From: Candidatus Saccharimonadales bacterium
GTDB lineage: Bacteria; Patescibacteriota; Saccharimonadia; Saccharimonadales; EFPC-124
Direction: 5' to 3'
Assembly: GCA_050730875.1 (NCBI GenBank)
Contig: JBOHNX010000001.1
Coordinates: 297,972 to 361,971 of the forward strand
DNA length: 64,000 bases
In this document: one piece after another, positions 1 through 64,000 of the stretch
How positions within the stretch are numbered: position 1 is the stretch's first letter
How the letters are laid out: the number at the start of each line of letters is the position of its first letter
Notes under the pieces: generated by a model
Database searches by the model: none
What the model saw: the letters and a program-made list of their open reading frames with translations, nothing else
What the model was told of the DNA's origin: nothing
Position numbers and translations under genes: made by a program

Positions 1-43
1 ACTTTAAAAATTCCCTCCGTGTTTGGGACTACTATAGCCGGCT

Positions 44-838
44 TTAAGGGGTTCGTGCAAGGGCTGTGTATTTGGCTTGATGTTTGCTAATGCAAAGATC
101 ATTCCATAGCTGCTCGGCAGTTTTTTGCAGGTCTTTGACTGTGCCGTTATTGAGTACGATAACGTCGGGTTTGATGGCTCGCCGCTCGGCTTCGGTGACA
201 TCTTTTGTGTCGCTGCTATGATTTGGGCGCTCTATGGCAATAACGTAGCCGCCTTGCCCGCGAATAACCTCAGCGTCACTTGGGTAGCGGACGCCGGTGA
301 CGATGACCAATTTCTTATCGTCATCACGTAGCTGCACGCGTCGCATCAGCTCGTCGTACCAAATGGTTGGACTAACTTTTGCCACTAAATAGCCCCCGAT
401 CCACTGCAAAAGCGGGCGGTATACCTCTTTATTCTTAGGAGTAATTCGTTTGCCTAGGATCGCTGGCTGTTTGTGTGCTTGTTTGAGATAAATAAATAGC
501 TTTTCGTAGAGCTTTGGGTGAGCGAGCAGATCGTGCTTGGTAATTGCAATTTGGTTCCAGGTGACATCGTGATGGAGTTGCTCATTTATGGCGTCGACGA
601 GCCAAATAAGTACTTGGTTGACGAGTTCGGTGTCGTTAGGTGCGGTTTCGAACTCGAACTCCGCTTTAAGTGCTTGGTTAAACCGCTCGCCAATCTCAGC
701 AACGAGCATTCCTGTCTCGTACAGCGCATGGCTGGACTCATCGTCGGTTAAACAAGCAGCGAAAGTTGATTTGCCGCTGCCTATTTCACCAGTTAAGCCA
801 ATGAGAACACCCATGCCTTCTATTGTAAGCATAACCAA
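44..838 (-). CDS. P-loop kinase-like protein (dephospho-CoA kinase / dNMP-kinase-like)
   Basis: 264-aa ORF with Walker A GLTGEIGSGKST near the N-terminus, as in CoaE-type kinases. C-terminal VTGVRYPSDAEVIR resembles the dNMP-kinase fold. Substrate not inferable. Confidence 0.55.
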   Translation of the reverse strand: MVMLTIEGMGVLIGLTGEIGSGKSTFAACLTDDESSHALYETGMLVAEIGERFNQALKAEFEFETAPNDTELVNQVLIWLVDAINEQLHHDVTWNQIAITKHDLLAHPKLYEKLFIYLKQAHKQPAILGKRITPKNKEVYRPLLQWIGGYLVAKVSPTIWYDELMRRVQLRDDDKKLVIVTGVRYPSDAEVIRGQGGYVIAIERPNHSSDTKDVTEAERRAIKPDVIVLNNGTVKDLQKTAEQLWNDLCISKHQAKYTALARTP

Positions 839-888
839 AAACTCTCGCCACTATGCAGCGAGAGTTTTTATTGGATGCTATCTAAAGC

Positions 889-1839
889 TTACAGGCTAGA
901 GCTATCGACTTTGATGCCAGGGCCCATAGTCGTGCTGACGGCAATACCCTTCACGAACGCACCTTTGACGCTAGCTGGCTTGCTAGAGGTAAGATTGTCG
1001 AGGAAGGCTTTTGCGTTTTCGTAGACCTTGTTGCCACCAAAGCTGACTTTACCAACACCTTGGTGGACGATACCTTGCTTGTCGACGCGGTATTCAACTT
1101 TACCAGCTTTTGCTTCGGTTACAGCCTTAACAATGTTGGTGGTAACAGTACCGCTTTTAGGGTTTGGCATTAAGCCGCGTGGGCCGAGCAAACGAGCGTA
1201 CTTACCGAGTTTTGCCATGAGCTTCGGCGTGCTAATAAGCACGCCGAAGTCGAGTTGTTCTTTGTCGAGTTTTTGCAAAAAATCGTCTTCGCCAACAATG
1301 TCAGCGCCAGCTTTTTTAGCAGCTTCGTGCTGGTCGGCGCCTGCAAATACGGCAACGCGAATGCTTTTACCGGTACCATTAGGCAAGCTTACGGTGCCGC
1401 GAATATTTTGATCGGCCTGGCGAGGGTCAACGTTGAGGTTAATGTGTAGCTCGATAGTACCGTCAAACTTACCAACGTTCGTTTTGGTTGCAAGCTCGAT
1501 TGCGTCTTTAAGGTTGTAAGCTTTGTCTTTTTCGATAAGCTCGGCAACTTTGCGATAGTTTTTACCGCGACGCTCAATGCGAGGACGAGTCGGATTTTGC
1601 TTTTGCTTGGTTTTAGCTTCAGCTTCGCCCTGTGGGGTTGTATCACCCTTACTCTTACGCTCTTCTTTGGCTTCTTTTTCTTCAGCCTCTTTTACCGCTT
1701 TTTCGCTGCGTTTGCCGGCTTTTGCGGTAGCTTTCTTTGCTTCTTTAACTTCTGGCTTCTCGGTAGCTTTTGCCTCAGCGGCTTCGGTAGCTACAACCTC
1801 TTTTTCGGCTTCTTCAGCCTTGGCTTTCTTCTCTGCCAT
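889..1839 (-). CDS. rplA: 50S ribosomal protein L1 with ~90-aa K/E/A-rich N-terminal extension
   Basis: Core NYRKVAELIEK...GTIELHINLNVDPRQADQNIRGTVSLPNGTGK is typical L1. It lies downstream of rplK. Confidence 0.93.
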   Translation of the reverse strand: MAEKKAKAEEAEKEVVATEAAEAKATEKPEVKEAKKATAKAGKRSEKAVKEAEEKEAKEERKSKGDTTPQGEAEAKTKQKQNPTRPRIERRGKNYRKVAELIEKDKAYNLKDAIELATKTNVGKFDGTIELHINLNVDPRQADQNIRGTVSLPNGTGKSIRVAVFAGADQHEAAKKAGADIVGEDDFLQKLDKEQLDFGVLISTPKLMAKLGKYARLLGPRGLMPNPKSGTVTTNIVKAVTEAKAGKVEYRVDKQGIVHQGVGKVSFGGNKVYENAKAFLDNLTSSKPASVKGAFVKGIAVSTTMGPGIKVDSSSL

Positions 1840-1891
1840 AAATTACTCCTTCGTGGTACGAACGGCCTAACGGCCTCCCACAAACTTAGTA

Positions 1892-2317
1892 TTATTTTTC
1901 TACTTCGACACCCATGCTGCGGGCGGTACCGGCAACGGTTTTAACAGCTGCATCGAGGTCGTTAGCGTTCAGCATGTCCATCTTGGTTTTGGCGATCTCT
2001 TCGAGCTGTGCACGAGTGATTTTGCCAACTTTTTCAGCGTGCGGCTTGCCAGAACCCTTCTGGATACCAACAGCTTCCCGGATCAGGTCGTCAACGGGTT
2101 GACCAAGCACGGTGAAGTCAAATGTGCGGTCTTCGTAGACTTTAAGGTGAACGATAACGTCCTTACCCATGAAGTCTTTGGTTTTGTCGTTGAAGGCTTG
2201 CACAAAGTCCATAAGGTTAAGACCATGCTGACCAAGAACAGAACCTACTGGAGGACCTGCGGTCGCGCGGCCACCAGGGATGCGCATCTTCAAATTTGCT
2301 TTTACTGCTTTTGCCAT
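1892..2317 (-). CDS. rplK: 50S ribosomal protein L11
   Basis: MAKAV..IPGGRATAGPPVGSVLGQHGLNLMDF is the L11 signature. nusG-rplK-rplA synteny. Confidence 0.95.
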   Translation of the reverse strand: MAKAVKANLKMRIPGGRATAGPPVGSVLGQHGLNLMDFVQAFNDKTKDFMGKDVIVHLKVYEDRTFDFTVLGQPVDDLIREAVGIQKGSGKPHAEKVGKITRAQLEEIAKTKMDMLNANDLDAAVKTVAGTARSMGVEVEK

Positions 2318-2361
2318 AAAAATCTACTCCTTAGGGAGTGCGTAACAGGGGCGATTATACC

Positions 2362-2907
2362 TTAAACTTTCTTAACCTGCAAGGCGTCGAGTTCAACAGG
2401 TGTGTCGCGGCCAAACATGCTCACGAGCACCTTGATTTTACCCTTTTGAGTATCGATTTCGTTAATAGCGCCATCGAAGCCCTTAAACGGACCATCGATA
2501 ATGCTGACAACTTCGCCGATCGAGAAGTCGATGCGGTGTTTTGGCTCTTCAACGCCCATGCGCTTCTTGATTTTGCTCATTTCGTCTGGGCTAACAGGTG
2601 TTGGGGTTGAACCGCTACCCACAAAGCCGGTTACACCGGGTGTGTTGCGAATGATGTACCAAGCGTCTTCGGTCATCTTCATCTCGACAAGCACGTAACC
2701 CTGGAAGATTTTCTTCTCGACGATTTTGCGCTTACCGTTTTTGATCTCGATTTGCTTTTCTTTTGGCACCATGACGTCGAAGATTTTGTCGGCCATGTCG
2801 ACAGAATCAACGCGTTGGCGAATAGATTCGGATACCTTTTCTTCGTAACCGCTGTAGGTGTGGATTGCATACCACTGCCTGGATGAATCGTATCGTTTGT
2901 TACTCAT
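2362..2907 (-). CDS. nusG: Transcription termination/antitermination factor NusG
   Basis: WYAIHTYSGYE NGN start and C-terminal KOW (GPFKGFDGAINEID). secE-nusG synteny. Confidence 0.93.
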   Translation of the reverse strand: MSNKRYDSSRQWYAIHTYSGYEEKVSESIRQRVDSVDMADKIFDVMVPKEKQIEIKNGKRKIVEKKIFQGYVLVEMKMTEDAWYIIRNTPGVTGFVGSGSTPTPVSPDEMSKIKKRMGVEEPKHRIDFSIGEVVSIIDGPFKGFDGAINEIDTQKGKIKVLVSMFGRDTPVELDALQVKKV

Positions 2908-2909
2908 CT

Positions 2910-3194
2910 TTATAGAAGTACCTGCTTAAATAATAGGTCGAATCCGTAATCGAGCGCCAGGATAACGCCGACCAGGGCTGCGGTAAATATAATAACCGCA
3001 ATTGTAAGGCTCCAGCTGGCGCGGCGGGTTGGCCATTTTACTTGGCGGAGCTCGGTGTACGAGCCTTTGAAGTACGAGCCGATTGCGCGTAACCATTTTG
3101 GGGCTTTGACGTCTTTGTTAATTTTCTTGCCGAGCGGTAACTCCACGCGCCGCCCAAGCAGATTCTTAACGTTAAGCTTTGGCGATTTTGCCAC
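2910..3194 (-). CDS. secE: Preprotein translocase subunit SecE (GTG start)
   Basis: 94 aa with ELRQVKWPTRRA followed by a single TM. Sits immediately upstream of nusG. RBS GGGAGGA at 3201-3207 (minus). Confidence 0.85.
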   Translation of the reverse strand: MAKSPKLNVKNLLGRRVELPLGKKINKDVKAPKWLRAIGSYFKGSYTELRQVKWPTRRASWSLTIAVIIFTAALVGVILALDYGFDLLFKQVLL

Positions 3195-3214
3195 GCTTAT
3201 TCCTCCCTGAATTT

Positions 3215-3238
3215 AAAAAACCTACCATATACGGTAGG
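3215..3238 (-). promoter_or_regulatory. Leader hairpin plus U-tract between the predicted secE promoter and the secE RBS
   Basis: Minus strand reads CCTACC-GTATAT-GGTAGG followed by TTTTTT, located in the 5' leader of secE. Confidence 0.3.
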
Positions 3239-3250
3239 GGTCTGCTGTCA

Positions 3251-3279
3251 ATACTACCTTAGTTGTAAAACCAGGTCAA
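3251..3279 (-). promoter_or_regulatory. Candidate sigma70-type promoter for secE-nusG
   Basis: Minus strand TTGACC (3279-3274), 17 nt spacer, TAGTAT (3256-3251). Confidence 0.35.
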
Positions 3280-3310
3280 GCATAGAGTGAACGTGTGCTA
3301 GCATAAAACC

Positions 3311-4876
3311 ATGAGCACTTTATTAGCCCCGTGGTTGCTGTCGGTCTTGCTGGCGGCGGTACTCCTCTTAAGTATTTGTAAATATGATCATCTGTGGCGA
3401 TGGCACAAAATTTTAAGCGAAGCGACGATTGGCCTGCTGATAGCAAGCTTGCCCTTCGTCTTCGTTGTGCCCTACTCGTGGCCAGCACGATTGTTTTTGT
3501 TTGTGGTGCATGCCGGCATGTTACTTTTGGCCGCTCGCTTAGCGTTTGGGCGGCTCGAAAAGGGTTTTTTGCGTCATAGCACTGCCATGAATTTGCTGAT
3601 CGCTCTACTACTTATTGCAGTCGTCATGTTTGGGTCGTGGCTTATACAGACGTTTGAGTGGTTGCAGGGCTATGCATGGCGCGGCGTTGCCCTAAACGTA
3701 GTGAGCCTTCTGATTGGATTGGCGCTTTTGGCGCAGCTGGCTTGGACGTTTAAACACTACCGGCTGCGCAAATTAGCCACTAACCTTACACTCAAAGAAT
3801 TGCCGACGGTTAGCCTTTGTATTCCCGCCCGAAACGAAACGCATGCGCTTGAAGAGTGTCTGATTGCGGCGCTGGCGTCCGATTACCCAAAGCTCGAAAT
3901 ACTGGTTCTCGATGACTGCTCGAACGATAAAACAGCCGAGGTCATCCGTTCGTTTGCCCATGCTGGCGTACGCTTTGTGCAGGGAAAAGTACCGGCCGAG
4001 GGTTGGCTTGGGCGCAACCAGGCCTCGCAAACGCTGGCCCAGCAGGCTGTTGGCGACTATTTGGTGTTTATGAGTGTCGACACCTTACTGCGTCCACAGA
4101 GCATTACCAAACTTGTCACCTACGCTCTCTCTAATAAAGCAGAAATGATCACCGTCTTGCCGCAGAACAAGTTCGGCACTAATGTTCACACGCTACTGGG
4201 CACGATGCGCTATTTTTGGCAGATTGTTTTGCCGATTACCAAGCGCCGAGTTCCGGTTTCGAGCAAGTTTTGGCTTATTAAAGCAACGACACTTAAAAAG
4301 TTGGGCGGATTTGCCTCGGTACGGCAAAAAATTGTGCCTGAAGGATCTTTTGCGCGGCGCTTATTTACGCAAAATCTATACCGTTTCATTATTAGCACCG
4401 ACGAACTTGGTGCATTCACGTCAAAGCGCTGGAGCAGCCAGGTCGAGATGTCTCTGCGCTTGCTCTACCCTACGTTTAAGCGTCAGCCATTCTATGTGAT
4501 TGTTGCCGGCATGTTGCTCATTGGCCTGCTGCTTGGGCCATTTATGCTGGCAGCTTTGCTACTTGTGACGAGTCAACTGACAGCCACCTTTTGGCTTAGC
4601 GTTACGTCTAGCCTGCTTCTCGTAGCTATTTATATGCTTGCTTTTGTGCGCACGCATCCACGGAGCTGGTTTGTCTCTGGGCTATTCTTCCCGCTTGTTT
4701 TACTGCAAGAGTTAGTGCTGCTTGTTACCAGCATGCATAAGTACGAGTTTGGCGAGGTTAATTGGAAGGGCCGCAATGTATGCTACCCGGTTATCGCTGT
4801 GCCTGGGCGGTTTGGGCCGCCTCGGCCGACACCTTCGCTGCATCCGCAAAGTGATGAGGCGGTACGACAAACGTAA
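3311..4876 (+). CDS. Membrane-bound family 2 glycosyltransferase
   Basis: N- and C-terminal TM segments flank a GT2 core VSLCIPARNE...LEILVLDDCSNDKT. Confidence 0.8.
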   Translation: MSTLLAPWLLSVLLAAVLLLSICKYDHLWRWHKILSEATIGLLIASLPFVFVVPYSWPARLFLFVVHAGMLLLAARLAFGRLEKGFLRHSTAMNLLIALLLIAVVMFGSWLIQTFEWLQGYAWRGVALNVVSLLIGLALLAQLAWTFKHYRLRKLATNLTLKELPTVSLCIPARNETHALEECLIAALASDYPKLEILVLDDCSNDKTAEVIRSFAHAGVRFVQGKVPAEGWLGRNQASQTLAQQAVGDYLVFMSVDTLLRPQSITKLVTYALSNKAEMITVLPQNKFGTNVHTLLGTMRYFWQIVLPITKRRVPVSSKFWLIKATTLKKLGGFASVRQKIVPEGSFARRLFTQNLYRFIISTDELGAFTSKRWSSQVEMSLRLLYPTFKRQPFYVIVAGMLLIGLLLGPFMLAALLLVTSQLTATFWLSVTSSLLLVAIYMLAFVRTHPRSWFVSGLFFPLVLLQELVLLVTSMHKYEFGEVNWKGRNVCYPVIAVPGRFGPPRPTPSLHPQSDEAVRQT

Positions 4877-6476
4877 AGGTTGATCCGTGGTTGAGCCGGC
4901 TAGTAAAACCGATATCCAGGCCCATTTTGTGTGCAAGCTTTTTAGTAACATACAAGCCAAGCCCTGTGCCGCTTGATTCGCGTGTACGGTAGTCTTCGGA
5001 CCTATAGAACTTCTCGAAGATATGCTTTTGGTCAGACTTGCTAATACCAATGCCGGTGTCTTGCACTGAAAATACCAAGCCTTCTGATTTTAGTTTGCAA
5101 CCAATGGTAATCGAACCTTCTTTGGTGTATTTGAGCGCGTTTGTAATGAAGTTTTGCAGCACTTCCTCTAGATATAAGCGGCTTTCGCGGATTTTTGGCA
5201 GTTTGTGGCCGAGGTCGAGGTTTAAATGCAGTTTTTTCTCTTCGGCGCGGGGCAGGTATGTCTCGTACATATCTTTTAGGAGGTTGACTGGGTCAATAAT
5301 CTCAGCCTCAGCACCGACACCTCGCTCGGCGCGTGACAGCGTCCCTAGGTCGTTGACTAGTTTGGCGAGGTAGATGGTTTCTTCGTGGGCGGCATCGACA
5401 GCGTTTAGGACCATCTCGGGGTCGGCACCGTGTTCTTGCAGCACGCGTATATTCGATAAGTTGCCCTCGGCGATAGCAACAGGAGTACGTAATTCGTGGC
5501 TTACAACCGAGATAAATTCGTCTCGTTCTTCCTCGAGCGTCTTTTCTTTAGTGATGTCACGTAGAATTAAGATAAAGCCGCGCTCGCCCTTTTCGCGATA
5601 GCCTGGCTGCACTGGCGCAACGTTTACGTAAAGCCGCATTATTTCGCCATCGGCGAACCGATACGATAAATCGGAGCGGCTGTACACGGCCCGCTGTCTT
5701 TCTGCCTCATCAATAAGGCGTACGCGTCGCCCTTTTGTATCTTTCAGGTGGAGTACATTGTCGATATTCTTGCTAGTAAGGTTTACATTGGTGTCGAGCA
5801 GGCTCAATGTTGCAGCATTGTAGACCTTTATATAGCCATTTTCATCGGTCGTCACTACGGCATCACCCATACTGTTTACCAGTGCTAGCAAGCGCTCTCG
5901 TTGGAAATTAGATTGGTCGCGCGTTCGGGCAAGAGCTACTCGTTCGTCATCGGTAACGCCAAACAGCTTCGCAATAATGTAACCGGTTATTATAAGCGAT
6001 AGCGTCATAATAAGAATGCCGATTTGTTCGGATGGCGTGTATGCAGGTTGCAAGAGCATGTTTAACAGGGCGACGGTGGCAAGTACTAGTGCGCTTGCCA
6101 GAAAAGCGGCCATGCCAAAATAAATAGTAGAGCCGGCCATGAGTAGCGTCCACAGCACTACAAATGGGCTTGTAATGCCAATAACAAATAAAATATAAAT
6201 CCCGCCGACAATGTGATAGAGCGTGTTAAACACGAGGTACAACCTGGGGTATGGACGATTTTTAAGCACCACAAATTGTACAGCAGAAAGTACTAGAAAC
6301 GCCAAACTTATGGCGATATACCATGCATCGCCGGCGTACGACCGGTTGTCCAAGTAGCCTTCTCGCGCAAGCAGACCCAGCGGAATAATGGCAAACGGCA
6401 CCGCAATGCCGGCGTAGCGCAGGATATTGAGCAATTGCTTGTAATAGTTATCGACGTGCGCGAATGGTACCTTCAT
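4791..6476 (-). CDS. Sensor histidine kinase (multi-TM, PAS-like, HisKA, HATPase_c)
   Basis: H-box FISVVSHELRTPV, G-box GTGLGLYVTKKLA, N-terminal hydrophobic helices. Confidence 0.85.
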   Translation of the reverse strand: MKVPFAHVDNYYKQLLNILRYAGIAVPFAIIPLGLLAREGYLDNRSYAGDAWYIAISLAFLVLSAVQFVVLKNRPYPRLYLVFNTLYHIVGGIYILFVIGITSPFVVLWTLLMAGSTIYFGMAAFLASALVLATVALLNMLLQPAYTPSEQIGILIMTLSLIITGYIIAKLFGVTDDERVALARTRDQSNFQRERLLALVNSMGDAVVTTDENGYIKVYNAATLSLLDTNVNLTSKNIDNVLHLKDTKGRRVRLIDEAERQRAVYSRSDLSYRFADGEIMRLYVNVAPVQPGYREKGERGFILILRDITKEKTLEEERDEFISVVSHELRTPVAIAEGNLSNIRVLQEHGADPEMVLNAVDAAHEETIYLAKLVNDLGTLSRAERGVGAEAEIIDPVNLLKDMYETYLPRAEEKKLHLNLDLGHKLPKIRESRLYLEEVLQNFITNALKYTKEGSITIGCKLKSEGLVFSVQDTGIGISKSDQKHIFEKFYRSEDYRTRESSGTGLGLYVTKKLAHKMGLDIGFTSRLNHGSTFTFVVPPHHFADAAKVSAEAAQTAQAQR

Positions 6477-6504
6477 TTGGCTGTATTATCGCATAGCTTA
6501 AGCT

Positions 6505-7200
6505 TTATGCGTAGGGTCGTTGTTCTTTTAAGGCCCGGCGTAAGTCGCGATAATTCGGCAAAATTCCTTCTACCAATTGCCAAAATCGCTGAGAGTGGTT
6601 CATTTGTTTGGTATGGCACAGTTCGTGGACTAGCACATAGTCAATTAATTCGAATGGCAAGTGCATAAGCCATATGTTGAGGCTAATGGTTCCCCGTGAA
6701 GAGCAACTCCCCCACCGAGTGCCAGCATTACTAAAACGAATTTGAGCGAACGAAAACCCGTGCGCGTCGCTAAAAGCTTCTAGCCGCCTGGGCAAATAAG
6801 CTTTGGCTTGTATGCGCAGGGCTTTTGTGGAAGCCTCTTTTATGTACTGTTGCACTTCTGGTGACTCGACCGATGCGTGTTCGGGCACGGTTACTAAAAG
6901 CGCAGTGCTTTTAACCCGCGCAGCAAATGCCTCGCCAGTAGTAAGTTCTAACCGGTGTGTCTTGCCAATTATGTCGCCTGGCATCAGGACTATTTGATTT
7001 TGTCGTAACGAGGCCAAATTTTGGCGAATATGCTCGCGTGATTCACCTAGTAAGTTTTTGGCAAAGAATAGCGGCGCTCGGTACGGCATCGAAATACTTA
7101 TGGCGCCCCGGTGATCGATCTTTAATTTGACATAGCGCGCCTTGCGCACGCGCCGGATTGCTACGGTGCCAAACTCTGGATCTGTAATTGTGTTGGCCAC
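6505..7200 (-). CDS. YgjP-like (DUF45/M48-type) metal-dependent hydrolase
   Basis: WGSCSSRGTISLNIWL...VHELCHTKQMNHSQRFW shows the HExxH motif and the family-typical context. Confidence 0.8.
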   Translation of the reverse strand: MANTITDPEFGTVAIRRVRKARYVKLKIDHRGAISISMPYRAPLFFAKNLLGESREHIRQNLASLRQNQIVLMPGDIIGKTHRLELTTGEAFAARVKSTALLVTVPEHASVESPEVQQYIKEASTKALRIQAKAYLPRRLEAFSDAHGFSFAQIRFSNAGTRWGSCSSRGTISLNIWLMHLPFELIDYVLVHELCHTKQMNHSQRFWQLVEGILPNYRDLRRALKEQRPYA

Positions 7201-7212
7201 GGTGGAGGCCTC

Positions 7213-7863
7213 CTATTGTATAATCACGTCGCGCCTGGTTGGCGGACGGCTTTCGGGCCCAGGACGTTGCACGCCGAGATGACGGTTTTCGGCTTTATGG
7301 GCATTTTCGGCCTCTGTAACATGTGGCCCGGCAAGCTTGCGGAGTACCATTTTCGCTTGTGTGCTGTAGGTGTGCTTGCCGCTAATCACGACATAGTGTT
7401 CGCGCGTGGGCGGCGTAAAGCGTCTTGCAAAAGTGGTAAATTGCTCTGAAGTGAGGCTGACACTGTACTGGTCATCTGTTCTCTTCGGGTTGCGCTTAGT
7501 TGCGCGCCATTTGGAGGTTGCTGGGTCAGTCTGAACCCAAATAACTAGTGTGCCATAGCCATGTTCTTTGGCGAGCTTCTCGATTCTTTGGCGCTGAACA
7601 CGAGTATTGCAGCAGCCATCTAACAGAAAACTGCGCTTGGTCTTAAGTAATTCACCGGCCTGATATTCTACGAGGCGCTGGAGTATGTCTTGCTCGTCGT
7701 TGGAGAAGTTAGGCTCAGAGAATAGCTCGTGCCGAAGACGATCAACATTTACCCAGGGTGCGCCAAACGTATCGGAAAATTGACGAGAGAAAAAGCTTTT
7801 CCCCACCCCTGGTGGGCCGACAACCATTAGAACAAGTGGACGTGTCAAGCTTACTGACTTCAT
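7213..7863 (-). CDS. P-loop ATPase/kinase (AAA_33-like)
   Basis: Walker A VVGPPGVGKSFFS. About 170-aa kinase-like core with a basic C-terminal tail. Confidence 0.6.
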   Translation of the reverse strand: MKSVSLTRPLVLMVVGPPGVGKSFFSRQFSDTFGAPWVNVDRLRHELFSEPNFSNDEQDILQRLVEYQAGELLKTKRSFLLDGCCNTRVQRQRIEKLAKEHGYGTLVIWVQTDPATSKWRATKRNPKRTDDQYSVSLTSEQFTTFARRFTPPTREHYVVISGKHTYSTQAKMVLRKLAGPHVTEAENAHKAENRHLGVQRPGPESRPPTRRDVIIQ

Positions 7864-7914
7864 TGTATTGCTATCATAGCAAATTTAGTATGAATTACCC
7901 TACCTCTCCGTCAT

Positions 7915-8136
7915 CTATTTGAGAAAATTTGGCACGCGCCCCCAGAATGCACGTACTTTTAAGGCAAAGGCTAGTAGCAGAATGCCTAAGATAAAGAACG
8001 ACGCTGCGACAATCGCAAACAGCAAGGCTGGGTACAGTACTATCAAGACCGCAAGTACGATAAACGCTGTGCCTTGTAGTACAAGCGTCCAGAACAAGTG
8101 GTTGACTGTATCTTTGACGAATTTGATTGCTTCCAC
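7915..8136 (-). CDS. Small two-TM membrane protein
   Basis: 73 aa with two long hydrophobic helices. No recognisable motif. Confidence 0.45.
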   Translation of the reverse strand: MEAIKFVKDTVNHLFWTLVLQGTAFIVLAVLIVLYPALLFAIVAASFFILGILLLAFALKVRAFWGRVPNFLK

Positions 8137-8205
8137 GAAACCCCCTTTAAGATGTTATGTTCGCTGGCTTCAGTATAACAAATGTTTTCAAGGAGGTTAG
8201 GCCAC

Positions 8206-8874
8206 CTACGAACTTAGCTTACCGTCTTGCAGTTGGAACACTTGGTCGGTACGGCCAGCAATGGTCAAATCGTGCGTTACTGCGACTATGGTGGTGTTCT
8301 CGGAACGAGCAAGTTTATGGAGCAAGTCAAAGATAACCTTACCGGTATTGCTATCTAGATTGCCGGTCGGCTCATCGGCGAGGATGAGTTTTGGCTTGTT
8401 AGCTAGAGCGCGGGCAATGGCGACTCGTTGTTGCTCACCACCAGAGAGGCGCGTTGGTTTGCGGTTTTGCTTCTCGCCGCTTAAACCAACTTGCTCCAGT
8501 AGTTCGATAGCCCGGGATCGTCGTTCTGCTGCCGAAATACCGGCAAATTCCATGGGTAGCATGACGTTTTCTATGGCGTTAAGGTTTGGCACAAGATTGT
8601 AGTGCTGGAAGACGAAGCCGATGATATCACGGCGGTACGCAGTCAGGCGACGATCGGACAGTTTGGTTATGTCGACGTCGTCTACGGCTATACGACCGCT
8701 CGTTGGCTTATCGAGCGCACCGAGCAGTGCAAGGAGCGTGCTTTTGCCACTCCCGCTTTTCCCAATGATAGCTGCGAAAGTGCTCGAAGGGATGTCAAAG
8801 CTGATGTCATCCACTGCTTTTACGGTTTGATCGCCTGAACGGAATTGTTTTGATACGTTTGTAACCTGTAACAT
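8206..8874 (-). CDS. ABC transporter ATP-binding protein (MacB/LolD/FtsE-like)
   Basis: Walker A GKSGSGKST, signature LSGGEQQRVAIARAL, Walker B LILADEPT. Confidence 0.9.
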   Translation of the reverse strand: MLQVTNVSKQFRSGDQTVKAVDDISFDIPSSTFAAIIGKSGSGKSTLLALLGALDKPTSGRIAVDDVDITKLSDRRLTAYRRDIIGFVFQHYNLVPNLNAIENVMLPMEFAGISAAERRSRAIELLEQVGLSGEKQNRKPTRLSGGEQQRVAIARALANKPKLILADEPTGNLDSNTGKVIFDLLHKLARSENTTIVAVTHDLTIAGRTDQVFQLQDGKLSS

Positions 8875-8875
8875 C

Positions 8876-10276
8876 TTACTCTCCTCTTAAAACTTCTGCT
8901 GGGCGGACCTTAGCGATTAACCAAGCTGGTACAGCACTCCCGACAATTGCTATGCCAAGCGCCGCAAGCAAGCCGTACGCTAATGTGCTGAGCCCAATAT
9001 TGGTTGTCATAGTGCCAACGAGGTCTCGAGCATTCTGTCCCTCCATGCCTGGTGCGCCAAAGCGGACAGCATTTGGCCGGGCGCCACGCTCGGGGCCAGC
9101 AGAAACTGACGGCCCATCGTCCGTACTTGCCGCTTGAGACGCGTTGGTGTTAACGAGTGCGTTGGTAATACCATTGCCTGTTGCTACGGCAAAACCCATG
9201 CCAACCACTGCGCCCATCATGACGAGCACAATCGCTTCAACGATAAACTGCGCCACAATGCCGTGGTTTGAACCGCCAATGGCTTTGAGTACACCAATTT
9301 CGCGGCGGCGTTCGCGCACAATCATAAGCATGCTTAGGAAGATAACGGTTGCCGCGGCACCAAGAGCGACCACGAAGCCTACAATCGAGATTTGCTCGAC
9401 GCTTTTCAGGCCGTTCACTGCTTCCATGGCGTTTTCTTCAGTTGCTGTAACGTCGGCTTTATCTTCGCCGAGTGCTTTTTTAATGGCCGCGACGGTTGCA
9501 TTAAGGTTGTCTATAGAATCTACCTGAACGTTGATAGCAGAGATTTCGTCGCCAGCTCCAGCAAGGCGTTGTGCAGTTGCAAGAGGTATGTAAACCGAGT
9601 CGTTTGCAAACTTAGTGCCTGCGTCGAAGATGCCGACTACGGTAAATGTTTCGCCATACGCCTTAAAGGTTGAATCAATCTTCAGATTATTCTTTTCGGC
9701 CAAAGATTTGCCAATAACCGCGACATTTTTATCGTCATCTTTTAGCTGACGACCTTGGATAACATTGATACTCTTGCCATCCTCGGTTCTGTTGCCGCTG
9801 ATACCGCCGCCGTGGATTGGCAGTTTAAACTCTCCGCCGTCAGCTCTATCGCCGCTTACGTGGAGTCGTTCGCCAATTGTGCCTGGTTTGATGGATGATT
9901 CTAGATTGGTCTCGCCGGCTTTGGGACCACTGCTCCCAATGAACATTTTTGGACCGCCAGAACTATTACCCTCAGTTTCGAGCATGAAGTTAAGGAGAAC
10001 GCTGGTTTCAGCAACATGTGCTACTTGTTTGACTTTATCGGCATCAGCACTCTTTAGCGGTTCACCGCCGCCTTGCATATTAGCTGAGCCAGCCGGGCGG
10101 ACAAACAGATTTGTGCCTACTTTTGTTTTAAGGTCGTCAATTCGCGCCTTCACTGCTTGGTTGGCCAACAACATGGAAAGAGCTAAACCCATACTGATCG
10201 CTAAAATTAATACTATCGAGCTGGTACGTATACCATTGCGGAAGGCGTTTTTCACGCCCCGGACAATTACACTCAT
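8876..10276 (-). CDS. ABC transporter permease, FtsX/MacB-type
   Basis: N-terminal TM, large extracytoplasmic domain and a C-terminal FtsX-like 3-TM bundle (REIGVLKAIGG). Adjacent to the ATPase. Confidence 0.85.
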   Translation of the reverse strand: MSVIVRGVKNAFRNGIRTSSIVLILAISMGLALSMLLANQAVKARIDDLKTKVGTNLFVRPAGSANMQGGGEPLKSADADKVKQVAHVAETSVLLNFMLETEGNSSGGPKMFIGSSGPKAGETNLESSIKPGTIGERLHVSGDRADGGEFKLPIHGGGISGNRTEDGKSINVIQGRQLKDDDKNVAVIGKSLAEKNNLKIDSTFKAYGETFTVVGIFDAGTKFANDSVYIPLATAQRLAGAGDEISAINVQVDSIDNLNATVAAIKKALGEDKADVTATEENAMEAVNGLKSVEQISIVGFVVALGAAATVIFLSMLMIVRERRREIGVLKAIGGSNHGIVAQFIVEAIVLVMMGAVVGMGFAVATGNGITNALVNTNASQAASTDDGPSVSAGPERGARPNAVRFGAPGMEGQNARDLVGTMTTNIGLSTLAYGLLAALGIAIVGSAVPAWLIAKVRPAEVLRGE

Positions 10277-10339
10277 ACGGTTCCTTCGTTTAGGTTATGA
10301 GCGTAGTAAATAGGATTGTTCTGAGAAAAAGCTGAAAAT

Positions 10340-11338
10340 CTACACTAGGGGCAACTTCACAGTAAATGTTGAGCCTTTGCCGGGGCGGCTGACGACGCTA
10401 ATATTGCCGTCCATTTCTTCTATAAATTTCTTCGCAATGGCCAGCCCTAAGCCGTGGCCTTCAATTCGCTCTTTGCTGCGCGAGGTGTCGGCGCGGTAAA
10501 AACGGTCGAAGATATGCGCTTGGTCGGATTGTTTAACGCCATAGCCTTGGTCTCTCACTGTGACATAGCCATGTGTACCTTTTGCGAAGGTCGCCAGCGT
10601 GATGGTAGTGTTTTTAGGGCTGTACTTGATGGCGTTATCGATCAAAATACCGATGACCTTTTCAAGTTTGAACGCTGAAGCTTTGACTCTGACTGGTTTA
10701 ATATCGCATTTGGCTGTTATATTTTTGGCCTCGGCAAGCGATCGCAGCCGTTTACAAGTAGCGGTGGTGATTTCGTCTAGCGCAACAGGTTCGGCAGCGT
10801 CATCGGTTTCGCGCGCCAAGGTAAGGAGTGCCTCCGAGAGCGCGCTTAAGCGGTCAACTTCTTCCAGGTTGCTCTTTAGCAGCTCCTCTGCCTTCTCTTT
10901 CGTTAGGTTCTTATCGCGCAAGGCGACTTCTATCTCTGTTTTCATGGCTGCCAGTGGTGTGCGCAGTTCGTGCGAGGCATCGGCAGTAAAACGATTTTGA
11001 GCTTCGAGCGCCTCTTCGATTGGGCGCATAGTGCGTTTGGCTAGCATAAAGCTTGCAATGGCCCCGGCGCCCAGTACAAACAGGTTGAGATAGATCAAAT
11101 TAGCTAACAGTGTGCCACGACTTGCCTGTAGCTGTTCATCTGCTAAGCTTCGTACAACATGCAGTTTATTGGCATTTGGTGCGAACGGTTCTTCGAGTGC
11201 AATGGTTTGCCGTTCCAACCCTTCGCGCAGTTGCACGGTTGCCTCACGATAAATCCACGCACTAAACAGAATGCTAATCGCCATAATGATGACGACGTAC
11301 CATGCAGTTAGCCGGAGATATGCGGTGTTAAACATCAT
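10340..11338 (-). CDS. Sensor histidine kinase
   Basis: FTADASHELRTPL H-box and GHGLGLAIAKKF G-box. Overlaps the upstream response regulator by 4 nt. Confidence 0.85.
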   Translation of the reverse strand: MMFNTAYLRLTAWYVVIIMAISILFSAWIYREATVQLREGLERQTIALEEPFAPNANKLHVVRSLADEQLQASRGTLLANLIYLNLFVLGAGAIASFMLAKRTMRPIEEALEAQNRFTADASHELRTPLAAMKTEIEVALRDKNLTKEKAEELLKSNLEEVDRLSALSEALLTLARETDDAAEPVALDEITTATCKRLRSLAEAKNITAKCDIKPVRVKASAFKLEKVIGILIDNAIKYSPKNTTITLATFAKGTHGYVTVRDQGYGVKQSDQAHIFDRFYRADTSRSKERIEGHGLGLAIAKKFIEEMDGNISVVSRPGKGSTFTVKLPLV

Positions 11339-12009
11339 GCGTCTACTTTATACCCGAAACCACGTACTGTGTGAATAAGGGGTACGCTGGAGGGAAAGGC
11401 TTTGTCGATTTTTGCGCGCAAATAACCCATGTAAACTTCGACTGTGTTTGGCAAAATGTCGGCGTCGTAATCCCATACATGCGACATGATGGACTCCTTG
11501 GAAAGGATTCTCCCCTGGTTCCTTAGCAGATATTCGAGCAGAGCGAATTCTTTACTGGTAAGGGCAATTGGTTTGTCGGCGCGTCGCACATTATATGTTT
11601 GGGTATCGAGTGTTAGATCGGCTAATTTTAAAATGTGCCCTAATGTTTCATGCGGACGGCGAAGGAGGCTTCGAATGCGTGCCAGAAGCTCCTCGAACGC
11701 AAATGGTTTTACTAAGTAATCATCCGCACCGGCGTTGAGGCCATCCACGCGGTCATTCACTTTATCTTTAGCGGTAAGCATGAGAACGGGCGTGTTATTG
11801 CCCTGTTTTCGGAGTTCGTGAATTATTTCGATACCATCTTTTCCTGGTAGCATGCGGTCTAGCACAATGAGGTCGTAATTTTCGTCGAGCGCAAACCTCA
11901 GGCCATCGTCGCCGTTGTATTGCACATCGACAGCAAAAGATTCTTGCATAAGGCCTTTTCTTAAGGCGTTGGCAATTTTGTGCTCATCTTCGACAATAAG
12001 GATCTTCAT
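11335..12009 (-). CDS. OmpR-family response regulator
   Basis: MKILIVEDE...DLIVLDRMLPGKDG receiver domain and a winged-helix C-terminus (VRGFGYK). Confidence 0.9.
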   Translation of the reverse strand: MKILIVEDEHKIANALRKGLMQESFAVDVQYNGDDGLRFALDENYDLIVLDRMLPGKDGIEIIHELRKQGNNTPVLMLTAKDKVNDRVDGLNAGADDYLVKPFAFEELLARIRSLLRRPHETLGHILKLADLTLDTQTYNVRRADKPIALTSKEFALLEYLLRNQGRILSKESIMSHVWDYDADILPNTVEVYMGYLRAKIDKAFPSSVPLIHTVRGFGYKVDA

Positions 12010-12056
12010 GGTTTGCTTTAGCAGCCTACAGTTTGTGGCTGAGAAAAAGCTGAGAG

Positions 12057-13040
12057 CTAGCCTCCGCAGGTGCTGTCGGTAAGCGGTTCGAGCTTGCTGA
12101 AGCGCTCCCTTATTTGCGCGTCGCTTGGGCGGTCTTTTTGTACAAAGATAACTACGTTGCCAAGCAGGTTGTTAATTCGCTGCAGACGCTGTTCCTGAGT
12201 TTCGGACCCGTTGGGGTGGCCATCATCCACGCCGCCGTGCGCAGATGCCTTCGCAAAGAGCATGTTTAACAGGGTGGCTTGTTCTTCTGCCGGTAGATTA
12301 CTCTGTTTCTCGAAAAAGTCTTCGAGATCTTTCTTTAAGAAGCCGTCAAAAGTCTGTTCCAGATACCAGCTTTGGTCGCCCATAAAAACGTAAAACTTAG
12401 CATGTGCAGGCACAGCTGGGAGGATCTTGCCATGAAGCGGCACGCTGCGAATATTGCTGAGGTCGTCTACTTTGTAGCCCATGGAATTTGGCAAGCCGCC
12501 AATAAAGTTCCAGCCGTAGTACTTCAGTACCATGCCGCCTGTCATACCATCCCAGTGCACATGTACAATTTGATTCTTGTTGTCGTGGAAGTGCAGCGGC
12601 TCGGTCGTTAGGTCGGCGCTACAACTGTTTTTATCGTAGGGCACTTGGTACTTGGCGTCACCAAAGTTTTCGGCCTGTCCGTTCACTAACACTTGCATGC
12701 GGAAGTGGTAGTGTTGGAATTTTGGTGTGCGGATTTGCGCCGGGGACATGGCATACAAATAACTTCCCCAGGTAGCTGCGAGTAATACAACTACAACAGT
12801 TGTTACTAGCGACCAGCGCAGTAACTTTTGGTTCTTAGTTTCTGGCTTCAGCCAGTTAACGGCGCGTTGTAGTCTAGATGGGTTTTTGGCAGCTAGGCGC
12901 TCGGTTTCTTCTACGGAATATTTTGTAATATCCATACTGCAGGCATGATGCGCTTTGCAAAATGCCTCACATTTTTTGGCGAGCTCTTTGTCTTTATAGT
13001 GCAAACCACATTCTGGACACTGGTAGGTATCGTTTGCCAT
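12057..13040 (-). CDS. Hypothetical membrane-anchored protein with N-terminal zinc-ribbon
   Basis: YQCPECG...CEAFCKAHHAC, then one TM and a ~230-aa extracytoplasmic domain. Confidence 0.5.
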   Translation of the reverse strand: MANDTYQCPECGLHYKDKELAKKCEAFCKAHHACSMDITKYSVEETERLAAKNPSRLQRAVNWLKPETKNQKLLRWSLVTTVVVVLLAATWGSYLYAMSPAQIRTPKFQHYHFRMQVLVNGQAENFGDAKYQVPYDKNSCSADLTTEPLHFHDNKNQIVHVHWDGMTGGMVLKYYGWNFIGGLPNSMGYKVDDLSNIRSVPLHGKILPAVPAHAKFYVFMGDQSWYLEQTFDGFLKKDLEDFFEKQSNLPAEEQATLLNMLFAKASAHGGVDDGHPNGSETQEQRLQRINNLLGNVVIFVQKDRPSDAQIRERFSKLEPLTDSTCGG

Positions 13041-13054
13041 GCTTGTATGATCGT

Positions 13055-13180
13055 CTATTGAAAAATATTTAGCAAGCCATGCAGGAGCGAAATAATCGCG
13101 TCTATAAATGCTTTAATCAGGTTTAAAACAGTCTCTAAAAAACCGACAATAAGGTTCAGAAGGCCTTGTAGAATATCCAT
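13055..13180 (-). CDS. Possible 41-aa hydrophobic micro-protein
   Basis: ATG..TAG ORF MDILQGLLNLIVGFLETVLNLIKAFIDAIISLLHGLLNIFQ fills the gap between two minus-strand genes. Below the 60-aa track cutoff. Unverified. Confidence 0.25.
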   Translation of the reverse strand: MDILQGLLNLIVGFLETVLNLIKAFIDAIISLLHGLLNIFQ

Positions 13181-13184
13181 ATTA

Positions 13185-14264
13185 TTATTCTACCTCGTTC
13201 GTAGGCATGTTCATAAATTCACTGTATCGCTTGAGCGGCTGATCGATCGATGCGCGCGCTGCTTTATTGAGAGAAGTAAACGGTTGGAGTTGTACATTGA
13301 GTGACCTCTTTTTGATAACTCGCTTCCATGTTCCTACTATCTTGCCATTAATAACAATAAGCGGACTAAACATGCCGTTTGCGCCTGGGGCTACCTTTGC
13401 TGCGTGGTCTATTTCGAGAACAGCGCTGCGATTTTTGTAGCCTAGCAGGTATTCGTCGAATGGTGGTAGTAGGTGCGCGAGGGGCTTGGTTAAGTTGGTT
13501 TTTGGCAGATTACTTCCCATCCAGTAGATTCTGCCGTCTTGTTCGTGCGATATAAGTTGATCTTTGACGGATTCCAAGCCGGCCTTTACGTCTGCTGCGG
13601 TCAGTCCCGACCACCATATTAAGTCTTGCACGGTAGCCGGGCCGTGGCTCGTAAAATAGGTTTTTGTTAGCTTTGCTAGAGCTTCTTCGCGCGGTACCTC
13701 CGCTGCCTTTGGTGTCCAGTCATCTAGCAGAGCGAACGTAATTTGTTTGCCTTGCAGTGGTCCAAAGCAAAGAAACCCGGTTTGCGCCAAGTACCACAAA
13801 ATATGGTAGCCACGTTGACTGGCGGTCGAAATGCCGCCATGCTCCAAAACTTGCATCATTTCCGGCCGAGATAGCTGTTTGTCACCTTGAAGAGCTTTTG
13901 CAAAAAGTTCTCTGGCTCGATCGAAGTCCGATTGGCTTAGATTAAGATTTTCATGCCTGCGTTTTGCAGCGGCTAAGATTCGAGGCGTCGAAAGCGCAAG
14001 TCGCCACCCCGCTTCTTCTGGTACAACAAAATGAATGGTGCCGCGCATTGGCCACGTGCGTAGGATTTTGCGTTCGGCAACTGCTTGCTCTATATCTGCC
14101 TCGGTTGCGTTCGGCAGTCGCAATCCAATTGCCCATTTTGAACCCGGGTAATCTTGTGCCTGAATAGCGCCCATCCACCGCACTACCTCTTCTGGTGTGG
14201 TGCATTGCGGGTCTGTAATTTGTTGGTTGTATAACCGAAGTTGAGTAATATCTATATTCATCAT
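13185..14264 (-). CDS. Winged-helix YcaQ/AlkZ-like protein (DNA crosslink-repair glycosylase family)
   Basis: LRLYNQQI start, ILRTWPMRGTIHFV, and C-terminal FDEYLLGY...INGKIVGTWK, which are typical of this family. Confidence 0.7.
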   Translation of the reverse strand: MMNIDITQLRLYNQQITDPQCTTPEEVVRWMGAIQAQDYPGSKWAIGLRLPNATEADIEQAVAERKILRTWPMRGTIHFVVPEEAGWRLALSTPRILAAAKRRHENLNLSQSDFDRARELFAKALQGDKQLSRPEMMQVLEHGGISTASQRGYHILWYLAQTGFLCFGPLQGKQITFALLDDWTPKAAEVPREEALAKLTKTYFTSHGPATVQDLIWWSGLTAADVKAGLESVKDQLISHEQDGRIYWMGSNLPKTNLTKPLAHLLPPFDEYLLGYKNRSAVLEIDHAAKVAPGANGMFSPLIVINGKIVGTWKRVIKKRSLNVQLQPFTSLNKAARASIDQPLKRYSEFMNMPTNEVE

Positions 14265-14284
14265 AATTCTTAGTAAAAACTATA

Positions 14285-15274
14285 TTGAGAATACCAAACA
14301 TTAGCTCTACACTTAACAGCATGGAAGCACTGCCGACTCAGATTGCCGATTTTTTGAATGGCTTATTTTTATCGAAAGATGCAAGCCAAGATATTATCTT
14401 CTTCCGCCTGCTATTTGCTTCTGGCGTTGCGCTTATTGCTGCGTTTGCTATTAACCGCACGCTCACCCGCTTTATGCCGCGATTGGCAGAATTTTTAACC
14501 AACACCGCAGCAGGCAAAACGCACGGCGACGCACTTATATTAGTACGACGCACTGAAACATTCCTAAGTGTTGGCGCCGCAATAACGCGCGTGCTGGTAG
14601 TCATCTTGTGTTTGTATATTGCTTGGCGCCTGGTAAATCCAACAACCGCCCCCCTAGCCATCATTGGTGCCAGCACCTTGTTTATTGTGATTAGCGCCGG
14701 CACAATTGGCCCCTTGCTTCGCGACGTAACCAACGGCGTTTTGATGATTATAGGACGCTGGTATAATGTCGGCGACCATATTGTTGTTGATCCATTCGTA
14801 GAACTCAGTGGCGTTGTCGAGCAAATTACCTTACGTTCAACTAAGTTACGTACATTGAACGGTGAGGTTGTGTGGATCCATAACCAGCACATGCAAGCGG
14901 TTCGCGTTACACCTCGTGGAGTGCGTACAATCTCTATCGACACCTTTGTTGAGGATCTAGAGCTGGGTCGAAAACTTATAGAAAAAGTGCTAAAAACAAT
15001 GCCGACTGGGCCGGCGATGATCGCTACGCCACTTAAGATTGCTGAGGAAGAAGAGCTTGGAGGCTTATGGCGCATTACCGCAGTCGGCCAAACTGCCCCT
15101 GGGCGTGAATGGCTTATCGAAGACTTTGCAGTTAAAGCGCTAAAACAAGCTGATGAAGAGCTAAGCAAGGACGAGATTATTACCTACGGACCAATCGTCC
15201 GCTACACTGACCCGACCGCCGAAAGACAATTTGAACGTTCAATGCGCGCGCCTAATCCAAGAGCTAAGCGTTAG
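14285..15274 (+). CDS. Mechanosensitive ion channel (MscS family)
   Basis: TM helices followed by GDHIVVD..SGVVEQITLRSTKLRTLNGEVVWIHN (MscS beta domain). The true start may be the internal Met at 14321. Confidence 0.75.
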   Translation: MRIPNISSTLNSMEALPTQIADFLNGLFLSKDASQDIIFFRLLFASGVALIAAFAINRTLTRFMPRLAEFLTNTAAGKTHGDALILVRRTETFLSVGAAITRVLVVILCLYIAWRLVNPTTAPLAIIGASTLFIVISAGTIGPLLRDVTNGVLMIIGRWYNVGDHIVVDPFVELSGVVEQITLRSTKLRTLNGEVVWIHNQHMQAVRVTPRGVRTISIDTFVEDLELGRKLIEKVLKTMPTGPAMIATPLKIAEEEELGGLWRITAVGQTAPGREWLIEDFAVKALKQADEELSKDEIITYGPIVRYTDPTAERQFERSMRAPNPRAKR

Positions 15275-15546
15275 TCGTGTTTTCCGAACCGTTCTATAGC
15301 CCAAGCGTGAGCGCGTGCGGCTTCGACCTCTCTGGCGTGCGGTTTGGCATTTGTGACCATTGCGTGAAGTAGTTTTTGCGTGGCTGCAGCCACTTCTTTT
15401 AGGGCTGCGTTAAATGCAGCTTCGTTAGCTTTTGATGGCTCGTGAAAGCCTGAGACTTTTCTGACGAATTGCAGCGAAGCCGCGCGAATTTCTTCGTCCG
15501 TTGCCGGTGGTTCAAAGTTGAACAATGTCTTAATATTTCGGCACAT
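15271..15546 (-). CDS. DUF2277 family protein
   Basis: MCRNIKTLFNFEPPATDEEIRAASLQFVRKVSG is the hallmark N-terminus. Confidence 0.7.
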   Translation of the reverse strand: MCRNIKTLFNFEPPATDEEIRAASLQFVRKVSGFHEPSKANEAAFNAALKEVAAATQKLLHAMVTNAKPHAREVEAARAHAWAIERFGKHD

Positions 15547-15547
15547 A

Positions 15548-16903
15548 TTATTCAGTTGTTCCGTAAAAAACTGTTAAGCGATGAATAAGTTGTAGGACAG
15601 ACATCCACACCAATAATTCAACGATTTCAGGCGGTGGCAGCTCGCGTGTAGCTACTTCGATGTCTTCTGGCATTATTTCTGATGGGGCGGGGGCGGCTAC
15701 ACGAGCTAGCTGCAAGGCGGCAACGGCCGACCGTTCAAAATCTTTCAGTTGTTCGAGTGAACCATTTGCTGCAAAAGCACTCACAGCCTCGATTTCTGCG
15801 CTTGTAGCACCGGCTTTCTTAGCTAATTTACGCGCCGTCTGAACTAGCTCGGCATCTTCTGCAACAGTTGCGTACACTAAACCGACCAAGTGCTTAAGAC
15901 GCAAGCCAATTTCACTTGTTGCAGGATCGGTGTTGTCGCGCAGGATCGTTGCGACTGCCTGGACTGGACGATGGTGCTGAAGCTTGGATAAAATCGGCCA
16001 ATCATGACCAGTGTGCTCCTTTAGATAGTCGCCTACTTTGGGCCATCTGTTCGGAACACCCTTCGTCCATTGTTTATTGCGCCAAATGACCGCCGGAAGG
16101 TGCGGTATAAGGCCTAAAATTGTACCTAAATCATCGATTGGTGGCAGCCAGGACTTGTCTGGTTTAGTCTCGTCAGTTGTGTTGGTAGGCATGTGCTTGC
16201 CAGCCCGCCAACCCGAAGGCGCAATAACTTGTTCGGCGGGCACAATCATGCGTATTTCCAGCGGGACCGACACGGCATCCATAAATTTATTCAAAAAGCC
16301 CATTAACGCCACCGATAAAATAATCCACTCTACTTCTGCAGGATTGTAGACGGCTTTCAGCGCATCGCGCTCGTCCGGTGTTAGGGTAGTTGGTACACGT
16401 CCCAACGACTCGGCAACCGCGATAACCGCTAGTTCAGTCTCGTTGTAAACCTCCTCCGTTAAAATGCTCTGGGTCGCCATTGCGACCTTCTCGGCCGCTG
16501 TGCCACGTCTAATTGCGAACGAGCACGTATGGGCCGAACAGTAAGCGCAGCCCGATGCACGGCTGGCAGCATACATAGCTAGGCCCACGGTTTGTTTTAA
16601 ATGGTATGTTGGCAGCAATAGCGCCGGGATGTTAAGAAACGACGGCACCATTAAGTTGTAGCTACGAAAACCTGTCGGCCAAATCTCTAAGAATGCGTTC
16701 GAGTTGGGCTTAACGCCCAGTACTTGTTGGCCAATTCTTAGGAGCGGTCCGTGCCGCTGTTCCAAAATTGCAGGGTCAATTGTCGCGTTTTGCAACGCCG
16801 CCGCAAGCGTCATTGGTGATGCTGCCGCTGCAAGCGTCGTTGGGGATGCTTTTACTTTGTTAACCATTCTTTCAGTATGCCCAAGCACAACCATAAGCGT
16901 CAA
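15548..16903 (-). CDS. AhpD/carboxymuconolactone-decarboxylase-like protein (tandem domains)
   Basis: SGCAYCSAHTC CxxC-type motif in an all-helical context. Assignment tentative and start uncertain. Confidence 0.45.
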   Translation of the reverse strand: MTLMVVLGHTERMVNKVKASPTTLAAAASPMTLAAALQNATIDPAILEQRHGPLLRIGQQVLGVKPNSNAFLEIWPTGFRSYNLMVPSFLNIPALLLPTYHLKQTVGLAMYAASRASGCAYCSAHTCSFAIRRGTAAEKVAMATQSILTEEVYNETELAVIAVAESLGRVPTTLTPDERDALKAVYNPAEVEWIILSVALMGFLNKFMDAVSVPLEIRMIVPAEQVIAPSGWRAGKHMPTNTTDETKPDKSWLPPIDDLGTILGLIPHLPAVIWRNKQWTKGVPNRWPKVGDYLKEHTGHDWPILSKLQHHRPVQAVATILRDNTDPATSEIGLRLKHLVGLVYATVAEDAELVQTARKLAKKAGATSAEIEAVSAFAANGSLEQLKDFERSAVAALQLARVAAPAPSEIMPEDIEVATRELPPPEIVELLVWMSVLQLIHRLTVFYGTTE

Positions 16904-16911
16904 GGACGATG

Positions 16912-17211
16912 CTAGTCTTCGGCCGGCTTTGAGCTATCGGCTATGTCCTGTGCGCTGTGCGCAAAGCTAAAATCAAGCTCGGTAACGCCATCGGCATCGT
17001 GTGTCGTCAGCTTTATGAATACTTTGTTGTAGACGTTTGTCCATTCGGGATGATGATTCAGCTTCTCGGCAACAGCAGCAAGCCGAGTCATAAAAGCGAA
17101 AGCTGTTGGAAAATCTTTAAATGTAAATTCTTTTTGTAAAGATTTATCGGTGTACTTCCAACCCTCTAACTTAGTCAGTTGTTCGTCTATCTCGGATCGT
17201 GATATAGCCAT
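16912..17211 (-). CDS. 4a-hydroxytetrahydrobiopterin dehydratase (PCD/DCoH)
   Basis: LEGWKY..FTFKDF..AF.F..RLA..AE..NHHPEW.NVYN.V.I.L.THD pattern. Confidence 0.85.
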   Translation of the reverse strand: MAISRSEIDEQLTKLEGWKYTDKSLQKEFTFKDFPTAFAFMTRLAAVAEKLNHHPEWTNVYNKVFIKLTTHDADGVTELDFSFAHSAQDIADSSKPAED

Positions 17212-17383
17212 ATACCTATCGTAGCAGCTATTTAAGCCGGCTTCGGCTTAGAAGTAAGCCCATCGCGATATCGTCTCGGTATTTCGCAAGGTCTGGATTG
17301 TCGGTAAGCTTCTGCATTTCTTTAGCTGATAGTTGGTCCACTGGCTATTTATGCCCTCACGGTTCGAGCCCTATGAACCAAAA

Positions 17384-17424
17384 CAGGGTTTCGCAACGAC
17401 CTAAAAGGTTATTACGAAACCCTG
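17384..17424. repeat. Perfect 10-bp-stem hairpin in a non-coding gap
   Basis: CAGGGTTTCG (17384-17393) and CGAAACCCTG (17415-17424) with a 21-nt loop. Confidence 0.6.
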
Positions 17425-17490
17425 GCAGGCTGTCCTGGAAAATGGTTAAATTTATAAATTTGGACAAATATTTATGAAGGCCCGAATGAT

Positions 17491-17820
17491 CTACTGTTTA
17501 GACGGTCCAATTTCCACACCAGATACAGAAAGGAAATATTGTCTATCTTTAGTGAGCCCAGCCTGCAACAACCTAAAACCTCTTTTTTCAAACTCCGATA
17601 TTATCTCTAATGCTGTCTGATGCCATACGCGCCATAATAAGATGCTCTCTCCCTTTTCCAGTGTAACTTCACGTTGTCCCTCCGGGAATTTGAATTTTAT
17701 GGTCAGCGCGGTTTTTAATCGGACTCGTATATATCGCTCTCTGTCTTCCTTGTTGTAGCCCATCTCGACTTCATAAAGTGATTCGTCAATATTAAGCAGA
17801 TCACATCGGGTAGAAGGTGA
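17491..17820 (-). pseudogene. 3'-terminal remnant of an EgtD-like (Methyltransf_33) SAM-dependent methyltransferase
   Basis: The 90-aa ORF (plus in-frame upstream sequence without a start) matches only the C-terminal third of the family: Y/FN.E..RIE..L....F.F..GE.I....S.K. then GF. An upstream stop lies at ~17930 and there is no N-terminal SAM-binding domain. Confidence 0.45.
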
Positions 17821-18014
17821 AGCTACACTCGAAGGTGCCCGCCTTAGCCTACGAGATATAGATCCGCTATATAGTATATTGAATGAACCAGCTCTGGCTA
17901 ATGATCCGGAGTTCCAACGTGCACACGGTCAGCATGCGGAATTATTAGATTTAGTTCATACTATAGACCAGCCATGGTCGCCTGAGGGCGGCAGGCATCA
18001 ATATTGGAGGTAAA

Positions 18015-18446
18015 ATGCAACCACAAGACGGAGCCTTTGTCGTTCTCTTCAAAGACGAAACACATAAAGAAGTGTTCTTAGTATTTCGCTCGGACAAACC
18101 TATTTGGAATTTGCCGGGCGGTGGTATAGAACCGAGTGAGTCGCCTGAGCAAGCAGCCGTGCGTGAGGTTATGGAAGAAACCGGCTTTACTATTAAGCTT
18201 TCTCTATACGTTGGAACGTATCGGAATATCAATGTAAAAACTGGCGGTTTATGGAATAAAGCACATCTATATACTGGCGCGGTGACTGGCGGTACATTCA
18301 TTCCAGAATTCCCTGGTTGCAAGGGGCAATGGTTTGCTGTAGATGATCTTCCGGAGGCAATGCAGCCTGTTACTAGGGTCCGAATTGCAGATGCGCTGCA
18401 CCCCCCTGTGACTCCATTTGAAAAGGATTTTGTACCCGCTCAGTAA
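18015..18446 (+). CDS. NUDIX hydrolase
   Basis: Nudix box GGGIEPSESPEQAAVREVMEETG. Confidence 0.85.
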   Translation: MQPQDGAFVVLFKDETHKEVFLVFRSDKPIWNLPGGGIEPSESPEQAAVREVMEETGFTIKLSLYVGTYRNINVKTGGLWNKAHLYTGAVTGGTFIPEFPGCKGQWFAVDDLPEAMQPVTRVRIADALHPPVTPFEKDFVPAQ

Positions 18447-18620
18447 CTTTAGTTGTATGACAAACCTCCATTTTATATGTTTAGGCAATATATATCGAAG
18501 CCGAATGGCTGAAGCATATATAAAATAGCTTATCCATAGCAAATGTCCATGCCTCGTCGAGCGGACTTGCCGTTATTGATACGGAATGGGACGTGTCTCC
18601 TTATGCTGTTCTTGACGGCT

Positions 18621-18668
18621 ACAAAAAGCACGCGTTGCCGTCAAATTCAGCCGTCAAACGCGTGCTTT
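18621..18668 (-). terminator. Intrinsic terminator downstream of tRNA-Trp
   Basis: 12-bp stem AAAGCACGCGTT/AACGCGTGCTTT. The minus strand continues TTTTTG. Confidence 0.5.
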
Positions 18669-18694
18669 GCGGGTCTTCCCGCGTCGTTTACCTC

Positions 18695-18771
18695 TGGCAG
18701 GGGTAGAGGGATTCGAACCCCCGGCCCTCGGTTTTGGAGACCGATGCTCTAGCCAACTGAGCTATACCCCT
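18695..18771 (-). tRNA. tRNA-Trp (anticodon CCA), CCA encoded
   Basis: Hand-folded cloverleaf: acceptor AGGGGTA/TACCCCT, U8, D arm GCTC/GAGC, anticodon stem TCGGT/ACCGA with loop CUCCAAA, T arm GGGGG-TTCGAAT-CCCTC. Confidence 0.9.
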
Positions 18772-18844
18772 ATAAAATATCCTCATGCACGATGAGAACG
18801 GGTCTAGTATACCCTTTTTACGCTTATTTTGCTACCTCTAGGCT

Positions 18845-19528
18845 CTAATAGGTTGTAGCTGTGTAATGTGGGAATTCGTCGAGCTTGATTTGCTCGTCTA
18901 GCAAGTCTAGTCTTTCTTTAAGCTCACCTGCGAGCGCTTTTACCATTTCTTCGGGCCCAGATATGTACACGAGGCTGTTTTTTAGCTCTGGAGCGAGTTC
19001 CTCAACGTTTTCGGCAGTTAGTTTTTCGCCTATGAGACAGCGGAGTTTAAATTCGTCGTGCCATAGCGCAAGGTCTTCAAGCTGGGTTTCGTAAGTAATT
19101 TCGGTGTTGCGGTTGGCGTATATTACTGTGACATCTAGGGGTAGGTCGTCATTGTCACGTTGCATTAACATACTATGGAATGGTGTAATTCCAATACCGC
19201 CAGCAATCCATATCTTCGGACGTTCATCAGTTATCCATACAAAATCACCGTGCGGGCCATCCGCCTCGATAGTATCGCCTTCCTTTAAATTATTAAGTGC
19301 ACGCTTAAAACTACTATCGGTTAAGCGGGTCGTGATTTGGATTTCCCGTGTAAAGGGTGCAGAGGAAATAGTAAACCAGCGCTCTATACCCTTTTTGTCT
19401 GGATTATCATGCGGAAGTTTGTAGTGAAGATGCTGCCCAGCCTGCCAGGTGAATGATTCGGGAGGTTTGAAGAAGAACGAAACGGCGTTGCCTCGTTCGG
19501 GGACTTTGCGTAAAAATATTAGCTTCAT
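18845..19528 (-). CDS. FNR-like FAD/NAD(P)-binding oxidoreductase
   Basis: RWFTISSAP (FAD-binding RxYS-like) and IWIAGGIGITPF (NAD-binding GGxGxxP). Confidence 0.7.
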   Translation of the reverse strand: MKLIFLRKVPERGNAVSFFFKPPESFTWQAGQHLHYKLPHDNPDKKGIERWFTISSAPFTREIQITTRLTDSSFKRALNNLKEGDTIEADGPHGDFVWITDERPKIWIAGGIGITPFHSMLMQRDNDDLPLDVTVIYANRNTEITYETQLEDLALWHDEFKLRCLIGEKLTAENVEELAPELKNSLVYISGPEEMVKALAGELKERLDLLDEQIKLDEFPHYTATTY

Positions 19529-19646
19529 ATCTATTCCTTACTTTGCGTTGCGTTATCACACATTAACTATTTGACTGCGAAATTCCTCACAGCGACACCC
19601 GTACTAAGCTGTAATACTAGCCCTGGAAAGAGCTAGGAGGTACATC

Positions 19647-19826
19647 ATGACGTCCAAATACGGCAAGAAAGCACAGGATGAAGTAGAAAAAGCGATGTAC
19701 GAGTACAAAAAAGGAGAACTGAAGTCCGGCAAAAGCGGTAAGAAAGTTACCGACAAAGACCAAGCTGTTGCGATCGGCTTAAGTAAAGCACGTCGCAAGG
19801 GAGCAAAGGCGCCAAAAAAGAAGTAA
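19647..19826 (+). CDS. Small basic protein, DUF6496-like (59 aa, missed by the 60-aa ORF track)
   Basis: RBS AGGAGG at 19635-19640. MTSKYGKKAQDEVEKAMYEYKKGELKSGKSGKKVTDKDQAVAIGLSKARRKGAKAPKKK matches the KGxLKSG.SGKKV....QAIAIGLSEAR pattern. Confidence 0.6.
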   Translation: MTSKYGKKAQDEVEKAMYEYKKGELKSGKSGKKVTDKDQAVAIGLSKARRKGAKAPKKK

Positions 19827-19839
19827 AGTCTTCTTACAT

Positions 19840-20106
19840 TTAAAAGGACGACTCTGTGTCGAGTTCGGTTATTGTTTGTCCCTCGACGTTGGTGTTATCG
19901 AGTGTTTTTTCGAGATCAGCCAGGTCATTAGCGCTAGTAACTTGTGGAACACTTTCGCCTACGATGGTTCCCTGTGGCGCTTGAGCGGTATCAACCGTCT
20001 CGGTAGCGAGGATAACTCGCCAAGCCACGAAAGCAATGATACCCAAAATGACAATGATTAGCAAAAGTTCGACAATTGCAAAGCCCGATTGTTTTCGTGC
20101 GTTCAT
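19840..20106 (-). CDS. Type IV pilin-like protein (prepilin N-terminal cleavage/methylation motif)
   Basis: MNARKQSG/FAIVELLLIIVILGIIA shows the class III signal with G-F-x-x-x-E. Confidence 0.75.
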   Translation of the reverse strand: MNARKQSGFAIVELLLIIVILGIIAFVAWRVILATETVDTAQAPQGTIVGESVPQVTSANDLADLEKTLDNTNVEGQTITELDTESSF

Positions 20107-20666
20107 TATTGCTCACTCCTTTCGCTTGTTTCTGCCTGGCTAGCGGTGTTTTTTACAGCAACTAGCAGGTTCTTGATTGCAGTCCGGTAGTTCTTGAGTG
20201 CTTGGTGCATGGTGCGTACCTTGCCTTTAAATTCGTCGACTGCGCCTACTGGATTGTCGTCGTTGCAGTCGAAGGTTACGCCAGATTTTACTGCAGCAAT
20301 TGCAGTTTCTGCCGCCGCTTTTTTACTTTCGGCTTCGCTTACCAACTGCTCGTAGTTTGCGACAGTCAATTGCTTTTTAGCGTAAAACTCTTTGACGCGG
20401 TCCGCAATTTTCGTAAATACATTCAGGTGCTTTTCACCCTGCGTCGCGGCGCGGTTCATAATGTTTTTAATCTTGTCACTGCGGTTGGCGCACACACGCT
20501 TTTTGGCCTCATCTAGACGACCTTGCACACGCTCTTTCACGCGTGCTTTTGCTTCTTCACGCTGGCTGCGCTCAGTTTGTTGTGCCGCAACAGGCGCGAT
20601 GAAAAATCCAGCCAAGAGCATGGTCACAACTCCTGCAATGAGACCGAGCTGTAATTTCTTACCCAT
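20106..20666 (-). CDS. Secreted/anchored coiled-coil protein
   Basis: N-terminal signal/TM segment followed by charged helical sequence. Stop/start overlaps the pilin-like gene. Confidence 0.45.
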   Translation of the reverse strand: MGKKLQLGLIAGVVTMLLAGFFIAPVAAQQTERSQREEAKARVKERVQGRLDEAKKRVCANRSDKIKNIMNRAATQGEKHLNVFTKIADRVKEFYAKKQLTVANYEQLVSEAESKKAAAETAIAAVKSGVTFDCNDDNPVGAVDEFKGKVRTMHQALKNYRTAIKNLLVAVKNTASQAETSERSEQ

Positions 20667-20816
20667 ATTCCCCCTTCTCGTTAACGCTTATGCTTTATGC
20701 TCAGCATAGTACTCGGCGTGAAAAATGTAAATAATTAGTTGGTTGGGCGTTGCCAGCCAAAGCGCCTATGCTTATACTTAAAGGGAAAGTGCGACGTAAC
20801 GTTTTTAGGCGTGTAA

Positions 20817-22037
20817 ATGAAAATCTTAATGCTCGGGTGGGAGCTTCCACCGCATAACAGTGGCGGTCTTGGAGTCGCTTGTTACCAGATGTGTAAGCAC
20901 CTGGCTTTAAAAGGTGTTGAAATTGATTTTGTCCTGCCCTACCGTGCCGAGCATAGCGTGAAATTCATGAAAATTCATGGCGCTCTCCCAGTGCAAGCTG
21001 AGCAGCTCGCGAATTTAGGTGGTGCGTATGATAGCTACTGTTATGAGTGTAGTACCGATGAATGCGAGCACAGTTGGCCATGCGATCTTCGCGGTCAACA
21101 ACAGCGCTATACCAAGTTTGTCCGCCAATTAGTGCAATCAACCGAGTACGATGCCGTCCACGCGCATGATTGGCTCACCTTCGAAGCCGGCATCCAGGCA
21201 AAACAGTTATCAGGTAAACCCCTCATTGCCCATGTCCATGCTACTGAATTCGATCGTTCGGGCGAACACAGCGGCAACCCTTTAGTGCACGAAATTGAGT
21301 ATAACGGCCTGATGATGGCCGACCGCGTGCTGGCCGTCAGCAAGTTCACCAAAGATCTTATTGTGCGCGAATATAGCATACCTGCCGATAAAATCGAGGT
21401 CGTCCATAACAGCGTTGATCCATCAGAATTTGGCGAACTTGACCCTCACAATGCCTACGTATACCTCGAGCAAATGAAGCGCCGAGGTCACAAAGTGGTT
21501 GTAAGCGTCGGCCGCTTAACAGTGCAAAAAGGATTCACGTACCTGCTTAAAGCTGCGCAACGTGTCGTAGAAAAGAACCCAAAAGTGTTCTTTTTAATTG
21601 TAGGTGACGGCGAGCAAAGAGACGAACTACTCATGCAAGCGGCTGAACTTGGCATTGCGCACAATGTGCTATTTACCGGCTTTGTGCGCGGCAAGCAGTG
21701 GCGAGACGCTTACGCGATTGGCGATATGTTTGTCATGAGCTCGGTTGCTGAGCCATTTGGCCTCACCGCACTCGAGGCCGCTGCACACCACAATGCTGTG
21801 CTCCTCACAAAACAGGCTGGCGTGGGCGAAGTCCTGCATAGTGTTATGCGCTTTGATTTTTGGGATACCGACAAGCTTGCAAACGAGATTTTAACCATCA
21901 CACAGTACGACCACTTACAACAACTTATGGCAGACAACGCCTGGTACGAATTTCAACATCTTTCGTGGCATAAAGCTGCCGACTACTGTAAAAACCTCTA
22001 TCAACAAGTAGCGACGAAGGAAGGAGCCCGTGCATGA
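20817..22037 (+). CDS. Glycosyltransferase, glycogen-synthase-like (GT4/GT5)
   Basis: MKILMLGWELPP..SGGLGVA N-terminus and a C-terminal GT-B E-x7-E region (AEPFGLTALEAAA). Clustered with GH57 and GH15. Confidence 0.8.
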   Translation: MKILMLGWELPPHNSGGLGVACYQMCKHLALKGVEIDFVLPYRAEHSVKFMKIHGALPVQAEQLANLGGAYDSYCYECSTDECEHSWPCDLRGQQQRYTKFVRQLVQSTEYDAVHAHDWLTFEAGIQAKQLSGKPLIAHVHATEFDRSGEHSGNPLVHEIEYNGLMMADRVLAVSKFTKDLIVREYSIPADKIEVVHNSVDPSEFGELDPHNAYVYLEQMKRRGHKVVVSVGRLTVQKGFTYLLKAAQRVVEKNPKVFFLIVGDGEQRDELLMQAAELGIAHNVLFTGFVRGKQWRDAYAIGDMFVMSSVAEPFGLTALEAAAHHNAVLLTKQAGVGEVLHSVMRFDFWDTDKLANEILTITQYDHLQQLMADNAWYEFQHLSWHKAADYCKNLYQQVATKEGARA

Positions 22038-23266
22038 GCACACGGCGTGCAATTTGCTTGTATTTGCATGTCCACCAACCGTTCCGCTTGCGTCACTACT
22101 CTGTTTTTGATGCCGGAGTCAACTCCAACTACTGGTTTGAGACCGATTACGAATCTGGCACGAATAACGAACGTATTATTCATAAAGTAGCCGATAAATC
22201 CTACCGCCCGGCCAACAAATTATTTAAAAACTTGCTTGACCGTCATCCAGACTTCCGCTTGAGCTTATCTATTACCGGCACAGTTATCGAGCAGCTAGAA
22301 ATGTGGGCGCCCGATGTGCTTGAAGACTTTAAAGAACTTGTTTCCACGGGCCGAGTAGAAATTGTTGGTGAAACATTCCACCATAGCCTCGCCTTCTTTT
22401 ACTCGCGCGATGAATTTGAAAAGCAGGTTAAGATGCATCGTAAAAAAGTAAAGGAAGTCTTTGGAGTCACACCAAAAGTCTTTCGCAATACCGAATTCTG
22501 CTACAACAATGACGTCGCCTACTGGGCCGACAAAGCCGGCTACAAGGGTATTCTTGCCGAAGGCTGGGACCCAATTTTAGCTTGGCGCTCACCCAACTAC
22601 GTATACCGCCCGGCTTACACCGAAAATATCCGATTACTCATGAAGAACTACCCCCTAAGCGATGACATCGCCTTTCGATTCTCCGACAGAGACTGGCCTG
22701 AATGGCCGCTAACCGCTGAAAAATATGCGCATTGGCTCAATGAGCTGCCAAAAGATCAGCCGGTTATCAACCTATTTATGGACTACGAAACATTTGGCGA
22801 GCACCAATGGACAGATAGCGGCATATTTAGTTTTCTCGAACACCTAACCAAGGAATTTTTACAGCAAGAAGGCAATACCTTTATGACCGTCAGTGAGGCA
22901 ATCGACGCCTTCGATCCTGTAGATACTGTTGACACTCCCTATACGGTTACTTGGGCAGACGCCGAGCGAGACCTCACGGCCTGGTTGGGCAACGCCATGC
23001 AGGGCCAGGCAATTCAGGAACTTTATAAGCTCGAGCGCGATATACTAGCAACAGGCGACCTGCAATTAATGGAGGATTGGCGCCGCTTGCAAACATCGGA
23101 CCACTTTTACTATATGTGTATCAAATGGTTTACCGACGGCGACGTGCACGCCTACTTTAGCCCGTACGACTCCCCGTACGAGGCGTTTATGTATTTCTGC
23201 AACGCCCTGCGCGACTTAAAGTTACGATTACTAAAGGCCAAACAAAAAGAGGGGCAACCTGCGTGA
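22034..23266 (+). CDS. Glycoside hydrolase family 57 (alpha-amylase/glucan-processing)
   Basis: ICLYLHVHQPFRL N-terminal GH57 motif and TFGEHQW region. Confidence 0.8.
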   Translation: MSTRRAICLYLHVHQPFRLRHYSVFDAGVNSNYWFETDYESGTNNERIIHKVADKSYRPANKLFKNLLDRHPDFRLSLSITGTVIEQLEMWAPDVLEDFKELVSTGRVEIVGETFHHSLAFFYSRDEFEKQVKMHRKKVKEVFGVTPKVFRNTEFCYNNDVAYWADKAGYKGILAEGWDPILAWRSPNYVYRPAYTENIRLLMKNYPLSDDIAFRFSDRDWPEWPLTAEKYAHWLNELPKDQPVINLFMDYETFGEHQWTDSGIFSFLEHLTKEFLQQEGNTFMTVSEAIDAFDPVDTVDTPYTVTWADAERDLTAWLGNAMQGQAIQELYKLERDILATGDLQLMEDWRRLQTSDHFYYMCIKWFTDGDVHAYFSPYDSPYEAFMYFCNALRDLKLRLLKAKQKEGQPA

Positions 23267-25227
23267 CACGACCTATTTTGCTGAGTAACGGTTCGCTACA
23301 TGTTGGTATCAACCTGTACGGCATGGTGCACGATTTCTATTATCCGTACGTTGGCCTCGAGAATCATGCTACTGCCCAAAATATGCGCCACCGCATTGGG
23401 GTATGGACCGAAGGACAATTTAGCTGGCTCGATGATGGCAATTGGCAGTTCGACATCAATTACGAAGAGCACGCTTTAATTGGCCACATAACGGCACATA
23501 ACGAGACGCTGAACGTCACTTTAGAATTTAGCGATTGTGTCGATAGCGAATATAATGCCTTCCTGCGTAATATTCATGTCGTAAACTCGGCCGATCGTCA
23601 TCGCGAAATCCGACTTTTCTTGCACCAGGTCTTTCTTATTAGCAACAGTCTTACAGGCGACACCGCACAATATCTACCCGGTGAACCAGCAATTTTACAC
23701 TATAAAGGTCACAGGGCATTTGTCGTGAGTGCACAGGATGCCCAGGAACGTTCGTTTGACCAATATTCGATTGGTGTATTTGGCATTGAGGGCAAAGATG
23801 GCACATACCGCGATGCCGAAGATGGCAATTTGGCGGGCAATGCCGTTGAGCACGGCAAAGTCGATTCGGTTATCGGCTTCACTTTCCCTCTCGATAGTCT
23901 CGACTCAACTCGCGTTAATTACTGGGTAGTTGCAGCAAAACAGCAAAGTGACGCTGTTGAATTACACCGTAAAATTCGTGCACAAGGGCTCCATCACCGA
24001 TTCCAAAAAACCGCCGATCATTGGCATCGCTGGTTGCGGACAGCCGAAAAAACAATTGTGACCTTGCCAAAAGAACTACGAAAGCCGTTCCGCAAAAGCC
24101 TGCTCGTTATTAAGTCACACATCGACCACCGTGGTGCCGTGATCGCCAGCACCGACACAACAATGCTCAACTATTGGCGTGATGCCTACGGGTATTGCTG
24201 GCCACGCGATGCAGCCTATGCCCTGTGGCCCTTGCTGCGGTTAGGGTACAAAACCGAGCTCAAAAAGTTTTTTGCCTTTTGCCGTGATGGACTCCAACCA
24301 GACGGTTTTTTGATGCACAAGTACCAGGCAGATGGCGCGCCAGGTTCTTCGTGGCACCCATATATGTATGCCGGTCGTCCTGAGCCGCCAATTCAAGAGG
24401 ACGAGACCGCACTAGTCGTATTTTTGCTTGGCGAATATGTAAAACGCACCAAAGACACCACACTTGAAGAGTTCTACCCAACGCTGGTGGTGCCAGCGGC
24501 GAACTTCATGGCGTCTTATATCGACGAGCAAACAAAGTTACCGCACGCTAGTTACGATCTCTGGGAAGAGCGGTTCCTTACCAGCACCTACACGACAGCT
24601 GTCGTGTACGCAGCCTTAAACGCTGCGGCCAAAATGGCTGAGCAGCTGCATCGGCCAAAAGATGCAGTACGCTGGCAGACTGTAGCCGACGAAATTTACA
24701 CCGCTGCCGAAAATATCTTCTTTAACCACGAAAAAGGCTACTTTTACAAAGGAGTGGTCAATCGTGGCGGCACTGAAGGCCTGGTATTCGATGACACAAT
24801 CGACGTATCGAGCTTTTATGGCGCCTTTATGTTTGGCCTGTTCGATCCAAAATCAGACATAATGCAAAAAGCGTACCAAACGCTTATCGACACCTTCCAC
24901 CTAACCGACAACGAGCCAACAAAATTGCCCCGGTATGAGCATGACCAATACAATACGGTCGACACAGCAGGCCTTGGCAATCCATGGTTTGTAACCTCGC
25001 TATGGATGGCACAGCGCGATTTACAAATGAAACGCGAAGATCGGGCAAAAGCTACGGTAAAATGGACGACAGAGCTTATGCTTCCATCGGGTGTGCTTTC
25101 GGAGCAAATTAACCCATTTAGTCAGCGGTTTATATCCGTAGCACCACTAGCTTGGAGCCAGGCTGAATTTTTAAACACCGTGCTTGATCTTGTAAAACGA
25201 GAGCACGAATCTGAAAAAAAGGCCTAG
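23263..25227 (+). CDS. Glycoside hydrolase family 15 (glucoamylase/glucodextranase-like)
   Basis: GAVIASTDTT...YGYCWPRDAAYAL and LPSGVLSEQINP motifs of the GH15 (alpha/alpha)6 domain. Confidence 0.85.
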   Translation: MTRPILLSNGSLHVGINLYGMVHDFYYPYVGLENHATAQNMRHRIGVWTEGQFSWLDDGNWQFDINYEEHALIGHITAHNETLNVTLEFSDCVDSEYNAFLRNIHVVNSADRHREIRLFLHQVFLISNSLTGDTAQYLPGEPAILHYKGHRAFVVSAQDAQERSFDQYSIGVFGIEGKDGTYRDAEDGNLAGNAVEHGKVDSVIGFTFPLDSLDSTRVNYWVVAAKQQSDAVELHRKIRAQGLHHRFQKTADHWHRWLRTAEKTIVTLPKELRKPFRKSLLVIKSHIDHRGAVIASTDTTMLNYWRDAYGYCWPRDAAYALWPLLRLGYKTELKKFFAFCRDGLQPDGFLMHKYQADGAPGSSWHPYMYAGRPEPPIQEDETALVVFLLGEYVKRTKDTTLEEFYPTLVVPAANFMASYIDEQTKLPHASYDLWEERFLTSTYTTAVVYAALNAAAKMAEQLHRPKDAVRWQTVADEIYTAAENIFFNHEKGYFYKGVVNRGGTEGLVFDDTIDVSSFYGAFMFGLFDPKSDIMQKAYQTLIDTFHLTDNEPTKLPRYEHDQYNTVDTAGLGNPWFVTSLWMAQRDLQMKREDRAKATVKWTTELMLPSGVLSEQINPFSQRFISVAPLAWSQAEFLNTVLDLVKREHESEKKA

Positions 25228-25229
25228 AA

Positions 25230-25898
25230 ATGTCGAACATCATGCACTTTGTGACCCACCCGCTCTCGCTGCTTACCGATATTGCGACCAAGGGCGTTAT
25301 TAAGCAATTCGCAAAGAAGTATCACTTTGTTTATTTTGGCTACGTGTCGCATCAGGACGAGCACGATCTTGTGCGCGGTATAACCGTATCTACTACGCAC
25401 CTCGATAATCATTACACTGTGGGAACATTTCACGGGCACGATATTGCACTAGTCGATCGGCGCAATAAGTTAACATTTCCCAATAAGCCCAGTAGTGAAT
25501 ATAAGTGGCTTATTATGCAGTTTGACCTCCAGCAAGACAAATTACCGCATATTTTCATGGATGCCAACCATCACGACGAAACCTTTTATGCAAATATGTT
25601 TGTAAAATTCGCCAATTTTGAAAATGCAGCAGGCATATTCGAAAGTCACGGTTCGCTCTTTTTGAGACACTTTAAAGTATTCGCGCCGCCCGATACATTC
25701 GATGAGGTGCGTGAGGTGCTAACGGCAGAAATTACGGCAATGCTAGCTCATCATTTTCGCCAGTTCGATTACGAAATTAGCGACGATAAGCTCTATATTT
25801 ACGCCAGCAATAAAACAATAACTTTGGCTACCCTTAACGATATGTTGCGCGTTGGTTTGTGGCTAGCAAACCACCTTAACAGTGTTACTAAGCCCTAA
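25230..25898 (+). CDS. Hypothetical protein
   Basis: 222-aa ORF starting 2 nt after GH15. No motif recognised. Confidence 0.45.
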   Translation: MSNIMHFVTHPLSLLTDIATKGVIKQFAKKYHFVYFGYVSHQDEHDLVRGITVSTTHLDNHYTVGTFHGHDIALVDRRNKLTFPNKPSSEYKWLIMQFDLQQDKLPHIFMDANHHDETFYANMFVKFANFENAAGIFESHGSLFLRHFKVFAPPDTFDEVREVLTAEITAMLAHHFRQFDYEISDDKLYIYASNKTITLATLNDMLRVGLWLANHLNSVTKP

Positions 25899-25912
25899 AA
25901 GCAAAAGAAGCG

Positions 25913-26104
25913 CTATTTGCGCTTCTTTACTTCGTTTCGGCCGAGGTTTTTGCCTGATTCCGTAAACGTTACGTGCTGACGGGTCTTTGGGTCAAACTTG
26001 CGCAGAGCCAATTTTTCGCCATCGTTACGGCGCTTGGTGTAGTAAGCCGCACCGCTTTCAGAGACTAACCGGACTGTTTTACGCTTCTGATTCTTCTTAG
26101 CCAT
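25913..26104 (-). CDS. rpmG: 50S ribosomal protein L33 (non-zinc form, C-terminal extension)
   Basis: VRLVSESGAAYYTKRRNDGEKLALRKFDPKTRQHVTFTE parallels E. coli L33 KLVSSAGTGHFYTTTKN...LELRKFDPVVRQHV. Confidence 0.85.
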   Translation of the reverse strand: MAKKNQKRKTVRLVSESGAAYYTKRRNDGEKLALRKFDPKTRQHVTFTESGKNLGRNEVKKRK

Positions 26105-26199
26105 ACTTAATAACTCTTACAGGTTTTATCTTTAACAACTAGAGTAAAACTATACCAGATAAGGGGTGAAAGTACAATCATTTATTCCGTGTTGTTTTT

Positions 26200-27603
26200 G
26201 TGCTATTTTGGTTATACTTAAGGCAACTCTTTGTGAAAAAACAAAAAGAGCAAAAGGTGGAAAAAAATAAAATGCGCATTCCCCATTTGGGCCGCGGTTT
26301 ACTTATAGCAATATTGCTAGCATTGGTTAGCTTTACTGATGTTGCTCACGCAGCCGTAACCAAGCAGTCGATTGGTATACCCATGTATGCCTATCCGACA
26401 ATCGGCACCTTTTGGCCAGATGTGAATGCGGCTGGGTCGCAGGTACAGTGGGTTATTGTTAACCCGGCAACTGGCCCTGGTGTCACGGTAGATCCAATCT
26501 ACACGAATCAAATTGCAACAAATACAAGTGCGGGTCAACGCTCAATCGGCTACGTCAACCTCAACTACCAAGCGCGCCCAATGAGTGAAGTGATAGATGA
26601 TATTGACGACTGGTACGCTATGTACCCAGGCATCAGCGGAATTTTCTTTGATCTTCTGCTTAATGGCACTTCAGCCGACGTATGTTACGCCGCTTACGCT
26701 CACAATTACGTTAAAAGTCGACACCCAAATGACCTTAGTGTTGCCAACTTTGGCAGCTATACGAGCCCTCCTTACGAACCGTACGCAGATATTTTTGTGA
26801 ATGCCGAAAATAACGCAAGCACATACTTGTCATCGTGGAATTTGCCTACTGACGGCTTTCAAGACAACCCAGCCTACAGTGATCGCTTTATGCATATAAT
26901 CCATACCGCGTCTGCGGGCGCCCAGTACACCTCGGTACTCAATAAAATACGCAATAGCAACGCCGAATGGGCGTTTATAACCGACGATATCATGCCAAAT
27001 CCATACGATGTCACGCCGAGCTATTGGTCAGCCGAGCTAACCGATATTGCTACGTTGCCGGCCAGCACAATACCAAACCGCGGCATTACACAATTACCAG
27101 CAGGCTGCATGGACTTGAGCCAAAGTGTATCAACAAGTAGTAGCAATCCGAGCGACACAGCTAAAGTTTTTTCGAACACCATAACACTTACTAATACGTC
27201 ATCGACCTATACGGCGTATACACCAAACCGCGTACAGTTTACGCTACCAACTGGGACTCGTTTGACGAGCGGCAGTGGTACAAACTGGAGCTGCAGTGGA
27301 TCAACTTGTACCTACAGCGGCGCCATAGCGCCTAGCAGCAATTCAGAGGTTTTGAGCGCTCAAATTGAAGTGGACTGTGACTACACTGGCGGCAATGCTA
27401 CTCTTACGGGTACAAACTTTGCTGGAAACGCCGTAAACTCAACAGTTAACCTCTCTGCCCCAACTGATTGCGCATTAGCAGCCACAGGAGCTGATAACCT
27501 GCGCGGCGTGCTGTTAGGTATTACTGCGATCGGCCTCGGTCTCTTAGGTATTACCTTGGCAATAGCTCGCTTGCCTAAAAAAGTTACACTGTCTGCAAAA
27601 TAA
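26200..27603 (+). CDS. Spherulation-specific family 4-like secreted protein with C-terminal LAATG sortase signal
   Basis: Signal peptide from the probable true start at 26272 (MRIPHLGRGLLIAILLALVSFTDVAHA). IPMYAYP...VIVNPATGPG...IGYVNLNY...ISGIFFD pattern. C-terminus is LAATG, a hydrophobic span, then RLPKK. Confidence 0.7.
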   Translation: MLFWLYLRQLFVKKQKEQKVEKNKMRIPHLGRGLLIAILLALVSFTDVAHAAVTKQSIGIPMYAYPTIGTFWPDVNAAGSQVQWVIVNPATGPGVTVDPIYTNQIATNTSAGQRSIGYVNLNYQARPMSEVIDDIDDWYAMYPGISGIFFDLLLNGTSADVCYAAYAHNYVKSRHPNDLSVANFGSYTSPPYEPYADIFVNAENNASTYLSSWNLPTDGFQDNPAYSDRFMHIIHTASAGAQYTSVLNKIRNSNAEWAFITDDIMPNPYDVTPSYWSAELTDIATLPASTIPNRGITQLPAGCMDLSQSVSTSSSNPSDTAKVFSNTITLTNTSSTYTAYTPNRVQFTLPTGTRLTSGSGTNWSCSGSTCTYSGAIAPSSNSEVLSAQIEVDCDYTGGNATLTGTNFAGNAVNSTVNLSAPTDCALAATGADNLRGVLLGITAIGLGLLGITLAIARLPKKVTLSAK

Positions 27604-27631
27604 AAATAGCCACCAAGTGGTGACATTTTTA

Positions 27632-27707
27632 TGGAGCCGGCTAAGGGACTCGAACCCATGACCCGCGGTTTACAAAACCGCTGCTCTACCAACTGAGCTA
27701 AGCCGGC
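27632..27707 (-). tRNA. tRNA-Thr (anticodon UGU), CCA encoded
   Basis: Acceptor GCCGGCT/AGCCGGC, anticodon stem GCGGT/ACCGC with loop UUUGUAA, T loop TTCGAGT. One U-U mismatch in the T stem. Confidence 0.85.
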
Positions 27708-27722
27708 AAAAACTACCAGTTA

Positions 27723-27751
27723 ATACTACCTAAAAACGACTATTTTTTCAA
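27723..27751 (-). promoter_or_regulatory. Candidate promoter for tRNA-Thr(UGU)
   Basis: Minus strand TTGAAA (27751-27746), 17 nt spacer, TAGTAT (27728-27723). Confidence 0.4.
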
Positions 27752-27776
27752 CTGTAATAACAGATGCATGAAACAC

Positions 27777-27805
27777 TTGAGAAAAAGCATAAAAACAGAT
27801 ACAAT
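27777..27805 (+). promoter_or_regulatory. Candidate promoter for the tRNA-Thr(GGU)/tRNA-Tyr pair
   Basis: TTGAGA (27777-27782), 17 nt spacer, TACAAT (27800-27805). Confidence 0.45.
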
Positions 27806-27828
27806 AGCCCCTGTTATACGGCACATGC

Positions 27829-27903
<75 letters not shown>

Positions 27904-27905
27904 TG

Positions 27906-29561
27906 TTAACAAGCTGGGATAGTGAAGCGGTCAAACACGGCTGACTGTAAATCAGCTGGCATTCGCCTTCGGGGGTTCGAATCCCTCTCCCAGCACCATT
28001 CTTGACAAATTGCCTCTTCGGAGGCTTTTTTCATCTGTTCAGGCATGGTTCTAACCTTTTCTAATTCGTCTCGTAGGCGTTTTGCAACGTTTCTGACAGG
28101 TATAAGCCAGCCGTTAGAGGTGATCTCTAGCTTTCCGTTCACGAGGACGGGGTTCTGACCAATCGCAAGCAGTATATCCTTCTTATTTCCCAAATCTCCG
28201 CTAACAAACTTCTCGCCAGCATAGGTTAGTTTTTCAAAGGTATCTGAGGCAACTTCATACCAGTTGCGAACTCTGTATGCTGTATCGGCTTGTTCGTCCT
28301 GTAATCTCTTCAAATCTGCTCTGAGGGCTATGTTTTTAGCCTTATAATCATCCTCTGCAATAAGTCCCCGAGTAACCATATCTAGCAACTTGTCTAGCTG
28401 CGCTTGTAGGCTAGTGATTGTATTATTTTGCATGACTTGAGTATTGTTGCGGTCTTCAACTTCTTGCTCCGCCATATCCCTAAATGCTTCCATTGCCCAA
28501 TCATAAAGCTTGGGGACTAACTCGTATCCATCTAGTAGATTAAGGACATCTTTGTAGAGTTCGTTTTCTTTCACATAGATACTCTTCTGGCTACAGCCCT
28601 TACGTTTGCCGGTGCAATGGTAGTACGTGTGAAGCCTAACATCTCCGCTTGCCAATTGTTTTCTCTTACTCTCTGCCGTAACCAGACAGTCACACTCACC
28701 GCAACGAATAAAGCCTCTCAATGCAAACTGTTTACGACTTGCCAGACGGGGCAGACCCCTCCTGCCTAACAAGACTTGTACTCTGTCGTACTCCTCCATA
28801 CTTATCATGGCTGGGAAGTCAGCTTTGTATAAGTTATCTGGGTCGTATGGATCAGGCACAAAGCCAGCGTTTCTTACATTACGAAAAAGGTTATAGAGGC
28901 TTGTGCGGGACATCGGTACGCCACCACTCCTACTACGCTTGACGGTTGTATAACCCCAGTCCTCAGTCATTATCTTCAATATGCTGTTAACGCTATATTC
29001 GCCGGTTAAGTAAAGATCAAAAGCCTTGCGGACTAGCGGAAAACGCTCAGGGTCTATAACTATCTTCTTATCCACGTTCAGAAACCCCTCGTGTGCTCTT
29101 CCTGTAAGCTGACCAAGTTGACGCTTCTTTTCGTTACCACGCCTTATATCTTTGCTCAGTTTTGCGGAAAAGTATTGCGACTGGCTCATAGTCATTTGCA
29201 ACATCATTATGCCCTCAGGAGAGTTATCAAAGTTGTAGCTTGCGAACCGTAAGTCTTTGATAATGCCTCTGGTAACACGATGACTTATTTCCGCTGCGTC
29301 TATAGCATTACGTGATAACCGATCAGGGTGCCATGCAATAACTCCGTCAATCTCTCCACTATCAAGCATGTCCATTATTTTCCTAAACTCCGGACGCTTG
29401 TAGGGTTCAAACGCACTCATACTCTCTTCAACATATTTAAGAATGTTAAGATCGCTGAATTGTTTTTGGATGTTGTCGTGTTGTGCCGCTTTTGAAAGCA
29501 CTTGACGTTCTACGTCCTCACTGGACTTTCTGATATAAGCTATGTAGCGTAATTTGTTCAT
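27906..29561 (-). CDS. Large serine recombinase (integrase). The last 46 codons read antisense through the terminator and tRNA-Tyr.
   Basis: Resolvase domain YIAYIRKSSEDVERQ...WHPDRLSRN, recombinase domain, zinc-ribbon CGECDC...YYHCTGKRKGC and coiled-coil. The tail WERDSNPRRR..ADLQSAVFDRF is a tRNA antisense translation. Confidence 0.9.
   Translation of the reverse strand: MNKLRYIAYIRKSSEDVERQVLSKAAQHDNIQKQFSDLNILKYVEESMSAFEPYKRPEFRKIMDMLDSGEIDGVIAWHPDRLSRNAIDAAEISHRVTRGIIKDLRFASYNFDNSPEGIMMLQMTMSQSQYFSAKLSKDIRRGNEKKRQLGQLTGRAHEGFLNVDKKIVIDPERFPLVRKAFDLYLTGEYSVNSILKIMTEDWGYTTVKRSRSGGVPMSRTSLYNLFRNVRNAGFVPDPYDPDNLYKADFPAMISMEEYDRVQVLLGRRGLPRLASRKQFALRGFIRCGECDCLVTAESKRKQLASGDVRLHTYYHCTGKRKGCSQKSIYVKENELYKDVLNLLDGYELVPKLYDWAMEAFRDMAEQEVEDRNNTQVMQNNTITSLQAQLDKLLDMVTRGLIAEDDYKAKNIALRADLKRLQDEQADTAYRVRNWYEVASDTFEKLTYAGEKFVSGDLGNKKDILLAIGQNPVLVNGKLEITSNGWLIPVRNVAKRLRDELEKVRTMPEQMKKASEEAICQEWCWERDSNPRRRMPADLQSAVFDRFTIPAC
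27913..27998 (+). tRNA. tRNA-Tyr (anticodon GUA), long variable arm, CCA encoded
   Basis: Acceptor GCTGGGA/TCCCAGC, anticodon stem GCTGA/TCAGC with loop CUGUAAA, a 14-nt variable arm, T arm GGGGG-TTCGAAT-CCCTC. Confidence 0.9.
28012..28031 (+). terminator. Intrinsic terminator of the tRNA-Thr/Tyr transcript
   Basis: GCCTC-TTCG-GAGGC followed by TTTTTT. Confidence 0.55.
28032..28055. repeat. Left copy of imperfect 24-bp direct repeat (candidate attL; 9-bp identical core GGTTCTAAC at 28047-28055)
   Basis: CATCTGTTCAGGCATGGTTCTAAC matches 39317-39340 CATTTGTTACAGTAAGGTTCTAAC at 18/24 positions, including a 9/9 core. Confidence 0.5.
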
Positions 29562-29592
29562 TGTTTTCTCCTAACAAAAAGGACGGCTGGTT

Positions 29593-29692
29593 GTTCACAC
29601 AGTCCATAGCACGAAGCCATTTCCTGATACCAGCCGCCCATTTTGGGTCGGGAAATAAAAACACTTCGTGCGTGTTTATGGCTTGTGTGAAC
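29593..29692. repeat. Imperfect inverted repeat upstream of the recombinase gene
   Basis: GTTCACACAGTCCATAGCACGAAG (29593-29616) versus the reverse complement of 29664-29692, GTTCACACAAGCCATAAACACGCACGAAG. Confidence 0.45.
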
Positions 29693-29729
29693 ATTTTTAT
29701 ATTAACTCGTTAATGTTTGATTGTACATA

Positions 29730-30245
29730 CTAGTCGCTTTGTTCTCTCATCAGCTCTACAACTTTTAAGTATCGCTTGGTAGGTTGACCACTATAGGTTC
29801 TAGTTCGTAAGTGCTTCATGTGTTTTTCGGCTCGTTCATATCTATCAAGCTCTCTCTGCATGGGGTAGATTGCTGAACGCCTGCTTCTTTTGCGTGATCG
29901 GTATGTAAGATTGTGACAGTGCCTACACCGATATTGTCCGATGAGGTACAGCTTGCCAACTCGCCGATTACATGTTGGACATAACATCCACCATCTTACA
30001 CCGCCGAAATAGCATGGTGTTTGAGTTAGGTGTATGGTTTGGGTTCGCTCCAAATTTTCATCCGGTGAATAGGTTATCTTTATTCTAGGACTCTCTCCTA
30101 AGATAACTAGCACATCCGCCGTATGGTCTTTTCCGTAAACCGTAGTCGTTAGCGTAGTCTGAAATCCATTTTTGAAGAAAATATTTTCGTTAGCCACGTA
30201 CACTAATGTATCTAATTCAGTCTTTCTTGCGTCGGATCGTGTCAT
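29730..30245 (-). CDS. Hypothetical zinc-ribbon protein
   Basis: CYFGGVRWWMLCPTCNRRVGKLYL..YRCRHCHNLTY (CxxC..CxxC) with a basic tail. Confidence 0.5.
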   Translation of the reverse strand: MTRSDARKTELDTLVYVANENIFFKNGFQTTLTTTVYGKDHTADVLVILGESPRIKITYSPDENLERTQTIHLTQTPCYFGGVRWWMLCPTCNRRVGKLYLIGQYRCRHCHNLTYRSRKRSRRSAIYPMQRELDRYERAEKHMKHLRTRTYSGQPTKRYLKVVELMREQSD

Positions 30246-30284
30246 AGAAAACGCCTATATACGAAATCATTAGCAATTCGTTTA

Positions 30285-30503
30285 TTAACCAGATACAGAA
30301 ACATCGTCTTTTTGCTCCATTTTCGTTAGTTTTAACTGTCTTTTACGTGTTTCTTTAGCTAGTGCAAACCTCATAATTGCTAGTCCTGCTTGCTGTGCTT
30401 GTTCGTCGCTGTAGTCCAGCCCAATATCTTTAAGCAATTCTTTTAAGGTGGTTAGACGTTCAGGCTTGAGTCGCATAGTAAGCTCCAAATATCGCCCGAA
30501 CAT
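30285..30503 (-). CDS. Small helical protein (possible DNA-binding/excision accessory factor)
   Basis: 72-aa ORF (or 63 aa from the Met at 30476). No motif recognised. The function given is a guess from size and context. Confidence 0.35.
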   Translation of the reverse strand: MFGRYLELTMRLKPERLTTLKELLKDIGLDYSDEQAQQAGLAIMRFALAKETRKRQLKLTKMEQKDDVSVSG

Positions 30504-30644
30504 CCTTACAACCTATATTTATCCTTAAACAGACCTTTATAAAGGTAAGTATCGTTATAGAGATACCCTTATATATACAGTTATCTATATATAGAGGCTG
30601 TTTAATATAAGAATATAGGCGGGGTTTCTTTTGTGTTTTCATAG

Positions 30645-30995
30645 CTAGAATGGCACGTCATCAAGGTTTATAGGTTCTTCTAGATCCTTGTCAGTTGGCT
30701 CGTACACTTTGTCGTGTTGTTTTGGTGACGGATCGTAGTCTCCGATGGCTTGTAGGCATTTCTCCTCAAGCCGTGCCCAGAAGTCGGTCTTTGTACTAAA
30801 TTCTGGCACGTGTATCCATTTATGGTTTATTTGCTGTGCGGGTGGTTGTACCCAATAACCCGAAGTGTTACGGTCAGATTCTCGGGCGGTAAAGCCGTCC
30901 ACATACATTCCAATGCTAGTTACATTTACTTTCAGGCGGTATCCTTTGTTAATCTGTCCCCGTACCTCAATCTCAATGCCGTACTCGTCATCCAT
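30645..30995 (-). CDS. Hypothetical protein
   Basis: Start chosen at the ATGGATGA overlap with the upstream stop (30988-30995). The ORF track start at 31031 is less likely. Confidence 0.45.
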   Translation of the reverse strand: MDDEYGIEIEVRGQINKGYRLKVNVTSIGMYVDGFTARESDRNTSGYWVQPPAQQINHKWIHVPEFSTKTDFWARLEEKCLQAIGDYDPSPKQHDKVYEPTDKDLEEPINLDDVPF

Positions 30996-31257
30996 TGCAA
31001 GCCTCCAGAATTTCATCCCGAATATGGTCAAGCTGTACGGCTAGGTTATCTATCAGTTCTTTTGCGTTTGAGTCTGCAAGATCAATAGAGACACTGGCAA
31101 GCTCATGTTTAGCTTGTTGCTCAAACATGTCATTTACTGCTAATCCAAGCCTTAGGTGGTAAGCAGGGCTCTTCCACTGGTCGCCAACCTTTCTCTGTAC
31201 CAAATATCCATACAACTTATGGTGTTGGATACGCCACTTTTTATAAATTATTGTCAT
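30988..31257 (-). CDS. Hypothetical protein
   Basis: 89-aa ORF, translationally coupled to the next gene. Confidence 0.45.
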   Translation of the reverse strand: MTIIYKKWRIQHHKLYGYLVQRKVGDQWKSPAYHLRLGLAVNDMFEQQAKHELASVSIDLADSNAKELIDNLAVQLDHIRDEILEACNG

Positions 31258-31273
31258 TTTGTCTTTCTGGCAT

Positions 31274-31298
31274 AAAAATGCCCGTTATGTTTACGGGC
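31274..31298 (-). terminator. Intrinsic terminator after the 31332..32051 gene
   Basis: Minus strand GCCCG-TAAACATAA-CGGGC followed by ATTTTTAT. Confidence 0.5.
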
Positions 31299-31331
31299 TT
31301 ATTTCTATAACTATAGGTAGCTGAAAAGTTT

Positions 31332-32051
31332 TCAGCCGTTTTCTAAGAGTTCAGGATCAATGTAGAAGATTAACTTCGTTATTTTTATAAGGTTTCTGCC
31401 ATCAGTAACCTCTTTAAGCTTCTGGTTTATTGCAGCGACATGATTTTTCGCTTGCTTACGTTGAAAGGGCTTAAGTTCATCGTTAATAACACCTCTAGAA
31501 TTCACAATTTTTCGCAGTGGGACACCATTTTTTAGGCTATTGACGTCATTGAAGAGAAGACGCATTGCACGTGCTTGCATAGGCTCATTTCTGGGATTGC
31601 CAAGCCTGTTCTTTTGACTAACTATTGCGACCTGTTTTCCATTAATAAACAGAGTCGCTGTATTAGCTTTGTAGCTCTGTGGTGTAAGCTTTCGCTCTGG
31701 GCTAAGGTTAGACTCGTAGAATTTACTAAAGCTGGGTAAAACCTCAATATGAAAATATGAGTCAAAGTAGTCAGGGTCTTCAATGACTTCATCACCTACC
31801 ATTTGGAGTAAAGTAGGGTGTTCGCGTTTTGGCTTGGGGATTTCGTCGTACGGTGGCTTTTTTACTGCGATGTGCCCAGAAGATTGTAGCTTATTCAGTG
31901 CATATCTAAATTGAGCATGGACGTCTCCATCAAAAACCGTGTAGACTGCCCCATAATCAAGTTTTATAGTGTTGCCATCTGTTAGTTCGTTTATGCTGTG
32001 GATACGCTCCACAAGCCATCGCATTCTCTCAGCCGAAGTTTTCAAAGCCAT
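31332..32051 (-). CDS. Hypothetical protein
   Basis: 239-aa ORF with no recognised motif. Confidence 0.5.
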   Translation of the reverse strand: MALKTSAERMRWLVERIHSINELTDGNTIKLDYGAVYTVFDGDVHAQFRYALNKLQSSGHIAVKKPPYDEIPKPKREHPTLLQMVGDEVIEDPDYFDSYFHIEVLPSFSKFYESNLSPERKLTPQSYKANTATLFINGKQVAIVSQKNRLGNPRNEPMQARAMRLLFNDVNSLKNGVPLRKIVNSRGVINDELKPFQRKQAKNHVAAINQKLKEVTDGRNLIKITKLIFYIDPELLENG

Positions 32052-32111
32052 ACTATGATTTTAGAGCAGTATCTACTCTTATCAAACCAATGTATGCAAT
32101 AATAATTGTTA

Positions 32112-32272
32112 AGTGGTAGCACCACTCATGATCTAGAGCCGCTCGCAAGAGAAGGTATGATCAAAAATCCGGTAAAGAATACTGAGCTAGTCGTTCAGGT
32201 ATCTTTACCGGTTGCACGCCGAAAGGTGTGTAGGGGTCGCAAGACTCCGCTTGGCGGCTAGCTTTTTGTTTG
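32112..32272 (+). ncRNA. Candidate structured RNA / 5' leader with multiple GNRA-capped hairpins
   Basis: Hairpins at 32112-32126, 32142-32151 (GCAA loop), 32169-32211 (~15 bp), 32215-32230 (CACGCC-GAAA-GGTGTG) and 32233-32248 (GGGGTC-GCAA-GACTCC), then a T-run at 32263-32271. Confidence 0.3.
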
Positions 32273-32307
32273 TCGCCGAACATTATTGACAGTAAAGGCG
32301 GCAACGA

Positions 32308-32985
32308 ATGAAAAAGCTTGGTTATTGGAAGTCACGTAAGGAATGGAAACGGCTAACTCAGGGCATGAGTCCCGATCAGGTCACCCGGCTCAAGCAAAGT
32401 CTTTCACAAGGCGACGAAGCTACAATTGCAGCTATTGCTGAAATACAAGCAGAGCAAAGAGAAGCCTTGCATGCTCAAGGCATAGATTACGGCAATACTA
32501 CACCCGAAATTGGGAAGGAAATACAGTGGAGTGATGTTTTGAGCATGGTGTTCCGTGTTATAGATTTTGATAGGAATGACACTACTGTAGACCTAGATGG
32601 TGGTGCAGAAACAGTAAAAGCAAAAAGCCAATTTCAACCTTATGGGTACCTACTTATTGAGTCACCCACGCTGAACCAACCTGTTGGATTACCGATAGTA
32701 CACAATAATGACTACTGGCTTGCTGCAAGCGTTTTTGATGATCCTGATGTTATTCGAGTTAAAGAGGAGCAAGGTAGAGAGCTCCTTGTTACCTATCAGC
32801 CAGAAAAAACTTTACGTGATGGACGCAACGGAAGTATGCAACACTGTTTGCACTTCGCACTTGTACCGTCAGGAACGTTAGAAAGATATTACGAAGACGA
32901 CAAACGAATGGCTAGACCAGAGCCAGAATTATTATTTGGAAAGTTTGTTTATAGTGGTGAAATAAGAGTGCGTATGGCAGCGTAG
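32308..32985 (+). CDS. Hypothetical protein
   Basis: 225-aa ORF with no recognised motif. Confidence 0.5.
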   Translation: MKKLGYWKSRKEWKRLTQGMSPDQVTRLKQSLSQGDEATIAAIAEIQAEQREALHAQGIDYGNTTPEIGKEIQWSDVLSMVFRVIDFDRNDTTVDLDGGAETVKAKSQFQPYGYLLIESPTLNQPVGLPIVHNNDYWLAASVFDDPDVIRVKEEQGRELLVTYQPEKTLRDGRNGSMQHCLHFALVPSGTLERYYEDDKRMARPEPELLFGKFVYSGEIRVRMAA

Positions 32986-33001
32986 CCCTATAATTAGCCC
33001 T

Positions 33002-33592
33002 ATGCAAAACAAACCTAACTCCACATTATTGTTCCGTCTTTCAGATGAACTCATAACCAACTTCACTTCTATAGATGGAAAACGACCTGTTTTCTATTGG
33101 TTCAGCGACTGTTATCACAGTCACATCTACGGAAACTCACCGGGAGCAGACTTTATGTACTTCTTCATTGTTGATCCGGCGAAAAGCGACGCCAAGTTAT
33201 TTACTCGTCACGACACAGGAGATTTTGGAAGCATGTGGGTTGATTACTCGCAGTATCTTGAAGCACGTAATGAAAATGAGAAACAAGGCATCAAGAAGTA
33301 CCTTGAGCCCGGTATCGTCTACTCATTTAGCGAACTTCAACCGGCTGTAGTCGGCAAGTTTGTGGACGGTTTCACGCTTTGGGCAAAGACAATAGACGAG
33401 TCAAAAGAGGTGACCTTTAGTTTGGTTGGGAATGGCAAGTTCAGGCGATTTGATGAGATACCAGAGCTAATAGACCTACTGCCCGAGATTGCTAGTGCCG
33501 TGCCGGTTATGCAGCCTACATCCGAGCAAGTCGCTGATCCGTCTAGCTTCTGGGCTGCCGATACATCCAATCAGGGTCGGATGTGGCTATAA
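33002..33592 (+). CDS. Hypothetical protein
   Basis: 196-aa ORF with no recognised motif. Confidence 0.5.
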   Translation: MQNKPNSTLLFRLSDELITNFTSIDGKRPVFYWFSDCYHSHIYGNSPGADFMYFFIVDPAKSDAKLFTRHDTGDFGSMWVDYSQYLEARNENEKQGIKKYLEPGIVYSFSELQPAVVGKFVDGFTLWAKTIDESKEVTFSLVGNGKFRRFDEIPELIDLLPEIASAVPVMQPTSEQVADPSSFWAADTSNQGRMWL

Positions 33593-33595
33593 TTC

Positions 33596-34249
33596 CTATA
33601 CTAAGTGTTCAGTGCCTTTGACCACATCAACCACCTTACCGGCGACTTGATAATGCTGAAAGTCTTCGTTAGCGATAATAATCGGAGGATAAGGATAGTG
33701 CGATTCAGACTGCAGTACTACCCGTTGGTGGGCATCATCCCTCTGGAACTTCTTAATATTAGCCATGCCGTCAATGATGGATACAATATAGTCATTTTTA
33801 TCCGGTACGTATGGGTCACGTTTTTCGACCAGTACATAATCACCGTCTTCAATTGTTTTACCGTTGATGTTTGCTCTGTTCATTGAATCACCACGAGCGA
33901 CTAACGAGTATACGCCTTTTGTGGTGCTAATTTTGGTGGTGCTAGGAGAGAGTGTCAAATAACCCTGAATAACATCAGATGCGAAGCGAGTAGCTTCACC
34001 ACAATCAGCTTCGCCGAGAACCGGTATTGATAGTACATTGTTTTGGAGGAGACCCGGACTTTTTGTTGATACCACCAACGAGCCGTCGGTCTTCCGGGAT
34101 AGGTAGCCGTTCTTAATCAGCTGGCCGATATGGTGCTGGACTTGTGAGGCGTGTTTGCAGCTCACTCGCTCACCAATTTGGCGGTATGACATACTACCGA
34201 GGTCAACCAGAGAACCGAGACTTAACAGCCTTTTTTGTACTTCATGCAT
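33596..34249 (-). CDS. LexA/CI-like repressor (wHTH plus S24 peptidase domain)
   Basis: N-terminal wHTH (YRQIGERV..ASQVQHHIGQLIKNGYL). S24 catalytic Ser in ARGDSM and Lys in ANIKKF. Start moved to the Met at 34249, downstream of the predicted promoter. Confidence 0.8.
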   Translation of the reverse strand: MHEVQKRLLSLGSLVDLGSMSYRQIGERVSCKHASQVQHHIGQLIKNGYLSRKTDGSLVVSTKSPGLLQNNVLSIPVLGEADCGEATRFASDVIQGYLTLSPSTTKISTTKGVYSLVARGDSMNRANINGKTIEDGDYVLVEKRDPYVPDKNDYIVSIIDGMANIKKFQRDDAHQRVVLQSESHYPYPPIIIANEDFQHYQVAGKVVDVVKGTEHLV

Positions 34250-34260
34250 CTTCACCCCTG

Positions 34261-34298
34261 ATTGTATCAGGTTTCTGGACACTGTACAATCCTGTACA
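34261..34298 (-). promoter_or_regulatory. Repressor promoter overlapping tandem CTGTACA operators
   Basis: Minus strand TTGTAC (34289-34284), 17 nt spacer, TACAAT (34266-34261). CTGTACA at 34282-34288 and 34292-34298, each containing the TGTACA palindrome. Confidence 0.4.
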
Positions 34299-34529
34299 TT
34301 TACAATGCGCTACCGGTATGGTATTGTTGAACTTAACCTAGCTATAAAACGCAAAATTCTTTTGTCGAGGGTAGTTACGGGGAGCGGCGCAAGCCACGTT
34401 CGTTAAAAAGGCGGACTATGAAAAAGCACCGGCTTTTGGCCGATGCTAGCGTACACCGTTGGTACCGAGTACGCTTCTTAGTCTACTGTAACCAATCATT
34501 AATGGCCAGACTAAGGAGGAATAACACCT

Positions 34530-34763
34530 ATGGCTCACAAACCTAACATTCATACGACCTACAGCAAACAGGCCAGTAACTGGCGTAACGTCACCGAAGG
34601 CGCAACCCGCCCGGGCAAGACATACGAGACCAAGCAGCAGGCTCAGGCGGCCGGACGTGATATGGCTAAAAGCCACCACGTTGAACACTTGATTCACAAT
34701 AAAGATGGTGAAATTGGCTCCCGTAACAGCTACGGCCATGACCCTAGAAATGTAAAGGGGTAA
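34530..34763 (+). CDS. DUF2188 family protein
   Basis: W.V..EGA.R....Y.TK.QA..AGR..AK......L.IH..DG.I......YG.DP pattern. RBS AAGGAGG. Confidence 0.7.
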   Translation: MAHKPNIHTTYSKQASNWRNVTEGATRPGKTYETKQQAQAAGRDMAKSHHVEHLIHNKDGEIGSRNSYGHDPRNVKG

Positions 34764-34766
34764 ATC

Positions 34767-35252
34767 ATGTCTGCTGATACTGCACTTACGATCACTCAGA
34801 TCGTGTGGCCACTACTGGGCGGCGTATTTGCCGCGTCGGTTTGGCTTCGCTTCTTTCACAAGAAGGAGCGTCGGCTCTTCAAGAACATCCAGCGACCTGT
34901 TGCTGTTATAGCCACCGACGACAAACCTATGACTCATGAAGTTCAGCTGCTCAAGCGTGTCGGCTTCTTCAACATCGGTACTCCATCTGCGGATGGACGA
35001 GCGAAGGACTTACTTAACGGCAATCGTCTTGTAGTTATTGGCTACAGTCCTAACTCCAAAATCTTCAAAGAGGTGTTCGCTGCGGCCGCACAGCGAGAGA
35101 TGCCAGTAATAGTCTATGCTGCACCCGGTGAGATTAGGCCGGAAGACATTAAGCTTTTACAGGGCTATTCTCATCACTCAATGTGTAATACCCCGCTACG
35201 CCTTATATCTGATGTATTTGCCATGATGAGCACGTACCCGGAGGACAAGTAG
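34767..35252 (+). CDS. Single-pass membrane protein with cytoplasmic alpha/beta (flavodoxin/TIR/receiver-like) domain; candidate effector
   Basis: TM segment ITQIVWPLLGGVFAASVWLRFF, then alternating beta/alpha segments (VAVIATDD, LVVIGYSP, MPVIVYAAPG). The fold assignment is a guess. Confidence 0.45.
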   Translation: MSADTALTITQIVWPLLGGVFAASVWLRFFHKKERRLFKNIQRPVAVIATDDKPMTHEVQLLKRVGFFNIGTPSADGRAKDLLNGNRLVVIGYSPNSKIFKEVFAAAAQREMPVIVYAAPGEIRPEDIKLLQGYSHHSMCNTPLRLISDVFAMMSTYPEDK

Positions 35253-36272
35253 ATGACCGATGAAGCGATAAATCAAGTAGTTAACAAGTACGTAAAAGAC
35301 AACCTGTCTCCTAAGCCCGCCCAGCGAGACTTCATTACCGAAAAATACGAAGAACTTAGGGGTTTTCTGGGAGGTCGCTGCTTTCAGTCAGGCTCTTACG
35401 CCCGCTACACAGCAATCGATCCTGTGCATGACTTGGACGTCATATATCCCGTAAGTGATGCCTCTGTTAAGGATAATCCCTCTCTGTTGCTGCGGAACCT
35501 GCTAGCAAACTTACAGCTGAAGTACAAAAACTCAACAACTAAAATCAAGCGGATATATGCACAGACCCACTCTGTAACCATCGAGTTTGAGGGATCACCT
35601 GAAGAAACTTTCAGCATTGATGTTGTGCCCGCCATCGAACTAGCAGAAAAAAATGATTATGAGCAGCCGCTGTATCAGGTGCCTGAAATTGTCAAACTAA
35701 ACAAGCACAACCGCGAGGAACGGTATAAAAACGCTTCAACTAATCCTATTGGTTGGATCAAATCTGACCCCCGTGGTTATGTACAAGCTGCTTACGAATT
35801 GAACGATTTAAATGCGAATTTTCGACACGCCACCAAATTACTCAAGGGCTGGAGACATGCTTGCAAGATCGCTTACGGGGATAGTTTTCGTCTCAAATCT
35901 TTTCATCTTGAGCAGATAGTTTATGCATACTTCGTCGAAAATCCCGGATGTACCACCGTAGAGGCTGTAATTGATTGCTTGGCCGCCTTGCCGGGCGACA
36001 TAAACGAACCACAGTTTACGGATCGTGCGGATGCTACTCGTTATATTGACGAGTACGTTGCCGGGCTAAGCCGGGATGAACGACAGTTAATCTTGCGCCT
36101 ACAGGCTGAAGCTTTCTCTTGCGTAAGGCAGATACCTGCCTCGACCGACGAGCAAGCAATAATTCACTGCTTAGAGTCACTCATAACCGTCGACAAGCAA
36201 AGCTCTATGACACCTGTATTCGCCGCACCATCACCACGTTCGGTTGCACCCCATCAACCTTGGGCGTGCTGA
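35253..36272 (+). CDS. CD-NTase/SMODS-like nucleotidyltransferase (pol-beta superfamily)
   Basis: GS motif QSGSYARYTAI, DxD in HDLDVIY, third acidic residue in FSIDVVPA, then GWIKSDPRGY...ATKLLKGWRH, typical of cGAS/DncV-like enzymes. Confidence 0.7.
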   Translation: MTDEAINQVVNKYVKDNLSPKPAQRDFITEKYEELRGFLGGRCFQSGSYARYTAIDPVHDLDVIYPVSDASVKDNPSLLLRNLLANLQLKYKNSTTKIKRIYAQTHSVTIEFEGSPEETFSIDVVPAIELAEKNDYEQPLYQVPEIVKLNKHNREERYKNASTNPIGWIKSDPRGYVQAAYELNDLNANFRHATKLLKGWRHACKIAYGDSFRLKSFHLEQIVYAYFVENPGCTTVEAVIDCLAALPGDINEPQFTDRADATRYIDEYVAGLSRDERQLILRLQAEAFSCVRQIPASTDEQAIIHCLESLITVDKQSSMTPVFAAPSPRSVAPHQPWAC

Positions 36273-36283
36273 GCGAGCATGGC

Positions 36284-37012
36284 ATGTGGACTAAGAGCGA
36301 TCTAGCTTGGCTTAGTAAGAACTACCCTGAACTCAAGCAAAAGCAGCCCAATACTATTGAGGGCAGACTGACTTTTCAGATGCTACGAGCCAACGGGCTT
36401 TACGTGGTAAATCCCTCAGCTAAACAAATTCAGGATCTTTCGCCTCCAGACTACCTTTACTTGTGCGACACGTACAAAATCCGGATTGCATGGCCTAAAG
36501 ATGCCCGTTTTCCGACAGCCCACGAAACCGGAGGCAAACTAGCGGCAACAGCGAAACGACTTAATAAAAATCTGCTGGATATGCATCAGTACCAAGAAGA
36601 TGGCAGCCTTTGCTTGGCTGCAACTATGCAGCTAGAGCGTACCTTTCGTAAAAAGTTCAAGCTTGATGCGTTTGTTGAAGAGTTCATGATTCCTTATCTA
36701 TTTGCGCAGACCCACTATGCTAAGACCGAGGAATGGCTGTGGGGTGAACTAGAGCATGGATCTTGGGGTCTTTTACAATGGCTTGGCCGGGAAAAACAGT
36801 ACGATGATGCAGATACTTTTGCGACCTACGCCTATGTTAAAAGTCAGATAGGTGAAGATGCTACCCATAAACTTTTGAAGATTCGACCGCGTGGTCACTA
36901 CGCTTGTCTCTGCGGATCAGGTAAGAAAACACGCGACTGCCATCCCGACGTCCAACAAGGCATAATTAGGCTTCGGGGTGCGGTAAGTCGTCATATTATT
37001 AAGCTCAATTAG
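36284..37012 (+). CDS. E2/UBC-like protein with C-terminal SEC-C zinc motif
   Basis: HQYQEDGSLCLAA resembles the UBC HPN...G.ICL active-site loop. C-terminal CLCGSGKKTRDCH is the SEC-C motif (compare SecA CPCGSGKKYKQCH). An alternative GTG start at 36266 overlaps the upstream stop. Confidence 0.55.
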   Translation: MWTKSDLAWLSKNYPELKQKQPNTIEGRLTFQMLRANGLYVVNPSAKQIQDLSPPDYLYLCDTYKIRIAWPKDARFPTAHETGGKLAATAKRLNKNLLDMHQYQEDGSLCLAATMQLERTFRKKFKLDAFVEEFMIPYLFAQTHYAKTEEWLWGELEHGSWGLLQWLGREKQYDDADTFATYAYVKSQIGEDATHKLLKIRPRGHYACLCGSGKKTRDCHPDVQQGIIRLRGAVSRHIIKLN

Positions 37013-37027
37013 TTTTACAATGGGTGT

Positions 37028-38221
37028 ATGTTCACTCACCTAAAAGACCGGCAATATTACGAAGACCTATATGATAAATTTACTGTGGAGTCAGCTCGTC
37101 GTGGTATGGTTTACTACGATGATTTTTATGCCGACTTTGAAAACAAACTTCCGAAGGGTGAGAAGATTGATAAGCCCGGCAACGCTTTCCTATTGAATGT
37201 CTTCTATATGGAGACTGTAGGAAACGAGCTGCTTCGCCGCTACGAAAAGCGTGGTGAACAAATCAGTGAATGGATTGAGAGAGACGAAGCGAAAAATGAA
37301 CAAATATCATCAGCTCGACTTTCTGAAGAGCCTCGCTGTCAACATTGTGGCAAGCAAGGGCTACGAATTACAGACAAATCACTCATGCATAGGAGTAAAA
37401 GCTACAAAATCGGTGACCCTGAGGAAGTGCTTTTCATGTTGCGATGTCCTCATTGTGACAAGAACTGCGCATTTTGGGAGGACGGTACAGCGTGGAAGGT
37501 TAAACCAACTATATGTCCGAGGTGTAAGTCTGAAGTAACGCACAAGACCACAAAAACCAAGAAGACCATTACGATTACATACACATGCATCTCCTGTAAA
37601 CATAGCTTTAAGGACAAACTGGACTTATCCAGCGAGAAAGAGAAACCTGACCCCGATTTTGACAAAGATCGCATCCACTTCTGTCTCGTAGACGAGGAGT
37701 TTCGCGAACGACTCTTCAAAATGAGGCATGACTTTATAGAGATGGCTCGGCTCGGCAAGGAGTTCAAAGAAAAGAAAGACAACAAGCACATATACGATGC
37801 CGTAAAAGAAATGAAGAAGCCAAAGATTGCCGAATTGTCTGCCATACTTGCTCCAGCACTTGAAAAGGCCGGTTACATTGAGTTTAGTCTTGATAAACCA
37901 GAAATGGGTAAAGATGTATTCATCGGCTTTAACTGCCTTGATTGTAAAAGCGACCGCGGCGACTATGATAGCGAGAAGACTCTGAAGAAAACTGTAGAAA
38001 AAGCCCTGATTAGTACTAACTGGCGGTTAATGAGCGAGGGTATCCATTACCGACTTGGTTACCTGAACGGGCGGTTGCGTGCATATGAGCGTGAAGAAGA
38101 TCTCAAGAATCTTGTAATAAAAGATAAGAGGCTAAAACCCAAAAGCAGTCATGCTACTAAGCCAGACAAGGATAATTCATGGCGGCTTAAAGCCAACGAT
38201 GGAACTGACATCCTCTTATAG
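37028..38221 (+). CDS. Multi-zinc-ribbon protein of unknown function
   Basis: CQHC..(x34)..CPHC and CPRC..(x21)..CISC, plus a later CLDC, within a K/E-rich helical region. Confidence 0.5.
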   Translation: MFTHLKDRQYYEDLYDKFTVESARRGMVYYDDFYADFENKLPKGEKIDKPGNAFLLNVFYMETVGNELLRRYEKRGEQISEWIERDEAKNEQISSARLSEEPRCQHCGKQGLRITDKSLMHRSKSYKIGDPEEVLFMLRCPHCDKNCAFWEDGTAWKVKPTICPRCKSEVTHKTTKTKKTITITYTCISCKHSFKDKLDLSSEKEKPDPDFDKDRIHFCLVDEEFRERLFKMRHDFIEMARLGKEFKEKKDNKHIYDAVKEMKKPKIAELSAILAPALEKAGYIEFSLDKPEMGKDVFIGFNCLDCKSDRGDYDSEKTLKKTVEKALISTNWRLMSEGIHYRLGYLNGRLRAYEREEDLKNLVIKDKRLKPKSSHATKPDKDNSWRLKANDGTDILL

Positions 38222-38408
38222 ACGGGGGTGCTATTTTTCTGGGTTAAGTGAGATGGTACCTAAGCGCATCTAGGGGGTGTGGGGTGTTGCCTCAGAAATA
38301 ATTTTAAGAGCACAGCCACCCCTGTTAGTTTGCTTGCCTTTCTCTGTTCTAAACTGTAGAATAATCAAGTAGCATTGTTCTGACCTTGCAAAGAACAGTG
38401 CACCAATG

Positions 38409-38436
38409 AAAAAGCCCACCTCTAGGTGGGTCTTTT
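38409..38436. terminator. Bidirectional intrinsic terminator
   Basis: AAAAAG-CCCACC-TCTA-GGTGGG-TCTTTTC, with A-run and T-run on both sides. Confidence 0.6.
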
Positions 38437-38545
38437 CATTGATTGAGGGTTCGAACGCCCGAGGGAAGCCTTCGGGGTGCGAACTGCCTGTGGCAGTTCG
38501 CAAGGAAATCTTCCGATATCCTACACCACAGACTAGAGCATTAAG
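38437..38545 (-). ncRNA. Candidate small structured RNA containing a degenerate tRNA T-arm-like segment
   Basis: Minus strand has GGAA-GAT-TTCC, a perfect TGCGAACTGCC-ACA-GGCAGTTCGCA hairpin, CCCGAAGG-CTTC-CCTCGGG and GCGTTCGAACCCTC, ending at the 38409-38436 terminator. Confidence 0.25.
38478..38502. repeat. Perfect palindromic hairpin, copy 1 (core GAACTGCC-NGT-GGCAGTTC)
   Basis: TGCGAACTGCC TGT GGCAGTTCGCA. A near-identical core occurs at 48730-48754. Confidence 0.6.
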
Positions 38546-38656
38546 CACGCCAGAACTTATAGTAAAATATTAAAGATAGCTGCACTATTTCCGACATCAA
38601 TCGTAGAGTTTATTCTTCTAAATTAATAGACTTTAAATAAATGATGGGGGTACACC

Positions 38657-39271
38657 ATGCGCAAGCTTGTAGTCTGTAATATTATGTCGCTTGACGGTTA
38701 TTATGAAGGTCCTGGCAAAAACGTTATGGATCTGTTTGCATATCGTTTTGGAGATTACCCGGATGATGATAGCTTTGACAAATACAACGCTGAGCGCCTG
38801 AGTGCGGCGGACATTATGCTCGTGGGTCACAAATCATACGAGGGCTTTGTAAGCTACTGGCCAACTTTGGCTGATACAGCTGATGCTAATCCGGCTGAGC
38901 GTCAAGTTTCAAAGTATATGAATGCTGTGGAAAAAGTAGTTGTTTCTAGCAGCCTACCCGTTAAAGCATCAAACCCTTGGCGTGATAAAACACGTGTCAT
39001 TAGTCCGGGGGAGTCTCACAACGAAATAGCAAAACTCAAGAAGCAAGATGGCAAAGACATAGTTATTTTTGCTAGCCGTCTTCTTTGGAACGATCTTATA
39101 GCGCATGGCTTGGTTGACGAGCTTCATCTTATGATTAGCCCAGTGATTTTGAACGACGGTACACCGATATTTACTAGCGACCCAAAGGTTTCTCTGAATC
39201 TACTTGAAGCGCGTACATGGGACAAGTCAGGTCTGGCACTAGTCAGGTACAAAGTATTCTCTAAGAGATAA
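38657..39271 (+). CDS. Dihydrofolate-reductase-family protein (RibD C-terminal domain type)
   Basis: MRKLVVCNIMSLDGYYEGP...IVIFASRLLWNDL...LVDELHLMISPVILNDGTP pattern. Confidence 0.7.
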   Translation: MRKLVVCNIMSLDGYYEGPGKNVMDLFAYRFGDYPDDDSFDKYNAERLSAADIMLVGHKSYEGFVSYWPTLADTADANPAERQVSKYMNAVEKVVVSSSLPVKASNPWRDKTRVISPGESHNEIAKLKKQDGKDIVIFASRLLWNDLIAHGLVDELHLMISPVILNDGTPIFTSDPKVSLNLLEARTWDKSGLALVRYKVFSKR

Positions 39272-39316
39272 TGAGTGAATGCGCGTGGGAAGACTGTTAT
39301 TATAAACCTCTCACAA

Positions 39317-39340
39317 CATTTGTTACAGTAAGGTTCTAAC
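39317..39340. repeat. Right copy of the 24-bp direct repeat (candidate attR; core GGTTCTAAC at 39332-39340)
   Basis: See 28032-28055. Confidence 0.5.
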
Positions 39341-39433
39341 GTCGTAGATCAAGCTGCTTGAGCAGATTTTGTACTTTTTGTGCAAGTTCTTCAAAGCTCA
39401 TATCTGGAATTATAGCGTAACTATTCAGATATA

Positions 39434-40093
39434 TTACATCACCACTTTACGTGGCTGACGAACGCGTTTTGGCGCTTGAGCTGGGACGATGATTTTTTGG
39501 ATTTTCTTGCGGATGGTTTCGGCGAGTTCATCTTCGCCGGCGCGTTCGTAAGCGTCTGCAAGGATTTTAAGCGATTGCGGATTAGGCTCTAATTCGACAG
39601 CTTGCTCGAGTGCTGCAACCATTTTTTTGCGGTCGCCAAGCTTCTCTTGTACTTTTGCGTAAGCAATGTAGCGTGCGGCGAGGTCGTTTTCCATCTCGAT
39701 CGCTTGTTCAAATGCAATCGCTGCTTTTTCGTACTGACCTGTTTCGTAGTAAATAAGGCCGACGTTGTGTAAGCTTGAAGCGCTTGGCTCGAGGCTCTGG
39801 GCGATTTCGAAACACTCGATTGCATCGTTAAAAGCGCGTTGCTTGGCGTATAAAATACCTAAACGGTTATAAGCAGCCGAGTTGCGTTCATCGACGCGCA
39901 AAATAGTTAGGAGAGCTTTCTCGGCTCGTAGGTATTTCTTTTCACGTAAACCTTCTTGGGCAATCTGCCACAGTTTATCGAGGCGATCACTAATACGCGA
40001 TGGAAGTTCCTCCTCTTTAATGTCGCTCGTGTCGCGGTAGTAGAGCCATAGGACTAGCACAGCAAACGCAAGCAATAGTAGCAAGGTAATCAT
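39434..40093 (-). CDS. Membrane-anchored TPR-repeat protein
   Basis: N-terminal TM followed by several 34-aa TPR-like repeats (A..YN.LG..Y....F..AI..FE.A..L.P). Confidence 0.7.
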   Translation of the reverse strand: MITLLLLLAFAVLVLWLYYRDTSDIKEEELPSRISDRLDKLWQIAQEGLREKKYLRAEKALLTILRVDERNSAAYNRLGILYAKQRAFNDAIECFEIAQSLEPSASSLHNVGLIYYETGQYEKAAIAFEQAIEMENDLAARYIAYAKVQEKLGDRKKMVAALEQAVELEPNPQSLKILADAYERAGEDELAETIRKKIQKIIVPAQAPKRVRQPRKVVM

Positions 40094-40141
40094 AAGTCAC
40101 AGGTTAGTATAACAGCTCCCAAGCTTATCTCAAAAGCTACC

Positions 40142-40969
40142 TCAGTAGTTAACAAACAGCTCAGTCACCTGCGCCTTGGCATTGCCATTTTGCGCTAGGC
40201 GGCTCAGCGCTACCTCTAGTCCTTCGGCAAGCTTGTGCCAGCGTTTTTGCGTAGCGTTGGCAAGCATTTGTAGCTTTACCATCTGCGCCATTGCCTCCAG
40301 TACGGCAATTAATTTGACGCGGTCTTTACAGAGGTCATTAATGCGCTGGAGGCGGTCGTATGTCGATGCCCCTAGTAGTTGCTTGGCTTCTTGCATGAGC
40401 TGTTGCTGCTCATCCCGAAATGCTTCATCGGCTATAAGTCGAGCCGCGGTTGCTGGGCGGCCACTAGCGATAAAGAGCATTTTGGTGAGATTCTGCCCTG
40501 CAATACCCTCGTTTTGCGCTTGGAGCCAGCCGGTCAGGTCTTTTTCGCTCACTCGTGGGAGATTTACCGTTTGAACACGCGAAGCGATGGTTGGCAACAG
40601 CACCGTAGGTGTTGTGGCGGTCAGTATAAACAAAACGCCGTCCCGTGGCTCTTCCAGAAGTTTTAGGAACGCGTTTTGCGCTTCGATACCCATTGTTTCG
40701 GCATGGTCAATAACAACCACTTGCCGATCTTCAGTGCGGCTTCTGGTTCTTTGATACAGACTCCTTACGACATCTATCCCAATACTTCCCTTTTCGTCAG
40801 GAGTCACGGTGCTAATGTGTGACGCACTTGTCAATAAAGACGCTACAACATGAGCAACGGTGTATTTGCCGATCCCCGTAGGACCGGTGATTAGGAGGGC
40901 ATGTGGCGGGTTTGCCACAAGGGCGCGAAGCTGCACTTTTGTCTGAGGGTTGATGAGTAGTTCGTCCAT
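40142..40969 (-). CDS. holB: DNA polymerase III delta' subunit
   Basis: HALLITGPTGIGK P-loop, VVVIDHAE, AQNAFLKLLEEP and sensor TIASR. Confidence 0.8.
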   Translation of the reverse strand: MDELLINPQTKVQLRALVANPPHALLITGPTGIGKYTVAHVVASLLTSASHISTVTPDEKGSIGIDVVRSLYQRTRSRTEDRQVVVIDHAETMGIEAQNAFLKLLEEPRDGVLFILTATTPTVLLPTIASRVQTVNLPRVSEKDLTGWLQAQNEGIAGQNLTKMLFIASGRPATAARLIADEAFRDEQQQLMQEAKQLLGASTYDRLQRINDLCKDRVKLIAVLEAMAQMVKLQMLANATQKRWHKLAEGLEVALSRLAQNGNAKAQVTELFVNY

Positions 40970-40976
40970 ACTTGCC

Positions 40977-41873
40977 TTATTGTAACGAATTTAAGAACTT
41001 CTGTAGCTCGGGCGGCAGCGGCGCACTAAATGTTTTGCGTTCCCGTGACGGTAAGGTAATTTCTAGCTCGGCAGCGTGCAAAAACATACGCGGCAATCCT
41101 TTTGCCTTGTGACCGTATAAGGCGTCTCCGGCGATTGGGCAGCCTAAATAGTGCATATGCACCCGAATTTGATGTGTTCGCCCTGTAAGGGGCTTAAGCC
41201 GCACGAGACTGTAATCTCTAAAATAGTTTTCGACTTCGTAGGCTGTTTCTGCCGGCTTACCACTGGCACCTACCCGGAATGTCTGCGGTTTTTTAGGGTT
41301 GCGCTCGATTGGGAGCCGTATGATGGCTGCATTTTCGGCTGGCTGGCCTTCTACAAGCGCCAGATAGGTCTTTTTGGCTTTACGAAGACTAAATTGTCGC
41401 TGTAACCAGCGTTTTGCTTCGTTATTTTTGGCAGCGATCAGCACTCCAGAAGTTTCACGATCTAACCTATGCACAATGCCTGGCCGATTGCTTTCGGGGC
41501 CATCAGTAGTTTGCGGGCGCATAAAGTCTGCAACCGTGAATTCTGGATTAAATGCGCCTTTGGCATGCGTGAGGACGCCGGCTGGTTTATTAATAACTAT
41601 TACGTCGTCATCTTCGTATAGTACCGGGAGTGTTTGGGTGCTGAAATCTGGCGACTCAGGCAGCAAAACAGTGATGACATCGCCTTCGGATATAGTTTGG
41701 CTAGGTTTTACGGGAGCATCATGAAGTAAAACGACACCTTGCTGGCAGAGTTTTTGCCAAGAGCTTCGTGAGTACTCTGGGTAGGCGCGCGCCAGAAAAC
41801 TATCAGCGCGCTCCCCCGTTTGGTCGGCTACGAATTTCTGCTGCATGGTTTTATGGTCGTGGGCGTAAGCCAA
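40977..41873 (-). CDS. rluD: RluA/RluD-family pseudouridine synthase
   Basis: S4-like N-terminus, catalytic HRLDRETSGVL, and LTGRTHQIRVH. Confidence 0.85.
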   Translation of the reverse strand: MAYAHDHKTMQQKFVADQTGERADSFLARAYPEYSRSSWQKLCQQGVVLLHDAPVKPSQTISEGDVITVLLPESPDFSTQTLPVLYEDDDVIVINKPAGVLTHAKGAFNPEFTVADFMRPQTTDGPESNRPGIVHRLDRETSGVLIAAKNNEAKRWLQRQFSLRKAKKTYLALVEGQPAENAAIIRLPIERNPKKPQTFRVGASGKPAETAYEVENYFRDYSLVRLKPLTGRTHQIRVHMHYLGCPIAGDALYGHKAKGLPRMFLHAAELEITLPSRERKTFSAPLPPELQKFLNSLQ

Positions 41874-43077
41874 CTGCCTGCTGCGTTTTCAAAAGCTGCG
41901 GTGCGGACAGCTCGCGTGCCTTGGCTTCGTCGGCTTCGAGCTTAGTAACAAGCTTTACTTCGTCCACTTTATCTAATTTGTTTTGATAGTCGGTCAAAAA
42001 GTCGCCAACAGCCTTTGCGGCAGCTTGCTTTAACTCACCGTAGCGTGTTTTACCTTGCCATTCGGTAATAACTGCGTGGATGTCGCGTTTTTGTAACATA
42101 GCGAGTATTTGCAAGAGGTTGGTAACGCCCGGCTGTTTGGCCCAATCGAAACGAATAACGCCTTCACTATCGGTCGTTGCGGCCATGATCTTCTTTGCGG
42201 CTTTTTCTGGCTTGTCGAGCAATAAGATGTAGCCAGCCGGGTCGGCGTCGGACTTGCTCATTTTTTTGGCAGGATTCCGCAGGCTGCGGATGCGCAAACC
42301 ACGGTCGAGGCCCGAGAATTTAAGCTGCTGCTTCCAGTTGACTGGCACAACCGGGAAAACACCTTCGCTAACTACATCTTTAAACTTTTCGTTCACGCGC
42401 AGCGCAATATCGCGGGTAATTTCGACGTGCTGTCGCTGGTCTTCGCCGACGGGCACATATTTGGCGCCGTACAGCAGAATATCAGCCGCCATGAGCACTG
42501 GGTATGTAAACAAGCCAACTGAAACATTAGTTGGTTGTATTTTATGGAGCTCCCCGGCGATTTCTTTCGCAACGTCTTTGCGATCAAAAATAAACAAGTT
42601 ACGAATATCGGCCACCGGGTGGTCAAAGAAGCTACCAAGCTTCTTAACGCGCGAAATGAGATTGTAGCGCTCTAGGACGCGTTTCACGGCTTTAATTTCG
42701 TCGTCTTCGATACCAGATTTATCTTTAAACTGCGTCATCCGGCGCATTTCGCCAAAATAGGTAAAGCAGCTTAAAATCCAGGCCATTTCTGAATGTGCGG
42801 GAACGTGGCTTTGCCGGTAGACAAGCGTTTGCTTGCTTTTAAGGTCAATTGCACCTGCAGCTACAAAGAATTTTATGTTTCGGATTGTGTTTGCGTAGAG
42901 ATCATCGTGATTAATAGGAGTAGTAAACGAATGCAAATCTGGCACAAACATAAAGATGTCGTGCGTGTCCTTGTGTTTGTGCAGCAATTCCGCCATTGGC
43001 TGGATTGCGCCCAGGTAATTGCCAAGGGTTAAAACATCGTTGGCACGTAGGCCGGTTAATACTCTATTTCGTTGCAT
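41851..43077 (-). CDS. trpS: Tryptophan--tRNA ligase (with insertion)
   Basis: TLGNYLGA (HIGH-region equivalent), KMSKS present (AKKMSKSD), class Ic architecture. Confidence 0.8.
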   Translation of the reverse strand: MQRNRVLTGLRANDVLTLGNYLGAIQPMAELLHKHKDTHDIFMFVPDLHSFTTPINHDDLYANTIRNIKFFVAAGAIDLKSKQTLVYRQSHVPAHSEMAWILSCFTYFGEMRRMTQFKDKSGIEDDEIKAVKRVLERYNLISRVKKLGSFFDHPVADIRNLFIFDRKDVAKEIAGELHKIQPTNVSVGLFTYPVLMAADILLYGAKYVPVGEDQRQHVEITRDIALRVNEKFKDVVSEGVFPVVPVNWKQQLKFSGLDRGLRIRSLRNPAKKMSKSDADPAGYILLLDKPEKAAKKIMAATTDSEGVIRFDWAKQPGVTNLLQILAMLQKRDIHAVITEWQGKTRYGELKQAAAKAVGDFLTDYQNKLDKVDEVKLVTKLEADEAKARELSAPQLLKTQQAVGLRPRP

Positions 43078-43106
43078 GGTGGTTATTATATAGAGTTGCC
43101 GTGGTT

Positions 43107-44237
43107 TTACATAGCGTGCATTTCTTGTTGTTGTTTGGCGAGCTGCATCAAGATGTCAAAGGTTTCGTGGATACCAATACTCCGGTCGGTTTGACTGGTA
43201 CCTGCGCCATTTTTGCCACCTTCATAAAGATGGCTTTCAAACATAATGGCACGTAAGGCTTGTAGTTGCCCGCGTTCTCGCAATTCGAGTATGTGATTTA
43301 GGCACTCGCGTTCGCCAATTTCATGTTTGCCGCCATGTGCTTCGGCGCCTCCATGGGAAGCGTCCAATCCCAGAGGAAAGCCATGGGTTGCCGAGGCCTC
43401 GGCAAACTCGCGGACCTTTGCTTCATACGCTTCGGGGGTGGGTACTGTCGAGCCGCCGCGCATAAGGATGCCTACATGCTGGTTGCCTCTTAAACGTAGG
43501 TGCTGTTCGTAGTTGCCTGTGGCTGCATTATGAAATGTTATCCCAAGCTCACGCTGTGCCTTTTTTGCGTTGGGGCTGTGTATGTACTCCCGGGCATTGA
43601 GCGCGTCGGTCAGGTTGCCGTCCGTACCATTTTTTACGAATAGTGGTATGGGCTTGCCATTTTGTTCGTCATGGCTAAACGCCGCCATTGCATCGCGCAT
43701 GTTGTTATCGGCAACGTTGCGCGCTCCACCCCACGCCATTGCGAGCATGTCGTTGTAGTACTGCAGTGGGCGCGGCGACATTACCTCAGTGGCAATTGGT
43801 AACCCCGTATTAACGATTGCTGTCATGAGCTCGTAGGCCTTTTGCGGGTTCGAATGCCCGAGACCACGCCATCCAAGCTTCGAGCGAGTTTTATCCTCAT
43901 TTGGACGCATAACGATCTCCAGATTGGTTGTCAGTAGTGGATCCGCGCGCAAGAATGTGACAAGGTTATTAGCATATTCCAAAACTGCATGGATACCGCT
44001 TTCGAGCACAAGGTCGTCAAGCGAGCAGGGTCCAACGATAACAATTAATTTGCGCGGATGCGGGTTGGTCGTGTCCATAATATCGAGCAATGCTTGGCGC
44101 GCTTTTAGCGTTACTTCCCGGCCCTCGGGACTTAAAGGGTAAAGTTCGCGCATTTCGTGCGGTTTTGGTATTCGTTCTATTTTGTTGAACCGATCGTGTT
44201 CCACCGTTACAGGGTGGTGTTCTTTTTGTAAGTGCAT
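43107..44237 (-). CDS. Class I 3-deoxy-7-phosphoheptulonate (DAHP) synthase-like protein
   Basis: Aligns by eye to E. coli AroG: IVGPCS, KTRS..GWRGL (AroG KPRT..GWKGL), VKNGTDG, LMRGG, DASH, FESHLYEG. Confidence 0.75.
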   Translation of the reverse strand: MHLQKEHHPVTVEHDRFNKIERIPKPHEMRELYPLSPEGREVTLKARQALLDIMDTTNPHPRKLIVIVGPCSLDDLVLESGIHAVLEYANNLVTFLRADPLLTTNLEIVMRPNEDKTRSKLGWRGLGHSNPQKAYELMTAIVNTGLPIATEVMSPRPLQYYNDMLAMAWGGARNVADNNMRDAMAAFSHDEQNGKPIPLFVKNGTDGNLTDALNAREYIHSPNAKKAQRELGITFHNAATGNYEQHLRLRGNQHVGILMRGGSTVPTPEAYEAKVREFAEASATHGFPLGLDASHGGAEAHGGKHEIGERECLNHILELRERGQLQALRAIMFESHLYEGGKNGAGTSQTDRSIGIHETFDILMQLAKQQQEMHAM

Positions 44238-44256
44238 CGCTTCCCTCCTTTTTCAT

Positions 44257-44283
44257 AAAAAAACCACCTAGCAGGTGGTTTAG
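44257..44283 (-). terminator. Intrinsic terminator 20 nt upstream of the DAHP-synthase start (attenuator terminator)
   Basis: Minus strand AAACCACCT-GCT-AGGTGGTTT followed by TTTTAT, then RBS AAGGAGGG and ATG at 44237. Confidence 0.65.
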
Positions 44284-44306
44284 TTTTTTAGCTGTCGAAG
44301 TGTCTT

Positions 44307-44390
44307 TTATATACTATGCCAGCCATGCACCAAACCACCACCTGTGCCGTGGAACCAAGAGTAGAAATTATTCATATTTAACGTTTTCAT
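44307..44390 (-). CDS. Candidate 27-aa leader peptide MKTLNMNNFYSWFHGTGGGLVHGWHSI
   Basis: ATG lies 9 nt downstream of the predicted -10 (near-leaderless). Contains the aromatic codon cluster Phe-Tyr-Ser-Trp-Phe. Lies between a promoter and a terminator. Confidence 0.4.
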   Translation of the reverse strand: MKTLNMNNFYSWFHGTGGGLVHGWHSI

Positions 44391-44398
44391 GCTTATTC

Positions 44399-44427
44399 AT
44401 CATACGCAAATTACTTTAGCTGGTCAA
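44399..44427 (-). promoter_or_regulatory. Candidate sigma70-type promoter of the leader/DAHP synthase/trpS unit
   Basis: Minus strand TTGACC (44427-44422), 17 nt spacer, TATGAT (44404-44399). Confidence 0.5.
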
Positions 44428-44437
44428 TTATATACAC

Positions 44438-44468
44438 ATAAAAAGCACTGGATTTTTCAAGCCAGTGC
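44438..44468 (-). terminator. Intrinsic terminator after rpsI
   Basis: Minus strand GCACTGG-CTTGAAAAAT-CCAGTGC followed by TTTTTAT. Confidence 0.5.
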
Positions 44469-44489
44469 CTCCATGGGCATTAAAGTGCC

Positions 44490-44888
44490 TTAACGCTTGC
44501 TGAACTGTTCTTTCTTGCGAGCGCCGCGAAGACCGTATTTCTTTGGTTCTTTTTCGCGTGGGTCGCGCATAAGCAAGCCGGCTTTTTTGAGCGTACCGCG
44601 AAGGTCGTCGTTCATGCCAGAAAGTGCTTTGCTGATAGCAAGCTTACAAGCATCAACTTGACCGCTTAAGCCACCGCCGGCAACTTTTAGCGTGATATCG
44701 TAAGCCTTTTCTTTGCCAATTAGGCGCAGGGGCTCTACGAGCTCGCTAAGCCAGGCTTCGTTGCCACAAAAGTACTCTTCGACCTTTTTGTCGTTGACGA
44801 CAATGTTGCCCTTGCCGCCCATGAGGCGAGCGCGAGCGGTCGATGACTTGCGGCGACCTAATCCGTAAAAATATTCGTTCTTTGCCAT
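44490..44888 (-). CDS. rpsI: 30S ribosomal protein S9
   Basis: GRRKSSTARARL start and a C-terminus ending in RKKEQFSKR. Confidence 0.95.
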   Translation of the reverse strand: MAKNEYFYGLGRRKSSTARARLMGGKGNIVVNDKKVEEYFCGNEAWLSELVEPLRLIGKEKAYDITLKVAGGGLSGQVDACKLAISKALSGMNDDLRGTLKKAGLLMRDPREKEPKKYGLRGARKKEQFSKR

Positions 44889-44889
44889 A

Positions 44890-45324
44890 TTATCTCTCTA
44901 CCTCAACTTTAACTGGGGTTTGGGCTGTGTGTGCGTGCTCCTCGCCAGTGAATACTTTAAGGCGCTTTAGGCGGTCATCGAGCAGCTTGTTCTTTGGCAA
45001 CATGCCTTTTACGGCTGCAATGATGACTTTGCTTGCGTCTTTGTCGAGCTGTTCTTTTAGCGTGCGGGCTTTAATACCGCCCGGGAAACCGCTGTGACGG
45101 TAGTAAGTCTTGTCTTCGAGCTTCGCGCCAGTCACGACTAGCTTGTCGGCGTTTACAACAACCACGTAGTCACCACCATCCACGTGCGCTGTATAGGTTG
45201 GTTTGTACTTACCGATCAAATACTTAGCGATAGTTGTAGCAACGCGACCAAGTGGTGCTTCGCTAGCATCTAGCATGACCCATTTACGTGTGACGTCGGC
45301 TGGTTTTTGGCTAAATGTCTTCAT
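44890..45324 (-). CDS. rplM: 50S ribosomal protein L13
   Basis: RKWVMLDASEAPLGRVAT...DYVVVVNADK. Confidence 0.95.
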   Translation of the reverse strand: MKTFSQKPADVTRKWVMLDASEAPLGRVATTIAKYLIGKYKPTYTAHVDGGDYVVVVNADKLVVTGAKLEDKTYYRHSGFPGGIKARTLKEQLDKDASKVIIAAVKGMLPKNKLLDDRLKRLKVFTGEEHAHTAQTPVKVEVER

Positions 45325-45327
45325 GGG

Positions 45328-45771
45328 TTATTTCTCCGCCTTCTTCGCTGCTGGCTTGCTTGCGGCAGCTGTTTTAGGCTTTTCTTCTTTGACTGGCGCT
45401 GGGGCGGCAGTGAGGTCATCAACAAAGCTGACTACAGCAAGTTGAGCGTTATCGCCCACGCGTAGGCGGCTTGGCTTTACGCGGAGATGACCACTAGTGC
45501 GGCCCTTAAGCTTTGGAGCGACTTCGTCGACCAATTTGTGCGCAGCAGCAACAGTGGTAAGCGCAGCAACAATCTGACGACGGTTGTGCAGGTCACCTTT
45601 TTTGGCTTTGGTAATGAGCGCTTCAACATAAGGAACAACTTCCTTAGCCTTTGGCAGCGTAGTTTCAACTTTGCCGTGCTCGACCAGCTGAGTTGCCAAG
45701 CCCTTTAGCAGAGCGCGGCGCTCTGCGGCCTCACGGCCAAATTTTCGACCTTGGTATCCGTGACGATGCAT
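45328..45771 (-). CDS. rplQ: 50S ribosomal protein L17 (A/P/K-rich C-terminal tail)
   Basis: MHRHGYQGRKFGR...TTLPKAKEV. Confidence 0.93.
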   Translation of the reverse strand: MHRHGYQGRKFGREAAERRALLKGLATQLVEHGKVETTLPKAKEVVPYVEALITKAKKGDLHNRRQIVAALTTVAAAHKLVDEVAPKLKGRTSGHLRVKPSRLRVGDNAQLAVVSFVDDLTAAPAPVKEEKPKTAAASKPAAKKAEK

Positions 45772-45774
45772 GAT

Positions 45775-46704
45775 TTAGAGCTCCAGCTCCGCTAGCTTAT
45801 CTTTCACTTCGTCGAGCGCCTTGCTGCCAAAACCTTTCAGTTCGCGCAGTTCAGCGTCACTGAGGGTGACGAGGTCGTTGATAGTGCGGATATCGTTGTT
45901 AATTAAAGCGTTGGTGGTACGGGCTGAAAGGTTGAGATCCTCAATTGGAGTCATCAATTCAGCTGCGATGTCGTTCTCAGGGTTCTTGGCGCCTACAACA
46001 GGGCCTGCCTCAACACGAGTTGAACCAGCAAGAGCAGTGTATTGGTTGATCAGAATAGCAGCAGCTTCTTCGAAAGCGTCTTTTGGCGAGATTGAGCCAT
46101 CGGTGTCGATGGTAATGCTCAATTTGTCGAGGTCAGTTGCCTGGCCTACACGAGTGTTCTCAACCTTGTAGCGCACACGTTGTACTGGGCTGAACAGCGC
46201 GTCGAGAGGAATCATGTCGCTCTGGGTGCGTTTGTTAGCAGATTCTTCAACGGTACGGTAACCACGGCCAGTGTCGATAACTAGGTCCATGACTAATGTA
46301 CCCTTAGAGTCGTCAATAGTTGCAATAACGACATCTGGGGTAACGACTTCAACATCAGCAGTTAAAGCAATGTCGCTGGCTTTTATAACACCGCTGCCCT
46401 TTTTTTCGAGGCGTAGGGTAACTGGTTCTTCGGCGTGGCTCTTAAAGCGTACGCTCTTGAGGTTAAGCATGATGTCAACAACATCTTCCTTGATACCAGG
46501 AACAGTTGTGAATTCGTGCGTAGCACCTTCGACCTTGAATGAAGTTACTGCAGCACCGGCGATGCTCGAAAGCAATACGCGGCGGAGGCTGTTACCAAGC
46601 GTCATGCCGTAGCCAGTGTGAAGTGGCTCAACAATGAAAGTTGCGCTGGTTGCTGTGTGCTCTTCGATTTGAGCGAGTGTTGGGTTGTGTATGACTTTCA
46701 ACAC
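45775..46704 (-). CDS. rpoA: DNA-directed RNA polymerase alpha subunit
   Basis: FIVEPLHTGYGMTLGNSLRRVLLSS and a C-terminal domain LNLSARTTNAL. Confidence 0.95.
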   Translation of the reverse strand: MLKVIHNPTLAQIEEHTATSATFIVEPLHTGYGMTLGNSLRRVLLSSIAGAAVTSFKVEGATHEFTTVPGIKEDVVDIMLNLKSVRFKSHAEEPVTLRLEKKGSGVIKASDIALTADVEVVTPDVVIATIDDSKGTLVMDLVIDTGRGYRTVEESANKRTQSDMIPLDALFSPVQRVRYKVENTRVGQATDLDKLSITIDTDGSISPKDAFEEAAAILINQYTALAGSTRVEAGPVVGAKNPENDIAAELMTPIEDLNLSARTTNALINNDIRTINDLVTLSDAELRELKGFGSKALDEVKDKLAELEL

Positions 46705-46736
46705 GGCGTTTTTCTCCTTAGCCTTCTTACAAAGTC

Positions 46737-47354
46737 TTAACGTGAGTAGTACTCAACGATTAATTGTTCTTTAATATCCGGTTCTGCCTCTTCACGTTTT
46801 GGCAGGCCCGTGATGGTAATGGTAAGCTTCTTGGGGTCGCTCTTCAGCCAGCTAAGACTTGGTTGGTTAGTCTCTTTTACGACATCGTCGAGGTTACTGA
46901 AGTAGTGAGTCTTGGTGCTTGCTGGGCGAACAGTGATAACGTCGCCTTCTTTCAAGCGGATAGATGGGATATCAACGCGGGTACCGTTGAGCATGAGGTG
47001 ACCATGGCTTACCAATTGGCGTGCGCCGCGGCGGCTGACAGACCAACCAGCGCGATAAACTGCGTTGTCCATACGGCGCTCAAGCAGTTGCAATAGCACC
47101 TGGCCAGATTGACCTTTAGTGCGTCCTGCTTCTTTCATGAGGCGGGCAAACTGCTTTTCAAGCAACCCGTACAAACGGCGTACTTTTTGCTTCTCGCGAA
47201 GCTGAATCGAGTACATGCTTGGCTTAGAACGGCGGCCGTGTGCGTGAACACCTGGAATACCGGTCTTTTTGACCATAACTTTGTGCGCTTTTGGATGAAG
47301 GGCGTAGCCTTCACGGCGCGACTGTTTAACAATAGGGCTTCGATCTCGTGCCAT
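46737..47354 (-). CDS. rpsD: 30S ribosomal protein S4
   Basis: YSIQLREKQKVRRLYG and the S4 domain RQLVSHGH..LNG. Confidence 0.95.
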   Translation of the reverse strand: MARDRSPIVKQSRREGYALHPKAHKVMVKKTGIPGVHAHGRRSKPSMYSIQLREKQKVRRLYGLLEKQFARLMKEAGRTKGQSGQVLLQLLERRMDNAVYRAGWSVSRRGARQLVSHGHLMLNGTRVDIPSIRLKEGDVITVRPASTKTHYFSNLDDVVKETNQPSLSWLKSDPKKLTITITGLPKREEAEPDIKEQLIVEYYSR

Positions 47355-47357
47355 ACC

Positions 47358-47747
47358 TTACGCTCTCCGTGCTTTACGTGGGCGCACGCCACCGTGTGGC
47401 ACGCCAGTCTTATCTTTAATACTTTCAACCATAATATCGTGGTTACCGAGTGCGCGCACAGCGGCATCGCGACCTAGACCAACGCCTTTTACGTATACCT
47501 CAACGCTGCTTACGCCGTAAGTCTGCTTTGCAGCTGTTGCAGCTTTGTCGCTAGCAACCTGTGCTGCGTACGCAGTACCTTTTTTAGAGCCACGAAAACC
47601 TTGCGCACCGGCGCTGGCGGTTGTTAATACATTACCTTTTTTATCAGTAAAGGTAATGAGTGTGTTGTTAAAGGTCGCCTTGACGTGCATGGCGCCCGAT
47701 GGAACACTTCGCTTTTGCTTCTTCTTGCTAACTTTTGCTTCTGCCAT
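47358..47747 (-). CDS. rpsK: 30S ribosomal protein S11
   Basis: ATFNNTLITFTD..GN....SAG..GFRGSKK.T.YAAQ. Confidence 0.95.
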   Translation of the reverse strand: MAEAKVSKKKQKRSVPSGAMHVKATFNNTLITFTDKKGNVLTTASAGAQGFRGSKKGTAYAAQVASDKAATAAKQTYGVSSVEVYVKGVGLGRDAAVRALGNHDIMVESIKDKTGVPHGGVRPRKARRA

Positions 47748-47761
47748 ATTCCAAGCTACTC

Positions 47762-48148
47762 CTACGTCTTAGACGCGACCTTCTTCTTAGTGCCGCCAAC
47801 GGTTACTTTTTTGCCACGACGCGTGCGGGCGTTTGTACGAGTGCGTTGACCGTGGCCTGGAAGATTGGCTGCATGGCGAAGGCCACGGTATGCCTTGATA
47901 TCCTTCAGGCGCTTAATGTTGCCGGTAACGACACGCTGCAATTCACCTTCCACGGTGAAGTTGGCGTTAATTTCGTCACGAATTTTTTGCAGCTCGGTCT
48001 CGGTAAGGTCTTTGACACGAGTGGTAGGTTCGATTTTAGTAGCATCTAAAATCTGCTTGGCATAGTGCGGGCCAATACCATAAATGTAGGTAAGGGCAAT
48101 TTGCACTTGCTTGTCCGTTGGAACTGTTACACCTGCAATACGAGCCAT
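47762..48148 (-). CDS. rpsM: 30S ribosomal protein S13
   Basis: MARIAGVTVP..K.V.IALTYIYGIG. Confidence 0.95.
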   Translation of the reverse strand: MARIAGVTVPTDKQVQIALTYIYGIGPHYAKQILDATKIEPTTRVKDLTETELQKIRDEINANFTVEGELQRVVTGNIKRLKDIKAYRGLRHAANLPGHGQRTRTNARTRRGKKVTVGGTKKKVASKT

Positions 48149-48151
48149 AAC

Positions 48152-48265
48152 CTAACCTTGCCTCTGCTTATGTTTACGGGTAGAGCAAATAATTACCAAG
48201 TTGCCTTTGCGGCGGATTGCTTGGCATTTAGTGCATCGTTTTTTGACGCTGGCCTGAACCTTCAC
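48152..48265 (-). CDS. rpmJ: 50S ribosomal protein L36 (37 aa, GTG start; below the ORF-track cutoff)
   Basis: Hand translation (M)[36 protein letters not shown], in the canonical position between infA and rpsM. Confidence 0.9.
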
Positions 48266-48295
48266 GCGTACGTTCTCCCTGCGCTTAAAGCTTAA

Positions 48296-48577
48296 TTAAT
48301 CTCTCAAGCGGAAGGTGATTCTGCCCTTTGTGAGATCGTAAGGGGTTAACTCAACTTCCACTTTATCTCCTGGTACAAGGCGGATGTAATACTTGCGCAT
48401 TTTGCCCGCTACGTGACACAGGATTGTATGACCGTTTTCAAGTTCGACATGAAACTTAGCGCCTGGCAGTGCCTCGATGACACGGCCAGTAAGCTTGATA
48501 ACCTCTTTGCTTGCAGGGGTCGGTTGCGCCGATCTCCCGCCAGCACGTGGTTTGTTGTCTCTCTTGGTACTGGTCAT
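48296..48577 (-). CDS. infA: Translation initiation factor IF-1 with ~22-aa basic N-terminal extension
   Basis: [30 protein letters not shown]...[24 protein letters not shown]. Confidence 0.93.
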
Positions 48578-48592
48578 AAACTACAATGAGAG

Positions 48593-48620
48593 ATTATACA
48601 GATAAGTTCCCCTGTTGTAA
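48593..48620 (-). promoter_or_regulatory. Candidate infA promoter
   Basis: Minus strand TTACAA (48620-48615), 16 nt spacer, TATAAT (48598-48593). Confidence 0.4.
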
Positions 48621-48729
48621 AGCACTATAAGAAATAATTCTACGGCAGTAGTTTCCGTAGCTCGGTACTTAATACTTTAGCATTTTGCTTTGAGGTGTCA
48701 AGATTATGGCTTCGAGGATACCGCGAGCC

Positions 48730-48754
48730 CATGAACTGCCAGTGGCAGTTCATG
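48730..48754. repeat. Perfect palindromic hairpin, copy 2 (core GAACTGCC-NGT-GGCAGTTC)
   Basis: CATGAACTGCC AGT GGCAGTTCATG followed by TTTT on the plus strand. Lies in the 278-nt secY-infA gap. Confidence 0.6.
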
Positions 48755-48855
48755 TTTTCCTTGCTTGGCCTCGAGTGGAGCGCTTGCGCGAACGAGAGCA
48801 AAAGTGACGTAACCCAAAGCGCCACCAGCTGGCGTAGAGCGAAGCTTCCAGCCTC

Positions 48856-50277
48856 CTAGTAGTCCTGATCGTACGTAACCATGAGCGCGCGCGAATTGAT
48901 CTGGCGCAGGGTTTCGAGGGTGACTGAAACAACAATCAACAATCCAGTACCGCCGATGGCGAGGTTTTGCAGTTGCAGGCCAAATTTTGCACCTATGAAT
49001 TCGAAAAGGAATGGTGTAACGGCAATAATACCAAGTGCGAGCGAACCAAACAGTGTTAGGCGTGTAACCGTACGCTTTAGGTATCGTTCGGTCTGCTGGC
49101 CTGGGCGGATATTGGCAACAAAGCCGCCTTGCTTTTGCAGGTTCTCGGCGATTTCGCTGGTGTTAAATACAATGCCGGTGTAGAAGTACGTGAACAGCAC
49201 AACCAGCACAAAGTAGGCAATCGGGTAAATAAAGGCTGTTGGGTCGCCCGCGATGTAGGTTTGTGGTGTTGGCGTTTGGAACCACTGCACTAAGTTAGTG
49301 CCGAGCTGTTGCCATTGTTCACTACCCATGCCCTTAAGTGCTTGGCCAATAAACGCCGGGAGCGCCAAAAACGCGACCGCGAAGATCACTGGAATCACAC
49401 CAGCAGTAATAAGCTTGATAGGCAAAATGCTGGTTACGCCGCCGTAAGCTCGGTTGCCTTGGACGCGTTTTGCGTAGTTAATGGTGACAACGCGCTGGGC
49501 CTCGTTAATTTTAACGATAATATACAGCCCTATGAGTCCCACTACCACCAATAGCAGCGTTATCCAAAACGCCACGCCGTTAACGGGCAATGTAAACCAG
49601 TTAAATACGTGCAGCTTATCAGCATCAGATTGAACGTTTGTGAGCGACGATATAAGTGTCGCCAGTGTTTGCGGCAACTGGCTGATAATACCTGCAAAGA
49701 TAAGTAAAGACATACCGTTGCCCACACCTTGCTCGGTCATAAGTTCACCAATCCACATAAGTAGCATTGCACCAATGGTCATGGCGCCAACCATAATAAC
49801 CCATTGCAGTGGCGAGGTGTCGGCAGTAATATCGGTACCGCTGGCACCAGCTAGTACAGATTGCCGCAAAATAAAGATGAAGGCAATCGACTGTACAATT
49901 GCCAGCGGCAATGTAATAAGGCGGGTCCACTGTTGAATTTTGCGCCGGCCCACTTCGCCGTCTTTGTGCAGTTCTTCAAGCCGTGGAATTGCTTTGGTAA
50001 GCAGCTGGGTAATAACAGAGGCGGTAATGTATGGCGAGAGCCCCACGAGCACAATCGAAAGGTTAGCAAGCGCACCACCGGTCAGGATGTTCATGAAACC
50101 ACCGAGGTCGGTGCCTGTCAGGACGTTCTGCAGCACTTCCTTTAGCGCAGTTGGCTCTGCCAGCGGCACTGGAATGTGCGCCAAAAGACGGTACACAACA
50201 ATGAGACCCAGTACAATTACCAAGCGCTTTTGCATATCACGGCTTTTGAGCGATTTGAAAATAGTTTTCCAGTTCAT
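48856..50277 (-). CDS. secY: Preprotein translocase subunit SecY
   Basis: 473 aa with 10 TM segments. Canonical position after rplO. Confidence 0.95.
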   Translation of the reverse strand: MNWKTIFKSLKSRDMQKRLVIVLGLIVVYRLLAHIPVPLAEPTALKEVLQNVLTGTDLGGFMNILTGGALANLSIVLVGLSPYITASVITQLLTKAIPRLEELHKDGEVGRRKIQQWTRLITLPLAIVQSIAFIFILRQSVLAGASGTDITADTSPLQWVIMVGAMTIGAMLLMWIGELMTEQGVGNGMSLLIFAGIISQLPQTLATLISSLTNVQSDADKLHVFNWFTLPVNGVAFWITLLLVVVGLIGLYIIVKINEAQRVVTINYAKRVQGNRAYGGVTSILPIKLITAGVIPVIFAVAFLALPAFIGQALKGMGSEQWQQLGTNLVQWFQTPTPQTYIAGDPTAFIYPIAYFVLVVLFTYFYTGIVFNTSEIAENLQKQGGFVANIRPGQQTERYLKRTVTRLTLFGSLALGIIAVTPFLFEFIGAKFGLQLQNLAIGGTGLLIVVSVTLETLRQINSRALMVTYDQDY

Positions 50278-50354
50278 CTAGTCTAAGTCTCTCAACATAT
50301 TACTCATTCAAAGATAGCACACTTGGGGTGTAGAGTGCTAAGTTTTTCTTGCCT

Positions 50355-50392
50355 AAAAACAAGAATGAGGCCGCCTAGGACCTCATTCTTGT
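50355..50392 (-). terminator. Strong intrinsic terminator-like hairpin between rplO and secY
   Basis: Minus strand ACAAGAATGAGG-(10 nt)-CCTCATTCTTGT followed by TTTTT. Confidence 0.55.
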
Positions 50393-50407
50393 GCAACTTC
50401 GCGAGAC

Positions 50408-50884
50408 TTACTTTTCGTCTTTCTTTGGCTTGCTGCTTGGCAAGATTGGGGTTGCCACTTTTTCGAAGGTACCACCGGCTTTGGTGATGGCTTCGACTGC
50501 GCCTTTACTGGCGCCTTGGGTTTTTACGGTTACCTTGCCTTTTAGCTCACCACGAAGGATCACTTTTACAGCGTGGTACGGTGTTGAAATCAAGCCAGCT
50601 TCGGCAAGCTTCATGTTGTCGGCAGTTTTGCCAGCTAATGCGCTGAGCTGCTCGGTGTATACAACCTGCGCAGGAACGCGAAGGCTTTTGAAGCCGCGCT
50701 TTTTAGGAATGCGCTGCATCAGTGCGCCCTGGCCACCCATGAAGGTTGCGCGGATTTTAGCACCGGTACGAGACTTCTGACCCTTAGTACCACGGCCGGC
50801 AGTTTTACCTTGACCGGCAGCAATGCCACGACCAACGCGCTTTTTAGCCTTGTGGCTTTCTACCTGAAGTTCGTTGACTTTCAT
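50408..50884 (-). CDS. rplO: 50S ribosomal protein L15
   Basis: KKRVGRGIAAGQGKTAGRGTKGQKSR. Confidence 0.95.
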   Translation of the reverse strand: MKVNELQVESHKAKKRVGRGIAAGQGKTAGRGTKGQKSRTGAKIRATFMGGQGALMQRIPKKRGFKSLRVPAQVVYTEQLSALAGKTADNMKLAEAGLISTPYHAVKVILRGELKGKVTVKTQGASKGAVEAITKAGGTFEKVATPILPSSKPKKDEK

Positions 50885-51477
50885 TATTTAGCCTCCTTCG
50901 CTTCTGCTTTAGCGGGAGCTTTTTTGGCTGCTGCCTTAGGCTTCTGTACCCATTGCTCTTGCGGCACGAGTTGGCGCAAGGCTTCGAGGGTTGCGTAGGC
51001 GTTGTTCACCTTGTTGTTCGAACCAAGTGCCTTGCTCAGCAAGTTGTTAATGCCGGTCAAACCAATGATAGAGCGAACGGCACCGCCGGCGATAATACCG
51101 GTACCAGGCGCAGCTGGCTTTAGAAGAACCTTGGCGCCACCAACCTTGGCTTCGACTTCGTGCGGAATAGTTGCTTTCACCACTGGGATAGTAACAAGCT
51201 GTTTTTTAGCTTTGTCGGTCGCTTTTGAGACAGCCGACTGCACGTCTGTGCCCTTTGCAACGCCAACACCAATGCGAGTTTTACCATCGCCTACGGCTAC
51301 CAGCGCTTTAAAGCGGAAACGGCGACCACCTTTTACCACACGAGCAACGCGGTCAATGCTAATAACGTGCTCGGTAAAGATTTTTTCTTCGCGAGGCATG
51401 TCTTTGCCACCACGTTCTGGACGACGTCCACGCTGCGGGCGGTTTTGCTGTCGGTCAATACTTACTGCATTTGCCAT
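50884..51477 (-). CDS. rpsE: 30S ribosomal protein S5 (basic N- and C-terminal extensions)
   Basis: VISIDRVARVVKGGRRFRF.ALV.VGD and IIAGG.VR. Start set at the Met (MANAV) just after the rplR stop. Confidence 0.93.
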   Translation of the reverse strand: MANAVSIDRQQNRPQRGRRPERGGKDMPREEKIFTEHVISIDRVARVVKGGRRFRFKALVAVGDGKTRIGVGVAKGTDVQSAVSKATDKAKKQLVTIPVVKATIPHEVEAKVGGAKVLLKPAAPGTGIIAGGAVRSIIGLTGINNLLSKALGSNNKVNNAYATLEALRQLVPQEQWVQKPKAAAKKAPAKAEAKEAK

Positions 51478-51478
51478 A

Positions 51479-51832
51479 TTAGAACTCCAATCCACCTTCG
51501 CGCGCTGCATCTGCAAGCGCCTTTAGGCGGCCATGATATTTACGGCCATTGCGGTCAAGCGCAACTTTGCTAACTTTAGCTTTCTTAGCTTTTTTAGCAA
51601 TGTCAGCGCCGACCCAGACGGCTTTCTCTGAAAGTTTACCCTTAACATCGGCGCCTTGCGAAGTGCTGTGGGCCAATGTGCGAGCGCTTGAATCGTCGAT
51701 AATTTGTGCGTGTACGTGCTGATTGCTAATGTAAACGCTGAGGCGTGGGCGTTCAGCGGTACCGGTCACACTGGCGCGGACACGGTTTTTTCGTAACACG
51801 CGGTTGGCTAACTTTTGCATAACCTTACCCAT
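51479..51832 (-). CDS. rplR: 50S ribosomal protein L18
   Basis: RPRLSVYISNQHVHAQIIDD...VALDRNGRKYHGRLKALADAAREGGLEF. Start trimmed to the Met after the rplF stop. Confidence 0.93.
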   Translation of the reverse strand: MGKVMQKLANRVLRKNRVRASVTGTAERPRLSVYISNQHVHAQIIDDSSARTLAHSTSQGADVKGKLSEKAVWVGADIAKKAKKAKVSKVALDRNGRKYHGRLKALADAAREGGLEF

Positions 51833-51833
51833 T

Positions 51834-52370
51834 TTACTTAGCTCCCGTCTTACCGGCCTTACGTACAATCTGCTCGTCGACGTACTTGATGCCTTTGCCC
51901 TTGTAAGGCTCTGGTTTCTTAAGTGCGCGAATTTCGGCAGCGACTTGACCGACCTTTTGCTTATCAATACCGCTTACAGTGATGAGATTTTTCTCTACTG
52001 TAAGCTGTACGCCTTCTGGCGCTTTGTATTCAACTGGGTGCGAGAAGCCCAACGCCATGTTGAGCGCCTGGCCGCCACCGCTCACGCGGTAACCAACACC
52101 GTTAAGTTCGAGCTTCTTTTCGAAGCCTTTTGATACGCCCGTCACCAGGTTGTTGATTAGCGCGCGCATCAGGCCGTGCTGTGCACGGGCGATTGCCTCT
52201 TCGCTCTTACGTGTGACCGTAAGCTCGCTGTCCTCCACCCTCACTGTAACGTGCGGCAGAAGGAACTGCTTGAGCGTGCCCTTAGGGCCGGTGACGGTCA
52301 CATCTGACGCGTCGACCGTGATTGTCACACCGCTCGGTATCTGGATTGGTAGTTTTCCGATACGACTCAT
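51834..52370 (-). CDS. rplF: 50S ribosomal protein L6
   Basis: MSRIGKLPIQIPSGVT. Confidence 0.95.
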   Translation of the reverse strand: MSRIGKLPIQIPSGVTITVDASDVTVTGPKGTLKQFLLPHVTVRVEDSELTVTRKSEEAIARAQHGLMRALINNLVTGVSKGFEKKLELNGVGYRVSGGGQALNMALGFSHPVEYKAPEGVQLTVEKNLITVSGIDKQKVGQVAAEIRALKKPEPYKGKGIKYVDEQIVRKAGKTGAK

Positions 52371-52382
52371 CCTTACTCCTTA

Positions 52383-52784
52383 TTAGTAGACTTTACAAAT
52401 TAATTCACCGCCGAGGCGTTCTTTTTTAGCATCGTCGCCAGTCATCACACCGCGACTGGTCGAAACCAGTACGACACCACGGCCGTTTTTAACGCGAGGA
52501 ATCTGTGCGGCTTTTGCATATACGCGGCGGCCTGGCTTGCTGATGCGCTGAATCTCTGTGATTACAGCGCTGCTGCCCGGCTCGTTAATGGTAATTTCGA
52601 TGGTGCCGCGAGGCTTACCGTCAACCATTTTAACGCTTGAAAGATAACCAGCCTTCTTAAGCTGCTCAGCAACAGTTAGCTTGAGCTTGCTTGCAGGAAC
52701 AGTGATCTCTGTCTTGCCGACCGCAATTGCGTTGCGGATGCGGGTCAGCATATCAGCGATTGGATCTGTAGAAACCATATTCAT
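52383..52784 (-). CDS. rpsH: 30S ribosomal protein S8
   Basis: DPIADMLTRIRNA. Confidence 0.95.
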   Translation of the reverse strand: MNMVSTDPIADMLTRIRNAIAVGKTEITVPASKLKLTVAEQLKKAGYLSSVKMVDGKPRGTIEITINEPGSSAVITEIQRISKPGRRVYAKAAQIPRVKNGRGVVLVSTSRGVMTGDDAKKERLGGELICKVY

Positions 52785-52794
52785 CTTTTCCTTC

Positions 52795-53064
52795 CTACCA
52801 GCTGGCCTTTGTTACGCCCGGGATTTCACCACGAGATGCTTTTTCACGGAAACTGATACGGCTGAGTCCAAAGCGGCGAATGTAACCGTGTGGACGGCCA
52901 GTTTCAACGCAGCGGTTCTTCTGGCGAGTTGGGCTTGAATTACGTGGCAGTTTGGCAAGGCCTTCTTGGTCGCCTGCTGCCTTCATTTCGGCGCGTTTTG
53001 CGGCATATTTTGCGATTAGGCGGAGCCGCTTTTGGTCACGCGCGACCATTGATTTCTTAGCCAT
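52795..53064 (-). CDS. rpsN: 30S ribosomal protein S14 (89 aa, long non-zinc type)
   Basis: [13 protein letters not shown]...[24 protein letters not shown]. Its start overlaps the rplE stop by 8 nt. The ORF-track N-terminal extension is rejected. Confidence 0.92.
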
Positions 53065-53641
53065 TGTGCCTAGTCTCCTTCTCAAATGGCAGACCGAAAC
53101 CTTCCAGCAAGGCTCGGGCATGCGTGGGCTCTTTAGCCTTAATAACAAAGTTAATCTGCAACCCATGCTGGACTTGGGTGTCTTCGAAACCGAGTTCCGG
53201 GAAGACCGATTGGTCAATTAGACCAATGCTGTAATTACCACCCTTGTCAAATGCCTTAGCACTGACGCCGTGGAAGTCACGGACACGTGGTAGCACGGTG
53301 TTAACCAAGCGGTCGAGGAACTCGTACATGCGTTGATCACGCAGGGTGACGCTCACCCCGACACGGTTCATACCGCGGCGAATCTTGAAGGTCGCAATCG
53401 ACTTCTTCGCCATGCGGTCTACTGGTTGTTGGCCAGTAATCTTGCGCAGCGTGTTTACCACCATTTCGTGGTAACGCTTGTCGTCTTTGTGCTTACCAAG
53501 GCCGACATTGATAACAATCTTCTCAAGCACGGGTGCTTGATGAGGATTGTCGAGATTAAGCTCTTTTTGCAAACGAGCAACTAGCTCCTCGCGGTAGAGG
53601 GCTTTGAGGCGAGTTGGGCTTGCAGGACTCTTCGATGCCAT
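53057..53641 (-). CDS. rplE: 50S ribosomal protein L5
   Basis: [12 protein letters not shown]...[12 protein letters not shown]...FPEL. Confidence 0.95.
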
Positions 53642-53958
53642 TACTTAATCTCCTTGTTGCCGGCTTGGCGTGCAACACGCACCTTTGTGCCGTCTTTCTT
53701 AACTTCGTAGCCCACACGAGTGGTCTTGGTCTTGTCAGTTGGATGCAGCAGTGCAACTTTGCTTGCTGGCATTGCAACGTGAATGTCCTTAGTACCACCT
53801 TGTGGGTTGAGGGCGTTTGGCTTCACAAATCGTTTGCGAGTGCCAATACCTTCTAGTTTTACTGAATTTTCGCTTGGGTGGACGCTTACCACTTTGGCAG
53901 TTTTGCCTTTGTGAGCGCCGCTGATAACCTTCACCATATCACCAGTTCGAATTTTCAT
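53641..53958 (-). CDS. rplX: 50S ribosomal protein L24
   Basis: [23 protein letters not shown] (KOW). Confidence 0.95.
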   Translation of the reverse strand: MKIRTGDMVKVISGAHKGKTAKVVSVHPSENSVKLEGIGTRKRFVKPNALNPQGGTKDIHVAMPASKVALLHPTDKTKTTRVGYEVKKDGTKVRVARQAGNKEIK

Positions 53959-54326
53959 TAGAGTACCTCCGGTGCGAGTGAAATAATCTTCATGTAGCCG
54001 CGTTCGCGCAGTTCGCGGGGAACTGGGCCGAATACACGAGTTGCTTTAGGGTTTTTGTCGTCACCGATGATGACCGCAGCGTTGTCGTCGAAACGAACAA
54101 CGGTGCCATCTTTGCGCTTAATTGGCGCAGTGGTGCGAACAACAACTGCCTTCACAACACTTTTCTTTTTAACGTTACCGGCTGGGTTAGCAGCTTTTAC
54201 ACTGGCAACAATAACGTCACCAACGTGGGCATAACGACGGCCAGTGCCACCGAGGACTCGAATACAGAGGACTTCTTTAGCGCCACTGTTATCGGCTACC
54301 TTAAGGCGTGATTCTTGCTGGATCAT
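53958..54326 (-). CDS. rplN: 50S ribosomal protein L14
   Basis: [27 protein letters not shown]. Confidence 0.96.
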
Positions 54327-54329
54327 CGC

Positions 54330-54605
54330 TTAAGCCTCCTCTGCTTCTTTCAGCTCTACGGCTGCGTGGCCTGTTTCGAGCACCTTCGAAAGCTTGAACG
54401 ACTTGTTCTTGCTTATTGGGCGTGTTTCAACAATTTCCACAGTGTCGCCAATGTGAGCTGCGTTCTTTTCGTCGTGCGCACTAAACTTCTTGGTTACGGT
54501 GTATTGCTTGCCGTAAACAGGGTGTGTCACGCGGCGAGAAACAGCAACTGTAATCGTCTTGTTCTGTACGTCAGATGTGACTGTGCCAACTAATTTCTGA
54601 GCCAT
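54330..54605 (-). CDS. rpsQ: 30S ribosomal protein S17
   Basis: LVGTVTSDVQNKTITVAV.R...HP.YGK. Confidence 0.95.
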   Translation of the reverse strand: MAQKLVGTVTSDVQNKTITVAVSRRVTHPVYGKQYTVTKKFSAHDEKNAAHIGDTVEIVETRPISKNKSFKLSKVLETGHAAVELKEAEEA

Positions 54606-54607
54606 AA

Positions 54608-54841
54608 TTATTTCTCCTCTTTCTGCGCTGCCTTGGCACGTACTTCGGTTAGAAGGGTGTGTGCTTGGGCAATTTGCTTGCGAGTGCCAGAAAGTGCCTT
54701 TGGATTTGGCAGTTCCTGGGCGGCAAGCGCGCGCTGCTGTTCGACCAACTTGCTTTTAAGCTCAGCTATTTTACTTGTTAATGCTTTCTCGTCGAGCTTA
54801 CGGAGTTCTTCGATAAGCTTGGTCTTCTTTGCGTCAGCCAT
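54608..54841 (-). CDS. rpmC: 50S ribosomal protein L29
   Basis: LRKLDEKALTSKIAELKSKL. Lies between rplP and rpsQ. Confidence 0.9.
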   Translation of the reverse strand: MADAKKTKLIEELRKLDEKALTSKIAELKSKLVEQQRALAAQELPNPKALSGTRKQIAQAHTLLTEVRAKAAQKEEK

Positions 54842-54842
54842 C

Positions 54843-55256
54843 TTAGACTCCTTCTCGCTTGATAAACTTACATTTTACTGGCAACTTGTGGCTGGCAAGA
54901 CGCATGGCTTCACGGGCAACTTCCTCGTTTACACCCTTCATCTCGAACATCACAGTACCGGCTTTCACCTTAGCGACAAAGAACTCTGGATTACCCTTAC
55001 CGCTACCCATTTTCACGTCTTGCGGCTTACGAGTCACAGGGGTGTGAGGGAAGATGCGGATCCAGATTTTACCACCACGCTTGATATAGCGGGTCATTGC
55101 CTGACGTGCAGATTCGATCTGACGAGAGGTAATGCGTTCGTTCTCGGTGCTTTGCAGTGCGAAGTCACCAAAGGCGATGTAGTGGCCAGCAGTAGCAACG
55201 CCAGGGTTTTTGCCTTTGCGTACCTTGCGGAACTTGGTTTTCTTTGGCAACAACAT
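54843..55256 (-). CDS. rplP: 50S ribosomal protein L16
   Basis: [15 protein letters not shown]... Confidence 0.96.
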
Positions 55257-55257
55257 G

Positions 55258-55893
55258 CTACGCTACCTCACCTTTATAAATCCAGACCTTGATACCGACG
55301 GTACCTGCGCCAGGAATCTGGCAGGTAGCCAGGTGGTAGTCAATGTCGGCACGGAGTGTGTGCAGTGGTACCGAACCCTGGATTTCTTTTTCGCGGCGGC
55401 TCATTTCTGCGCCACCTAGTCGACCTGAAACCTCGATGCGGATGCCTTTGGCACCGGCATTCATGGTGTTCTGAGCGGACATCTTTACAGCACGACGCCA
55501 GTTAATACGGCGTTCCAGCTGACGGCCGATGTTTTCGGCAACCAGTTTTGCGGCCAATTCTGGGCGCTTTACCTCTTCGATGTTGAGGCGAACTGGTTTT
55601 TGGAATACTTTTTCGATTTGCGCTTTTAGTTCTTGCGCGCCAGAGCCACCGCGGCCAATAACTACACCAGCTTTTGCGGTGTGAACGGTTACGGTTACGA
55701 GATTAGGGGCACGCTCGATGATGACTTTTTGAATAGTCGCACGCGTTGCAAACTTCTTTTCAATCAGTTGACGCACCTTAATGTCTTGCTGGAGCCAGTC
55801 GGCGTATTCACGCTTGCCCGCTGCAAACCATTTGCTGCGCCAGTCTTTGTTGACCTGCAACCGCATGCTGATTGGGTTGACTTTTTGGCCCAT
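55258..55893 (-). CDS. rpsC: 30S ribosomal protein S3
   Basis: [20 protein letters not shown]. Confidence 0.96.
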
Positions 55894-56300
55894 TATTTAG
55901 TCTCCTTCTTCTCAGCTGCTTTAGTAGCAGGAGCTTTTGCAGCTGGTTTGACTTTCACTTCGCCGGCCACTTCGACCAAAACATGGCTGGTGCGTTTTTG
56001 ATACGGCAATGCGCGACCCATTGCTGCTGGGCGGTAACGCTTCAGACGAGTGCCGGTAGTAACTTGCAACTTTGTAATTTGCAGGCTGTCTTCGCGGACG
56101 CTGTGGTTGTGAGTAGCGTTAGCTTTTGCTGAAGCAATGAGTTTTGCAAGCGGCTTTGCGGCGCGCTTTGGGGTGTGATCTAGGATAACAAGCGCATCGG
56201 CAACGCTACGGCCACGGACCAAAGCAGCAACGAGGCTAACTTTGCGCGGACTCAAGCGAAGGCCCTTGCTACTTGCTTGGATTAATTTCTGCTCTGCCAT
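55893..56300 (-). CDS. rplV: 50S ribosomal protein L22 (K/A-rich C-terminal tail)
   Basis: LRLSPRKVSLVAALVRGRSV.DAL.IL. Start trimmed to the Met after the rpsS stop. Confidence 0.93.
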   Translation of the reverse strand: MAEQKLIQASSKGLRLSPRKVSLVAALVRGRSVADALVILDHTPKRAAKPLAKLIASAKANATHNHSVREDSLQITKLQVTTGTRLKRYRPAAMGRALPYQKRTSHVLVEVAGEVKVKPAAKAPATKAAEKKETK

Positions 56301-56301
56301 C

Positions 56302-56565
56302 TTACTTCTTCCCCTTTGCGTGACCGCGGAACTTGCGGGTTGGGCTAAATTCACCAAGCTTGTGACCTACCATGTTTTCACTAACGAAAACTGGTACGTG
56401 TACACGCCCGTTGTGGACAGCAATAGTGCGACCAACCATTTCTGGTGTAATGGTGCTTGCGCGTGCCCAAGTCTTAATGACAGTTCGGTCGTCGCTTCCA
56501 AGCGCGGCGACTTTTTTGGCGAGTTTAGGGTCGATAAATGGACCTTTTTTCAGTGAACGACTCAT
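56302..56565 (-). CDS. rpsS: 30S ribosomal protein S19
   Basis: [15 protein letters not shown]... Confidence 0.96.
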
Positions 56566-56568
56566 GGT

Positions 56569-57402
56569 TTATTTCCTCTTCGCCTCGTGACGTGAACGCA
56601 CGATGTACTTATTAGTTACTTTGCGGCGTCGGGTACGGAAACCAATGGCTGGCTGACCCCAAGGTGTACGTGGGTGACGACCAGGACCAGTCTTACCTTC
56701 ACCACCACCCATTGGGTGATCGGCTGGGTTCATGGCTTTACCGTGGACAGTTGGGCGAAAGCCTAAGCGGCGCTTGCGACCAGCTGAACCGAGTTTAACG
56801 TTTTGGTGCTGTTCGTTGCCGACAGTACCAATGTTAGCCATGCACTCCATGCGCACCTTGCGGACTTCACCGCTTGGCAAGCGCAAGGTTGCGTAGCCGC
56901 CTTCTTTTGCAACAAGCTGAGCTTTTGCACCGGCTGAGCGGACCATTTGGCCACCTTTGCCAGGTTGCAACTCAACGTTGTATACGAAAGTACCAGTTGG
57001 AATGTTTTCGAGTGGCAAGCGGTTGCTTGTCTCGATTGGAGCCTCAGCACCGCTCACGATCTTAGCACCCACCTTCATGCTGCCGTCGGCAAGCACGTAG
57101 TGGTAAAGACCGTGTTGGTCTTTAAGGCGTGCGATACGAGCCGAACGGTTCGGATCGTATTCAACCGCTTCAATTGTAGCTTCGGTGCCAGGTGCAAGAC
57201 GGAAGTTTACCAGACGGTAGTATCGCTTGACACCACCACCGCGGTGACGAGTGGTAATGCGACCCTGGTTGTTACGACCAGAGCCGGTCTTTTTAATACG
57301 AAGTAAGCTCTTGAGTGGCTTTTTAGTAGTAACCATGCTCAAGTCTTGCGAGGTCATACCGCGCTGAGCTGGAGTGGTTGGTTTCATCTTTTTAACAGCC
57401 AT
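56569..57402 (-). CDS. rplB: 50S ribosomal protein L2
   Basis: [20 protein letters not shown] and [13 protein letters not shown]. Confidence 0.96.
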
Positions 57403-57785
57403 TACTTGGCCTCCCGAGTACTACCAGTGGCAGTACGAGTTTTCTTTGCTTGGCCGAGTCCGGAGGCGTTAGCCGAGGACGAGCCAGATTGGGTGTCAGC
57501 TTCAGCGAACACTGGAATGCTGTCGCCTTCAGCAAGACGGACGTAAGCTTTCTTAACGTCGCTACGCTTACCAACAACTGGCGCACCGCCCTTGCGGAAG
57601 GTTCGCTTGACTTTACCCTTAGCTACGACAACGTTCACGTCGACCACGCTTACGTCGAACTGGCGAGTAACAGCGGCAGCAACTTGCTGCTTGTTTGCGG
57701 CCATTGGTACGTCAAATACGTACGTACCAGCTGCGGCCTGGGCGTAAGTTTTTTCGCTAATTCGTGGGATAACTTTCAGTTCCAT
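57402..57785 (-). CDS. rplW: 50S ribosomal protein L23 (C-terminal extension)
   Basis: [10 protein letters not shown]...YVFDV...NK..V..AV...F.V.V..VN. Start trimmed to the Met after the rplD stop. Confidence 0.9.
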
Positions 57786-57786
57786 A

Positions 57787-58410
57787 CTATGCTCCCAACC
57801 ATTCTTCAACTGCTTTTATAGCTGGCTTAGTCATGATCAGCTTGTCGGCATTGAGGATGCTAAATACGTTGAGGTAATTAGCTTGTACAAGCTGTACGCC
57901 TGCCAAGTTGTTGGTAGCACGCACGAGTTCTGGAGCCTTGGTGTCGACAACCACTACGACGTTGTCGCCTGGTTGTACTTTGTGGCTCGCGAGGAACTGT
58001 GCAGCATCCTTGGTTTTGCCAGTCGCTTTGATTGCGTCTACAACCACAACTTGCTTTGCCTGCGCAGCAAGCGTCAAAGCCTGACGCAATGCTGTACGCT
58101 TTGCGCGGATTGGCAGCTGTTTAGTGTAGTTCTCTTGGCCAGTTGGACCAAAAGCTACACCACCTTTGCGCCAAATTGGGTTACGGGTAGAACCGAAACG
58201 TGCGCGGCCAGTGCCTTTTTGTTTCCAAGGCTTCTTACCACCACCGCTTACTTCACCACGCTTAAGAGTTTTAGCGTAGTTGGCGCGACTGTTGGCTAAG
58301 TATGCCTCGTACGCAAGCTTTAGCAGCTCGTGGTTTGGCACCTCAACAGCAAAGACGCTCTTAGGAAGAGTAGTTGCGGTCGTAGTTTTCTTGGTAGTAG
58401 TTTCAGCCAT
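57787..58410 (-). CDS. rplD: 50S ribosomal protein L4
   Basis: RGEVSGGGKKPWKQKGTGRAR.GS.R.P.W..GG. Confidence 0.95.
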   Translation of the reverse strand: MAETTTKKTTTATTLPKSVFAVEVPNHELLKLAYEAYLANSRANYAKTLKRGEVSGGGKKPWKQKGTGRARFGSTRNPIWRKGGVAFGPTGQENYTKQLPIRAKRTALRQALTLAAQAKQVVVVDAIKATGKTKDAAQFLASHKVQPGDNVVVVVDTKAPELVRATNNLAGVQLVQANYLNVFSILNADKLIMTKPAIKAVEEWLGA

Positions 58411-59024
58411 TACTTGACCTCCCCAATCATTACGAGACCGCGGCGAGGGCCGGGAACAGCGCCTTTAACGCCAATAAGACCGCGTTCTTGGTCTACCAAA
58501 GCGATCGCCAAGTTCTTCACCGTGACGCGCTCGGCACCCATGCGGCCGGCCATGCGCTTACCTTTAAACACTTTTTGCGGGTACATCGAACCGATAGAAC
58601 CTGGCTTACGAACGTAGCCATTACCACCGTGTGTCCGCTTGCTTGTTGCAAAGTTGTGGCGTTTTACGGTGCCCGCAAACCCCTTACCTTTGCTTGTGCC
58701 AGTAACGTCGACGTGCTCGCCCACTTCAAATACACTGACATCAAGTGTCGTGCCGACTGTGACATCTTGTGGTAGCTCAGCTACACGTACCTCTTTGAGG
58801 TGCTTTGGCGTAGCTTTGGCTTTTGCAACATGACCTTGTTCGGCCTTGCTCAGGTTCTTACCCGCTCCATACCCGATTTGCACTGCGCTGTAGCCGTCTT
58901 GTTCGACAGTCTTCACCTGAGTAACAGTGCAAGGGCCAGCTTGGATTAGCGTCACTGGAATAATGGCGCCATCCTCCTGGAGGATTTGGGTCATACCAAT
59001 TTTGGTACCGAGAAGCGCTTTCAT
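58410..59024 (-). CDS. rplC: 50S ribosomal protein L3
   Basis: MKALLGTKIGMTQI...FAGTVKRHNF. Start trimmed to the Met preceded by RBS GGAAAGGGAG. Confidence 0.95.
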   Translation of the reverse strand: MKALLGTKIGMTQILQEDGAIIPVTLIQAGPCTVTQVKTVEQDGYSAVQIGYGAGKNLSKAEQGHVAKAKATPKHLKEVRVAELPQDVTVGTTLDVSVFEVGEHVDVTGTSKGKGFAGTVKRHNFATSKRTHGGNGYVRKPGSIGSMYPQKVFKGKRMAGRMGAERVTVKNLAIALVDQERGLIGVKGAVPGPRRGLVMIGEVK

Positions 59025-59049
59025 TGGTTGCTCCCTTTCCTTGCCAATG

Positions 59050-59109
59050 AAAAAACTTGGTATCTTGCGGTTTCCTCCTGGGAGGACCTGCAAACGTACC
59101 AAGATTTTT
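59050..59109 (-). promoter_or_regulatory. Terminator/attenuator-like hairpin in the rplC leader
   Basis: ~48-nt imperfect hairpin with outer stem CTTGGTA/TACCAAG and inner TCCTC/GAGGA. The minus strand continues TTTTTT 25 nt before the rplC RBS. Confidence 0.45.
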
Positions 59110-59139
59110 CAATTAATCTTGATAGAAGTTACGCATGTG

Positions 59140-59169
59140 ATTGTACCAGATAAGCACCCCTGGCGTCAA
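59140..59169 (-). promoter_or_regulatory. Candidate promoter for rplC and downstream S10/spc genes
   Basis: Minus strand TTGACG (59169-59164), 18 nt spacer, TGgTACAAT extended -10 (59145-59140). Confidence 0.45.
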
Positions 59170-59190
59170 GCATATCTAAGCCGAGGTAAG

Positions 59191-59952
59191 TTACTGAACG
59201 GCTTTGAGCGCGCCAGCAATGGCTTTATCGTGGGCAATTGCAAGGTCGTGGAGCACTGTACTAAGTTCGTGCAGGCCGGCGATTTTACTCTCTAACTCCT
59301 TCTGCTTCGTGCTAAAACCGGTACGATCCCGCTTTTCGTACAGATCTGGCAACGTGCTGAGCGTTACGGTAATCGTTTCGACACTCGCTAGCAGCTCGAC
59401 ATGAAATTCTTTTGCTGGATCGGCGGGCGTTATTGCTTTTAGTTTATCAACCGCCCCCTGCCACGCGGCATGGAGCGCTTTTAGCTGTTCCGTATTCGCG
59501 CCTTCTTTGCCGCTAACTTCATGGAGTATAGCCAGGATCTCTTCTTGATACGAAAGAAAACCCTGCGCCTTCTTAAGCTCGCCGTTCAAGGCAATTAAGT
59601 GCATCATTCTCTCGGCGCGTGCATTTCGTGCCGGCTGTGGCACTAAACTGAGTCCTAGCACCCCCTCTTCGGGAGCGGGCTTACTTATTACCGAGGAAAT
59701 CATGCCCTCTAGCTTGGCAAGCTCTTCACGGGCTTTAGCTATGTTGGGCGAGGCATGCAGCTGTTTAAATTCGCCGGCGCGCTCGGTAAGTGCAGTCTTC
59801 GTTTGCTGTACCTGGGCTTGTAATTGCTGCTGATAGGCGGTTGCTGCATTCTGCTGCAACCAAAGCCACGAGCCAATTAGTATGAGGATGGCAGCTAGCA
59901 CCGACGCTAGCGCGATAATAATTGTTTTTTGCGTAAACTTCAGTTTTATCAT
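59191..59952 (-). CDS. Membrane-anchored coiled-coil protein
   Basis: TM segment IIIALASVLAAILILIGSWLW followed by Q/A/L/E-rich helices. Start set at the Met overlapping the upstream stop. Confidence 0.5.
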   Translation of the reverse strand: MIKLKFTQKTIIIALASVLAAILILIGSWLWLQQNAATAYQQQLQAQVQQTKTALTERAGEFKQLHASPNIAKAREELAKLEGMISSVISKPAPEEGVLGLSLVPQPARNARAERMMHLIALNGELKKAQGFLSYQEEILAILHEVSGKEGANTEQLKALHAAWQGAVDKLKAITPADPAKEFHVELLASVETITVTLSTLPDLYEKRDRTGFSTKQKELESKIAGLHELSTVLHDLAIAHDKAIAGALKAVQ

Positions 59953-60677
59953 ATGCCAAGCCTCGATGACCATATTTCGCTATCGAGTGGCCATGCATTA
60001 AACACGCACCCTTGTAGGTCAATTGATTGCTGCTGCATCACTGCTGCGGGCTGGCCAGCACCTGAGCACTTTTCGTGGCCGTGGCCAAGCCAGTGGCCGA
60101 CTTCGTGGTTTACAACCATGTGGCGGTAATCGCGCAAGCTTCCACCACCCGAATTCCACGATGGTGTTGCCGTCTGCCAGCGATCCTGATTAATGATTAC
60201 ATAGCGCCCAACTCGGCAGCTGTAACTACTATCGCAGGGCGAGCCGAACGTCGGCACCTGCGATGCCTCAGAAAGTACCAGGGTGAAACTCCCACCAGAA
60301 GCGACTTCTGTGAACTTCACACCTAGCCGGCTCCAGCCTCGATTATCGTTAAGCGTTGCATTGGCCAGGCTTTTAAATGTAGCAAAGTCAGCCGTTATAG
60401 TACCGCGTGTCGTGACATCGTACGTAACCGCGCGTGTAATTGGCTTCCTGACACTTGTAGAAGGCGTGACCGGCGCGGGCGGCGCTGTAACTTTCGGTGT
60501 CGGCAGCGCCTCTAGCGTCTGCCCGAGTTCTTTTGCTGAGCTAACCGGACAATATAGGTTACTTTCGTGACATTCAATTTGCTCGCTGCGCTGGCTTTCG
60601 CCTTGGGCGTATAACTGCGGCACAACGGTTAGCGTCAGAACGCTTAAGGCACACAAAACCGCAAGTAAGCGTCGCAT
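59949..60677 (-). CDS. Secreted DUF3152-like zinc metalloprotease
   Basis: Signal peptide MRRLLAVLCALSVLTLT. NDNRGWS..GVKF..V, YRHMVVNHEVGHWLGHGH (HExxHxxGxxH) and AAVMQQQS. Confidence 0.7.
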   Translation of the reverse strand: MRRLLAVLCALSVLTLTVVPQLYAQGESQRSEQIECHESNLYCPVSSAKELGQTLEALPTPKVTAPPAPVTPSTSVRKPITRAVTYDVTTRGTITADFATFKSLANATLNDNRGWSRLGVKFTEVASGGSFTLVLSEASQVPTFGSPCDSSYSCRVGRYVIINQDRWQTATPSWNSGGGSLRDYRHMVVNHEVGHWLGHGHEKCSGAGQPAAVMQQQSIDLQGCVFNAWPLDSEIWSSRLGI

Positions 60678-60680
60678 ATG

Positions 60681-60950
60681 CTATAGCACGATACCCGCAG
60701 GTATGTAGAACGATACGATTGTCATTACAGCAAGCACGGCATATTCAACCTTTCGGTCAATAGCAAAATGATCGTGGCTAATAAACAGCAGGCCAATCGG
60801 CAAACCAATTGGTAGCGCATAAAGCGTAAAATCGCCAAGTTGCACCGGTGTATTGAACTTAAGCCAGAATGTGCCCAGCACCATATACAGGACGATCTTT
60901 AAAAAATAGACACTATCAAGCTCTTGAGACTGAGTTTTCTTTTTCCCCAT
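60681..60950 (-). CDS. Small multi-TM membrane protein
   Basis: 89 aa from MGKKKTQ, with three hydrophobic helices. Confidence 0.45.
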   Translation of the reverse strand: MGKKKTQSQELDSVYFLKIVLYMVLGTFWLKFNTPVQLGDFTLYALPIGLPIGLLFISHDHFAIDRKVEYAVLAVMTIVSFYIPAGIVL

Positions 60951-61037
60951 AACGCTTATTGCTATTTTAGCGCATGCCAGTGTTTGCGGTAAATAAAAAC
61001 ACCCCATTTTGGAGTGTTTTTATCGCTCTAGCTAAAA

Positions 61038-61358
61038 CTACATGCGGATTTCTGCGTCGCAACCTGCCGGAAGGCTAAGGTTTTGCAGAGAATCGATAGT
61101 CTTTGGAGTGGGGTTGGTGATGTCGATAAGACGTTTGTGAACGCGCATTTCGAAATGCTCACCACCCTTTTTGTAGACGTGCGGGCTTTTTACCACTGTG
61201 TAGGTGCTACGGCGGGTAGGCAGTGGCACTGGGCCGGCAATGCTTGCACCGGTGCGAAGCGCAGTGTCGATAATTTGTTTTGCTGATTGGTCGATGACCT
61301 TGTGGTCATACGCCTTTAGACGGATACGAATCCGTTGAGCTGGTTTTGTTTCAGCCAT
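61038..61358 (-). CDS. rpsJ: 30S ribosomal protein S10
   Basis: [30 protein letters not shown]. Confidence 0.96.
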
Positions 61359-61458
61359 GAAACAGTCTCCTTGTTTTTATACCGTAACCTCTGCTCGAAT
61401 TGCGGCGAACTGCTCGCATCTGGCCGAGTTCTCGGTACGATTGATATTCTGAAGTTGT

Positions 61459-61486
61459 ATTATACATTTTTTTGGATTTTTTTCAA
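61459..61486 (-). promoter_or_regulatory. Candidate rpsJ promoter
   Basis: Minus strand TTGAAA (61486-61481), 16 nt spacer, TATAAT (61464-61459), in an AT-rich region. Confidence 0.45.
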
Positions 61487-61602
61487 TGTTAAGAACTATA
61501 TGCGAATGCAATATTGCAAATGAGAAAAGTGGAGCTTGTGCGATGACGGTTCAGTAGTAGAGAACTACCATCCCGACACTTCCTGTCGCACACAGGCCCT
61601 CC

Positions 61603-61947
61603 TTACTCCTCATCGCGAAGCTCTTGCCAGAGGTTAGCTTCCCTTCGCTCCTCGCTGCTTGCGCTATCGAGCAGTCTAGCCCTACCTACACTCGGTACGG
61701 AAATGATTGCCGTAGCGATCAGCGCCAGTAGAAGCGGGGCAGGGATTGCTTCCCGTATGTCTTCCTGTCTCACTAGCACGAGTACTATTGCTAGTGCAAG
61801 AAAAGCAGCACCGGCGCACAGCGTGGCGCGTGCGCGCTTTCTTGGCACATCACCTCGTTGCCGCCGAAGCCCCAAAAGGCCGCGTAAAAGCAGGGTCAGC
61901 CCAAAGATGCCAACGACTGCAGCGAGTAGATAAGTAAGGATGTTCAC
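61603..61947 (-). CDS. Small membrane protein
   Basis: 114 aa with 3 predicted TM helices and an acidic tail. Confidence 0.45.
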   Translation of the reverse strand: MNILTYLLAAVVGIFGLTLLLRGLLGLRRQRGDVPRKRARATLCAGAAFLALAIVLVLVRQEDIREAIPAPLLLALIATAIISVPSVGRARLLDSASSEERREANLWQELRDEE

Positions 61948-62073
61948 GTCCGCCTCCTTCCGATAGTATCGACATAGGTGAACGTAAATAGATCATACGA
62001 TAGATCTTTATTTTGTCAATTAGAAAAGAGCCGCTTTACACGACTCTTTTCTAATAAATAGGGTGTTACGAGA

Positions 62074-63258
62074 TTATTTTACAATCTTGGTAACAACACC
62101 AGCACCAACGGTGCGGCCACCTTCACGGATAGCAAAGCGGAGACCTTGGTCCATAGCGATTGGAGCAAGCAGCTTCACTTTGAAGGTAACGGTGTCACCA
62201 GGCATGACCATTTCTTTGTCAGCTGGGAGTTCAACTTCACCGGTTACGTCAGTAGTACGGAAGTAGAACTGAGGCTTGTAACCCTTGAAGAATGGAGTGT
62301 GGCGACCACCTTCCTCTTTGGCGAGAACGTACACTTCTGCGTCGAACTCGGTGTGAGGAGTGATGCTACCTGGTTTTGCGATAACTTGACCGCGCTCAAT
62401 GTCGTCGCGCTCAATACCGCGGAGCAGGATACCAGCGTTGTCACCAGCTTGACCTTGATCGAGCTGTTTCTTGAACGCTTCGATACCGGTTACAACTGAT
62501 TTCTTGTTGTCGCGGATACCAACGATTTCAACTTCGTCGTTCAGCTTAACAACACCAGTTTCGATACGGCCGGTAGCAACAGTACCACGGCCCTTAATGC
62601 TGAAGACGTCTTCGATAGGCATAAGGAATGGCTTGTCGAGGTCGCGCTTTGGCTCTTCGATGTAGTCGTCCATGGCCTTAAGCAGTTCCATAACAGCGTC
62701 TTCATATTTTGCGTCGCCTTCGAGAGCCTTCAACGCAGACCCCTTAATAACAGGAGCGTTGCGGTCGAATTCGTATTTTGCAAGAAGGTCGCGGACGTCT
62801 TCTTCAACAAGTTCTACGAGGTCTGCATCAGCCATGTCCATCTTGTTGAGGAACACAACGATCTTAGGCACACCAACCTGCTTCGCAAGCAGCACGTGCT
62901 CACGGGTCTGAGGCATTGGGCCGTCAGCAGCGCTCACAACGAGGATAGCACCGTCAACCTGAGCAGCACCGGTAATCATGTTTTTAACGTAGTCGGCGTG
63001 ACCAGGCATGTCGACGTGCGCGTAGTGGCGCTTTTCGCTTTCATATTCCTGGTGTGAAGTTGCGATAGTAATACCGCGGGCCTTCTCTTCTGGTGCGTTG
63101 TCGATTTGGTCGTACGCAACAGGCTTGTTCACATCGCTTGGAAGGCGCTTAGCGAGTACTGCGGTAATCGCAGCTGTGAGGGTCGTCTTACCGTGGTCCA
63201 CGTGTCCCATGGTACCAACGTTGACGTGTGGCTTGCTTCGGTCAAATGTAGCTGCCAT
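62074..63258 (-). CDS. tuf: Elongation factor Tu
   Basis: [27 protein letters not shown]. Confidence 0.98.
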
Positions 63259-63335
63259 GTATTCTCCTTAGTTTTTCTACTAATAATTATCTTTTCGCAT
63301 GAGATAGCAATACCACCTCACGACGTATGCAAGTG

Positions 63336-63364
63336 ATTATAATGAGACTTCTCTCGGTTGTAAA
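63336..63364 (-). promoter_or_regulatory. Candidate internal promoter for tuf
   Basis: Minus strand TTTACA (63364-63359), 17 nt spacer, TATAAT (63341-63336). Confidence 0.45.
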
Positions 63365-63379
63365 GGGGTTAGCCCGAAG

Positions 63380-64000
63380 TTACGAACTCTTCTTGGCAAT
63401 GATGCCTTCGGCAACGTTGTTTGGCACTTCTTCGTAGTGTGCTAACTCCATGCTTGAGCTGGCGCGGCCCTGGGTTGAACTACGCAGTTCGGTGGTGTAA
63501 CCAAACATTTCGCCAAGCGGTACGATGGCAGTGATTTCTTTCACGCCGCCGCTAAGGTCTTCCATGCTTTCGATACGGCCACGTTTTGCGTTTAGGCTAC
63601 CGATTACATCACCCATGAAGTCTTCTGGAGTTACAACGACTACCTTCATGACTGGTTCGAGCAATACCGGATTTGCTTTTTTTACACCTTCGCGAGCTGC
63701 GAGGGCACCGGCCATCTTAAAGGCCATTTCACTTGAGTCGACATCGTGGTAGCTACCATCGTATAGAGTAGCTTTAACATCTACAACTGGATAGCCGGCA
63801 ATCACACCGCCGTTAAGCGTTTCTTCGATACCGTTACGAACAGGGTTGCGGAATTCCTGAGGAACGACACCACCTTTAATTTCGTCGCCGAACTCGAAGC
63901 CTTTACCGGTTTCGTTTGGCTCGATACGTAGCCATACGTGACCATACTGACCACGACCACCCGATTGCTTGATGTACTTACCTTCGATTTCAATTTGCTT
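63380..64000 (-). CDS. fusA: Elongation factor G, C-terminal ~206 codons (5' end outside the window)
   Basis: In-frame translation to the window edge: [28 protein letters not shown]...[27 protein letters not shown]. Confidence 0.95.

Follow-up and report, generated by a model that had tools for sequence, protein, structure and literature searches.

Within the 64,000-nt stretch of Candidatus Saccharimonadales DNA analysed here (the window), the open reading frame of a recombinase runs antisense through a complete tRNA gene. The locus thus raises the question of where the mobile element that carries the recombinase was joined to the chromosome, and what this joining does to the C-terminus of the encoded integrase (Int). 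The two overlapping genes are:

27906-29561, minus strand: int in its integrated (attL) form, a large serine recombinase (LSR) of 551 aa
27913-27998, plus strand: tRNA-Tyr(gta), the integration target, identified with ARAGORN

The antisense overlap, which had been described in a previous interpretation made from the letters of the window (hereinafter, the sequence-only reading), is confirmed by these coordinates: the 3′ end of int crosses the entire tRNA-Tyr gene and the stop codon (27906-27908) lies in the spacer ahead of tRNA-Thr. Residues 1-523 are encoded by the element, and residues 524-551 (27909-27992) are antisense tRNA-Tyr. The most probable reading of the locus (about 0.85) is that strand exchange occurred within the hexanucleotide GCACCA at the 3′ end of tRNA-Tyr, so that attB is the extreme 3′ end of the tRNA, the adjoining DNA is a 10.4-kb defence island mobilised by the LSR, and the tail of Int is exchanged upon integration.

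The assignment of Int to the LSRs is based on domain architecture, predicted structure and catalytic residues. Pfam searches detect the Resolvase domain (PF00239, E = 6.6e-20, residues 7-151) and Zn_ribbon_recom (PF13408, 30.5 bits, above the cut-off), and the Recombinase domain (PF07508) scores 20.5 bits, just below its cut-off of 21.1, and is recorded in most homologues. The catalytic residues R11, S13, R81 and R84 are invariant among 46 sequences. In the AlphaFold2 (AF2) model of the homologue P0002, two long helices (356-403 and 409-451) form the coiled coil inserted in the zinc ribbon, and Foldseek matches this model to LSR structures (9y66, 9dxh, 9rah, 9iu2 and 4kis), with the SPbeta, PhiC31, Bxb1 and LI integrases among the matches. 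The 120 closest homologues are 56-95% identical to Int, and its identity to any phage LSR in INPHARED is at most 26%. Exact-protein look-ups returned no record of the 551-aa Int and none of the Spherulin4-like flank gene; the look-up with the RibD_C protein returned contig L003 alone.

The limits of the element can be derived from a related contig, L004, whose integrase is 79% and whose DNA is 76.6% identical to those of the window. Nucleotides 625-3652 of L004 match window positions 30990-27993 and nucleotides 3647-3822 match positions 38405-38232; the two matches overlap by exactly the six nucleotides GCACCA, which is the joined P-P′ junction, and in the three-way alignment the partner changes exactly at TGGTGC. 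This junction could be a tandem junction, as in contig L085, instead of a circle. Together with the same-sample unitigs considered below, the comparison establishes the following anatomy, in which the element occupies positions 27999-38405 (10.4 kb):

27993-27998, plus strand: attL core GCACCA, tRNA-Tyr nt 71-76 (two acceptor-stem bases, the discriminator and CCA)
38400-38405, plus strand: attR core GCACCA, located by the L004 junction and the start of L003
38349-38399, minus strand: P arm of attP, orphaned at attR, 16 codons and a stop (TVLCKVRTMLLDYSTV)

The unitigs from SRR27067773 are all 100% identical to the window. Unitig L089 spans 27969-38429, i.e., the element plus 30 nt (k-1) on either side, and L003 begins exactly at 38400, so that the breaks at 38399/38400 provide indirect support for the position of the core. 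The left-flank contig L090 breaks earlier, within tRNA-Thr, and is uninformative with respect to the junction. The P arm contains the motif GTCAGAAC (38377-38384, GTTCTGAC on the plus strand) and is 83% identical to the L004 sequence that follows the core. The predicted attP junction would read ...CTTGCAAAGAACAGTGCACCA joined to TTCTTGACAAATTGCCTCTTCGG, and the predicted empty-site attB junction ...TCCCTCTCCCAGCACCA joined to ATGAAAAAGCCCACCTCTAGG. Neither the circular attP nor the empty attB of this exact element was recovered, and two scans of metagenome contigs with exact patterns of the empty attB and the B′ flank gave no matches.

These results bear directly on the crossover proposed in the sequence-only reading, which was placed 49 bp to the right of GCACCA, in the 9-mer GGTTCTAAC (28047/39332), with the junction ...ACAGTAAGGTTCTAAC joined to CTTTTCTAATTCG. 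The element would then be 11.3 kb long and end at 39340, everything to the left of 28047, including a hairpin, would be host DNA, and the excised Int would comprise ~507 aa. The 9-mer is indeed present exactly twice in the window, the match extends to 18 of 24 nt with 28032-28055, and the GC content remains slightly low until ~40 kb. However, at least two copies of the 9-mer occur in 8 of 100 shuffles, which is the chance level, whereas L004 joins the two ends at GCACCA rather than at GGTTCTAAC and the unitigs L089 and L003 break at 38399/38400; the second copy falls outside the element, between RibD_C and TPR. Furthermore, the 120 closest homologues retain the 18 residues that follow VRT (506-523, MPEQMKKASEEAICQEW) beside tRNA genes of seven types, and these residues accordingly cannot be host DNA. 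Both the crossover in the 9-mer and the junction that it entails are therefore rejected as extremely improbable.

The preferred crossover within GCACCA also accounts for the intact state of the tRNA gene, only 6 bp of which, those shared with the element, are involved. A second copy of the 3′ part of tRNA-Tyr is absent from the window, including the far end of the element, which places the crossover at the extreme end of the tRNA and not inside it. Islands inserted into tRNA genes by tyrosine integrases bring with them an extended duplicate of the tRNA 3′ part, so that long direct repeats flank the island. The present island resembles these in its location at a tRNA 3′ end, the position of int beside the tRNA, the intact target gene and the tandem arrays, but the shared block is only 6-9 bp (6 bp in the window), as expected from serine chemistry. 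Across 15 loci, attL and attR have just 6-9 bp in common, and there is little identity between attP and attB, as is typical of LSRs. Within the core, dyad symmetry and the geometry of the zinc-ribbon domain (ZD) appear to favour nt 71-72 as the central dinucleotide. The best centre found in the dyad-symmetry scan, TGGTG/C, is weak, and the dinucleotide is palindromic for some targets, namely GC for Tyr and Gly. LSRs normally avoid a palindromic central dinucleotide.

Read on the minus strand at attL, the core encodes W522 and C523 of Int, and attP lies inside the last ~20 codons of int. With attP located within the 3′ end of the gene, integration replaces the C-terminus of Int with sequence that runs antisense through tRNA-Tyr. 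When P and P′ are joined, in a circle or at a tandem junction, Int would be a protein of 539 aa that ends in ...QEWC-TVLCKVRTMLLDYSTV; integration would leave the last 16 aa behind at attR, and the open reading frame would gain 28 antisense tRNA-Tyr codons, to reach 551 aa. The swap is thus between the 16-aa peptide TVLCKVRTMLLDYSTV of the joined form and 28 aa of antisense tRNA in the integrated form.

The L004 junction and the tails of the homologues both place attP inside int. The tail is of the tRNA-antisense type in 73 of the 120 closest homologues, at most 3 aa long in 27, and of the P-P′ type in 7; the proteins P0002, P0015, P0040 and P0042 end in the same type of peptide as TVLCKVRTMLLDYSTV. 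In 15 loci, orphan P-arm tails are found 6-11 kb upstream of int and have no more than TGG and 3-6 further nt in common with attL. The principle put forward in the sequence-only reading, that integration swaps the recombinase C-terminus because attP lies in the 3′ end of int, is thus borne out, although both the site and the tails differ from those proposed. In particular, only 28 residues (524-551) of the supposed 46-aa host tail are antisense tRNA, and the remaining 18 come from the element and are conserved next to unrelated tRNA genes. The crossover does lie elsewhere, and the open reading frame is nonetheless altered by integration. The proposed excised form of ~507 aa, ending VRT-LL-stop with a 2-codon tail, is not matched by any of the 120 closest homologues, none of which ends in VRTLL; the joined form ends in the conserved 16-aa peptide instead. 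P0074, the only protein that ends near VRT, looks, judging from its protein sequence, like a 1-nt frameshift of the normal one.

A change of this kind has a precedent. The Myxococcus phage Mx8 encodes a tyrosine recombinase and integrates into a tRNA gene. Its attP lies in the int coding sequence, and integration (IntP to IntX) produces a recombinant gene whose 3′ end is new, and hence an Int whose C-terminus differs and which remains active with changed properties (PMC6070905). The element described here is similar to Mx8 in that attP is inside int and integration alters the C-terminus of Int, but differs in that the enzyme is an LSR, just 16 codons are exchanged, and a tRNA terminator is embedded in the gene, a feature not reported for Mx8. 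In the integration-dependent immunity of mycobacteriophages, attP lies in the repressor gene, integration removes a degradation tag, and the integrase is a tyrosine recombinase. This system (mentioned in PMC4929511) shares with the present one an attP in a coding region and a C-terminus changed by integration; here, however, it is int that is affected, and the S24 repressor (33596-34282) is at least 4-5 kb away from either att site.

By analogy with Mx8 IntP/IntX, the swap could be an evolved switch. The C-terminal helix finished by the 16-aa tail would then be required for integration (attP x attB) or for the stability of Int, or would modulate either, and loss of the tail would lower or redirect the activity and stabilise the integrated state. 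This reading is compatible with the same anatomy and differs only in giving the swap a function. Consistent with such a role, after VRT the pattern (A/M/L)LLxYS(T/I)(V/A) and the position of the stop codon are kept in 9 diverged elements, with synonymous changes in Leu and Thr codons, and the AF2 model of P0002, a joined-form homologue, sets the tail in a continuous, confident helix (514-543, pLDDT ~90) with the crossover codons midway along it. The pN/pS of the tail is 0.47, compared to 0.72 for the region past the stop, which is modest evidence for protein-level selection on the joined-form tail. Conversely, the most conserved part of the tail, xVLxEVRT, has frozen codons (GTT AGA), as would be expected from a DNA-level constraint imposed by binding of Int to the P arm, and the tails of integrated forms, between 2 and 86 aa long, share no feature, so that Int in its integrated form either accepts any tail or is free of selection. 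At their ends the joined-form tails carry STV, SIA or STA, with no obvious ssrA-like tag. The sequence-only reading suggested that the swap might change the stability or activity of Int and that transcription might run antisense over tRNA-Tyr. The evolved switch is possible but the less probable view; our best guess is that the exchange of tails arises mainly because attP adjoins the end of the tRNA, possibly with an altered activity as in Mx8.

Insertion at the very end of the tRNA gene has a further consequence, which involves two predicted terminators and a conserved motif:

28012-28031, plus strand: predicted intrinsic terminator supplied by the element to tRNA-Tyr, GCCTC-TTCG-GAGGC followed by T6 (terminator scan)
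38414-38437, plus strand: B′ arm with the displaced native tRNA-Tyr terminator, a 7-bp stem followed by a T-run (terminator scan)
28047-28055, plus strand: first copy of GGTTCTAAC, int codons V503-R504-T505, a conserved DNA motif of the family (GTTAGAAC on the int strand)

The native terminator (fold -18.1 kcal/mol, z = -5.2) would be shifted 10.4 kb away from tRNA-Tyr by integration, and B′ arms at other loci likewise carry a hairpin and a T-run. At the predicted empty site, tRNA-Tyr would be followed by ATGAAAAAGCCCACC and not by the GCCTCTTCGGAGGC hairpin. The element would substitute a hairpin (28012-28025) and T6 of its own, starting 13 nt past tRNA-Tyr (fold -11.1 kcal/mol, z = -3.4) and read antisense within the conserved int codons K513-A519 (KKASEEA). 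The sequence-only reading took this tRNA terminator for host DNA, but it is part of the element and, on the other strand, specifies conserved residues of Int. RNAalifold applied to an ungapped 27-sequence alignment finds only 4 consensus pairs, 3 of them with compensatory changes, as the hairpin is offset by 1 nt from one clade to another; family counts were therefore made with a per-sequence hairpin scan with controls. A hairpin with a T-run is present at 41 of the 61 family loci, as opposed to 22 of 2739 control windows, with stems that differ between clades; the canonical form is absent from 20 of the 61, including all loci that target tRNA-Ser.

Alternatively, the hairpin might belong to the Int-bound P′ half-site, or might terminate or stabilise the int mRNA, rather than terminate the tRNA. 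It lies 14-27 bp from the core, inside a normal LSR half-site (PMC3783163), the int strand folds as well (-9.9 kcal/mol), and the frozen synonymous sites reach past the hairpin. However, the stems vary by clade while the pairing and the T-run on the tRNA strand are kept, neither of which is needed for half-site binding, and the T-run is on the tRNA strand and not on the int strand. Moreover, integration removes the native terminator and thus creates the need for a replacement. A role other than tRNA termination accordingly seems unlikely, and the hairpin is best regarded as a putative replacement terminator.

Apart from int, the element and its surroundings include the following:

29730-30245 (171 aa) and 30285-30503 (72 aa), minus strand: two small conserved genes adjoining int (tblastn)
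33596-34282, minus strand: S24 peptidase/CI-LexA-like repressor (Pfam PF00717, E = 9.9e-15; PHROG, transcriptional repressor)
34767-37012, plus strand: CBASS cargo, short type II (PADLOC; Pfam SMODS)
39318-39385, minus strand: region of the second GGTTCTAAC copy (39332-39340), host DNA between RibD_C and TPR

The excision reaction of LSRs requires a recombination directionality factor. The products of the 72-aa and 171-aa open reading frames, detected by tblastn in 29 and 11 of the fetched loci, respectively, and without matches in Pfam, are candidate directionality or regulatory factors. The CBASS system consists of a TM effector (34767-35252; PADLOC E = 2.5e-21), a CD-NTase (35253-36272; cyclase, E = 1.9e-84) and an E2-like protein that ends at 37012 (E = 5.8e-27). 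A scan of IMG/VR for relatives found none, and the element is not a phage. The region 39318-39385 is the second-best match to the nhmmer DNA profile of the family in the window, at a marginal E-value of 0.034, and a protein-level test for an int relic was negative; it may be the degenerate remnant of an earlier int 3′ end, or a chance match.

The register of the insertion is a family-wide pattern. In 60 of 61 non-redundant related loci from Patescibacteria, the CCA of the tRNA is the in-frame TGG of int, an invariant Trp codon (W522 in Int), and the targets comprise seven tRNA types (Gly 14, Gln 10, Tyr 9, Ser 8, Trp 7, Asn 7 and Arg 6). Synonymous sites are frozen across the last 20 codons of int; among the VRT codons, 95% of the sequences have GTT and 87% have AGA, compared to 30% and 14% in the body of int. 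The acceptor stem and the 3′ half of the T-arm of tRNA-Tyr make up the B arm of attB. In this arm the ZD would read the universal T-loop TTCGAAC and, in the P arm, a mimic, GT[T/C]AGAAC (the VRT codons of the tail), located 5 bp further out. Such a mode of recognition, which we infer as probable from the arms, would enable the family to move from one tRNA type to another. When B and P arms are compared (tRNA-side arms only), the best match is found at a shift of +5, with 83 of 150 positions identical (55%, against a background of ~25%). In solved LSRs, the ZD motif occupies positions 16-24 in attP and 11-19 in attB (PMC3783163).

The present system shares with those of LI/A118, Bxb1, PhiC31 and SPbeta the resolvase, recombinase and zinc ribbon with coiled coil, and short att sites of minimal identity; the candidate ZD motif may likewise lie 5 bp further from the centre in attP than it does in attB. 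Unlike in those systems, the target is a tRNA 3′ end and not a protein gene or intergenic region, attP overlaps the stop region of int, and the element is a non-phage one in a patescibacterial host. As recently as 2020, serine integrases were described as "not known for targeting tRNA genes" (PMC7192596), and the use of tRNA genes by LSRs is barely documented. The TIGER survey predicted serine-integrase islands at t(m)RNA genes in 14 of 297 cases (PMC7192596), and a minority of the tycheposon-type elements of Prochlorococcus carry an LSR. These reports have serine integrase islands at tRNA genes in common with the present work, but give no architecture ("experimental proof will be required") and are silent on CCA as a Trp codon, attP inside int, the tail swap and the embedded terminator.

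A more general scheme, which on present evidence is doubtful, would be a Patescibacteria-wide LSR family whose attB is the universal tRNA 3′ end (with CCA, the acceptor stem and the T-loop being read, the last by the ZD) and whose attP lies in its own gene. Integration would remodel the C-terminal helix, as a sensor of the integrated or free state that biases directionality or stability, and would install a dual-coded replacement tRNA terminator.

Serine integrases are leading tools for the insertion of large DNA. The seven tRNA types targeted in one register, with CCA as a Trp codon, form a natural series for the study of how LSR specificity changes, and the family may provide existing landing sites in Saccharibacteria and further Patescibacteria, organisms that are genetically hard to manipulate. 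Within a single stretch of DNA, one strand codes for a conserved helix and the opposite strand for a predicted tRNA terminator, and the idea that integration rewrites the integrase is extended from tyrosine recombinases (Mx8) to serine recombinases.

The recombinase gene (int) of the island overlaps one of two adjacent tRNA genes:

27829-27903, plus strand: tRNA-Thr(ggt)
27913-27998, plus strand: tRNA-Tyr(gta)
29561 to 27906, minus strand: int, 551 aa, Resolvase and recombinase zinc ribbon domains

The Pfam domain set identifies Int as a large serine recombinase (LSR): the Resolvase domain (E = 6.6e-20) and the zinc ribbon exceed the Pfam cut-offs, and the Recombinase domain scores slightly below its own. 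The positions of the ORF and the tRNA bear out the claim of the sequence-only reading that int continues antisense through tRNA-Tyr: the final 29 codons cover the entire tRNA gene, and the stop codon lies in the tRNA-Tyr/tRNA-Thr spacer.

The C-terminus was compared with those of its 120 nearest homologues (56-95% identical), from Saccharibacteria and other Patescibacteria. After ...EKVRT, all 120 continue with (M/L)PQQIQKASEEAxRxxW and diverge only beyond that Trp; a 46-sequence alignment shows no variation at W522. Because the homologues conserve the residues up to the Trp, MPEQMKKASEEAICQEW, previously taken for a host-encoded tail, belongs to the recombinase itself. Beyond the Trp, 73 tails carry antisense-tRNA signatures (e.g., ...RDSNPR..., ...RRESNSHRLLGRQAY, ...HVESNHDLRFWRP), 27 stop within three residues, seven share the peptide xVLxEVRTxLLxYSxx, and 13 fall outside these classes (four other, nine unparsed by the pattern used). 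The short 'WCRV*' tails are likewise a product of integration beside a tRNA-Tyr, and at the related locus L002 the antisense TAG lies within the T-stem of the adjoining tRNA-Tyr. Two homologues, P0096 and P0107, show a third, acidic kind of tail past the conserved Trp (...YEVRQILDEDIEE...) that is not read from tRNA antisense and differs from the usual P-arm peptide.

Contig L003, retrieved via the exact TPR protein, is 100% identical to window positions 38400-50093 and begins at the far end of the element (attR, the tRNA-side end being attL). The bases GCACCA at 38400-38405 are the same six that end tRNA-Tyr (27993-27998), and the minus strand from 38399 reads TVLCKVRTMLLDYSTV and a stop, a peptide of the type found in the seven homologues. 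In the contig of one of these, P0002 (L004), nt 625-3652 align to window 30990-27993 (76.6% identity) and nt 3647-3822 to 38405-38232 (83%), the two matches overlapping by exactly GCACCA. In a three-way alignment, the 46 nt of L004 up to TGGTGC are identical to the attL side and the attR side follows directly, so that the alignment identifies this junction as P-P' (attP-type). The partner switch at the 6-bp overlap is direct evidence and places strand exchange inside the GCACCA core, the narrowest interval to which the crossover is localised, and not at the 9-mer GGTTCTAAC (28047 and 39332) favoured by the sequence-only reading.

Logan sample SRR27067773 carries the same strain as the window; Logan assemblies use k = 31. 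Unitig L089 corresponds to window 27969-38429, thus extends exactly 30 nt (k-1) past the element on each side, and overlaps L003 by 30 nt. In this sample, from which L089, L003 and L090 were recovered, unitig breaks lie precisely 30 nt (k-1) around the two ends of the element. The L089/L003 break is the pattern expected if a second graph path joins the B' arm of attB, the simplest such path being the empty site. Had an attP path been assembled, the unitig would have broken at 38405 instead. The pattern suggests a mixture of occupied and empty sites in the sample; exact-pattern scans of metagenome contigs did not find the empty site. The L004 junction and the unitig breaks delimit an element of 10,407 bp (27999-38405, counting one core copy), and the boundaries proposed earlier give way to a right end at 38405, beyond which two genes are host DNA:

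38657-39271: RibD_C
39434-40093: TPR

The GGTTCTAAC pair does exist, at 28047 and 39332 with no third copy, but is not significant: when the window was shuffled 100 times, a 9-mer in two copies arose in 8 cases. The second copy is host DNA outside the element. The host intergenic stretch that contains it (39318-39385, minus strand) is matched by a DNA profile built from the int 3' ends of the family (E = 0.034) and may be what remains of an older element; a protein-level signal was looked for there and none was seen. The first copy is part of a conserved DNA block: synonymous positions of int vary freely as far as codon -21 but hardly at all from codon -20 to W522, V503 being GTT in 95% of sequences vs 30% in the int body and R504 AGA in 87% vs 14%. 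The frozen sites span ~60 nt before the core, well past the hairpin and T-run described below, and at 28033-28056 the distal block CAACAGAT...GGTTAGAACC contains GTTAGAAC, which repeats the P-arm motif of 38377-38384 in direct orientation.

With P and P' joined, Int would have 539 aa (…QEWC + TVLCKVRTMLLDYSTV), and the integrated form has 551 (…QEWC + WERDSNPRRRMPADLQSAVFDRFTIPAC). Judged from these junctions, the C-terminal swap on integration is real. The earlier observation is confirmed in part and its interpretation supported in part: the principle stands, but the crossover site, tails and element boundaries were wrong. The AF2 model of P0002, a joined-form homologue, matches the SPbeta, PhiC31, Bxb1 and LI integrases and predicts a helix at 490-509, a break at RTLP and a single helix at 514-543 (pLDDT ~90), with the crossover codons in the middle of the latter. 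Nine diverged elements keep the joined-form tail past VRT, (A/M/L)LLxYS(T/I)(V/A), and its stop position while their codons differ synonymously (pN/pS 0.47 vs 0.72 past the stop); integrated tails range from 2 to 86 aa and have no common feature. The Mx8 integrase is a tyrosine recombinase, whereas Int is of the serine type; common to both systems are an attP inside int and an altered C-terminus. For Mx8, both features are known from published work (PMC6070905). That the tail swap is an Mx8-like functional switch seems conceivable, if rather unlikely.

A family scan limited to one genome per species gave 80 loci, almost all of them from Saccharibacteria or other Patescibacteria; a scan of IMG/VR found no family members. 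At 61 non-redundant loci there is an antisense tRNA at the 3' end of int (Gly 14, Gln 10, Tyr 9, Ser 8, Trp 7, Asn 7, Arg 6), and in 60 of these int reads the CCA of the tRNA in frame as a TGG codon. An orphan tail, W-x-x-(V/I)(L/I/V)-x-(E/K/Q)-VRT-..., located 6-11 kb upstream of int, marks attR in 15 loci, where attL and attR share only TGG and 3-6 more bases. Several genomes contain two or three orphan tails, and in the tandem pair at L085 the inner int runs into the P arm of the neighbouring element; a P-P' junction can therefore be a tandem junction as well as a circle. Such arrays of two recombinases in series, or 2-3 orphan P arms, occur at L085 (10001-21644), L022, L005, L012, L017, L018 and L027 and point to repeated integration at one tRNA with decay of older copies. 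At L013 (11279-11725), on a 1.1-Mb Saccharimonadia contig, the int 3' end is frameshifted (two HSPs in different frames), probably because the copy is decaying or the sequence contains an error. At L017 (11587-11695), int adjoins a tRNA-like sequence (TGGTGGGGCTGGATGGAATCGAACC...) uncalled by ARAGORN that may be an unusual tRNA or one with an intron, of the kind reported in Patescibacteria (PMC13011429).

The remaining genes of the element are as follows:

29730-30503, minus strand: 72-aa and 171-aa ORFs adjoining int, no Pfam match
33596-34282: S24 repressor
34530-34763: DUF2188 gene
34767-37012: cargo, short type II CBASS (TM effector, CD-NTase, E2-like protein)

The 72-aa and 171-aa ORFs, common to 29 and 11 fetched loci, respectively, are candidates for a directionality or regulatory role. 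Phage structural genes were not found in the element, and Int shares at most 26% identity with its nearest phage LSRs. LSRs occur in a few tycheposon-type elements. Serine integrases were stated in 2020 to be 'not known for targeting tRNA genes', with 14 candidate cases for which the authors call for experimental proof (Mageeney et al., 2020; PMC7192596). The literature searched, which covers the field incompletely, yielded no published description of the tRNA-end LSR architecture.

The native tRNA-Tyr terminator, a strong hairpin with a T-run downstream of the attR core, now lies at 38414-38437, parted from the tRNA by integration; B' arms of other loci contain terminators too. Within the element, 13 nt past tRNA-Tyr, lies a hairpin GCCTC-TTCG-GAGGC followed by T6 (28012-28031), the opposite strand of which encodes K513-A519 of Int (KKASEEA). 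A hairpin with a T-run occurs within 60 nt past the tRNA in 41 of the 61 family loci vs 22 of 2739 control windows, for which the antisense strand of these int genes was sampled. The stems are clade-specific (GCCTC/GAGGC, AGACCCTC/GAGGGTCT, AGAGCCT/AGGCTCT, ACAGCCG/CGGCTGT, GCGCGG/CCGCGC, and others), the encoded peptides vary alongside (KASEEA, KDSEES, KAPEGA, KSLLEA, KTAAFSAV), and a fixed-register consensus fold shows compensatory changes in three of four pairs; a scan of Ser-tRNA targeters detected no canonical terminator. Our inference is that this hairpin, dual-coded with Int, serves the tRNA as a substitute terminator once integration has separated it from its own.

With the T of TGG as position 1, GT(T/C)AGAAC occupies positions 21-28 of the P arm and the antisense T-loop (A/T)TCGAAC positions 16-23 of the B arm; the optimum B-to-P match has a shift of +5 (83/150 positions vs ~25% background). 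In solved LSR complexes, the zinc-ribbon domain (ZD) motif occupies positions 16-24 in attP and 11-19 in attB (PMC3783163). This geometry would put the site centre at tRNA nt 71-72, the centre also given by a dyad scan, where the dinucleotide of Tyr and Gly targets is the palindrome GC. The +5 shift and the ZD positions in the solved complexes suggest that the ZD reads the universal T-loop which, if true, would account for easy switching between tRNAs.

Follow-up and report, generated by a model that had tools for sequence, protein, structure and literature searches.

The stretch of DNA analysed (the window, 64,000 nt) carries at 32130-32248 (+) a LOOT RNA (Rfam RF03000) of full length, and the 3' tail of this RNA, which lies outside the Rfam model, pairs with the top of helix P2 in a long-range helix followed by a U-tract. 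We read the RNA as the promoter-proximal leader of the rightward genes of a mobile island, ending in a pseudoknot-type terminator, with a probability of roughly 0.6. The window copy is a new member of a catalogued orphan family and no new RNA class.

First, the region was searched with Rfam cmscan. The match to RF03000 covered model positions 1-121 of 121 and scored 69.7 bits (E = 4.8e-11), against a gathering score of 46.4 bits for this family. The minimum free energy fold of 32100-32280 (+) recovered all five hairpins at -76.1 kcal/mol (z = -6.97; shuffle mean -48.5 kcal/mol), and 0 of 200 shuffles were as stable, while the reverse strand of the same region folded much more weakly (z = -3.46). 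Because of the fold z-scores, the shuffles and the RF03000 match, the hairpin-rich structure at this locus is real, strand-specific and far above chance. The five hairpins, the T-run and the ATG at 32308 named in the preliminary description were all found in place, and its claim of a folded plus-strand non-coding RNA rich in GNRA tetraloops was borne out. The parts of the RNA and of its tail are as follows.

32112-32126 (+): 5' hairpin AGTGGT-AGC-ACCACT (RNA AGUGGU-AGC-ACCACU), from sequence and fold, outside the Rfam model
32130-32248 (+): LOOT core, Rfam RF03000, full length
32130-32133 with 32159-32162 (+): P1, from the Rfam alignment
Within 32130-32162 (+): P1 internal loop UAGA/UAU, with flanking pairs UCUAGA / UAUGA
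32138-32155 (+): P1a hairpin, with CTC-GCAA-GAG inside it, GCAA loop at 32145-32148, from the Rfam alignment and sequence
32163-32168 (+): A-rich linker AAAAAU from P1 to P2, from the Rfam consensus and alignment
32169-32211 (+): P2, from the fold and the Rfam alignment
32169-32178 with 32202-32211 (+): 10-bp lower stem of P2, CCGGTAAAGA with TCTTTACCGG
32182-32198 (+): apical hairpin of P2, CUGAGC-UAGUC-GUUCAG, 6 bp
32184-32195 (+): strand A of the long-range (pseudoknot) helix, GAGCUAGUCGUU, overlapping the top of P2 and pairing with 32253-32264
32213-32232 (+): P3, 8-bp hairpin (TG)CACGCC-GAAA-GGTGTG(TA), GAAA at 32221-32224, from the Rfam alignment and fold
32233-32248 (+): P4, 6-bp hairpin GGGGTC-GCAA-GACTCC, GCAA at 32239-32242, from the Rfam alignment and fold
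32253-32264 (+): GGCGGCUAGCUU, the tail strand (B) of the long-range helix, outside the Rfam model
32263-32271 (+): U-tract, TTTTTGTTT / UUUUUGUUU, from sequence, overlapping the end of strand B
32272-32279 (+): segment C, GUCGCCGA, able to pair with 32251-32258, UUGGCGGC, over 8 bp

The window thus has the P1 internal loop with P1a, the A-rich linker with a long P2, the GAAA-capped P3 and the GNRA-capped P4, in the order of the LOOT family. It differs from RF03000 in carrying the additional 5' hairpin. The stem of this hairpin (AGUGG/CCACU) was kept with a different loop in the closest sister island, locus L286, and the hairpin was absent from most other LOOT loci among the matches listed; either the transcript would open with this structure, or it would be a palindromic operator in the DNA. 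The LOOT motif comes from the collection of Weinberg et al. 2017 (PMC5737381) and is shown in the Rfam 14 paper (PMC7779021), its Rfam entry having been built on metagenomic sequences (PMC7779021). That entry is of the type 'Gene; sRNA' and stops at P4; it includes neither the tail helix and U-tract nor the leader position, CPR hosts or recombinase/prophage context. In our literature search these five features were found in no paper, and no study of the function, host or context of LOOT was found.

Homologues and covariation were also examined. At least about 105 further LOOT copies were fetched from genomes, among the matches listed, and all 18 sampled related loci were LOOT (67-94 bits). The genome sample is limited to the matches listed and is biased: its search pattern fixes CCTAAAC...GCATGG...AAAA...CC.....AG, so that conservation at those positions is circular. 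RNAalifold on a MAFFT alignment of 100 sequences showed covarying helices. In P3, all 8 pairs covaried with 96% of cells paired, and the loop was GAAA in at least 92 of the 100 sequences, the remainder being mostly alignment shifts of GAAA. The loops of P4 were more diverse (GCAA 39, GAAA 28, UUCG 6 and GUAA 5 among the matches listed). The AAAA of the linker was invariant in the alignment and is in upper case in the Rfam consensus; AAAA also belongs to the search pattern.

The long-range helix had the same kind of support. Strands A and B form 12 contiguous pairs in the window. Across the family the helix comprised 14 pairs; 93.8% of cells were paired, and both sides had changed in 12 of the 14, one pair occurring as GC 38, CG 36, AU 13, UG 9 and UA 3 times. 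RNAalifold selected this helix unprompted, and the observed values for the whole structure were reached by 0 of 500 shuffles, with slid controls 35-46% paired. Each locus also paired better with its own tail than with swapped tails (Mann-Whitney p = 4e-40), and the G-U pairs make the helix strand-specific. In the window the duplex was predicted at -22.3 kcal/mol against -7.0 for the local apical hairpin of P2. The family medians, among the matches listed, were -23.2 and -5.7 kcal/mol, and the duplex was about 17 kcal/mol stabler in all listed loci. The apical hairpins of the family, weak as they are, gave a median z of -2.3 against shuffles. Positions 32184-32195 have two mutually exclusive pairings, each better than chance. 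The large energy gap may mean that the long-range helix is a permanent part of the mature fold and no regulated switch. Only 3-4 nt separate the P2 stem from strand A, and full formation of both helices may be strained.

We propose the U-tract at 32263-32271 as a point of termination or attenuation. The 10 nt after strand B held a mean of 5.6 T against a background of 3.0 across the family, among the matches listed. At 32250-32271 a simple terminator scan gave no local hairpin. The helix that precedes the U-tract is the long-range one; because the U-tract directly follows it, this helix would serve as an intrinsic terminator. At the corresponding position a LOOT subfamily that includes L058 and L176 carries a simple hairpin with a U-run. 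The U-tract of the window is broken by a G, and the candidate terminator is non-canonical, with strands about 60 nt apart that cross P2 as a pseudoknot. Segment C can pair so as to loop out the U-tract in read-through transcripts; a comparable helix was present in 45% of loci versus 11-24% in controls, among the matches listed, and is a feature of a subset only.

We also analyzed the control region around the RNA and the genes behind it.

31332-32051 (-): divergent gene for a 239-aa protein, from its ORF; a 256-bp control region is common to this gene and the RNA
32085-32058 (-): promoter-like site TTGATA-16-TAAAAT, from the consensus scan
32079-32106 (+): sigma-70-like promoter, -35 TTATCA at 32079-32084, 16-nt spacer, -10 AATAAT at 32101-32106
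32294-32298 (+): likely Shine-Dalgarno sequence AAAGG
32308-32985 (+): gene for a 225-aa protein, from its ORF, co-directional behind the RNA
33002-33592 (+): gene for a 196-aa protein, from its ORF, co-directional behind the RNA

In the consensus scan the rightward promoter-like site matched 9 of 12 consensus positions, and transcription would start near 32112-32113. Locus L286 has TATAAT at the place of the window -10 box. About 100 other LOOT loci, among the matches listed, have a -10-like box followed by a conserved ACAATT, 10-20 nt before P1. The next gene was co-directional in 91 of 96 loci among the matches listed and typically started 25-65 nt after strand B; in the window the start codon at 32308 stands 43 nt after the tail. 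The arrangement of LOOT, 225-aa gene and 196-aa gene was kept in L286, and in locus L291 an operon of about 15 genes begins 23 nt after LOOT. Neither the 239-aa protein nor the 225-aa and 196-aa proteins matched anything in Pfam, PHROG, PADLOC, NCBIfam or PDB sequences. The 225-aa protein had 131 homologues, all hypothetical, the few named records being mostly CPR genome bins, and among nine loci of five of these homologues LOOT was present only in L286 and L291. The co-orientation of LOOT with the next gene could stem from a fixed layout of the element and not from cis-regulation.

The element had been described earlier as a regulatory or riboswitch-like leader. The leader part of this reading is consistent with the promoter-like site upstream, the gene 43 nt on and the co-directional genes of the family. 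The genes downstream of LOOT were highly diverse, 51 of 84 being singletons among the matches listed, which argues against a metabolite-specific riboswitch. A link to cyclic oligonucleotides through the neighbouring nucleotidyltransferase had also been suggested and did not hold up: the CD-NTase, the transmembrane effector and the E2 partner gave no tblastn match in about 120 other loci, about 105 of them LOOT, among the matches listed. L286 keeps LOOT with other cargo, no SMODS/CBASS gene being called on its contig, and in the window the convergent S24 repressor gene (33596-34282, -) stands between the LOOT-headed genes and the CBASS operon. A cyclic di- or oligonucleotide riboswitch is not supported: no riboswitch family scored above its Rfam threshold in the window, CD-NTase was not associated with LOOT among the matches listed, and the downstream genes were unrelated to each other.

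The following mechanism would fit the leader reading. Transcription would run rightwards from the promoter-like site at 32079-32106 in the divergent control region of the island. The small hairpin at 32112-32126 would open the transcript, followed by P1/P1a, the A-rich linker, P2, P3 and P4. During synthesis the weak apical hairpin of P2 would be the first to form, and the emerging tail would then capture the P2-top strand in a far stabler helix (about -22 versus -7 kcal/mol). This helix and the adjoining U-tract would act as an intrinsic terminator, with P2, P3 and P4 already folded inside its large 'loop'. Transcription would mostly stop near 32268-32272, giving a compact RNA of about 155 nt, and the 225-aa and 196-aa genes would be carried by read-through transcripts only. 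Docking of P3 on P1 would make the RNA a rigid body, possibly a platform for a factor that tunes read-through. Across the family, the unit stands beside the integrase in prophage-like elements and heads very varied cargo; because of this variety it would be a gene-agnostic expression gate and no single-pathway sensor. We infer from sequence where transcription starts and ends and what fraction reads through.

The docking of P3 was considered from the P1 loop. The window has GAUC-UAGA-(P1a)-UAU-GAUC at P1, where the family consensus is CCUAAaC ... GCAUGG, so that the loop with its flanks reads UCUAGA/UAUGA in the window, CCUAAA/CAUGG in the family and UCUAAA / UAUGG in L286. In the 100-sequence alignment, which includes the window, C4, T5, A6, A8, A28, T29 and G30 were invariant, this being circular at search-pattern positions. 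The 11-nt GAAA-tetraloop receptor, known from group I and II introns and RNase P, has the consensus CCUAAG / UAUGG (PMC11381326, PMC2615604). By its sequence the family loop resembles this receptor: it has retained the C-G pairs, the UA-handle bases U and A, the AA platform and the bulged U, and the near-invariant GAAA of P3 supplies a matching tetraloop. It differs in the closing G-U, which is replaced by A/C in the family and by A-U in the window, and the window has AG where the AA platform stands. In total the window differs at 4 of 11 receptor-like positions, one pair among them being compensatory. The P3 loop was GAAA in nearly all copies, in contrast to the variable loops of P1a and P4, among the matches listed. 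The P3 GAAA loop probably docks into the receptor-like P1 loop.

The island that carries LOOT was also investigated, together with the surroundings of the other copies, which were examined as 8-kb fragments.

27906-29561 (-): large serine recombinase, from a domain match
27913-27998: tRNA-Tyr beside the island start
27969-38429: mobile island carrying LOOT, 100% identical to a whole 10,461-bp public contig, with a GC dip
33596-34282 (-): S24 repressor-like gene, convergent, from a domain match

The island contains the serine recombinase, small unknown genes, LOOT, the S24 repressor-like gene and the CBASS operon. No convincing direct repeats marking its ends or a recombination site were found, and its ends are not defined by repeats. 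In 43 of 106 loci the 8-kb fragment included a large serine recombinase of one family, in most cases divergent and directly upstream of LOOT, and the window recombinase had tblastn matches in 50 loci, both among the matches listed. Large and small terminase subunits and a methylase recurred near LOOT loci. A tRNA gene was present on 22 of 60 LOOT fragments, which by a rough estimate is not clearly above expectation. These data indicate that LOOT belongs to serine-recombinase, prophage-like elements. In blastn against phage records the intergenic region gave only a 31-nt chance match. In IMG/VR, a fixed-spacing pattern of the 3' half gave no match, the 5' pattern matched at least 120 stretches and the 3' pattern with tail 38, the only real LOOT being L001 and L058; a tightened pattern matched 10 stretches and again returned only these two as real. 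With only L001 and L058 real among the matches listed, LOOT is rare in this viral collection.

The hosts of LOOT are mostly Patescibacteria/CPR among the matches listed: about 80 of the roughly 105 further copies were in Patescibacteria/CPR genome bins. The window, too, probably belongs to a Patescibacteria/CPR bacterium. Most of the relatives came from groundwater, soil, lake and host-associated CPR genome bins, again among the matches listed. The motif was reportedly first described from ocean metagenomes, and to our knowledge no classified organism with LOOT was known in 2018.

The alternative that survives best, which we nevertheless consider unlikely, is a stand-alone trans-acting sRNA, stable, terminated and about 155 nt long, that would bind or sequester a host or phage protein, for example, or pair with another RNA, while the downstream genes are expressed independently. 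The Rfam type is consistent with it, as are the promoter-like site of its own, the terminator-like end in all subfamilies and the compact fold with a probable tetraloop-receptor contact; two tandem LOOT copies stand in locus L263, and some genomes hold several copies (L179 with L222, L202 with L238, for example). However, the gap between the tail and the co-directional ORF, typically 25-65 nt, is too short to hold another promoter that does not overlap the structured RNA, and no conserved unpaired seed was found, every variable segment being part of an internal helix. This alternative is compatible with the leader model. LOOT behaves like the 5' leader of varied cargo, unlike a free-standing sRNA gene.

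The leader reading may be carried further, in a form that we put forward tentatively and regard as rather doubtful. LOOT would then be a gatekeeper RNA of temperate CPR elements, a pseudoknotted leader braced by a tetraloop-receptor contact that by default terminates transcription before any cargo and is released by a signal. The cargo would be defence systems and membrane and secreted proteins, and the releasing signal would come from the host or the element, for instance a bound protein, a small molecule or a modification of RNA polymerase.

A ligand- or factor-responsive switch, in which binding to the P1-P4 body decides between the local hairpin at the top of P2 (read-through) and pairing of the tail (termination), appears improbable. 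The two exclusive pairings of strand A, the invariant unpaired nucleotides and the leader position are in keeping with it, and so is the tetraloop-receptor architecture, which is found in some riboswitches such as GEMM-I. In contrast, the lead of the tail helix by about 17 kcal/mol in every listed locus is unusual for a balanced switch, and the downstream genes without common function, the lack of association with the CBASS nucleotidyltransferase and the lack of a match to any Rfam riboswitch family all point away from it.

We also considered an immunity-type antisense leader like the P1 c4 or P4 CI RNA, in which the 3' strand of P2 (32202-32211) would pair with a partner copy at the ribosome-binding site of the next gene and silence it. 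In about 15-20% of loci the locus-specific 5' strand of P2 (9-12 nt) was repeated exactly 2-10 nt before the next start codon. Exact or near-exact repeats (8-9 of 9) occurred in 19% of loci versus 1.8% of swapped controls, and complementarity exceeded the 95th percentile of controls in 20% of loci, all these values being among the matches listed; a control region beside an integrase would also suit such an RNA. However, the repeat is a feature of a subset only. The candidate in the window, GUAAAGG (32292-32298), gives 7 bp, which is at chance level; it is not kept in L286 (GCAAAGG), four other loci that share the P2 sequence lack it, and no Rfam C4 family matched. For the window an antisense leader is disfavoured and very improbable.

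Finally, the view that there is no RNA at all, and that the locus holds a small basic protein or a DNA-level operator, recombination site or origin, is scarcely credible: an ATG at 32157 does open the 34-codon basic ORF (32157-32261) offered in the preliminary description, the perfect palindrome at 32112-32126 could serve as a repressor site, and the divergent control region lies beside mobile-element genes, but the helices are kept by compensatory and G-U changes that are sensible only for a plus-strand RNA, the minus strand folds much worse, and no repeats define a recombination site. A small protein-coding gene was rejected, the ORF not being conserved in length: from the homologous ATG the frame ran for a median of 9 codons in 107 copies, 29 of which had a frame of just 2 codons, among the matches listed.

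Compared with known systems, the leader reading comes close to intrinsic terminators and 5'-leader attenuators. As in these, a GC-rich helix with a U-tract right behind it stands between promoter and first gene, and the tail helix competes with an earlier local hairpin. In LOOT, however, about 60 nt lie between the two strands of the helix, which encloses or crosses three others, and termination is putative. Phage P1 c4 and P4 CI are leader-encoded antisense RNAs with target copies upstream and downstream. LOOT shares with them the control region of a temperate element and, in a minority of loci, the duplication of an internal helix strand at the ribosome-binding site of the next gene; it has no sequence or model similarity to them, and the duplication is absent or non-significant in the window and in most loci. 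Morons of prophages are autonomous promoter-gene-terminator units with accessory genes. The prophage-like elements with LOOT likewise have a promoter and changing accessory or defence genes beside their integrase, but in them one RNA of about 150 nt precedes cargo genes that are unrelated, and we know of no conserved structured leader RNA shared by morons.

The window copy is ordinary in itself, and it is the context of about 100 copies, among the matches listed, that gives testable points. A tail-extended model would improve the annotation of LOOT because the current Rfam model ends before the tail. If the attenuator reading is true, it would explain how newly acquired and possibly toxic cargo is controlled, and it would provide a portable regulatory part for a group of bacteria in which genetic tools are scarce. 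If LOOT is in addition a signal-released gatekeeper, it would represent a new class of cis-regulator indifferent to the gene it controls, and would give the first functional access to the control of prophage genes in CPR bacteria.

The region lies in a 256-bp gap between a 239-aa gene (minus strand) and a 225-aa gene (plus strand). The five hairpins, the T-run and the ATG that the preliminary description had read there were found in the sequence where it had put them.

Features of the gap and its flanking genes (window positions; hairpins, long stem, T-run and ATG read from sequence)
31332-32051, minus strand, 239-aa gene (ORF)
32079-32106, plus strand, sigma-70-like site TTATCA-16-AATAAT
32112-32126, plus strand, hairpin AGTGGT-AGC-ACCACT
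32138-32155, plus strand, GCAA-capped hairpin (P1a)
32169-32178 with 32202-32211, plus strand, long stem (P2)
32184-32195 with 32253-32264, plus strand, tail helix, GAGCUAGUCGUU with GGCGGCUAGCUU, 12 bp without interruption, including four G-U pairs
32213-32232, plus strand, GAAA-capped hairpin (P3)
32233-32248, plus strand, GCAA-capped hairpin (P4)
32263-32271, plus strand, T-run
32308, plus strand, ATG of the next gene
32308-32985, plus strand, 225-aa gene (ORF)
33002-33592, plus strand, 196-aa gene, next after the 225-aa gene (ORF)

The minimum-free-energy fold of 32100-32280 (plus strand) recovered all the listed hairpins at -76.1 kcal/mol, against a shuffle mean of -48.5 kcal/mol (z = -6.97), and none of 200 shuffles equalled it, while the opposite strand of the hairpin region gave z = -3.46 only. 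The Rfam scan that had been proposed was run over the whole window at curated thresholds, and it matched the LOOT family (RF03000) at 32130-32248 (plus strand) with 69.7 bits (E = 4.8e-11; threshold 46.4 bits), covering model positions 1-121 of 121. Otherwise the scan returned four tRNAs and nothing else, and ARAGORN found no tRNA or tmRNA at the LOOT site. The region is therefore a real structured RNA, but one that is already catalogued. Transcription from the sigma-70-like site would start at about 32112-32113, a position that coincides with the first hairpin and lies 17 nt upstream of helix P1 of LOOT. On the minus strand, a promoter-like site (TTGATA-16-TAAAAT, 32058-32085) ends only 7 nt before the ATG (32051) of the 239-aa gene, which suggests that the mRNA of this gene is leaderless or nearly so. 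The 239-aa, 225-aa and 196-aa proteins had no match in Pfam, PHROGs, PADLOC, NCBIfam or PDB sequences. Paceibacterota and Komeilibacteria bins account for most of the few named homologues of the 225-aa protein.

Past the Rfam model, the 3' tail and the P2 top are complementary (typical tail GCUGGCGGCGAGCUUUGUGUUU, typical P2 top GCUCGUCGUCAG), and the tail helix that they form is a pseudoknot, as it crosses the lower P2 stem. RNAalifold picked the tail helix unprompted from a MAFFT alignment of 100 sequences. The helices were kept in relatives: in the 14 pairs of the tail helix 93.8% of cells were paired and both sides had changed in 12 of the 14 (one pair, for example, was GC in 38 sequences, CG in 36, AU in 13, UG in 9 and UA in 3). 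For the whole tested structure the observed values were reached by none of 500 shuffles, and slid controls were 35-46% paired. Independently of the alignment, each locus among the matches listed formed with its own tail a helix of median 12 bp, which beat tails swapped between loci (p = 4e-40). The tail helix competes for the same strand with a local hairpin at the P2 top, which was 73% paired in the alignment (median z = -2.3 against shuffles). The median energy among the matches listed was -5.7 kcal/mol for the local hairpin and -23.2 kcal/mol for the tail duplex (-7.0 and -22.3 kcal/mol in the window). The local hairpin is thus weak, and this large gap suggests that the tail helix may belong permanently to the LOOT fold. 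A U-rich run comes directly after the tail helix, with 5.6 T per 10 nt among the matches listed (background 3.0). One subfamily (L058, L176 and others; L numbers denote retrieved public DNA stretches) differs in that the tail folds on itself into a hairpin with a U-run, and the likeness of this hairpin to the P2 top in sequence may be the source of the cross-covariation reported for LOOT.

Species-representative genomes were searched with one LOOT-derived pattern, which returned at least 120 stretches. This genome sample is biased and partial, and because the pattern fixes CCTAAAC...GCATGG...AAAA...CC.....AG, conservation at those positions is not readable from it. Among the matches listed, the full LOOT layout was present in about 105 of 120 stretches, and all 18 sampled loci scored above the Rfam threshold (67-94 bits). 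According to record titles, about 80 of the loci listed were from Patescibacteria/CPR lineages (among them Saccharibacteria, Paceibacterota, Gottesman-, Levy-, Woese- and Roizmanbacteria), unclassified 'bacterium' bins supplied about 10, and a few were from others. Matches in cultured isolates were false positives. About 10 of the matches listed were from bins titled 'uncultured Gammaproteobacteria' (L180, L185, L186, L190, L199, L201, L225, which is an 876-kb contig, L243, L263 and L272). Since the distribution is otherwise dominated by CPR, these labels may be wrong; if they are right, LOOT elements extend beyond CPR. L263 carries two LOOT copies in tandem on the same strand (4087-4203 and 4341-4465, minus), which score 89.6 and 77.1 bits and have 137 nt between them. 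The window LOOT was 84% identical to that of the Saccharimonadales bin L204. Window 27828-27987 (tRNA-Thr/tRNA-Tyr) was 80% identical to about 335-487 of the Patescibacteria bin L259. Together with the named homologues of the 225-aa protein, these two similarities point to a CPR host for the window. In L259 a LOOT near 1600, some 1.1 kb from the tRNA region, breaks off within P2 and may be what is left of an element that integrated at the same site and decayed.

The gene context of these loci was analyzed in 8-kb fragments. Among the matches listed, 43 of 106 loci had a large serine recombinase of one family, in most cases encoded opposite to LOOT and starting a few hundred nt upstream of it. 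Also recurrent were a small-terminase-like HTH protein (21 loci), an N6/N4 DNA methylase (18 loci) and a large terminase subunit (12 loci; phrog_38, E = 5e-74). By tblastn the window recombinase matched 50 of the loci listed at 28-33% identity. In IMG/VR, the LOOT-derived patterns gave only two real copies among the matches listed, L001 (90.9 bits) and L058 (78.3 bits), which are small viral contigs with an adjoining large serine recombinase and terminase and methylase genes; L001 additionally carries a type I restriction system. Given these recurrent genes, LOOT with its cargo looks like a moron-type unit next to the integrase of CPR prophage-like elements, of which the window island looks like a small version without packaging genes.

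Features of the island (window positions)
27906-29561, minus strand, large serine recombinase (Resolvase, Recombinase and Zn_ribbon_recom domains)
27913-27998, plus strand, tRNA-Tyr
33596-34282, convergent to the LOOT-headed genes, S24 (LexA/CI-like) gene
34530-38221, plus strand, CBASS-type defence operon (island cargo), including a DUF2188 protein and a 397-aa zinc-ribbon protein
34767-35252, plus strand, transmembrane effector, PADLOC C3a59-like
35253-36272, plus strand, CD-NTase (PDLC00785, E = 1.9e-84)
ending at 37012, plus strand, E2-like protein

Small genes without assigned function lie between the recombinase and the LOOT region, and the S24 gene stands between the LOOT-headed genes and the CBASS operon. 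GC content drops over 28-40 kb of the window. A complete public Logan contig of 10,461 bp (L284, SRR27067773) is 100% identical over positions 1-10461 to window 27969-38429, which delimits a discrete island; it begins within the tRNA-Tyr T-arm, and its two ends showed no overlap. The contig may represent the island in excised or circular form, or the assembly may have broken where the island ends. The recombinase ORF continues across the complementary strand of tRNA-Tyr, so that its last ~28 codons are antisense tRNA; the protein may therefore have one C-terminus when the island is integrated and another when it is excised, or the attachment site may fall within the 3' end of the gene. The sister island L286 shares the core from the recombinase to the 196-aa gene, including LOOT and the 225-aa/196-aa pair (about 94% protein identity for the 225-aa gene), but its genes farther right differ, which shows that cargo has been exchanged to the right of the LOOT-headed pair, at 33596-38429 in the window.

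Among the matches listed, the nearest downstream gene was co-directional in 91 of 96 loci, most commonly 25-65 nt from the tail helix (43 nt in the window), and a divergent upstream gene was present in 60 of 92. In L291, LOOT lies 23 nt ahead of the first gene of a ~15-gene operon. In many of the loci listed, 10-20 nt before P1, a conserved ACAATT comes after a -10-like box, and the motif ACAATT(n)AAT (for example in L001, L058, L173, L188, L189 and L193) probably marks where the transcript begins. This motif is missing from the window and from L286, which have the hairpin AGUGG...CCACU instead. Of the downstream proteins listed, 51 of 84 were singletons, and many were small membrane or secreted proteins.

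We propose that the tail helix and U-tract act as an intrinsic terminator, with P2, P3 and P4 already folded in the ~60 nt between its strands. Transcription would then mostly yield a compact ~155-nt RNA, and the 225-aa and 196-aa genes would be reached by read-through only. The GAAA loop of P3 is nearly invariant (at least 92 of 100 copies), unlike the variable loops of P1a and P4, and would dock into the P1 internal loop. This loop (family consensus CCUAAA/CAUGG, UCUAAA/UAUGG in L286, UCUAGA/UAUGA in the window) resembles the 11-nt GAAA receptor CCUAAG/UAUGG (PMC11381326, PMC2615604).

A purely trans-acting sRNA is possible and compatible with a leader. That the next genes lie so close and in the same direction argues for their dependence on the LOOT promoter. 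A minority of the loci give intriguing support to an immunity-type antisense leader, in which a P2 segment pairs at the ribosome-binding site of the next gene. Of the loci listed, 19% had the P2 5' strand repeated at that site (1.8% in controls). The repeat, an exact, locus-specific copy of 9-12 nt with the preceding A-rich stretch, lies 2-10 nt before the next start codon in about 16 of the loci listed (~15-20%; for example L175, L178, L184, L167, L169 and L187, and further L265, L242, L258, L267 and L268), and the repeated region could pair with the P2 3' strand. The window does not show this repeat: its match was at chance level, was lost in L286 and was missing from loci with the same P2. 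Of the regulatory leader proposed in the preliminary description, the position before a co-directional gene stands, but a ligand-sensing riboswitch is unlikely, because the downstream genes are unrelated to each other and a link to the CD-NTase is lacking. The suggested cyclic oligonucleotide ligand likewise fell away: tblastn with the CD-NTase gave no match in about 120 other retrieved loci, about 105 of them LOOT, and no SMODS/CBASS gene was called on the L286 contig. Readings at the DNA level leave the strand-specific compensatory and G-U changes unexplained, and the alternative 34-codon ORF was not conserved among relatives.

LOOT was reportedly first described from ocean metagenomes, without a classified host, and guessed to be a trans-acting sRNA. 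We found no functional study of LOOT in the searchable literature, where it occurs in database or method papers only: in the supplement alone of the Weinberg 2017 collection of 224 motifs (PMC5737381), in the Rfam 14 (PMC7779021) and Rfam 15 papers, and in the CaCoFold paper, which comments on its many 'cross-covariations'. The type line of RF03000 in Rfam reads 'Gene; sRNA'. The interest of the present analysis does not rest on the window copy of LOOT itself; its value lies in what is added to an orphan family, namely a host range, a mobile-element context, a leader position and an extra covarying helix.

Follow-up and report, generated by a model that had tools for sequence, protein, structure and literature searches.

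How is the entry into aromatic biosynthesis controlled in a bacterium of the candidate phyla radiation, and what is the purpose of a short open reading frame (ORF) with clustered aromatic codons lying directly in front of a DAHP synthase-like (DAHPS-like) gene and trpS? The question arises from a 64-kb stretch of DNA (hereafter, the window) that originates from a Candidatus Saccharimonadales MAG, in which all features of the leader are read on the minus strand. In a preliminary description, the region was interpreted as an attenuator of the classical trp/phe type; this interpretation is supported by the ORF, the pairings, and the compensatory changes that are conserved in relatives. A ribosome-mediated leader-peptide attenuator of this type, sensing charged tRNA-Phe, tRNA-Tyr, and tRNA-Trp, is accordingly considered the probable reading, at a rough probability of 0.8.

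Boundaries and promoter of the leader

The genes located 5' of the leader are rpoA-rplQ-rplM-rpsI, as identified with Pfam, and the upstream side of the leader is delimited by the following features:

44490, minus strand: stop of rpsI
44440..44468, minus strand: rpsI terminator (GCACTGG, 10-nt loop, CCAGTGC, T5), read directly from the sequence
44399..44427, minus strand: sigma-70-type promoter (TTGACC at 44427..44422, 17-nt spacer, TATGAT at 44404..44399)

The rpsI terminator was overlooked by the hairpin scan because its loop exceeds the 8 nt of that scan; it sets the leader apart as a separate transcription unit. The hairpin at 44281..44261 was also considered as the terminator of rpsI and was rejected, since rpsI already possesses its own at 44468..44440, 5' of the promoter. 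The promoter is present exactly where the preliminary description had placed it, matching the consensus at 10 of 12 positions and representing the top promoter-like site within 43000-45500. Its layout, with a -35 box, a spacer of 17-18 nt, a -10 box, and a further 6-9 nt to the ATG, is shared by six related loci (L002, L140, L143, L145, L146, and L001).

In the window, the leader ATG lies 8 nt 3' of the -10 box and the ORF has no Shine-Dalgarno sequence. Such a short distance implies a leaderless or near-leaderless transcript, and an mRNA of this kind is the most likely template for translation of the short ORF. Similarly, further genes of the window begin 6-9 nt past a strong -10 box, and trpS is among these leaderless-type starts.

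Genes downstream of the leader

43107..44250, minus strand: Shine-Dalgarno sequence AAGGAGGG (44250..44243) and DAHPS-like gene (376 aa, ATG at 44237)
43085..43090, minus strand: -10 box TATAAT of trpS, 7 nt before the trpS ATG (43077), an internal leaderless-type promoter
41851..43077, minus strand: trpS, tryptophan--tRNA ligase (408 aa), assigned by TIGR00233 (262 bits, cut-off 176.75) and synteny

The DAHPS-like protein scores above the cut-off of Pfam PF00793 (78.1 against 25.5 bits) and below the NCBIfam cut-offs of TIGR00034 (aroFGH; 117.6 against 173.2) and NF009395 (132.6 against 343). Upon alignment with yeast Aro4 (PDB 1hfb), the motifs GPCS/GPCS, KTRS/KPRT, GAR/GAR, KNGTDG/KNGTDG, RGG/RGG, SHG/SHG, FESH/IESN, and TDRSIG/TDACIG correspond; among the residues thus aligned are the metal ligands (Cys, His, Glu, Asp) and the Lys/Arg motifs that bind PEP in AroG and Aro4. 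The protein thus appears to be a very divergent member of the type I-alpha-like DAHP synthases. A homologue search returned only four proteins, namely the query itself, one of 34% identity, and two Pseudomonas DAHP synthases of 29-30% identity; owing to this scarcity, the comparison with relatives was run via TrpRS and the DAHPS-like protein of the L002 type. No other shikimate genes were found by Pfam in the 64-kb window, nor any aro, trp, phe, or tyr genes among its 29 further ORFs; in one relative (L001), a prephenate dehydratase gene adjoins the DAHPS-like gene.

It had been stated that the hairpin leaves no room for another promoter. This holds for the DAHPS-like gene: the gap between the terminator and its start measures 20-35 nt in the window and the L002-type loci and is filled by the Shine-Dalgarno sequence, and no consensus -10 box is found there in any leader inspected. 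For trpS it fails, given the TATAAT at 43090..43085; all relatives likewise have a -10 box directly 5' of trpS, the equivalent being TGTATACT in L002, L140, and L143-L148. Because trpS has its own -10 box, it would depend on the attenuator only partly; the attenuator would mainly govern the DAHPS-like gene and could only add to the expression of trpS. The proposal that both genes are attenuated is therefore retained for the DAHPS-like gene and, for trpS, only in part.

Leader ORF and the two alternative helices

The elements between the promoter and the DAHPS-like gene are as follows:

44307..44390, minus strand: leader peptide ORF of 27 codons plus TAA, MKTLNMNNFYSWFHGTGGGLVHGWHSI, with homologous short ORFs in 12 related leaders
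44352..44366, minus strand: regulatory codons 9-13, TTC TAC TCT TGG TTC (Phe-Tyr-Ser-Trp-Phe), the proposed ribosome stall site
44349..44352, minus strand: segment 1, CCAC plus GC two bases downstream, pairing with GUGG within segment 2; analogue of an anti-antiterminator or pause hairpin
44329..44339, minus strand: segment 2, GGTGGTTTGGT, ORF codons 18-21; 5' strand of the antiterminator
44288..44325, minus strand: spacer hairpin between segments 2 and 3, GGCUGG...CAGCUA, present in minimum-free-energy and constrained folds
44274..44284, minus strand: segment 3, ACTAAACCACC, the strand that pairs with segment 2 in the antiterminator or with segment 4 in the terminator
44257..44281, minus strand: intrinsic terminator (segments 3:4), AAACCACCT-gct-AGGTGGTTT at 44281..44261, then four T

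The ORF and its FYSWF cluster, as first described, were read again base for base. Counted from the first base of the Trp codon, segment 2 begins at a distance of 17-18 nt. The ORF stops at leader nt 82-84, 20 nt past segment 2; both its stop codon and a second Trp codon (W24) fall inside the spacer between segments 2 and 3, and W24 has no clear role in the proposed attenuator.

The terminator, a 9-bp stem with a U7 run that ends 20 nt before the DAHPS-like ATG, was located as claimed at 44281..44257, and the isolated hairpin has a free energy of -11.1 kcal/mol. The claimed pairing between the ORF and the 5' arm of the terminator was found as an 11-bp antiterminator, GGTGGTTTGGT (44339..44329) with ACTAAACCACC (44284..44274), which forms when the window leader is folded to minimum free energy without constraints. 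As an isolated duplex it reaches -17.9 kcal/mol by RNAduplex, with p = 0.0005 when the upstream sequence is shuffled. The terminator and antiterminator helices are mutually exclusive. Both of the alternative structures proposed in the preliminary description are stable in constrained folds, the terminator state at -28.0 and the antiterminator state at -32.6 kcal/mol, so that the naked RNA of the window favours the antiterminator by about 4.6 kcal/mol. At the same time, the 1:2 hairpin is weak in the window, consisting of CCAC/GUGG and two further base pairs (4+2 bp in a fold of leader nt 1-64). Given this weakness and the preference of the naked RNA, it would be the position of the ribosome and the kinetics of folding, and not a stable 1:2 helix, that decide termination. 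The spacer hairpin is proposed to join segments 2 and 3 only while it is free of ribosomes.

Conservation and covariation in related leaders

The gene order rpoA-rplQ-rplM-rpsI-leader-DAHPS-like-trpS-rluD-holB-TPR recurs in Saccharimonadales contigs L140-L149, and 12 distinct related leaders were obtained from other Saccharimonadales contigs, 11 of which carry a terminator. Both the ORF and the pairings of the window are kept among them. The common design consists of a -10 box 6-9 nt before the ATG, an aromatic cluster at codons 9-13, the conserved sequence GGYGGTTTG beginning 17-20 nt past the Trp codon, and a terminator in which the 5' arm is complementary to GGYGGTTTG, with compensatory changes. 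Of the 13 distinct leaders that result when the window is included, 12 (the window, L002, L147, L148, L140, L143, L145, L146, L001, L082, L094, and L078) have a GC-rich hairpin with a U-run 3' of the short ORF, the exception being the L007 type. The short ORF is without a terminator in some relatives in which trpS is the only cargo (L005, L007, L089, and L099), and in L144 the DAHPS-like gene is present and the leader absent.

The leader peptides are conserved in the aromatic cluster only, with C-termini and lengths (16-27 residues) that differ. F-Y-x-W-F is kept at codons 9-13 in the L002-type leaders, the Trp codon is codon 11-12 in all leaders preceding DAHPS-like gene plus trpS, and in the leaders of L140-L149 the motifs RFYFWF, RFYTWF, AFYFWF, or AFNYWF occupy equal codon positions with synonymous TTC/TTT and TAC/TAT swaps. 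Moreover, the kinds of codon track the content of the operon. Where the cargo is the DAHPS-like gene with trpS (the window and the L002 type), the leader reads FYxWF; where it is trpS alone, the leader reads SW (L078 and L094) or YYFSW (L082); and where it is a pheA-like prephenate dehydratase gene (PDT) with the DAHPS-like gene and no trpS (L001), it reads FFY..FF and contains no Trp.

Segment 2 (GGCGGTTTGTT) is kept regardless of reading frame, being in-frame in L002, in another frame in L146, and past the stop codon in L143 and L145. It is the best duplex partner of the terminator 5' arm in 11 of 11 leaders tested, and in all 11 the distance from the first in-frame TGG, measured from its first base, to the start of segment 2 is 17-20 nt. 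Between the window and L002, a three-way compensatory change converts GGTGG/CCACC/GGTGG into GGCGG/CCGCC/GGCGG; L001 agrees, with an antiterminator of -19.1 kcal/mol (p = 0.001). For the antiterminator, 85% of cells are paired and 8 of 13 pairs show changes on both sides, whereas none of 500 shuffles does as well and slid controls give 34-57%; for the terminator, 77% of cells are paired and five pairs are double-changed. These counts were taken on hand-excerpted 13-nt blocks around the complementary segments, which biases them towards structure, and the shuffle statistics overstate independence because the leaders are related by descent. The whole-leader MAFFT alignment is out of register at the terminator and was left out of the pair counts; RNAalifold, run on an independent MAFFT alignment, also predicts the antiterminator. 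The 1:2 helix is much stronger in relatives than in the window, with 11 bp in L148 (CAAACAAACCG/CGGTTTGTTTG), 9-10 bp in both L002 and L147, and an ACCGC/GCGGU helix in L143, L145, and L146, and the spacer between segments 2 and 3 varies from 20 to 45 nt.

The specificity of the arrangement was assessed by two descriptor scans, which required a -10 box, a short ORF containing clustered aromatic codons, a suitably spaced complementary segment, and a terminator. Across 2.07 Mb of scanned strand, only the window site and its homologues matched, with 0 matches elsewhere; the combined elements exceed chance. In a separate survey of 80 genome loci, Trp-rich short ORFs before trpS proved to be mostly 'WWSVRDSNSPP', a tRNA gene read on the opposite strand, and were discarded as leaders.

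Proposed mechanism and alternative explanations

In the proposed mechanism, transcription would begin at the leader AUG or no more than about 2 nt away from it, and a ribosome would load onto the leaderless 5' end and translate behind the RNA polymerase. When any aromatic aminoacyl-tRNA is scarce, the ribosome would stall at codons 9-13 (FYSWF), where its footprint would hide segment 1 and stop just short of segment 2; segment 3, upon emerging, would be captured by segment 2 with the help of the spacer hairpin, thereby blocking the terminator and allowing the polymerase to continue through the DAHPS-like gene and then trpS. With an ample supply, the ribosome would cross segment 2 into the spacer and reach the stop at leader nt 82-84, segments 3:4 would fold locally, and transcription would stop at the U7 run, which lies 20 nt 5' of the DAHPS-like gene, with the promoter of trpS itself providing basal trpS expression. 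What the computation shows are the sequence elements, the two exclusive helices with their covariation, the conserved spacing, and the agreement of sensed codons with cargo; translation of the short ORF, its leaderless start, stalling, coupling to the polymerase, and the response to amino-acid supply are inferred.

Alternative helices and covariation alone do not prove translation, and the short ORF has no Shine-Dalgarno sequence; a genuine RNA switch might hence be set by a TRAP-like protein, by uncharged tRNA in the manner of a T-box, or by a small ligand, with the short ORF being incidental. This is considered very improbable. The ATG is fixed 6-9 nt from the -10 box in leaders with a readable promoter, Phe and Tyr residues persist through synonymous codon changes, the aromatic cluster holds both its codon position and its distance of 17-20 nt to segment 2, and the kinds of codon follow the cargo, all of which count against this alternative. 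Nor is a recognized switch apparent: no series of (G/U)AG triplets, as in a TRAP site, is seen, and the leader, of only about 135 nt, contains neither a specifier loop nor a T-box sequence. The threshold is not reached by any Rfam family, T-box included. At gathering score, the whole window yields no family in the leader region; at E <= 10, the interval 44100-44600 yields only chance sRNA matches and sub-threshold matches to Trp_leader RF00513 (16.0 bits, gathering score 41) and Phe_leader RF01859 (19.4 bits, gathering score 55), and T-box is absent both from this interval at E <= 10 and from the window at gathering score.

Alternatively, translation of the short ORF may act once transcription has been initiated, through Rho-dependent polarity, mRNA stability, or access to the ribosome-binding site of the DAHPS-like gene instead of through the intrinsic terminator. 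In favour of such control, folding the full-length window leader to its minimum free energy brings the pyrimidine-rich FYS codons UUUCUACUCUU into pairing with AAGGAGGGAAG in the Shine-Dalgarno region, and the trpS-only relatives mentioned above possess the ORF without a terminator. However, the pairing of codons with the Shine-Dalgarno region is not kept, since this region pairs locally or not at all in relatives, while the canonical hairpin and U-run of nearly all distinct leaders (12/13) covary with segment 2; this explanation is thus judged unlikely. Hardly credible is the suggestion that an independent gene for a small protein or small RNA happens to lie beside a DAHPS-like gene that has an unrecognised promoter of its own. 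In L078, L082, and L094, TATAAT directly precedes trpS after the terminator of the short ORF, so that trpS can evidently be transcribed alone there; nevertheless, nothing resembling a -10 consensus separates the terminator from the DAHPS-like start in the window or the L002-type loci, peptide conservation is limited to the aromatic cluster, and an independent gene would leave unexplained a conserved segment that complements the terminator 5' arm in any frame or even outside the ORF. Attenuation by a ribosome translating the leader peptide therefore remains the preferred reading.

Implications

Saccharibacteria are usually described as unable to make amino acids, and leader-peptide attenuation is textbook knowledge for Proteobacteria and known in Actinobacteria. 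In the searchable literature, no description of leader-peptide attenuation in the candidate phyla radiation was found, nor anything relevant on the shikimate pathway or chorismate in Saccharibacteria. As judged from its codons and helices, the attenuator most likely switches on the DAHPS-like gene during a shortage of aromatic amino acids; a regulated, very divergent DAHP synthase would hence be flagged in a lineage described as auxotrophic. If the mechanism operates, bacteria of minimal genome would couple translation to transcription and monitor tRNA charging.

The chances are about even that the window is one member of an undescribed, Saccharimonadales-wide family of leaderless attenuators in which the codons are rewritten together with the cargo, with SW for trpS, FYxWF for the DAHPS-like gene plus trpS, and FFY..FF for the pheA-like plus DAHPS-like genes. 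Were this family real, transcription and translation would be coupled in ultra-small epibionts whose genes are regulated by amino-acid supply, and some soil Saccharimonadales would retain a regulated entry enzyme of aromatic synthesis, perhaps with a working pathway. The related leaders would then offer a compact natural example of how sensed codons are re-tuned upon a change of cargo, and they could seed a covariance model for the annotation of candidate-phyla genomes.

Comparison with known systems

The window shares its principal architecture with the trpL and pheL (pheA, pheST) leaders of Escherichia coli, which likewise comprise a short leader ORF where codons for the regulated amino acid cluster, together with four segments for the 1:2 pairing, a 2:3 antiterminator, and a 3:4 terminator with a U-run, and which regulate either a biosynthetic operon or the gene for an aminoacyl-tRNA synthetase (pheST). 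The sensed codon of trpL lies about 17 nt before segment 2, similar to that of the window. By contrast with trpL and pheL, the ORF of the window lacks a Shine-Dalgarno sequence, starts 8 nt past the -10 box, and is probably leaderless; its cluster mixes F, Y, and W rather than repeating one amino acid; its 1:2 helix is weak; and its host belongs to the Saccharimonadales of the candidate phyla radiation. In addition, its stop codon is located past segment 2, in the spacer between segments 2 and 3, and a ribosome waiting there, 20 nt beyond segment 2, would leave segment 2 unmasked, unlike in E. coli trpL. In Firmicutes, T-box riboswitches before trpS and aromatic genes respond to uncharged tRNA with read-through of a terminator. 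The logic and the kinds of target are alike, whereas the window has no specifier loop, its leader is too short, and sensing would proceed via the translation of codons.

A close precedent is aroR-aroF of Corynebacterium glutamicum, in which a Phe-Tyr-Phe leader peptide precedes an operon headed by a DAHP synthase gene and ribosome stalling at the Phe-Tyr-Phe codons raises read-through (Neshat et al. 2014, as presented in PMC11802643). AroR differs in having no Trp codon, the operon contains no trpS, the host is one of the Actinomycetota, and the DAHPS-like protein of the window is the very divergent, type I-alpha-like one. Streptomyces has classical attenuators in front of trpS and leuS (Seliverstov et al. 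2005, PMC1262725); the trpS attenuator, with its Trp-codon leader peptide and its terminator and antiterminator, comes nearest to the trpS-only loci L078, L082, and L094. Unlike in Streptomyces, a DAHPS-like gene stands between leader and trpS in the window and trpS has its own promoter, and the sequences and lineages are unrelated. Mycobacterial short ORFs encoding polycysteine are leaderless, Cys-responsive attenuators (bioRxiv 10.1101/834739); as is proposed for the window, the regulatory ORF comes first on a leaderless mRNA and its codons report amino-acid supply. Candidate cys leader peptides of Mycobacterium occur without obvious terminators (PMC1262725), whereas the window, compared with these Cys-sensing ORFs, has a canonical intrinsic terminator together with an antiterminator. 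A leader peptide before aromatic genes or trpS thus has its precedents in aroR-aroF and in the trpS attenuator of Streptomyces, and a leaderless regulatory ORF has its precedent in mycobacteria.

Leader anatomy in the window

The preliminary description placed a leader-peptide attenuator before a DAHP-synthase-like (DAHPS-like) gene and trpS, the gene for tryptophan--tRNA ligase, and minus-strand reading, a promoter and terminator scan and translation of the ORF returned every element at the position it had been assigned.

Elements of the leader region and of the trpS start
44490, minus: end of rpsI, read from the sequence
44468..44440, minus: rpsI's own terminator (GCACTGG, 10-nt loop, CCAGTGC, T5), read from the sequence
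44427..44399, minus: sigma-70-like promoter (TTGACC, 17 nt, TATGAT), 10/12 consensus matches
44390..44307, minus: leader ORF of 27 codons encoding MKTLNMNNFYSWFHGTGGGLVHGWHSI, its ATG 8 nt past the -10 box
within 44390..44307, minus: leader codons 9-13, TTC TAC TCT TGG TTC
44281..44261, minus: terminator, 9-bp hairpin AAACCACCT-gct-AGGTGGTTT, then seven U's
minus: strong Shine-Dalgarno of the DAHPS-like gene, AAGGAGGG
43090..43085, minus: trpS -10 box TATAAT, 7 nt before the trpS ATG (43077)

The promoter is the top-scoring sigma-70-like site of the region in the promoter scan, and 20 nt separate the terminator end from the DAHPS-like ATG (44237). The antiterminator pairing that had been proposed was recovered in the unconstrained fold of the leader, in which GGUGGUUUGGU (ORF codons 18-21) pairs with ACUAAACCACC, the terminator 5' arm; constrained folds gave -28.0 kcal/mol for the terminator state and -32.6 kcal/mol for the antiterminator state.

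Gene neighborhood and the DAHPS-like protein

Profile searches identified rpoA, rplQ, rplM and rpsI 5' of the leader, trpS (TIGR00233, 262 bits) next after the DAHPS-like gene, and RluD-like, HolB-like and TPR genes past trpS. The 376-aa DAHPS-like protein scores 78 bits against Pfam DAHP_synth_1 and falls under every NCBIfam cut-off. When it is aligned to yeast Aro4 (PDB 1hfb), its GPCS, KTRS, GAR, KNGTDG, RGG, SHG, FESH and TDRSIG stand opposite the corresponding DAHPS motifs, which we take to carry the Cys/His/Glu/Asp metal ligands and PEP-binding residues (as in AroG and Aro4); the protein is likely a type I-alpha enzyme that is active though very divergent. The Saccharimonadales lineage is usually described as auxotrophic. 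On the rest of the shikimate pathway, raised in the preliminary description as a point to check, Pfam scans of the 64-kb window, the stretch of the genome inspected, found no further shikimate, Phe, Tyr or Trp biosynthesis genes.

Elsewhere in the window, 27600-38300 is a probable integrated mobile element or defence island, with several ORFs lacking any Pfam match and a GC content of 0.42-0.46 versus 0.47-0.50 in the flanks.

Features of the probable island
27635-27995: tRNA genes
27906-29561, minus: serine recombinase
32130-32248: LOOT RNA RF03000, 69.7 bits
33596-34282: S24/LexA-like peptidase
35253-36272: SMODS nucleotidyltransferase

Related loci

Since the window's DAHPS-like protein proved nearly an orphan in the protein homologue search, related loci (designated L001 to L149) were sought through TrpRS in genomes and metagenomes. 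The closest genome locus, L002 (TrpRS identity 62%), carries immediately 5' of trpS a DAHPS-like gene only 27% identical to the window's, and before this gene a 25-codon leader ORF, MQAYQTSRFYFWFTYLSGRFVRSMS, which contains GGCGGTTTGT and is followed by the terminator ACAAACCGCC-ttcc-GGCGGTTTTTT. Using the L002 protein as the query, eight more proteins of 59-86% identity were obtained, whose contigs mostly keep the window's order, rpoA-rplQ-rplM-rpsI-gap-DAHPS-like-trpS-rluD-holB-TPR; L144 has the DAHPS-like gene and no leader.

Leader peptides of related loci
L147, 5' of the DAHPS-like gene: MQAYQTSRFYFWFTHLPGRLVRSIN
L148 and L149, 5' of the DAHPS-like gene: MHTYQTNRFYFWFSHSMRRFVCSIL
L140, L141 and L142, 5' of the DAHPS-like gene: MSTNQTNRFYTWFTCAKRRFVRSVHH
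L143, 5' of the DAHPS-like gene: MRTFRQAFYFWFTAHH
L145, 5' of the DAHPS-like gene: MQQFSQAFYFWFTAYY
L146, 5' of the DAHPS-like gene: MQQSFNIAFNYWFTALTRAVC
L094, trpS alone: MDNMNRNSWQTKAFCDGLFCVL
L078, trpS alone: MANKSHIQSWQSADERDGLFRALN
L082, trpS alone: MAYYFSWRSSFLWR

Two very different DAHPS-like lineages occupy one slot between leader and trpS (window 43107-44237 versus L002:2687-3943). The window protein and the L002-type proteins share only 24-27% identity, as against 75-79% for the flanking S9 and 49-64% for TrpRS; the comparison suggests that, behind a leader that was conserved, the gene was displaced or was acquired on two separate occasions. In a Saccharimonadales-like metagenome contig too short to show a leader, a canonical-looking DAHP synthase C-terminus (...VYGQSITDECIGLEDTETILAMLSKAVEVRRSK; L086:100-354) also ends directly 5' of trpS, and by this arrangement the DAHPS-trpS linkage extends beyond the two divergent lineages. 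The window TrpRS, of 408 aa (41851-43077), runs about 75 residues beyond the 328-position TIGR00233 model; this long form (404-411 aa) is common to the window, L002, L140 and L082, and shorter forms occur in L143-L146 (349-352 aa) and L148 (360 aa).

Two further patterns were met between rpsI and trpS or 5' of trpS. L005 (1212-1256), L007 (3911-3955), L089 and L099 share a conserved 14-codon leaderless short ORF, MRKLNTNKQSFW[HR]I, with no recognisable terminator or antiterminator at these four loci, which may be a decayed attenuator or reflect a different mechanism. In animal-associated Saccharibacteria (L012-L066), 'WWSV(R/G)(D/G)SNSPP...ALP(D/N)EL' recurs about 100-230 nt 5' of trpS; it was rejected as a leader, because its sequence looks like the antisense strand of a tRNA gene (opening with TGGTGG, which complements CCA), and is a trap in short-ORF searches.

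Evidence for an RNA switch

Four leader RNA strands (segments 1-4) are distinguished here, pairing as 1:2 (the anti-antiterminator or pause hairpin analogue), 2:3 (antiterminator) and 3:4 (intrinsic terminator). Segment 2 (GGYGGTTTG...) is conserved regardless of reading frame: L002 has it in frame, L146 has it in a different frame, and in both L143 and L145 it follows the stop codon. It is the best duplex partner of the terminator 5' arm in 11/11 leaders tested, with individual shuffle p-values of 0.0005 to 0.13, and in all 11 it starts 17-20 nt past the first in-frame TGG. From the window to L002, the three interacting segments are altered together, from GGTGG/CCACC/GGTGG to GGCGG/CCGCC/GGCGG.

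For the pair counts, segments 2, 3 and 4 were aligned by hand in ungapped blocks. The counts lean towards structure, because complementarity guided the choice of blocks and the sequences share ancestry; within this limit, 85% of antiterminator cells are paired, with both-side changes in 8/13 pairs, 0/500 shuffles as good and slid controls at 34-57%, and 77% of terminator cells are paired, with double changes in 5 pairs. RNAalifold, given five full leaders aligned independently with MAFFT, also has the 2:3 helix as its consensus structure. The ORF, segment 2 and terminator described for the window recur in relatives, with compensatory changes in the pairing segments. Folding shows a 1:2 helix around or next to the aromatic codons that is strong in relatives (11 bp in L148, 9-10 bp in L002 and L147, ACCGC/GCGGU in L143-L146) and weak in the window (CCAC/GUGG plus 2 bp).

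A descriptor scan covered 2.07 Mb, taking both strands of the window and of each of the 149 loci. It called for an ATG 5-10 nt after a -10 box, an ORF of 8-40 codons in which some stretch of 5 codons has at least 3 aromatic ones, then, 8-30 nt further on, a segment able to pair with the 5' arm of a terminator, and the terminator itself. All 8 hits, and all 13 with a relaxed version requiring a Trp codon alone, fall among these leaders.

Codon usage, operon cargo and leaderless layout

Sequence evidence that the ORF is translated comes from the leader Phe and Tyr residues, which are conserved with synonymous codon variation (TTC/TTT, TAC/TAT), and from the Trp codon, which keeps position 11-12; N-terminus, length and C-terminus vary between loci. 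Operons of DAHPS-like gene and trpS (the window and L002-type) have a leader with F-Y-x-W-F. Where the order is rpsI-leader-trpS alone (L094, L078, L082), the codon cluster is smaller, with Trp at its centre; a terminator and the homologous counterpart of segment 2 (GATGGTTT...) are again present in each. L001:6001-7014, the nearest and only relative of the window DAHPS-like protein in the homologue search (33-34% identity), belongs to an operon of prephenate dehydratase and DAHPS-like genes without trpS, on a contig whose SerRS shares 72-74% identity with named Saccharimonadales proteins. Its leader (L001:5014-5160) holds the leaderless short ORF MQTKCMNLNGFFYNCFFEAVRPVSA, Phe/Tyr-rich and without a Trp codon, followed by segment 2 GAGGCGGTTCGG and by CCAAACCGCCTC...GGGGCGTTTTT; the terminator is CGCCTCGG-gaaa-CCGGGGCG plus a U-run. 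A separate test of its duplex gave -19.1 kcal/mol (p = 0.001), and this putative attenuator is homologous to the window's. Such a correlation between codons and cargo is what a codon-sensing leader would entail, and is hard to explain otherwise.

A -35/-10 pair whose -10 ends 7-9 nt before the leader ATG, with no Shine-Dalgarno in between, occurs in the window, L002, L140, L143, L145, L146 and L001; in L148 no pair fits canonical spacing, and the sole candidate -10, TATGAT, ends 6 nt ahead of it. Such a predicted layout is that of a leaderless mRNA. Leaderless mRNAs seem common in the window's genome, because many window genes start 6-9 nt after a strong -10 hexamer (trpS at 43077, and others at 40969, 37028, 33002, 32051, 7863, 6476 and 814). 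An equivalent of the window's trpS -10 box, TGTATACT, stands 5' of trpS in every L002-type locus, and many relatives without a leader before trpS have TATAAT 7-13 nt before its ATG; trpS is therefore likely to be expressed constitutively from a leaderless transcript. The attenuator originally assigned to both genes would accordingly act primarily on the DAHPS-like gene and could only add to the expression of trpS, which has its own TATAAT 7 nt before the ATG.

Proposed mechanism

The predicted geometry of the window leader matches the classical attenuation model. A ribosome reaches some 12-15 nt past the codon in its A site; were that codon Trp-12 or Phe-13, the leading edge would stop just short of segment 2, with the ribosome body over segment 1, leaving segment 2 free to capture segment 3 ahead of segment 4 synthesis. 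Without a stall, the ribosome would cross segment 2 into the spacer, where the stop codon lies at leader nt 82-84, and the local 3:4 hairpin (3-nt loop) would form, ending transcription at the U-run. Unlike in E. coli trpL, the stop codon of the window lies beyond segment 2 and the 1:2 helix is weak; for these reasons we infer that, under good supply, a ribosome on the spacer hairpin between segments 2 and 3 (nt 66-103, including W24 and the stop codon) would block 2:3 nucleation.

Comparison with known systems

A T-box identity of the window leader was rejected, and covariance-model searches did not class its sequence with Rfam Trp_leader or Phe_leader. In a full-text literature search, no paper brought together transcription attenuation by a leader peptide and the candidate phyla radiation. 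Streptomyces has classical attenuators in front of trpS and leuS (PMC1262725), and leaderless polycysteine short ORFs work as attenuators in mycobacteria (bioRxiv 10.1101/834739). In C. glutamicum, as PMC11802643 (citing Neshat et al. 2014) describes it, the aroR leader peptide (Phe-Tyr-Phe) precedes the aroF DAHP-synthase operon, likewise setting aromatic codons before a DAHP synthase. Given these precedents, the absent Rfam membership and the outcome of the literature search, the kind of attenuator is known already, and its lineage and combination of cargo are new.
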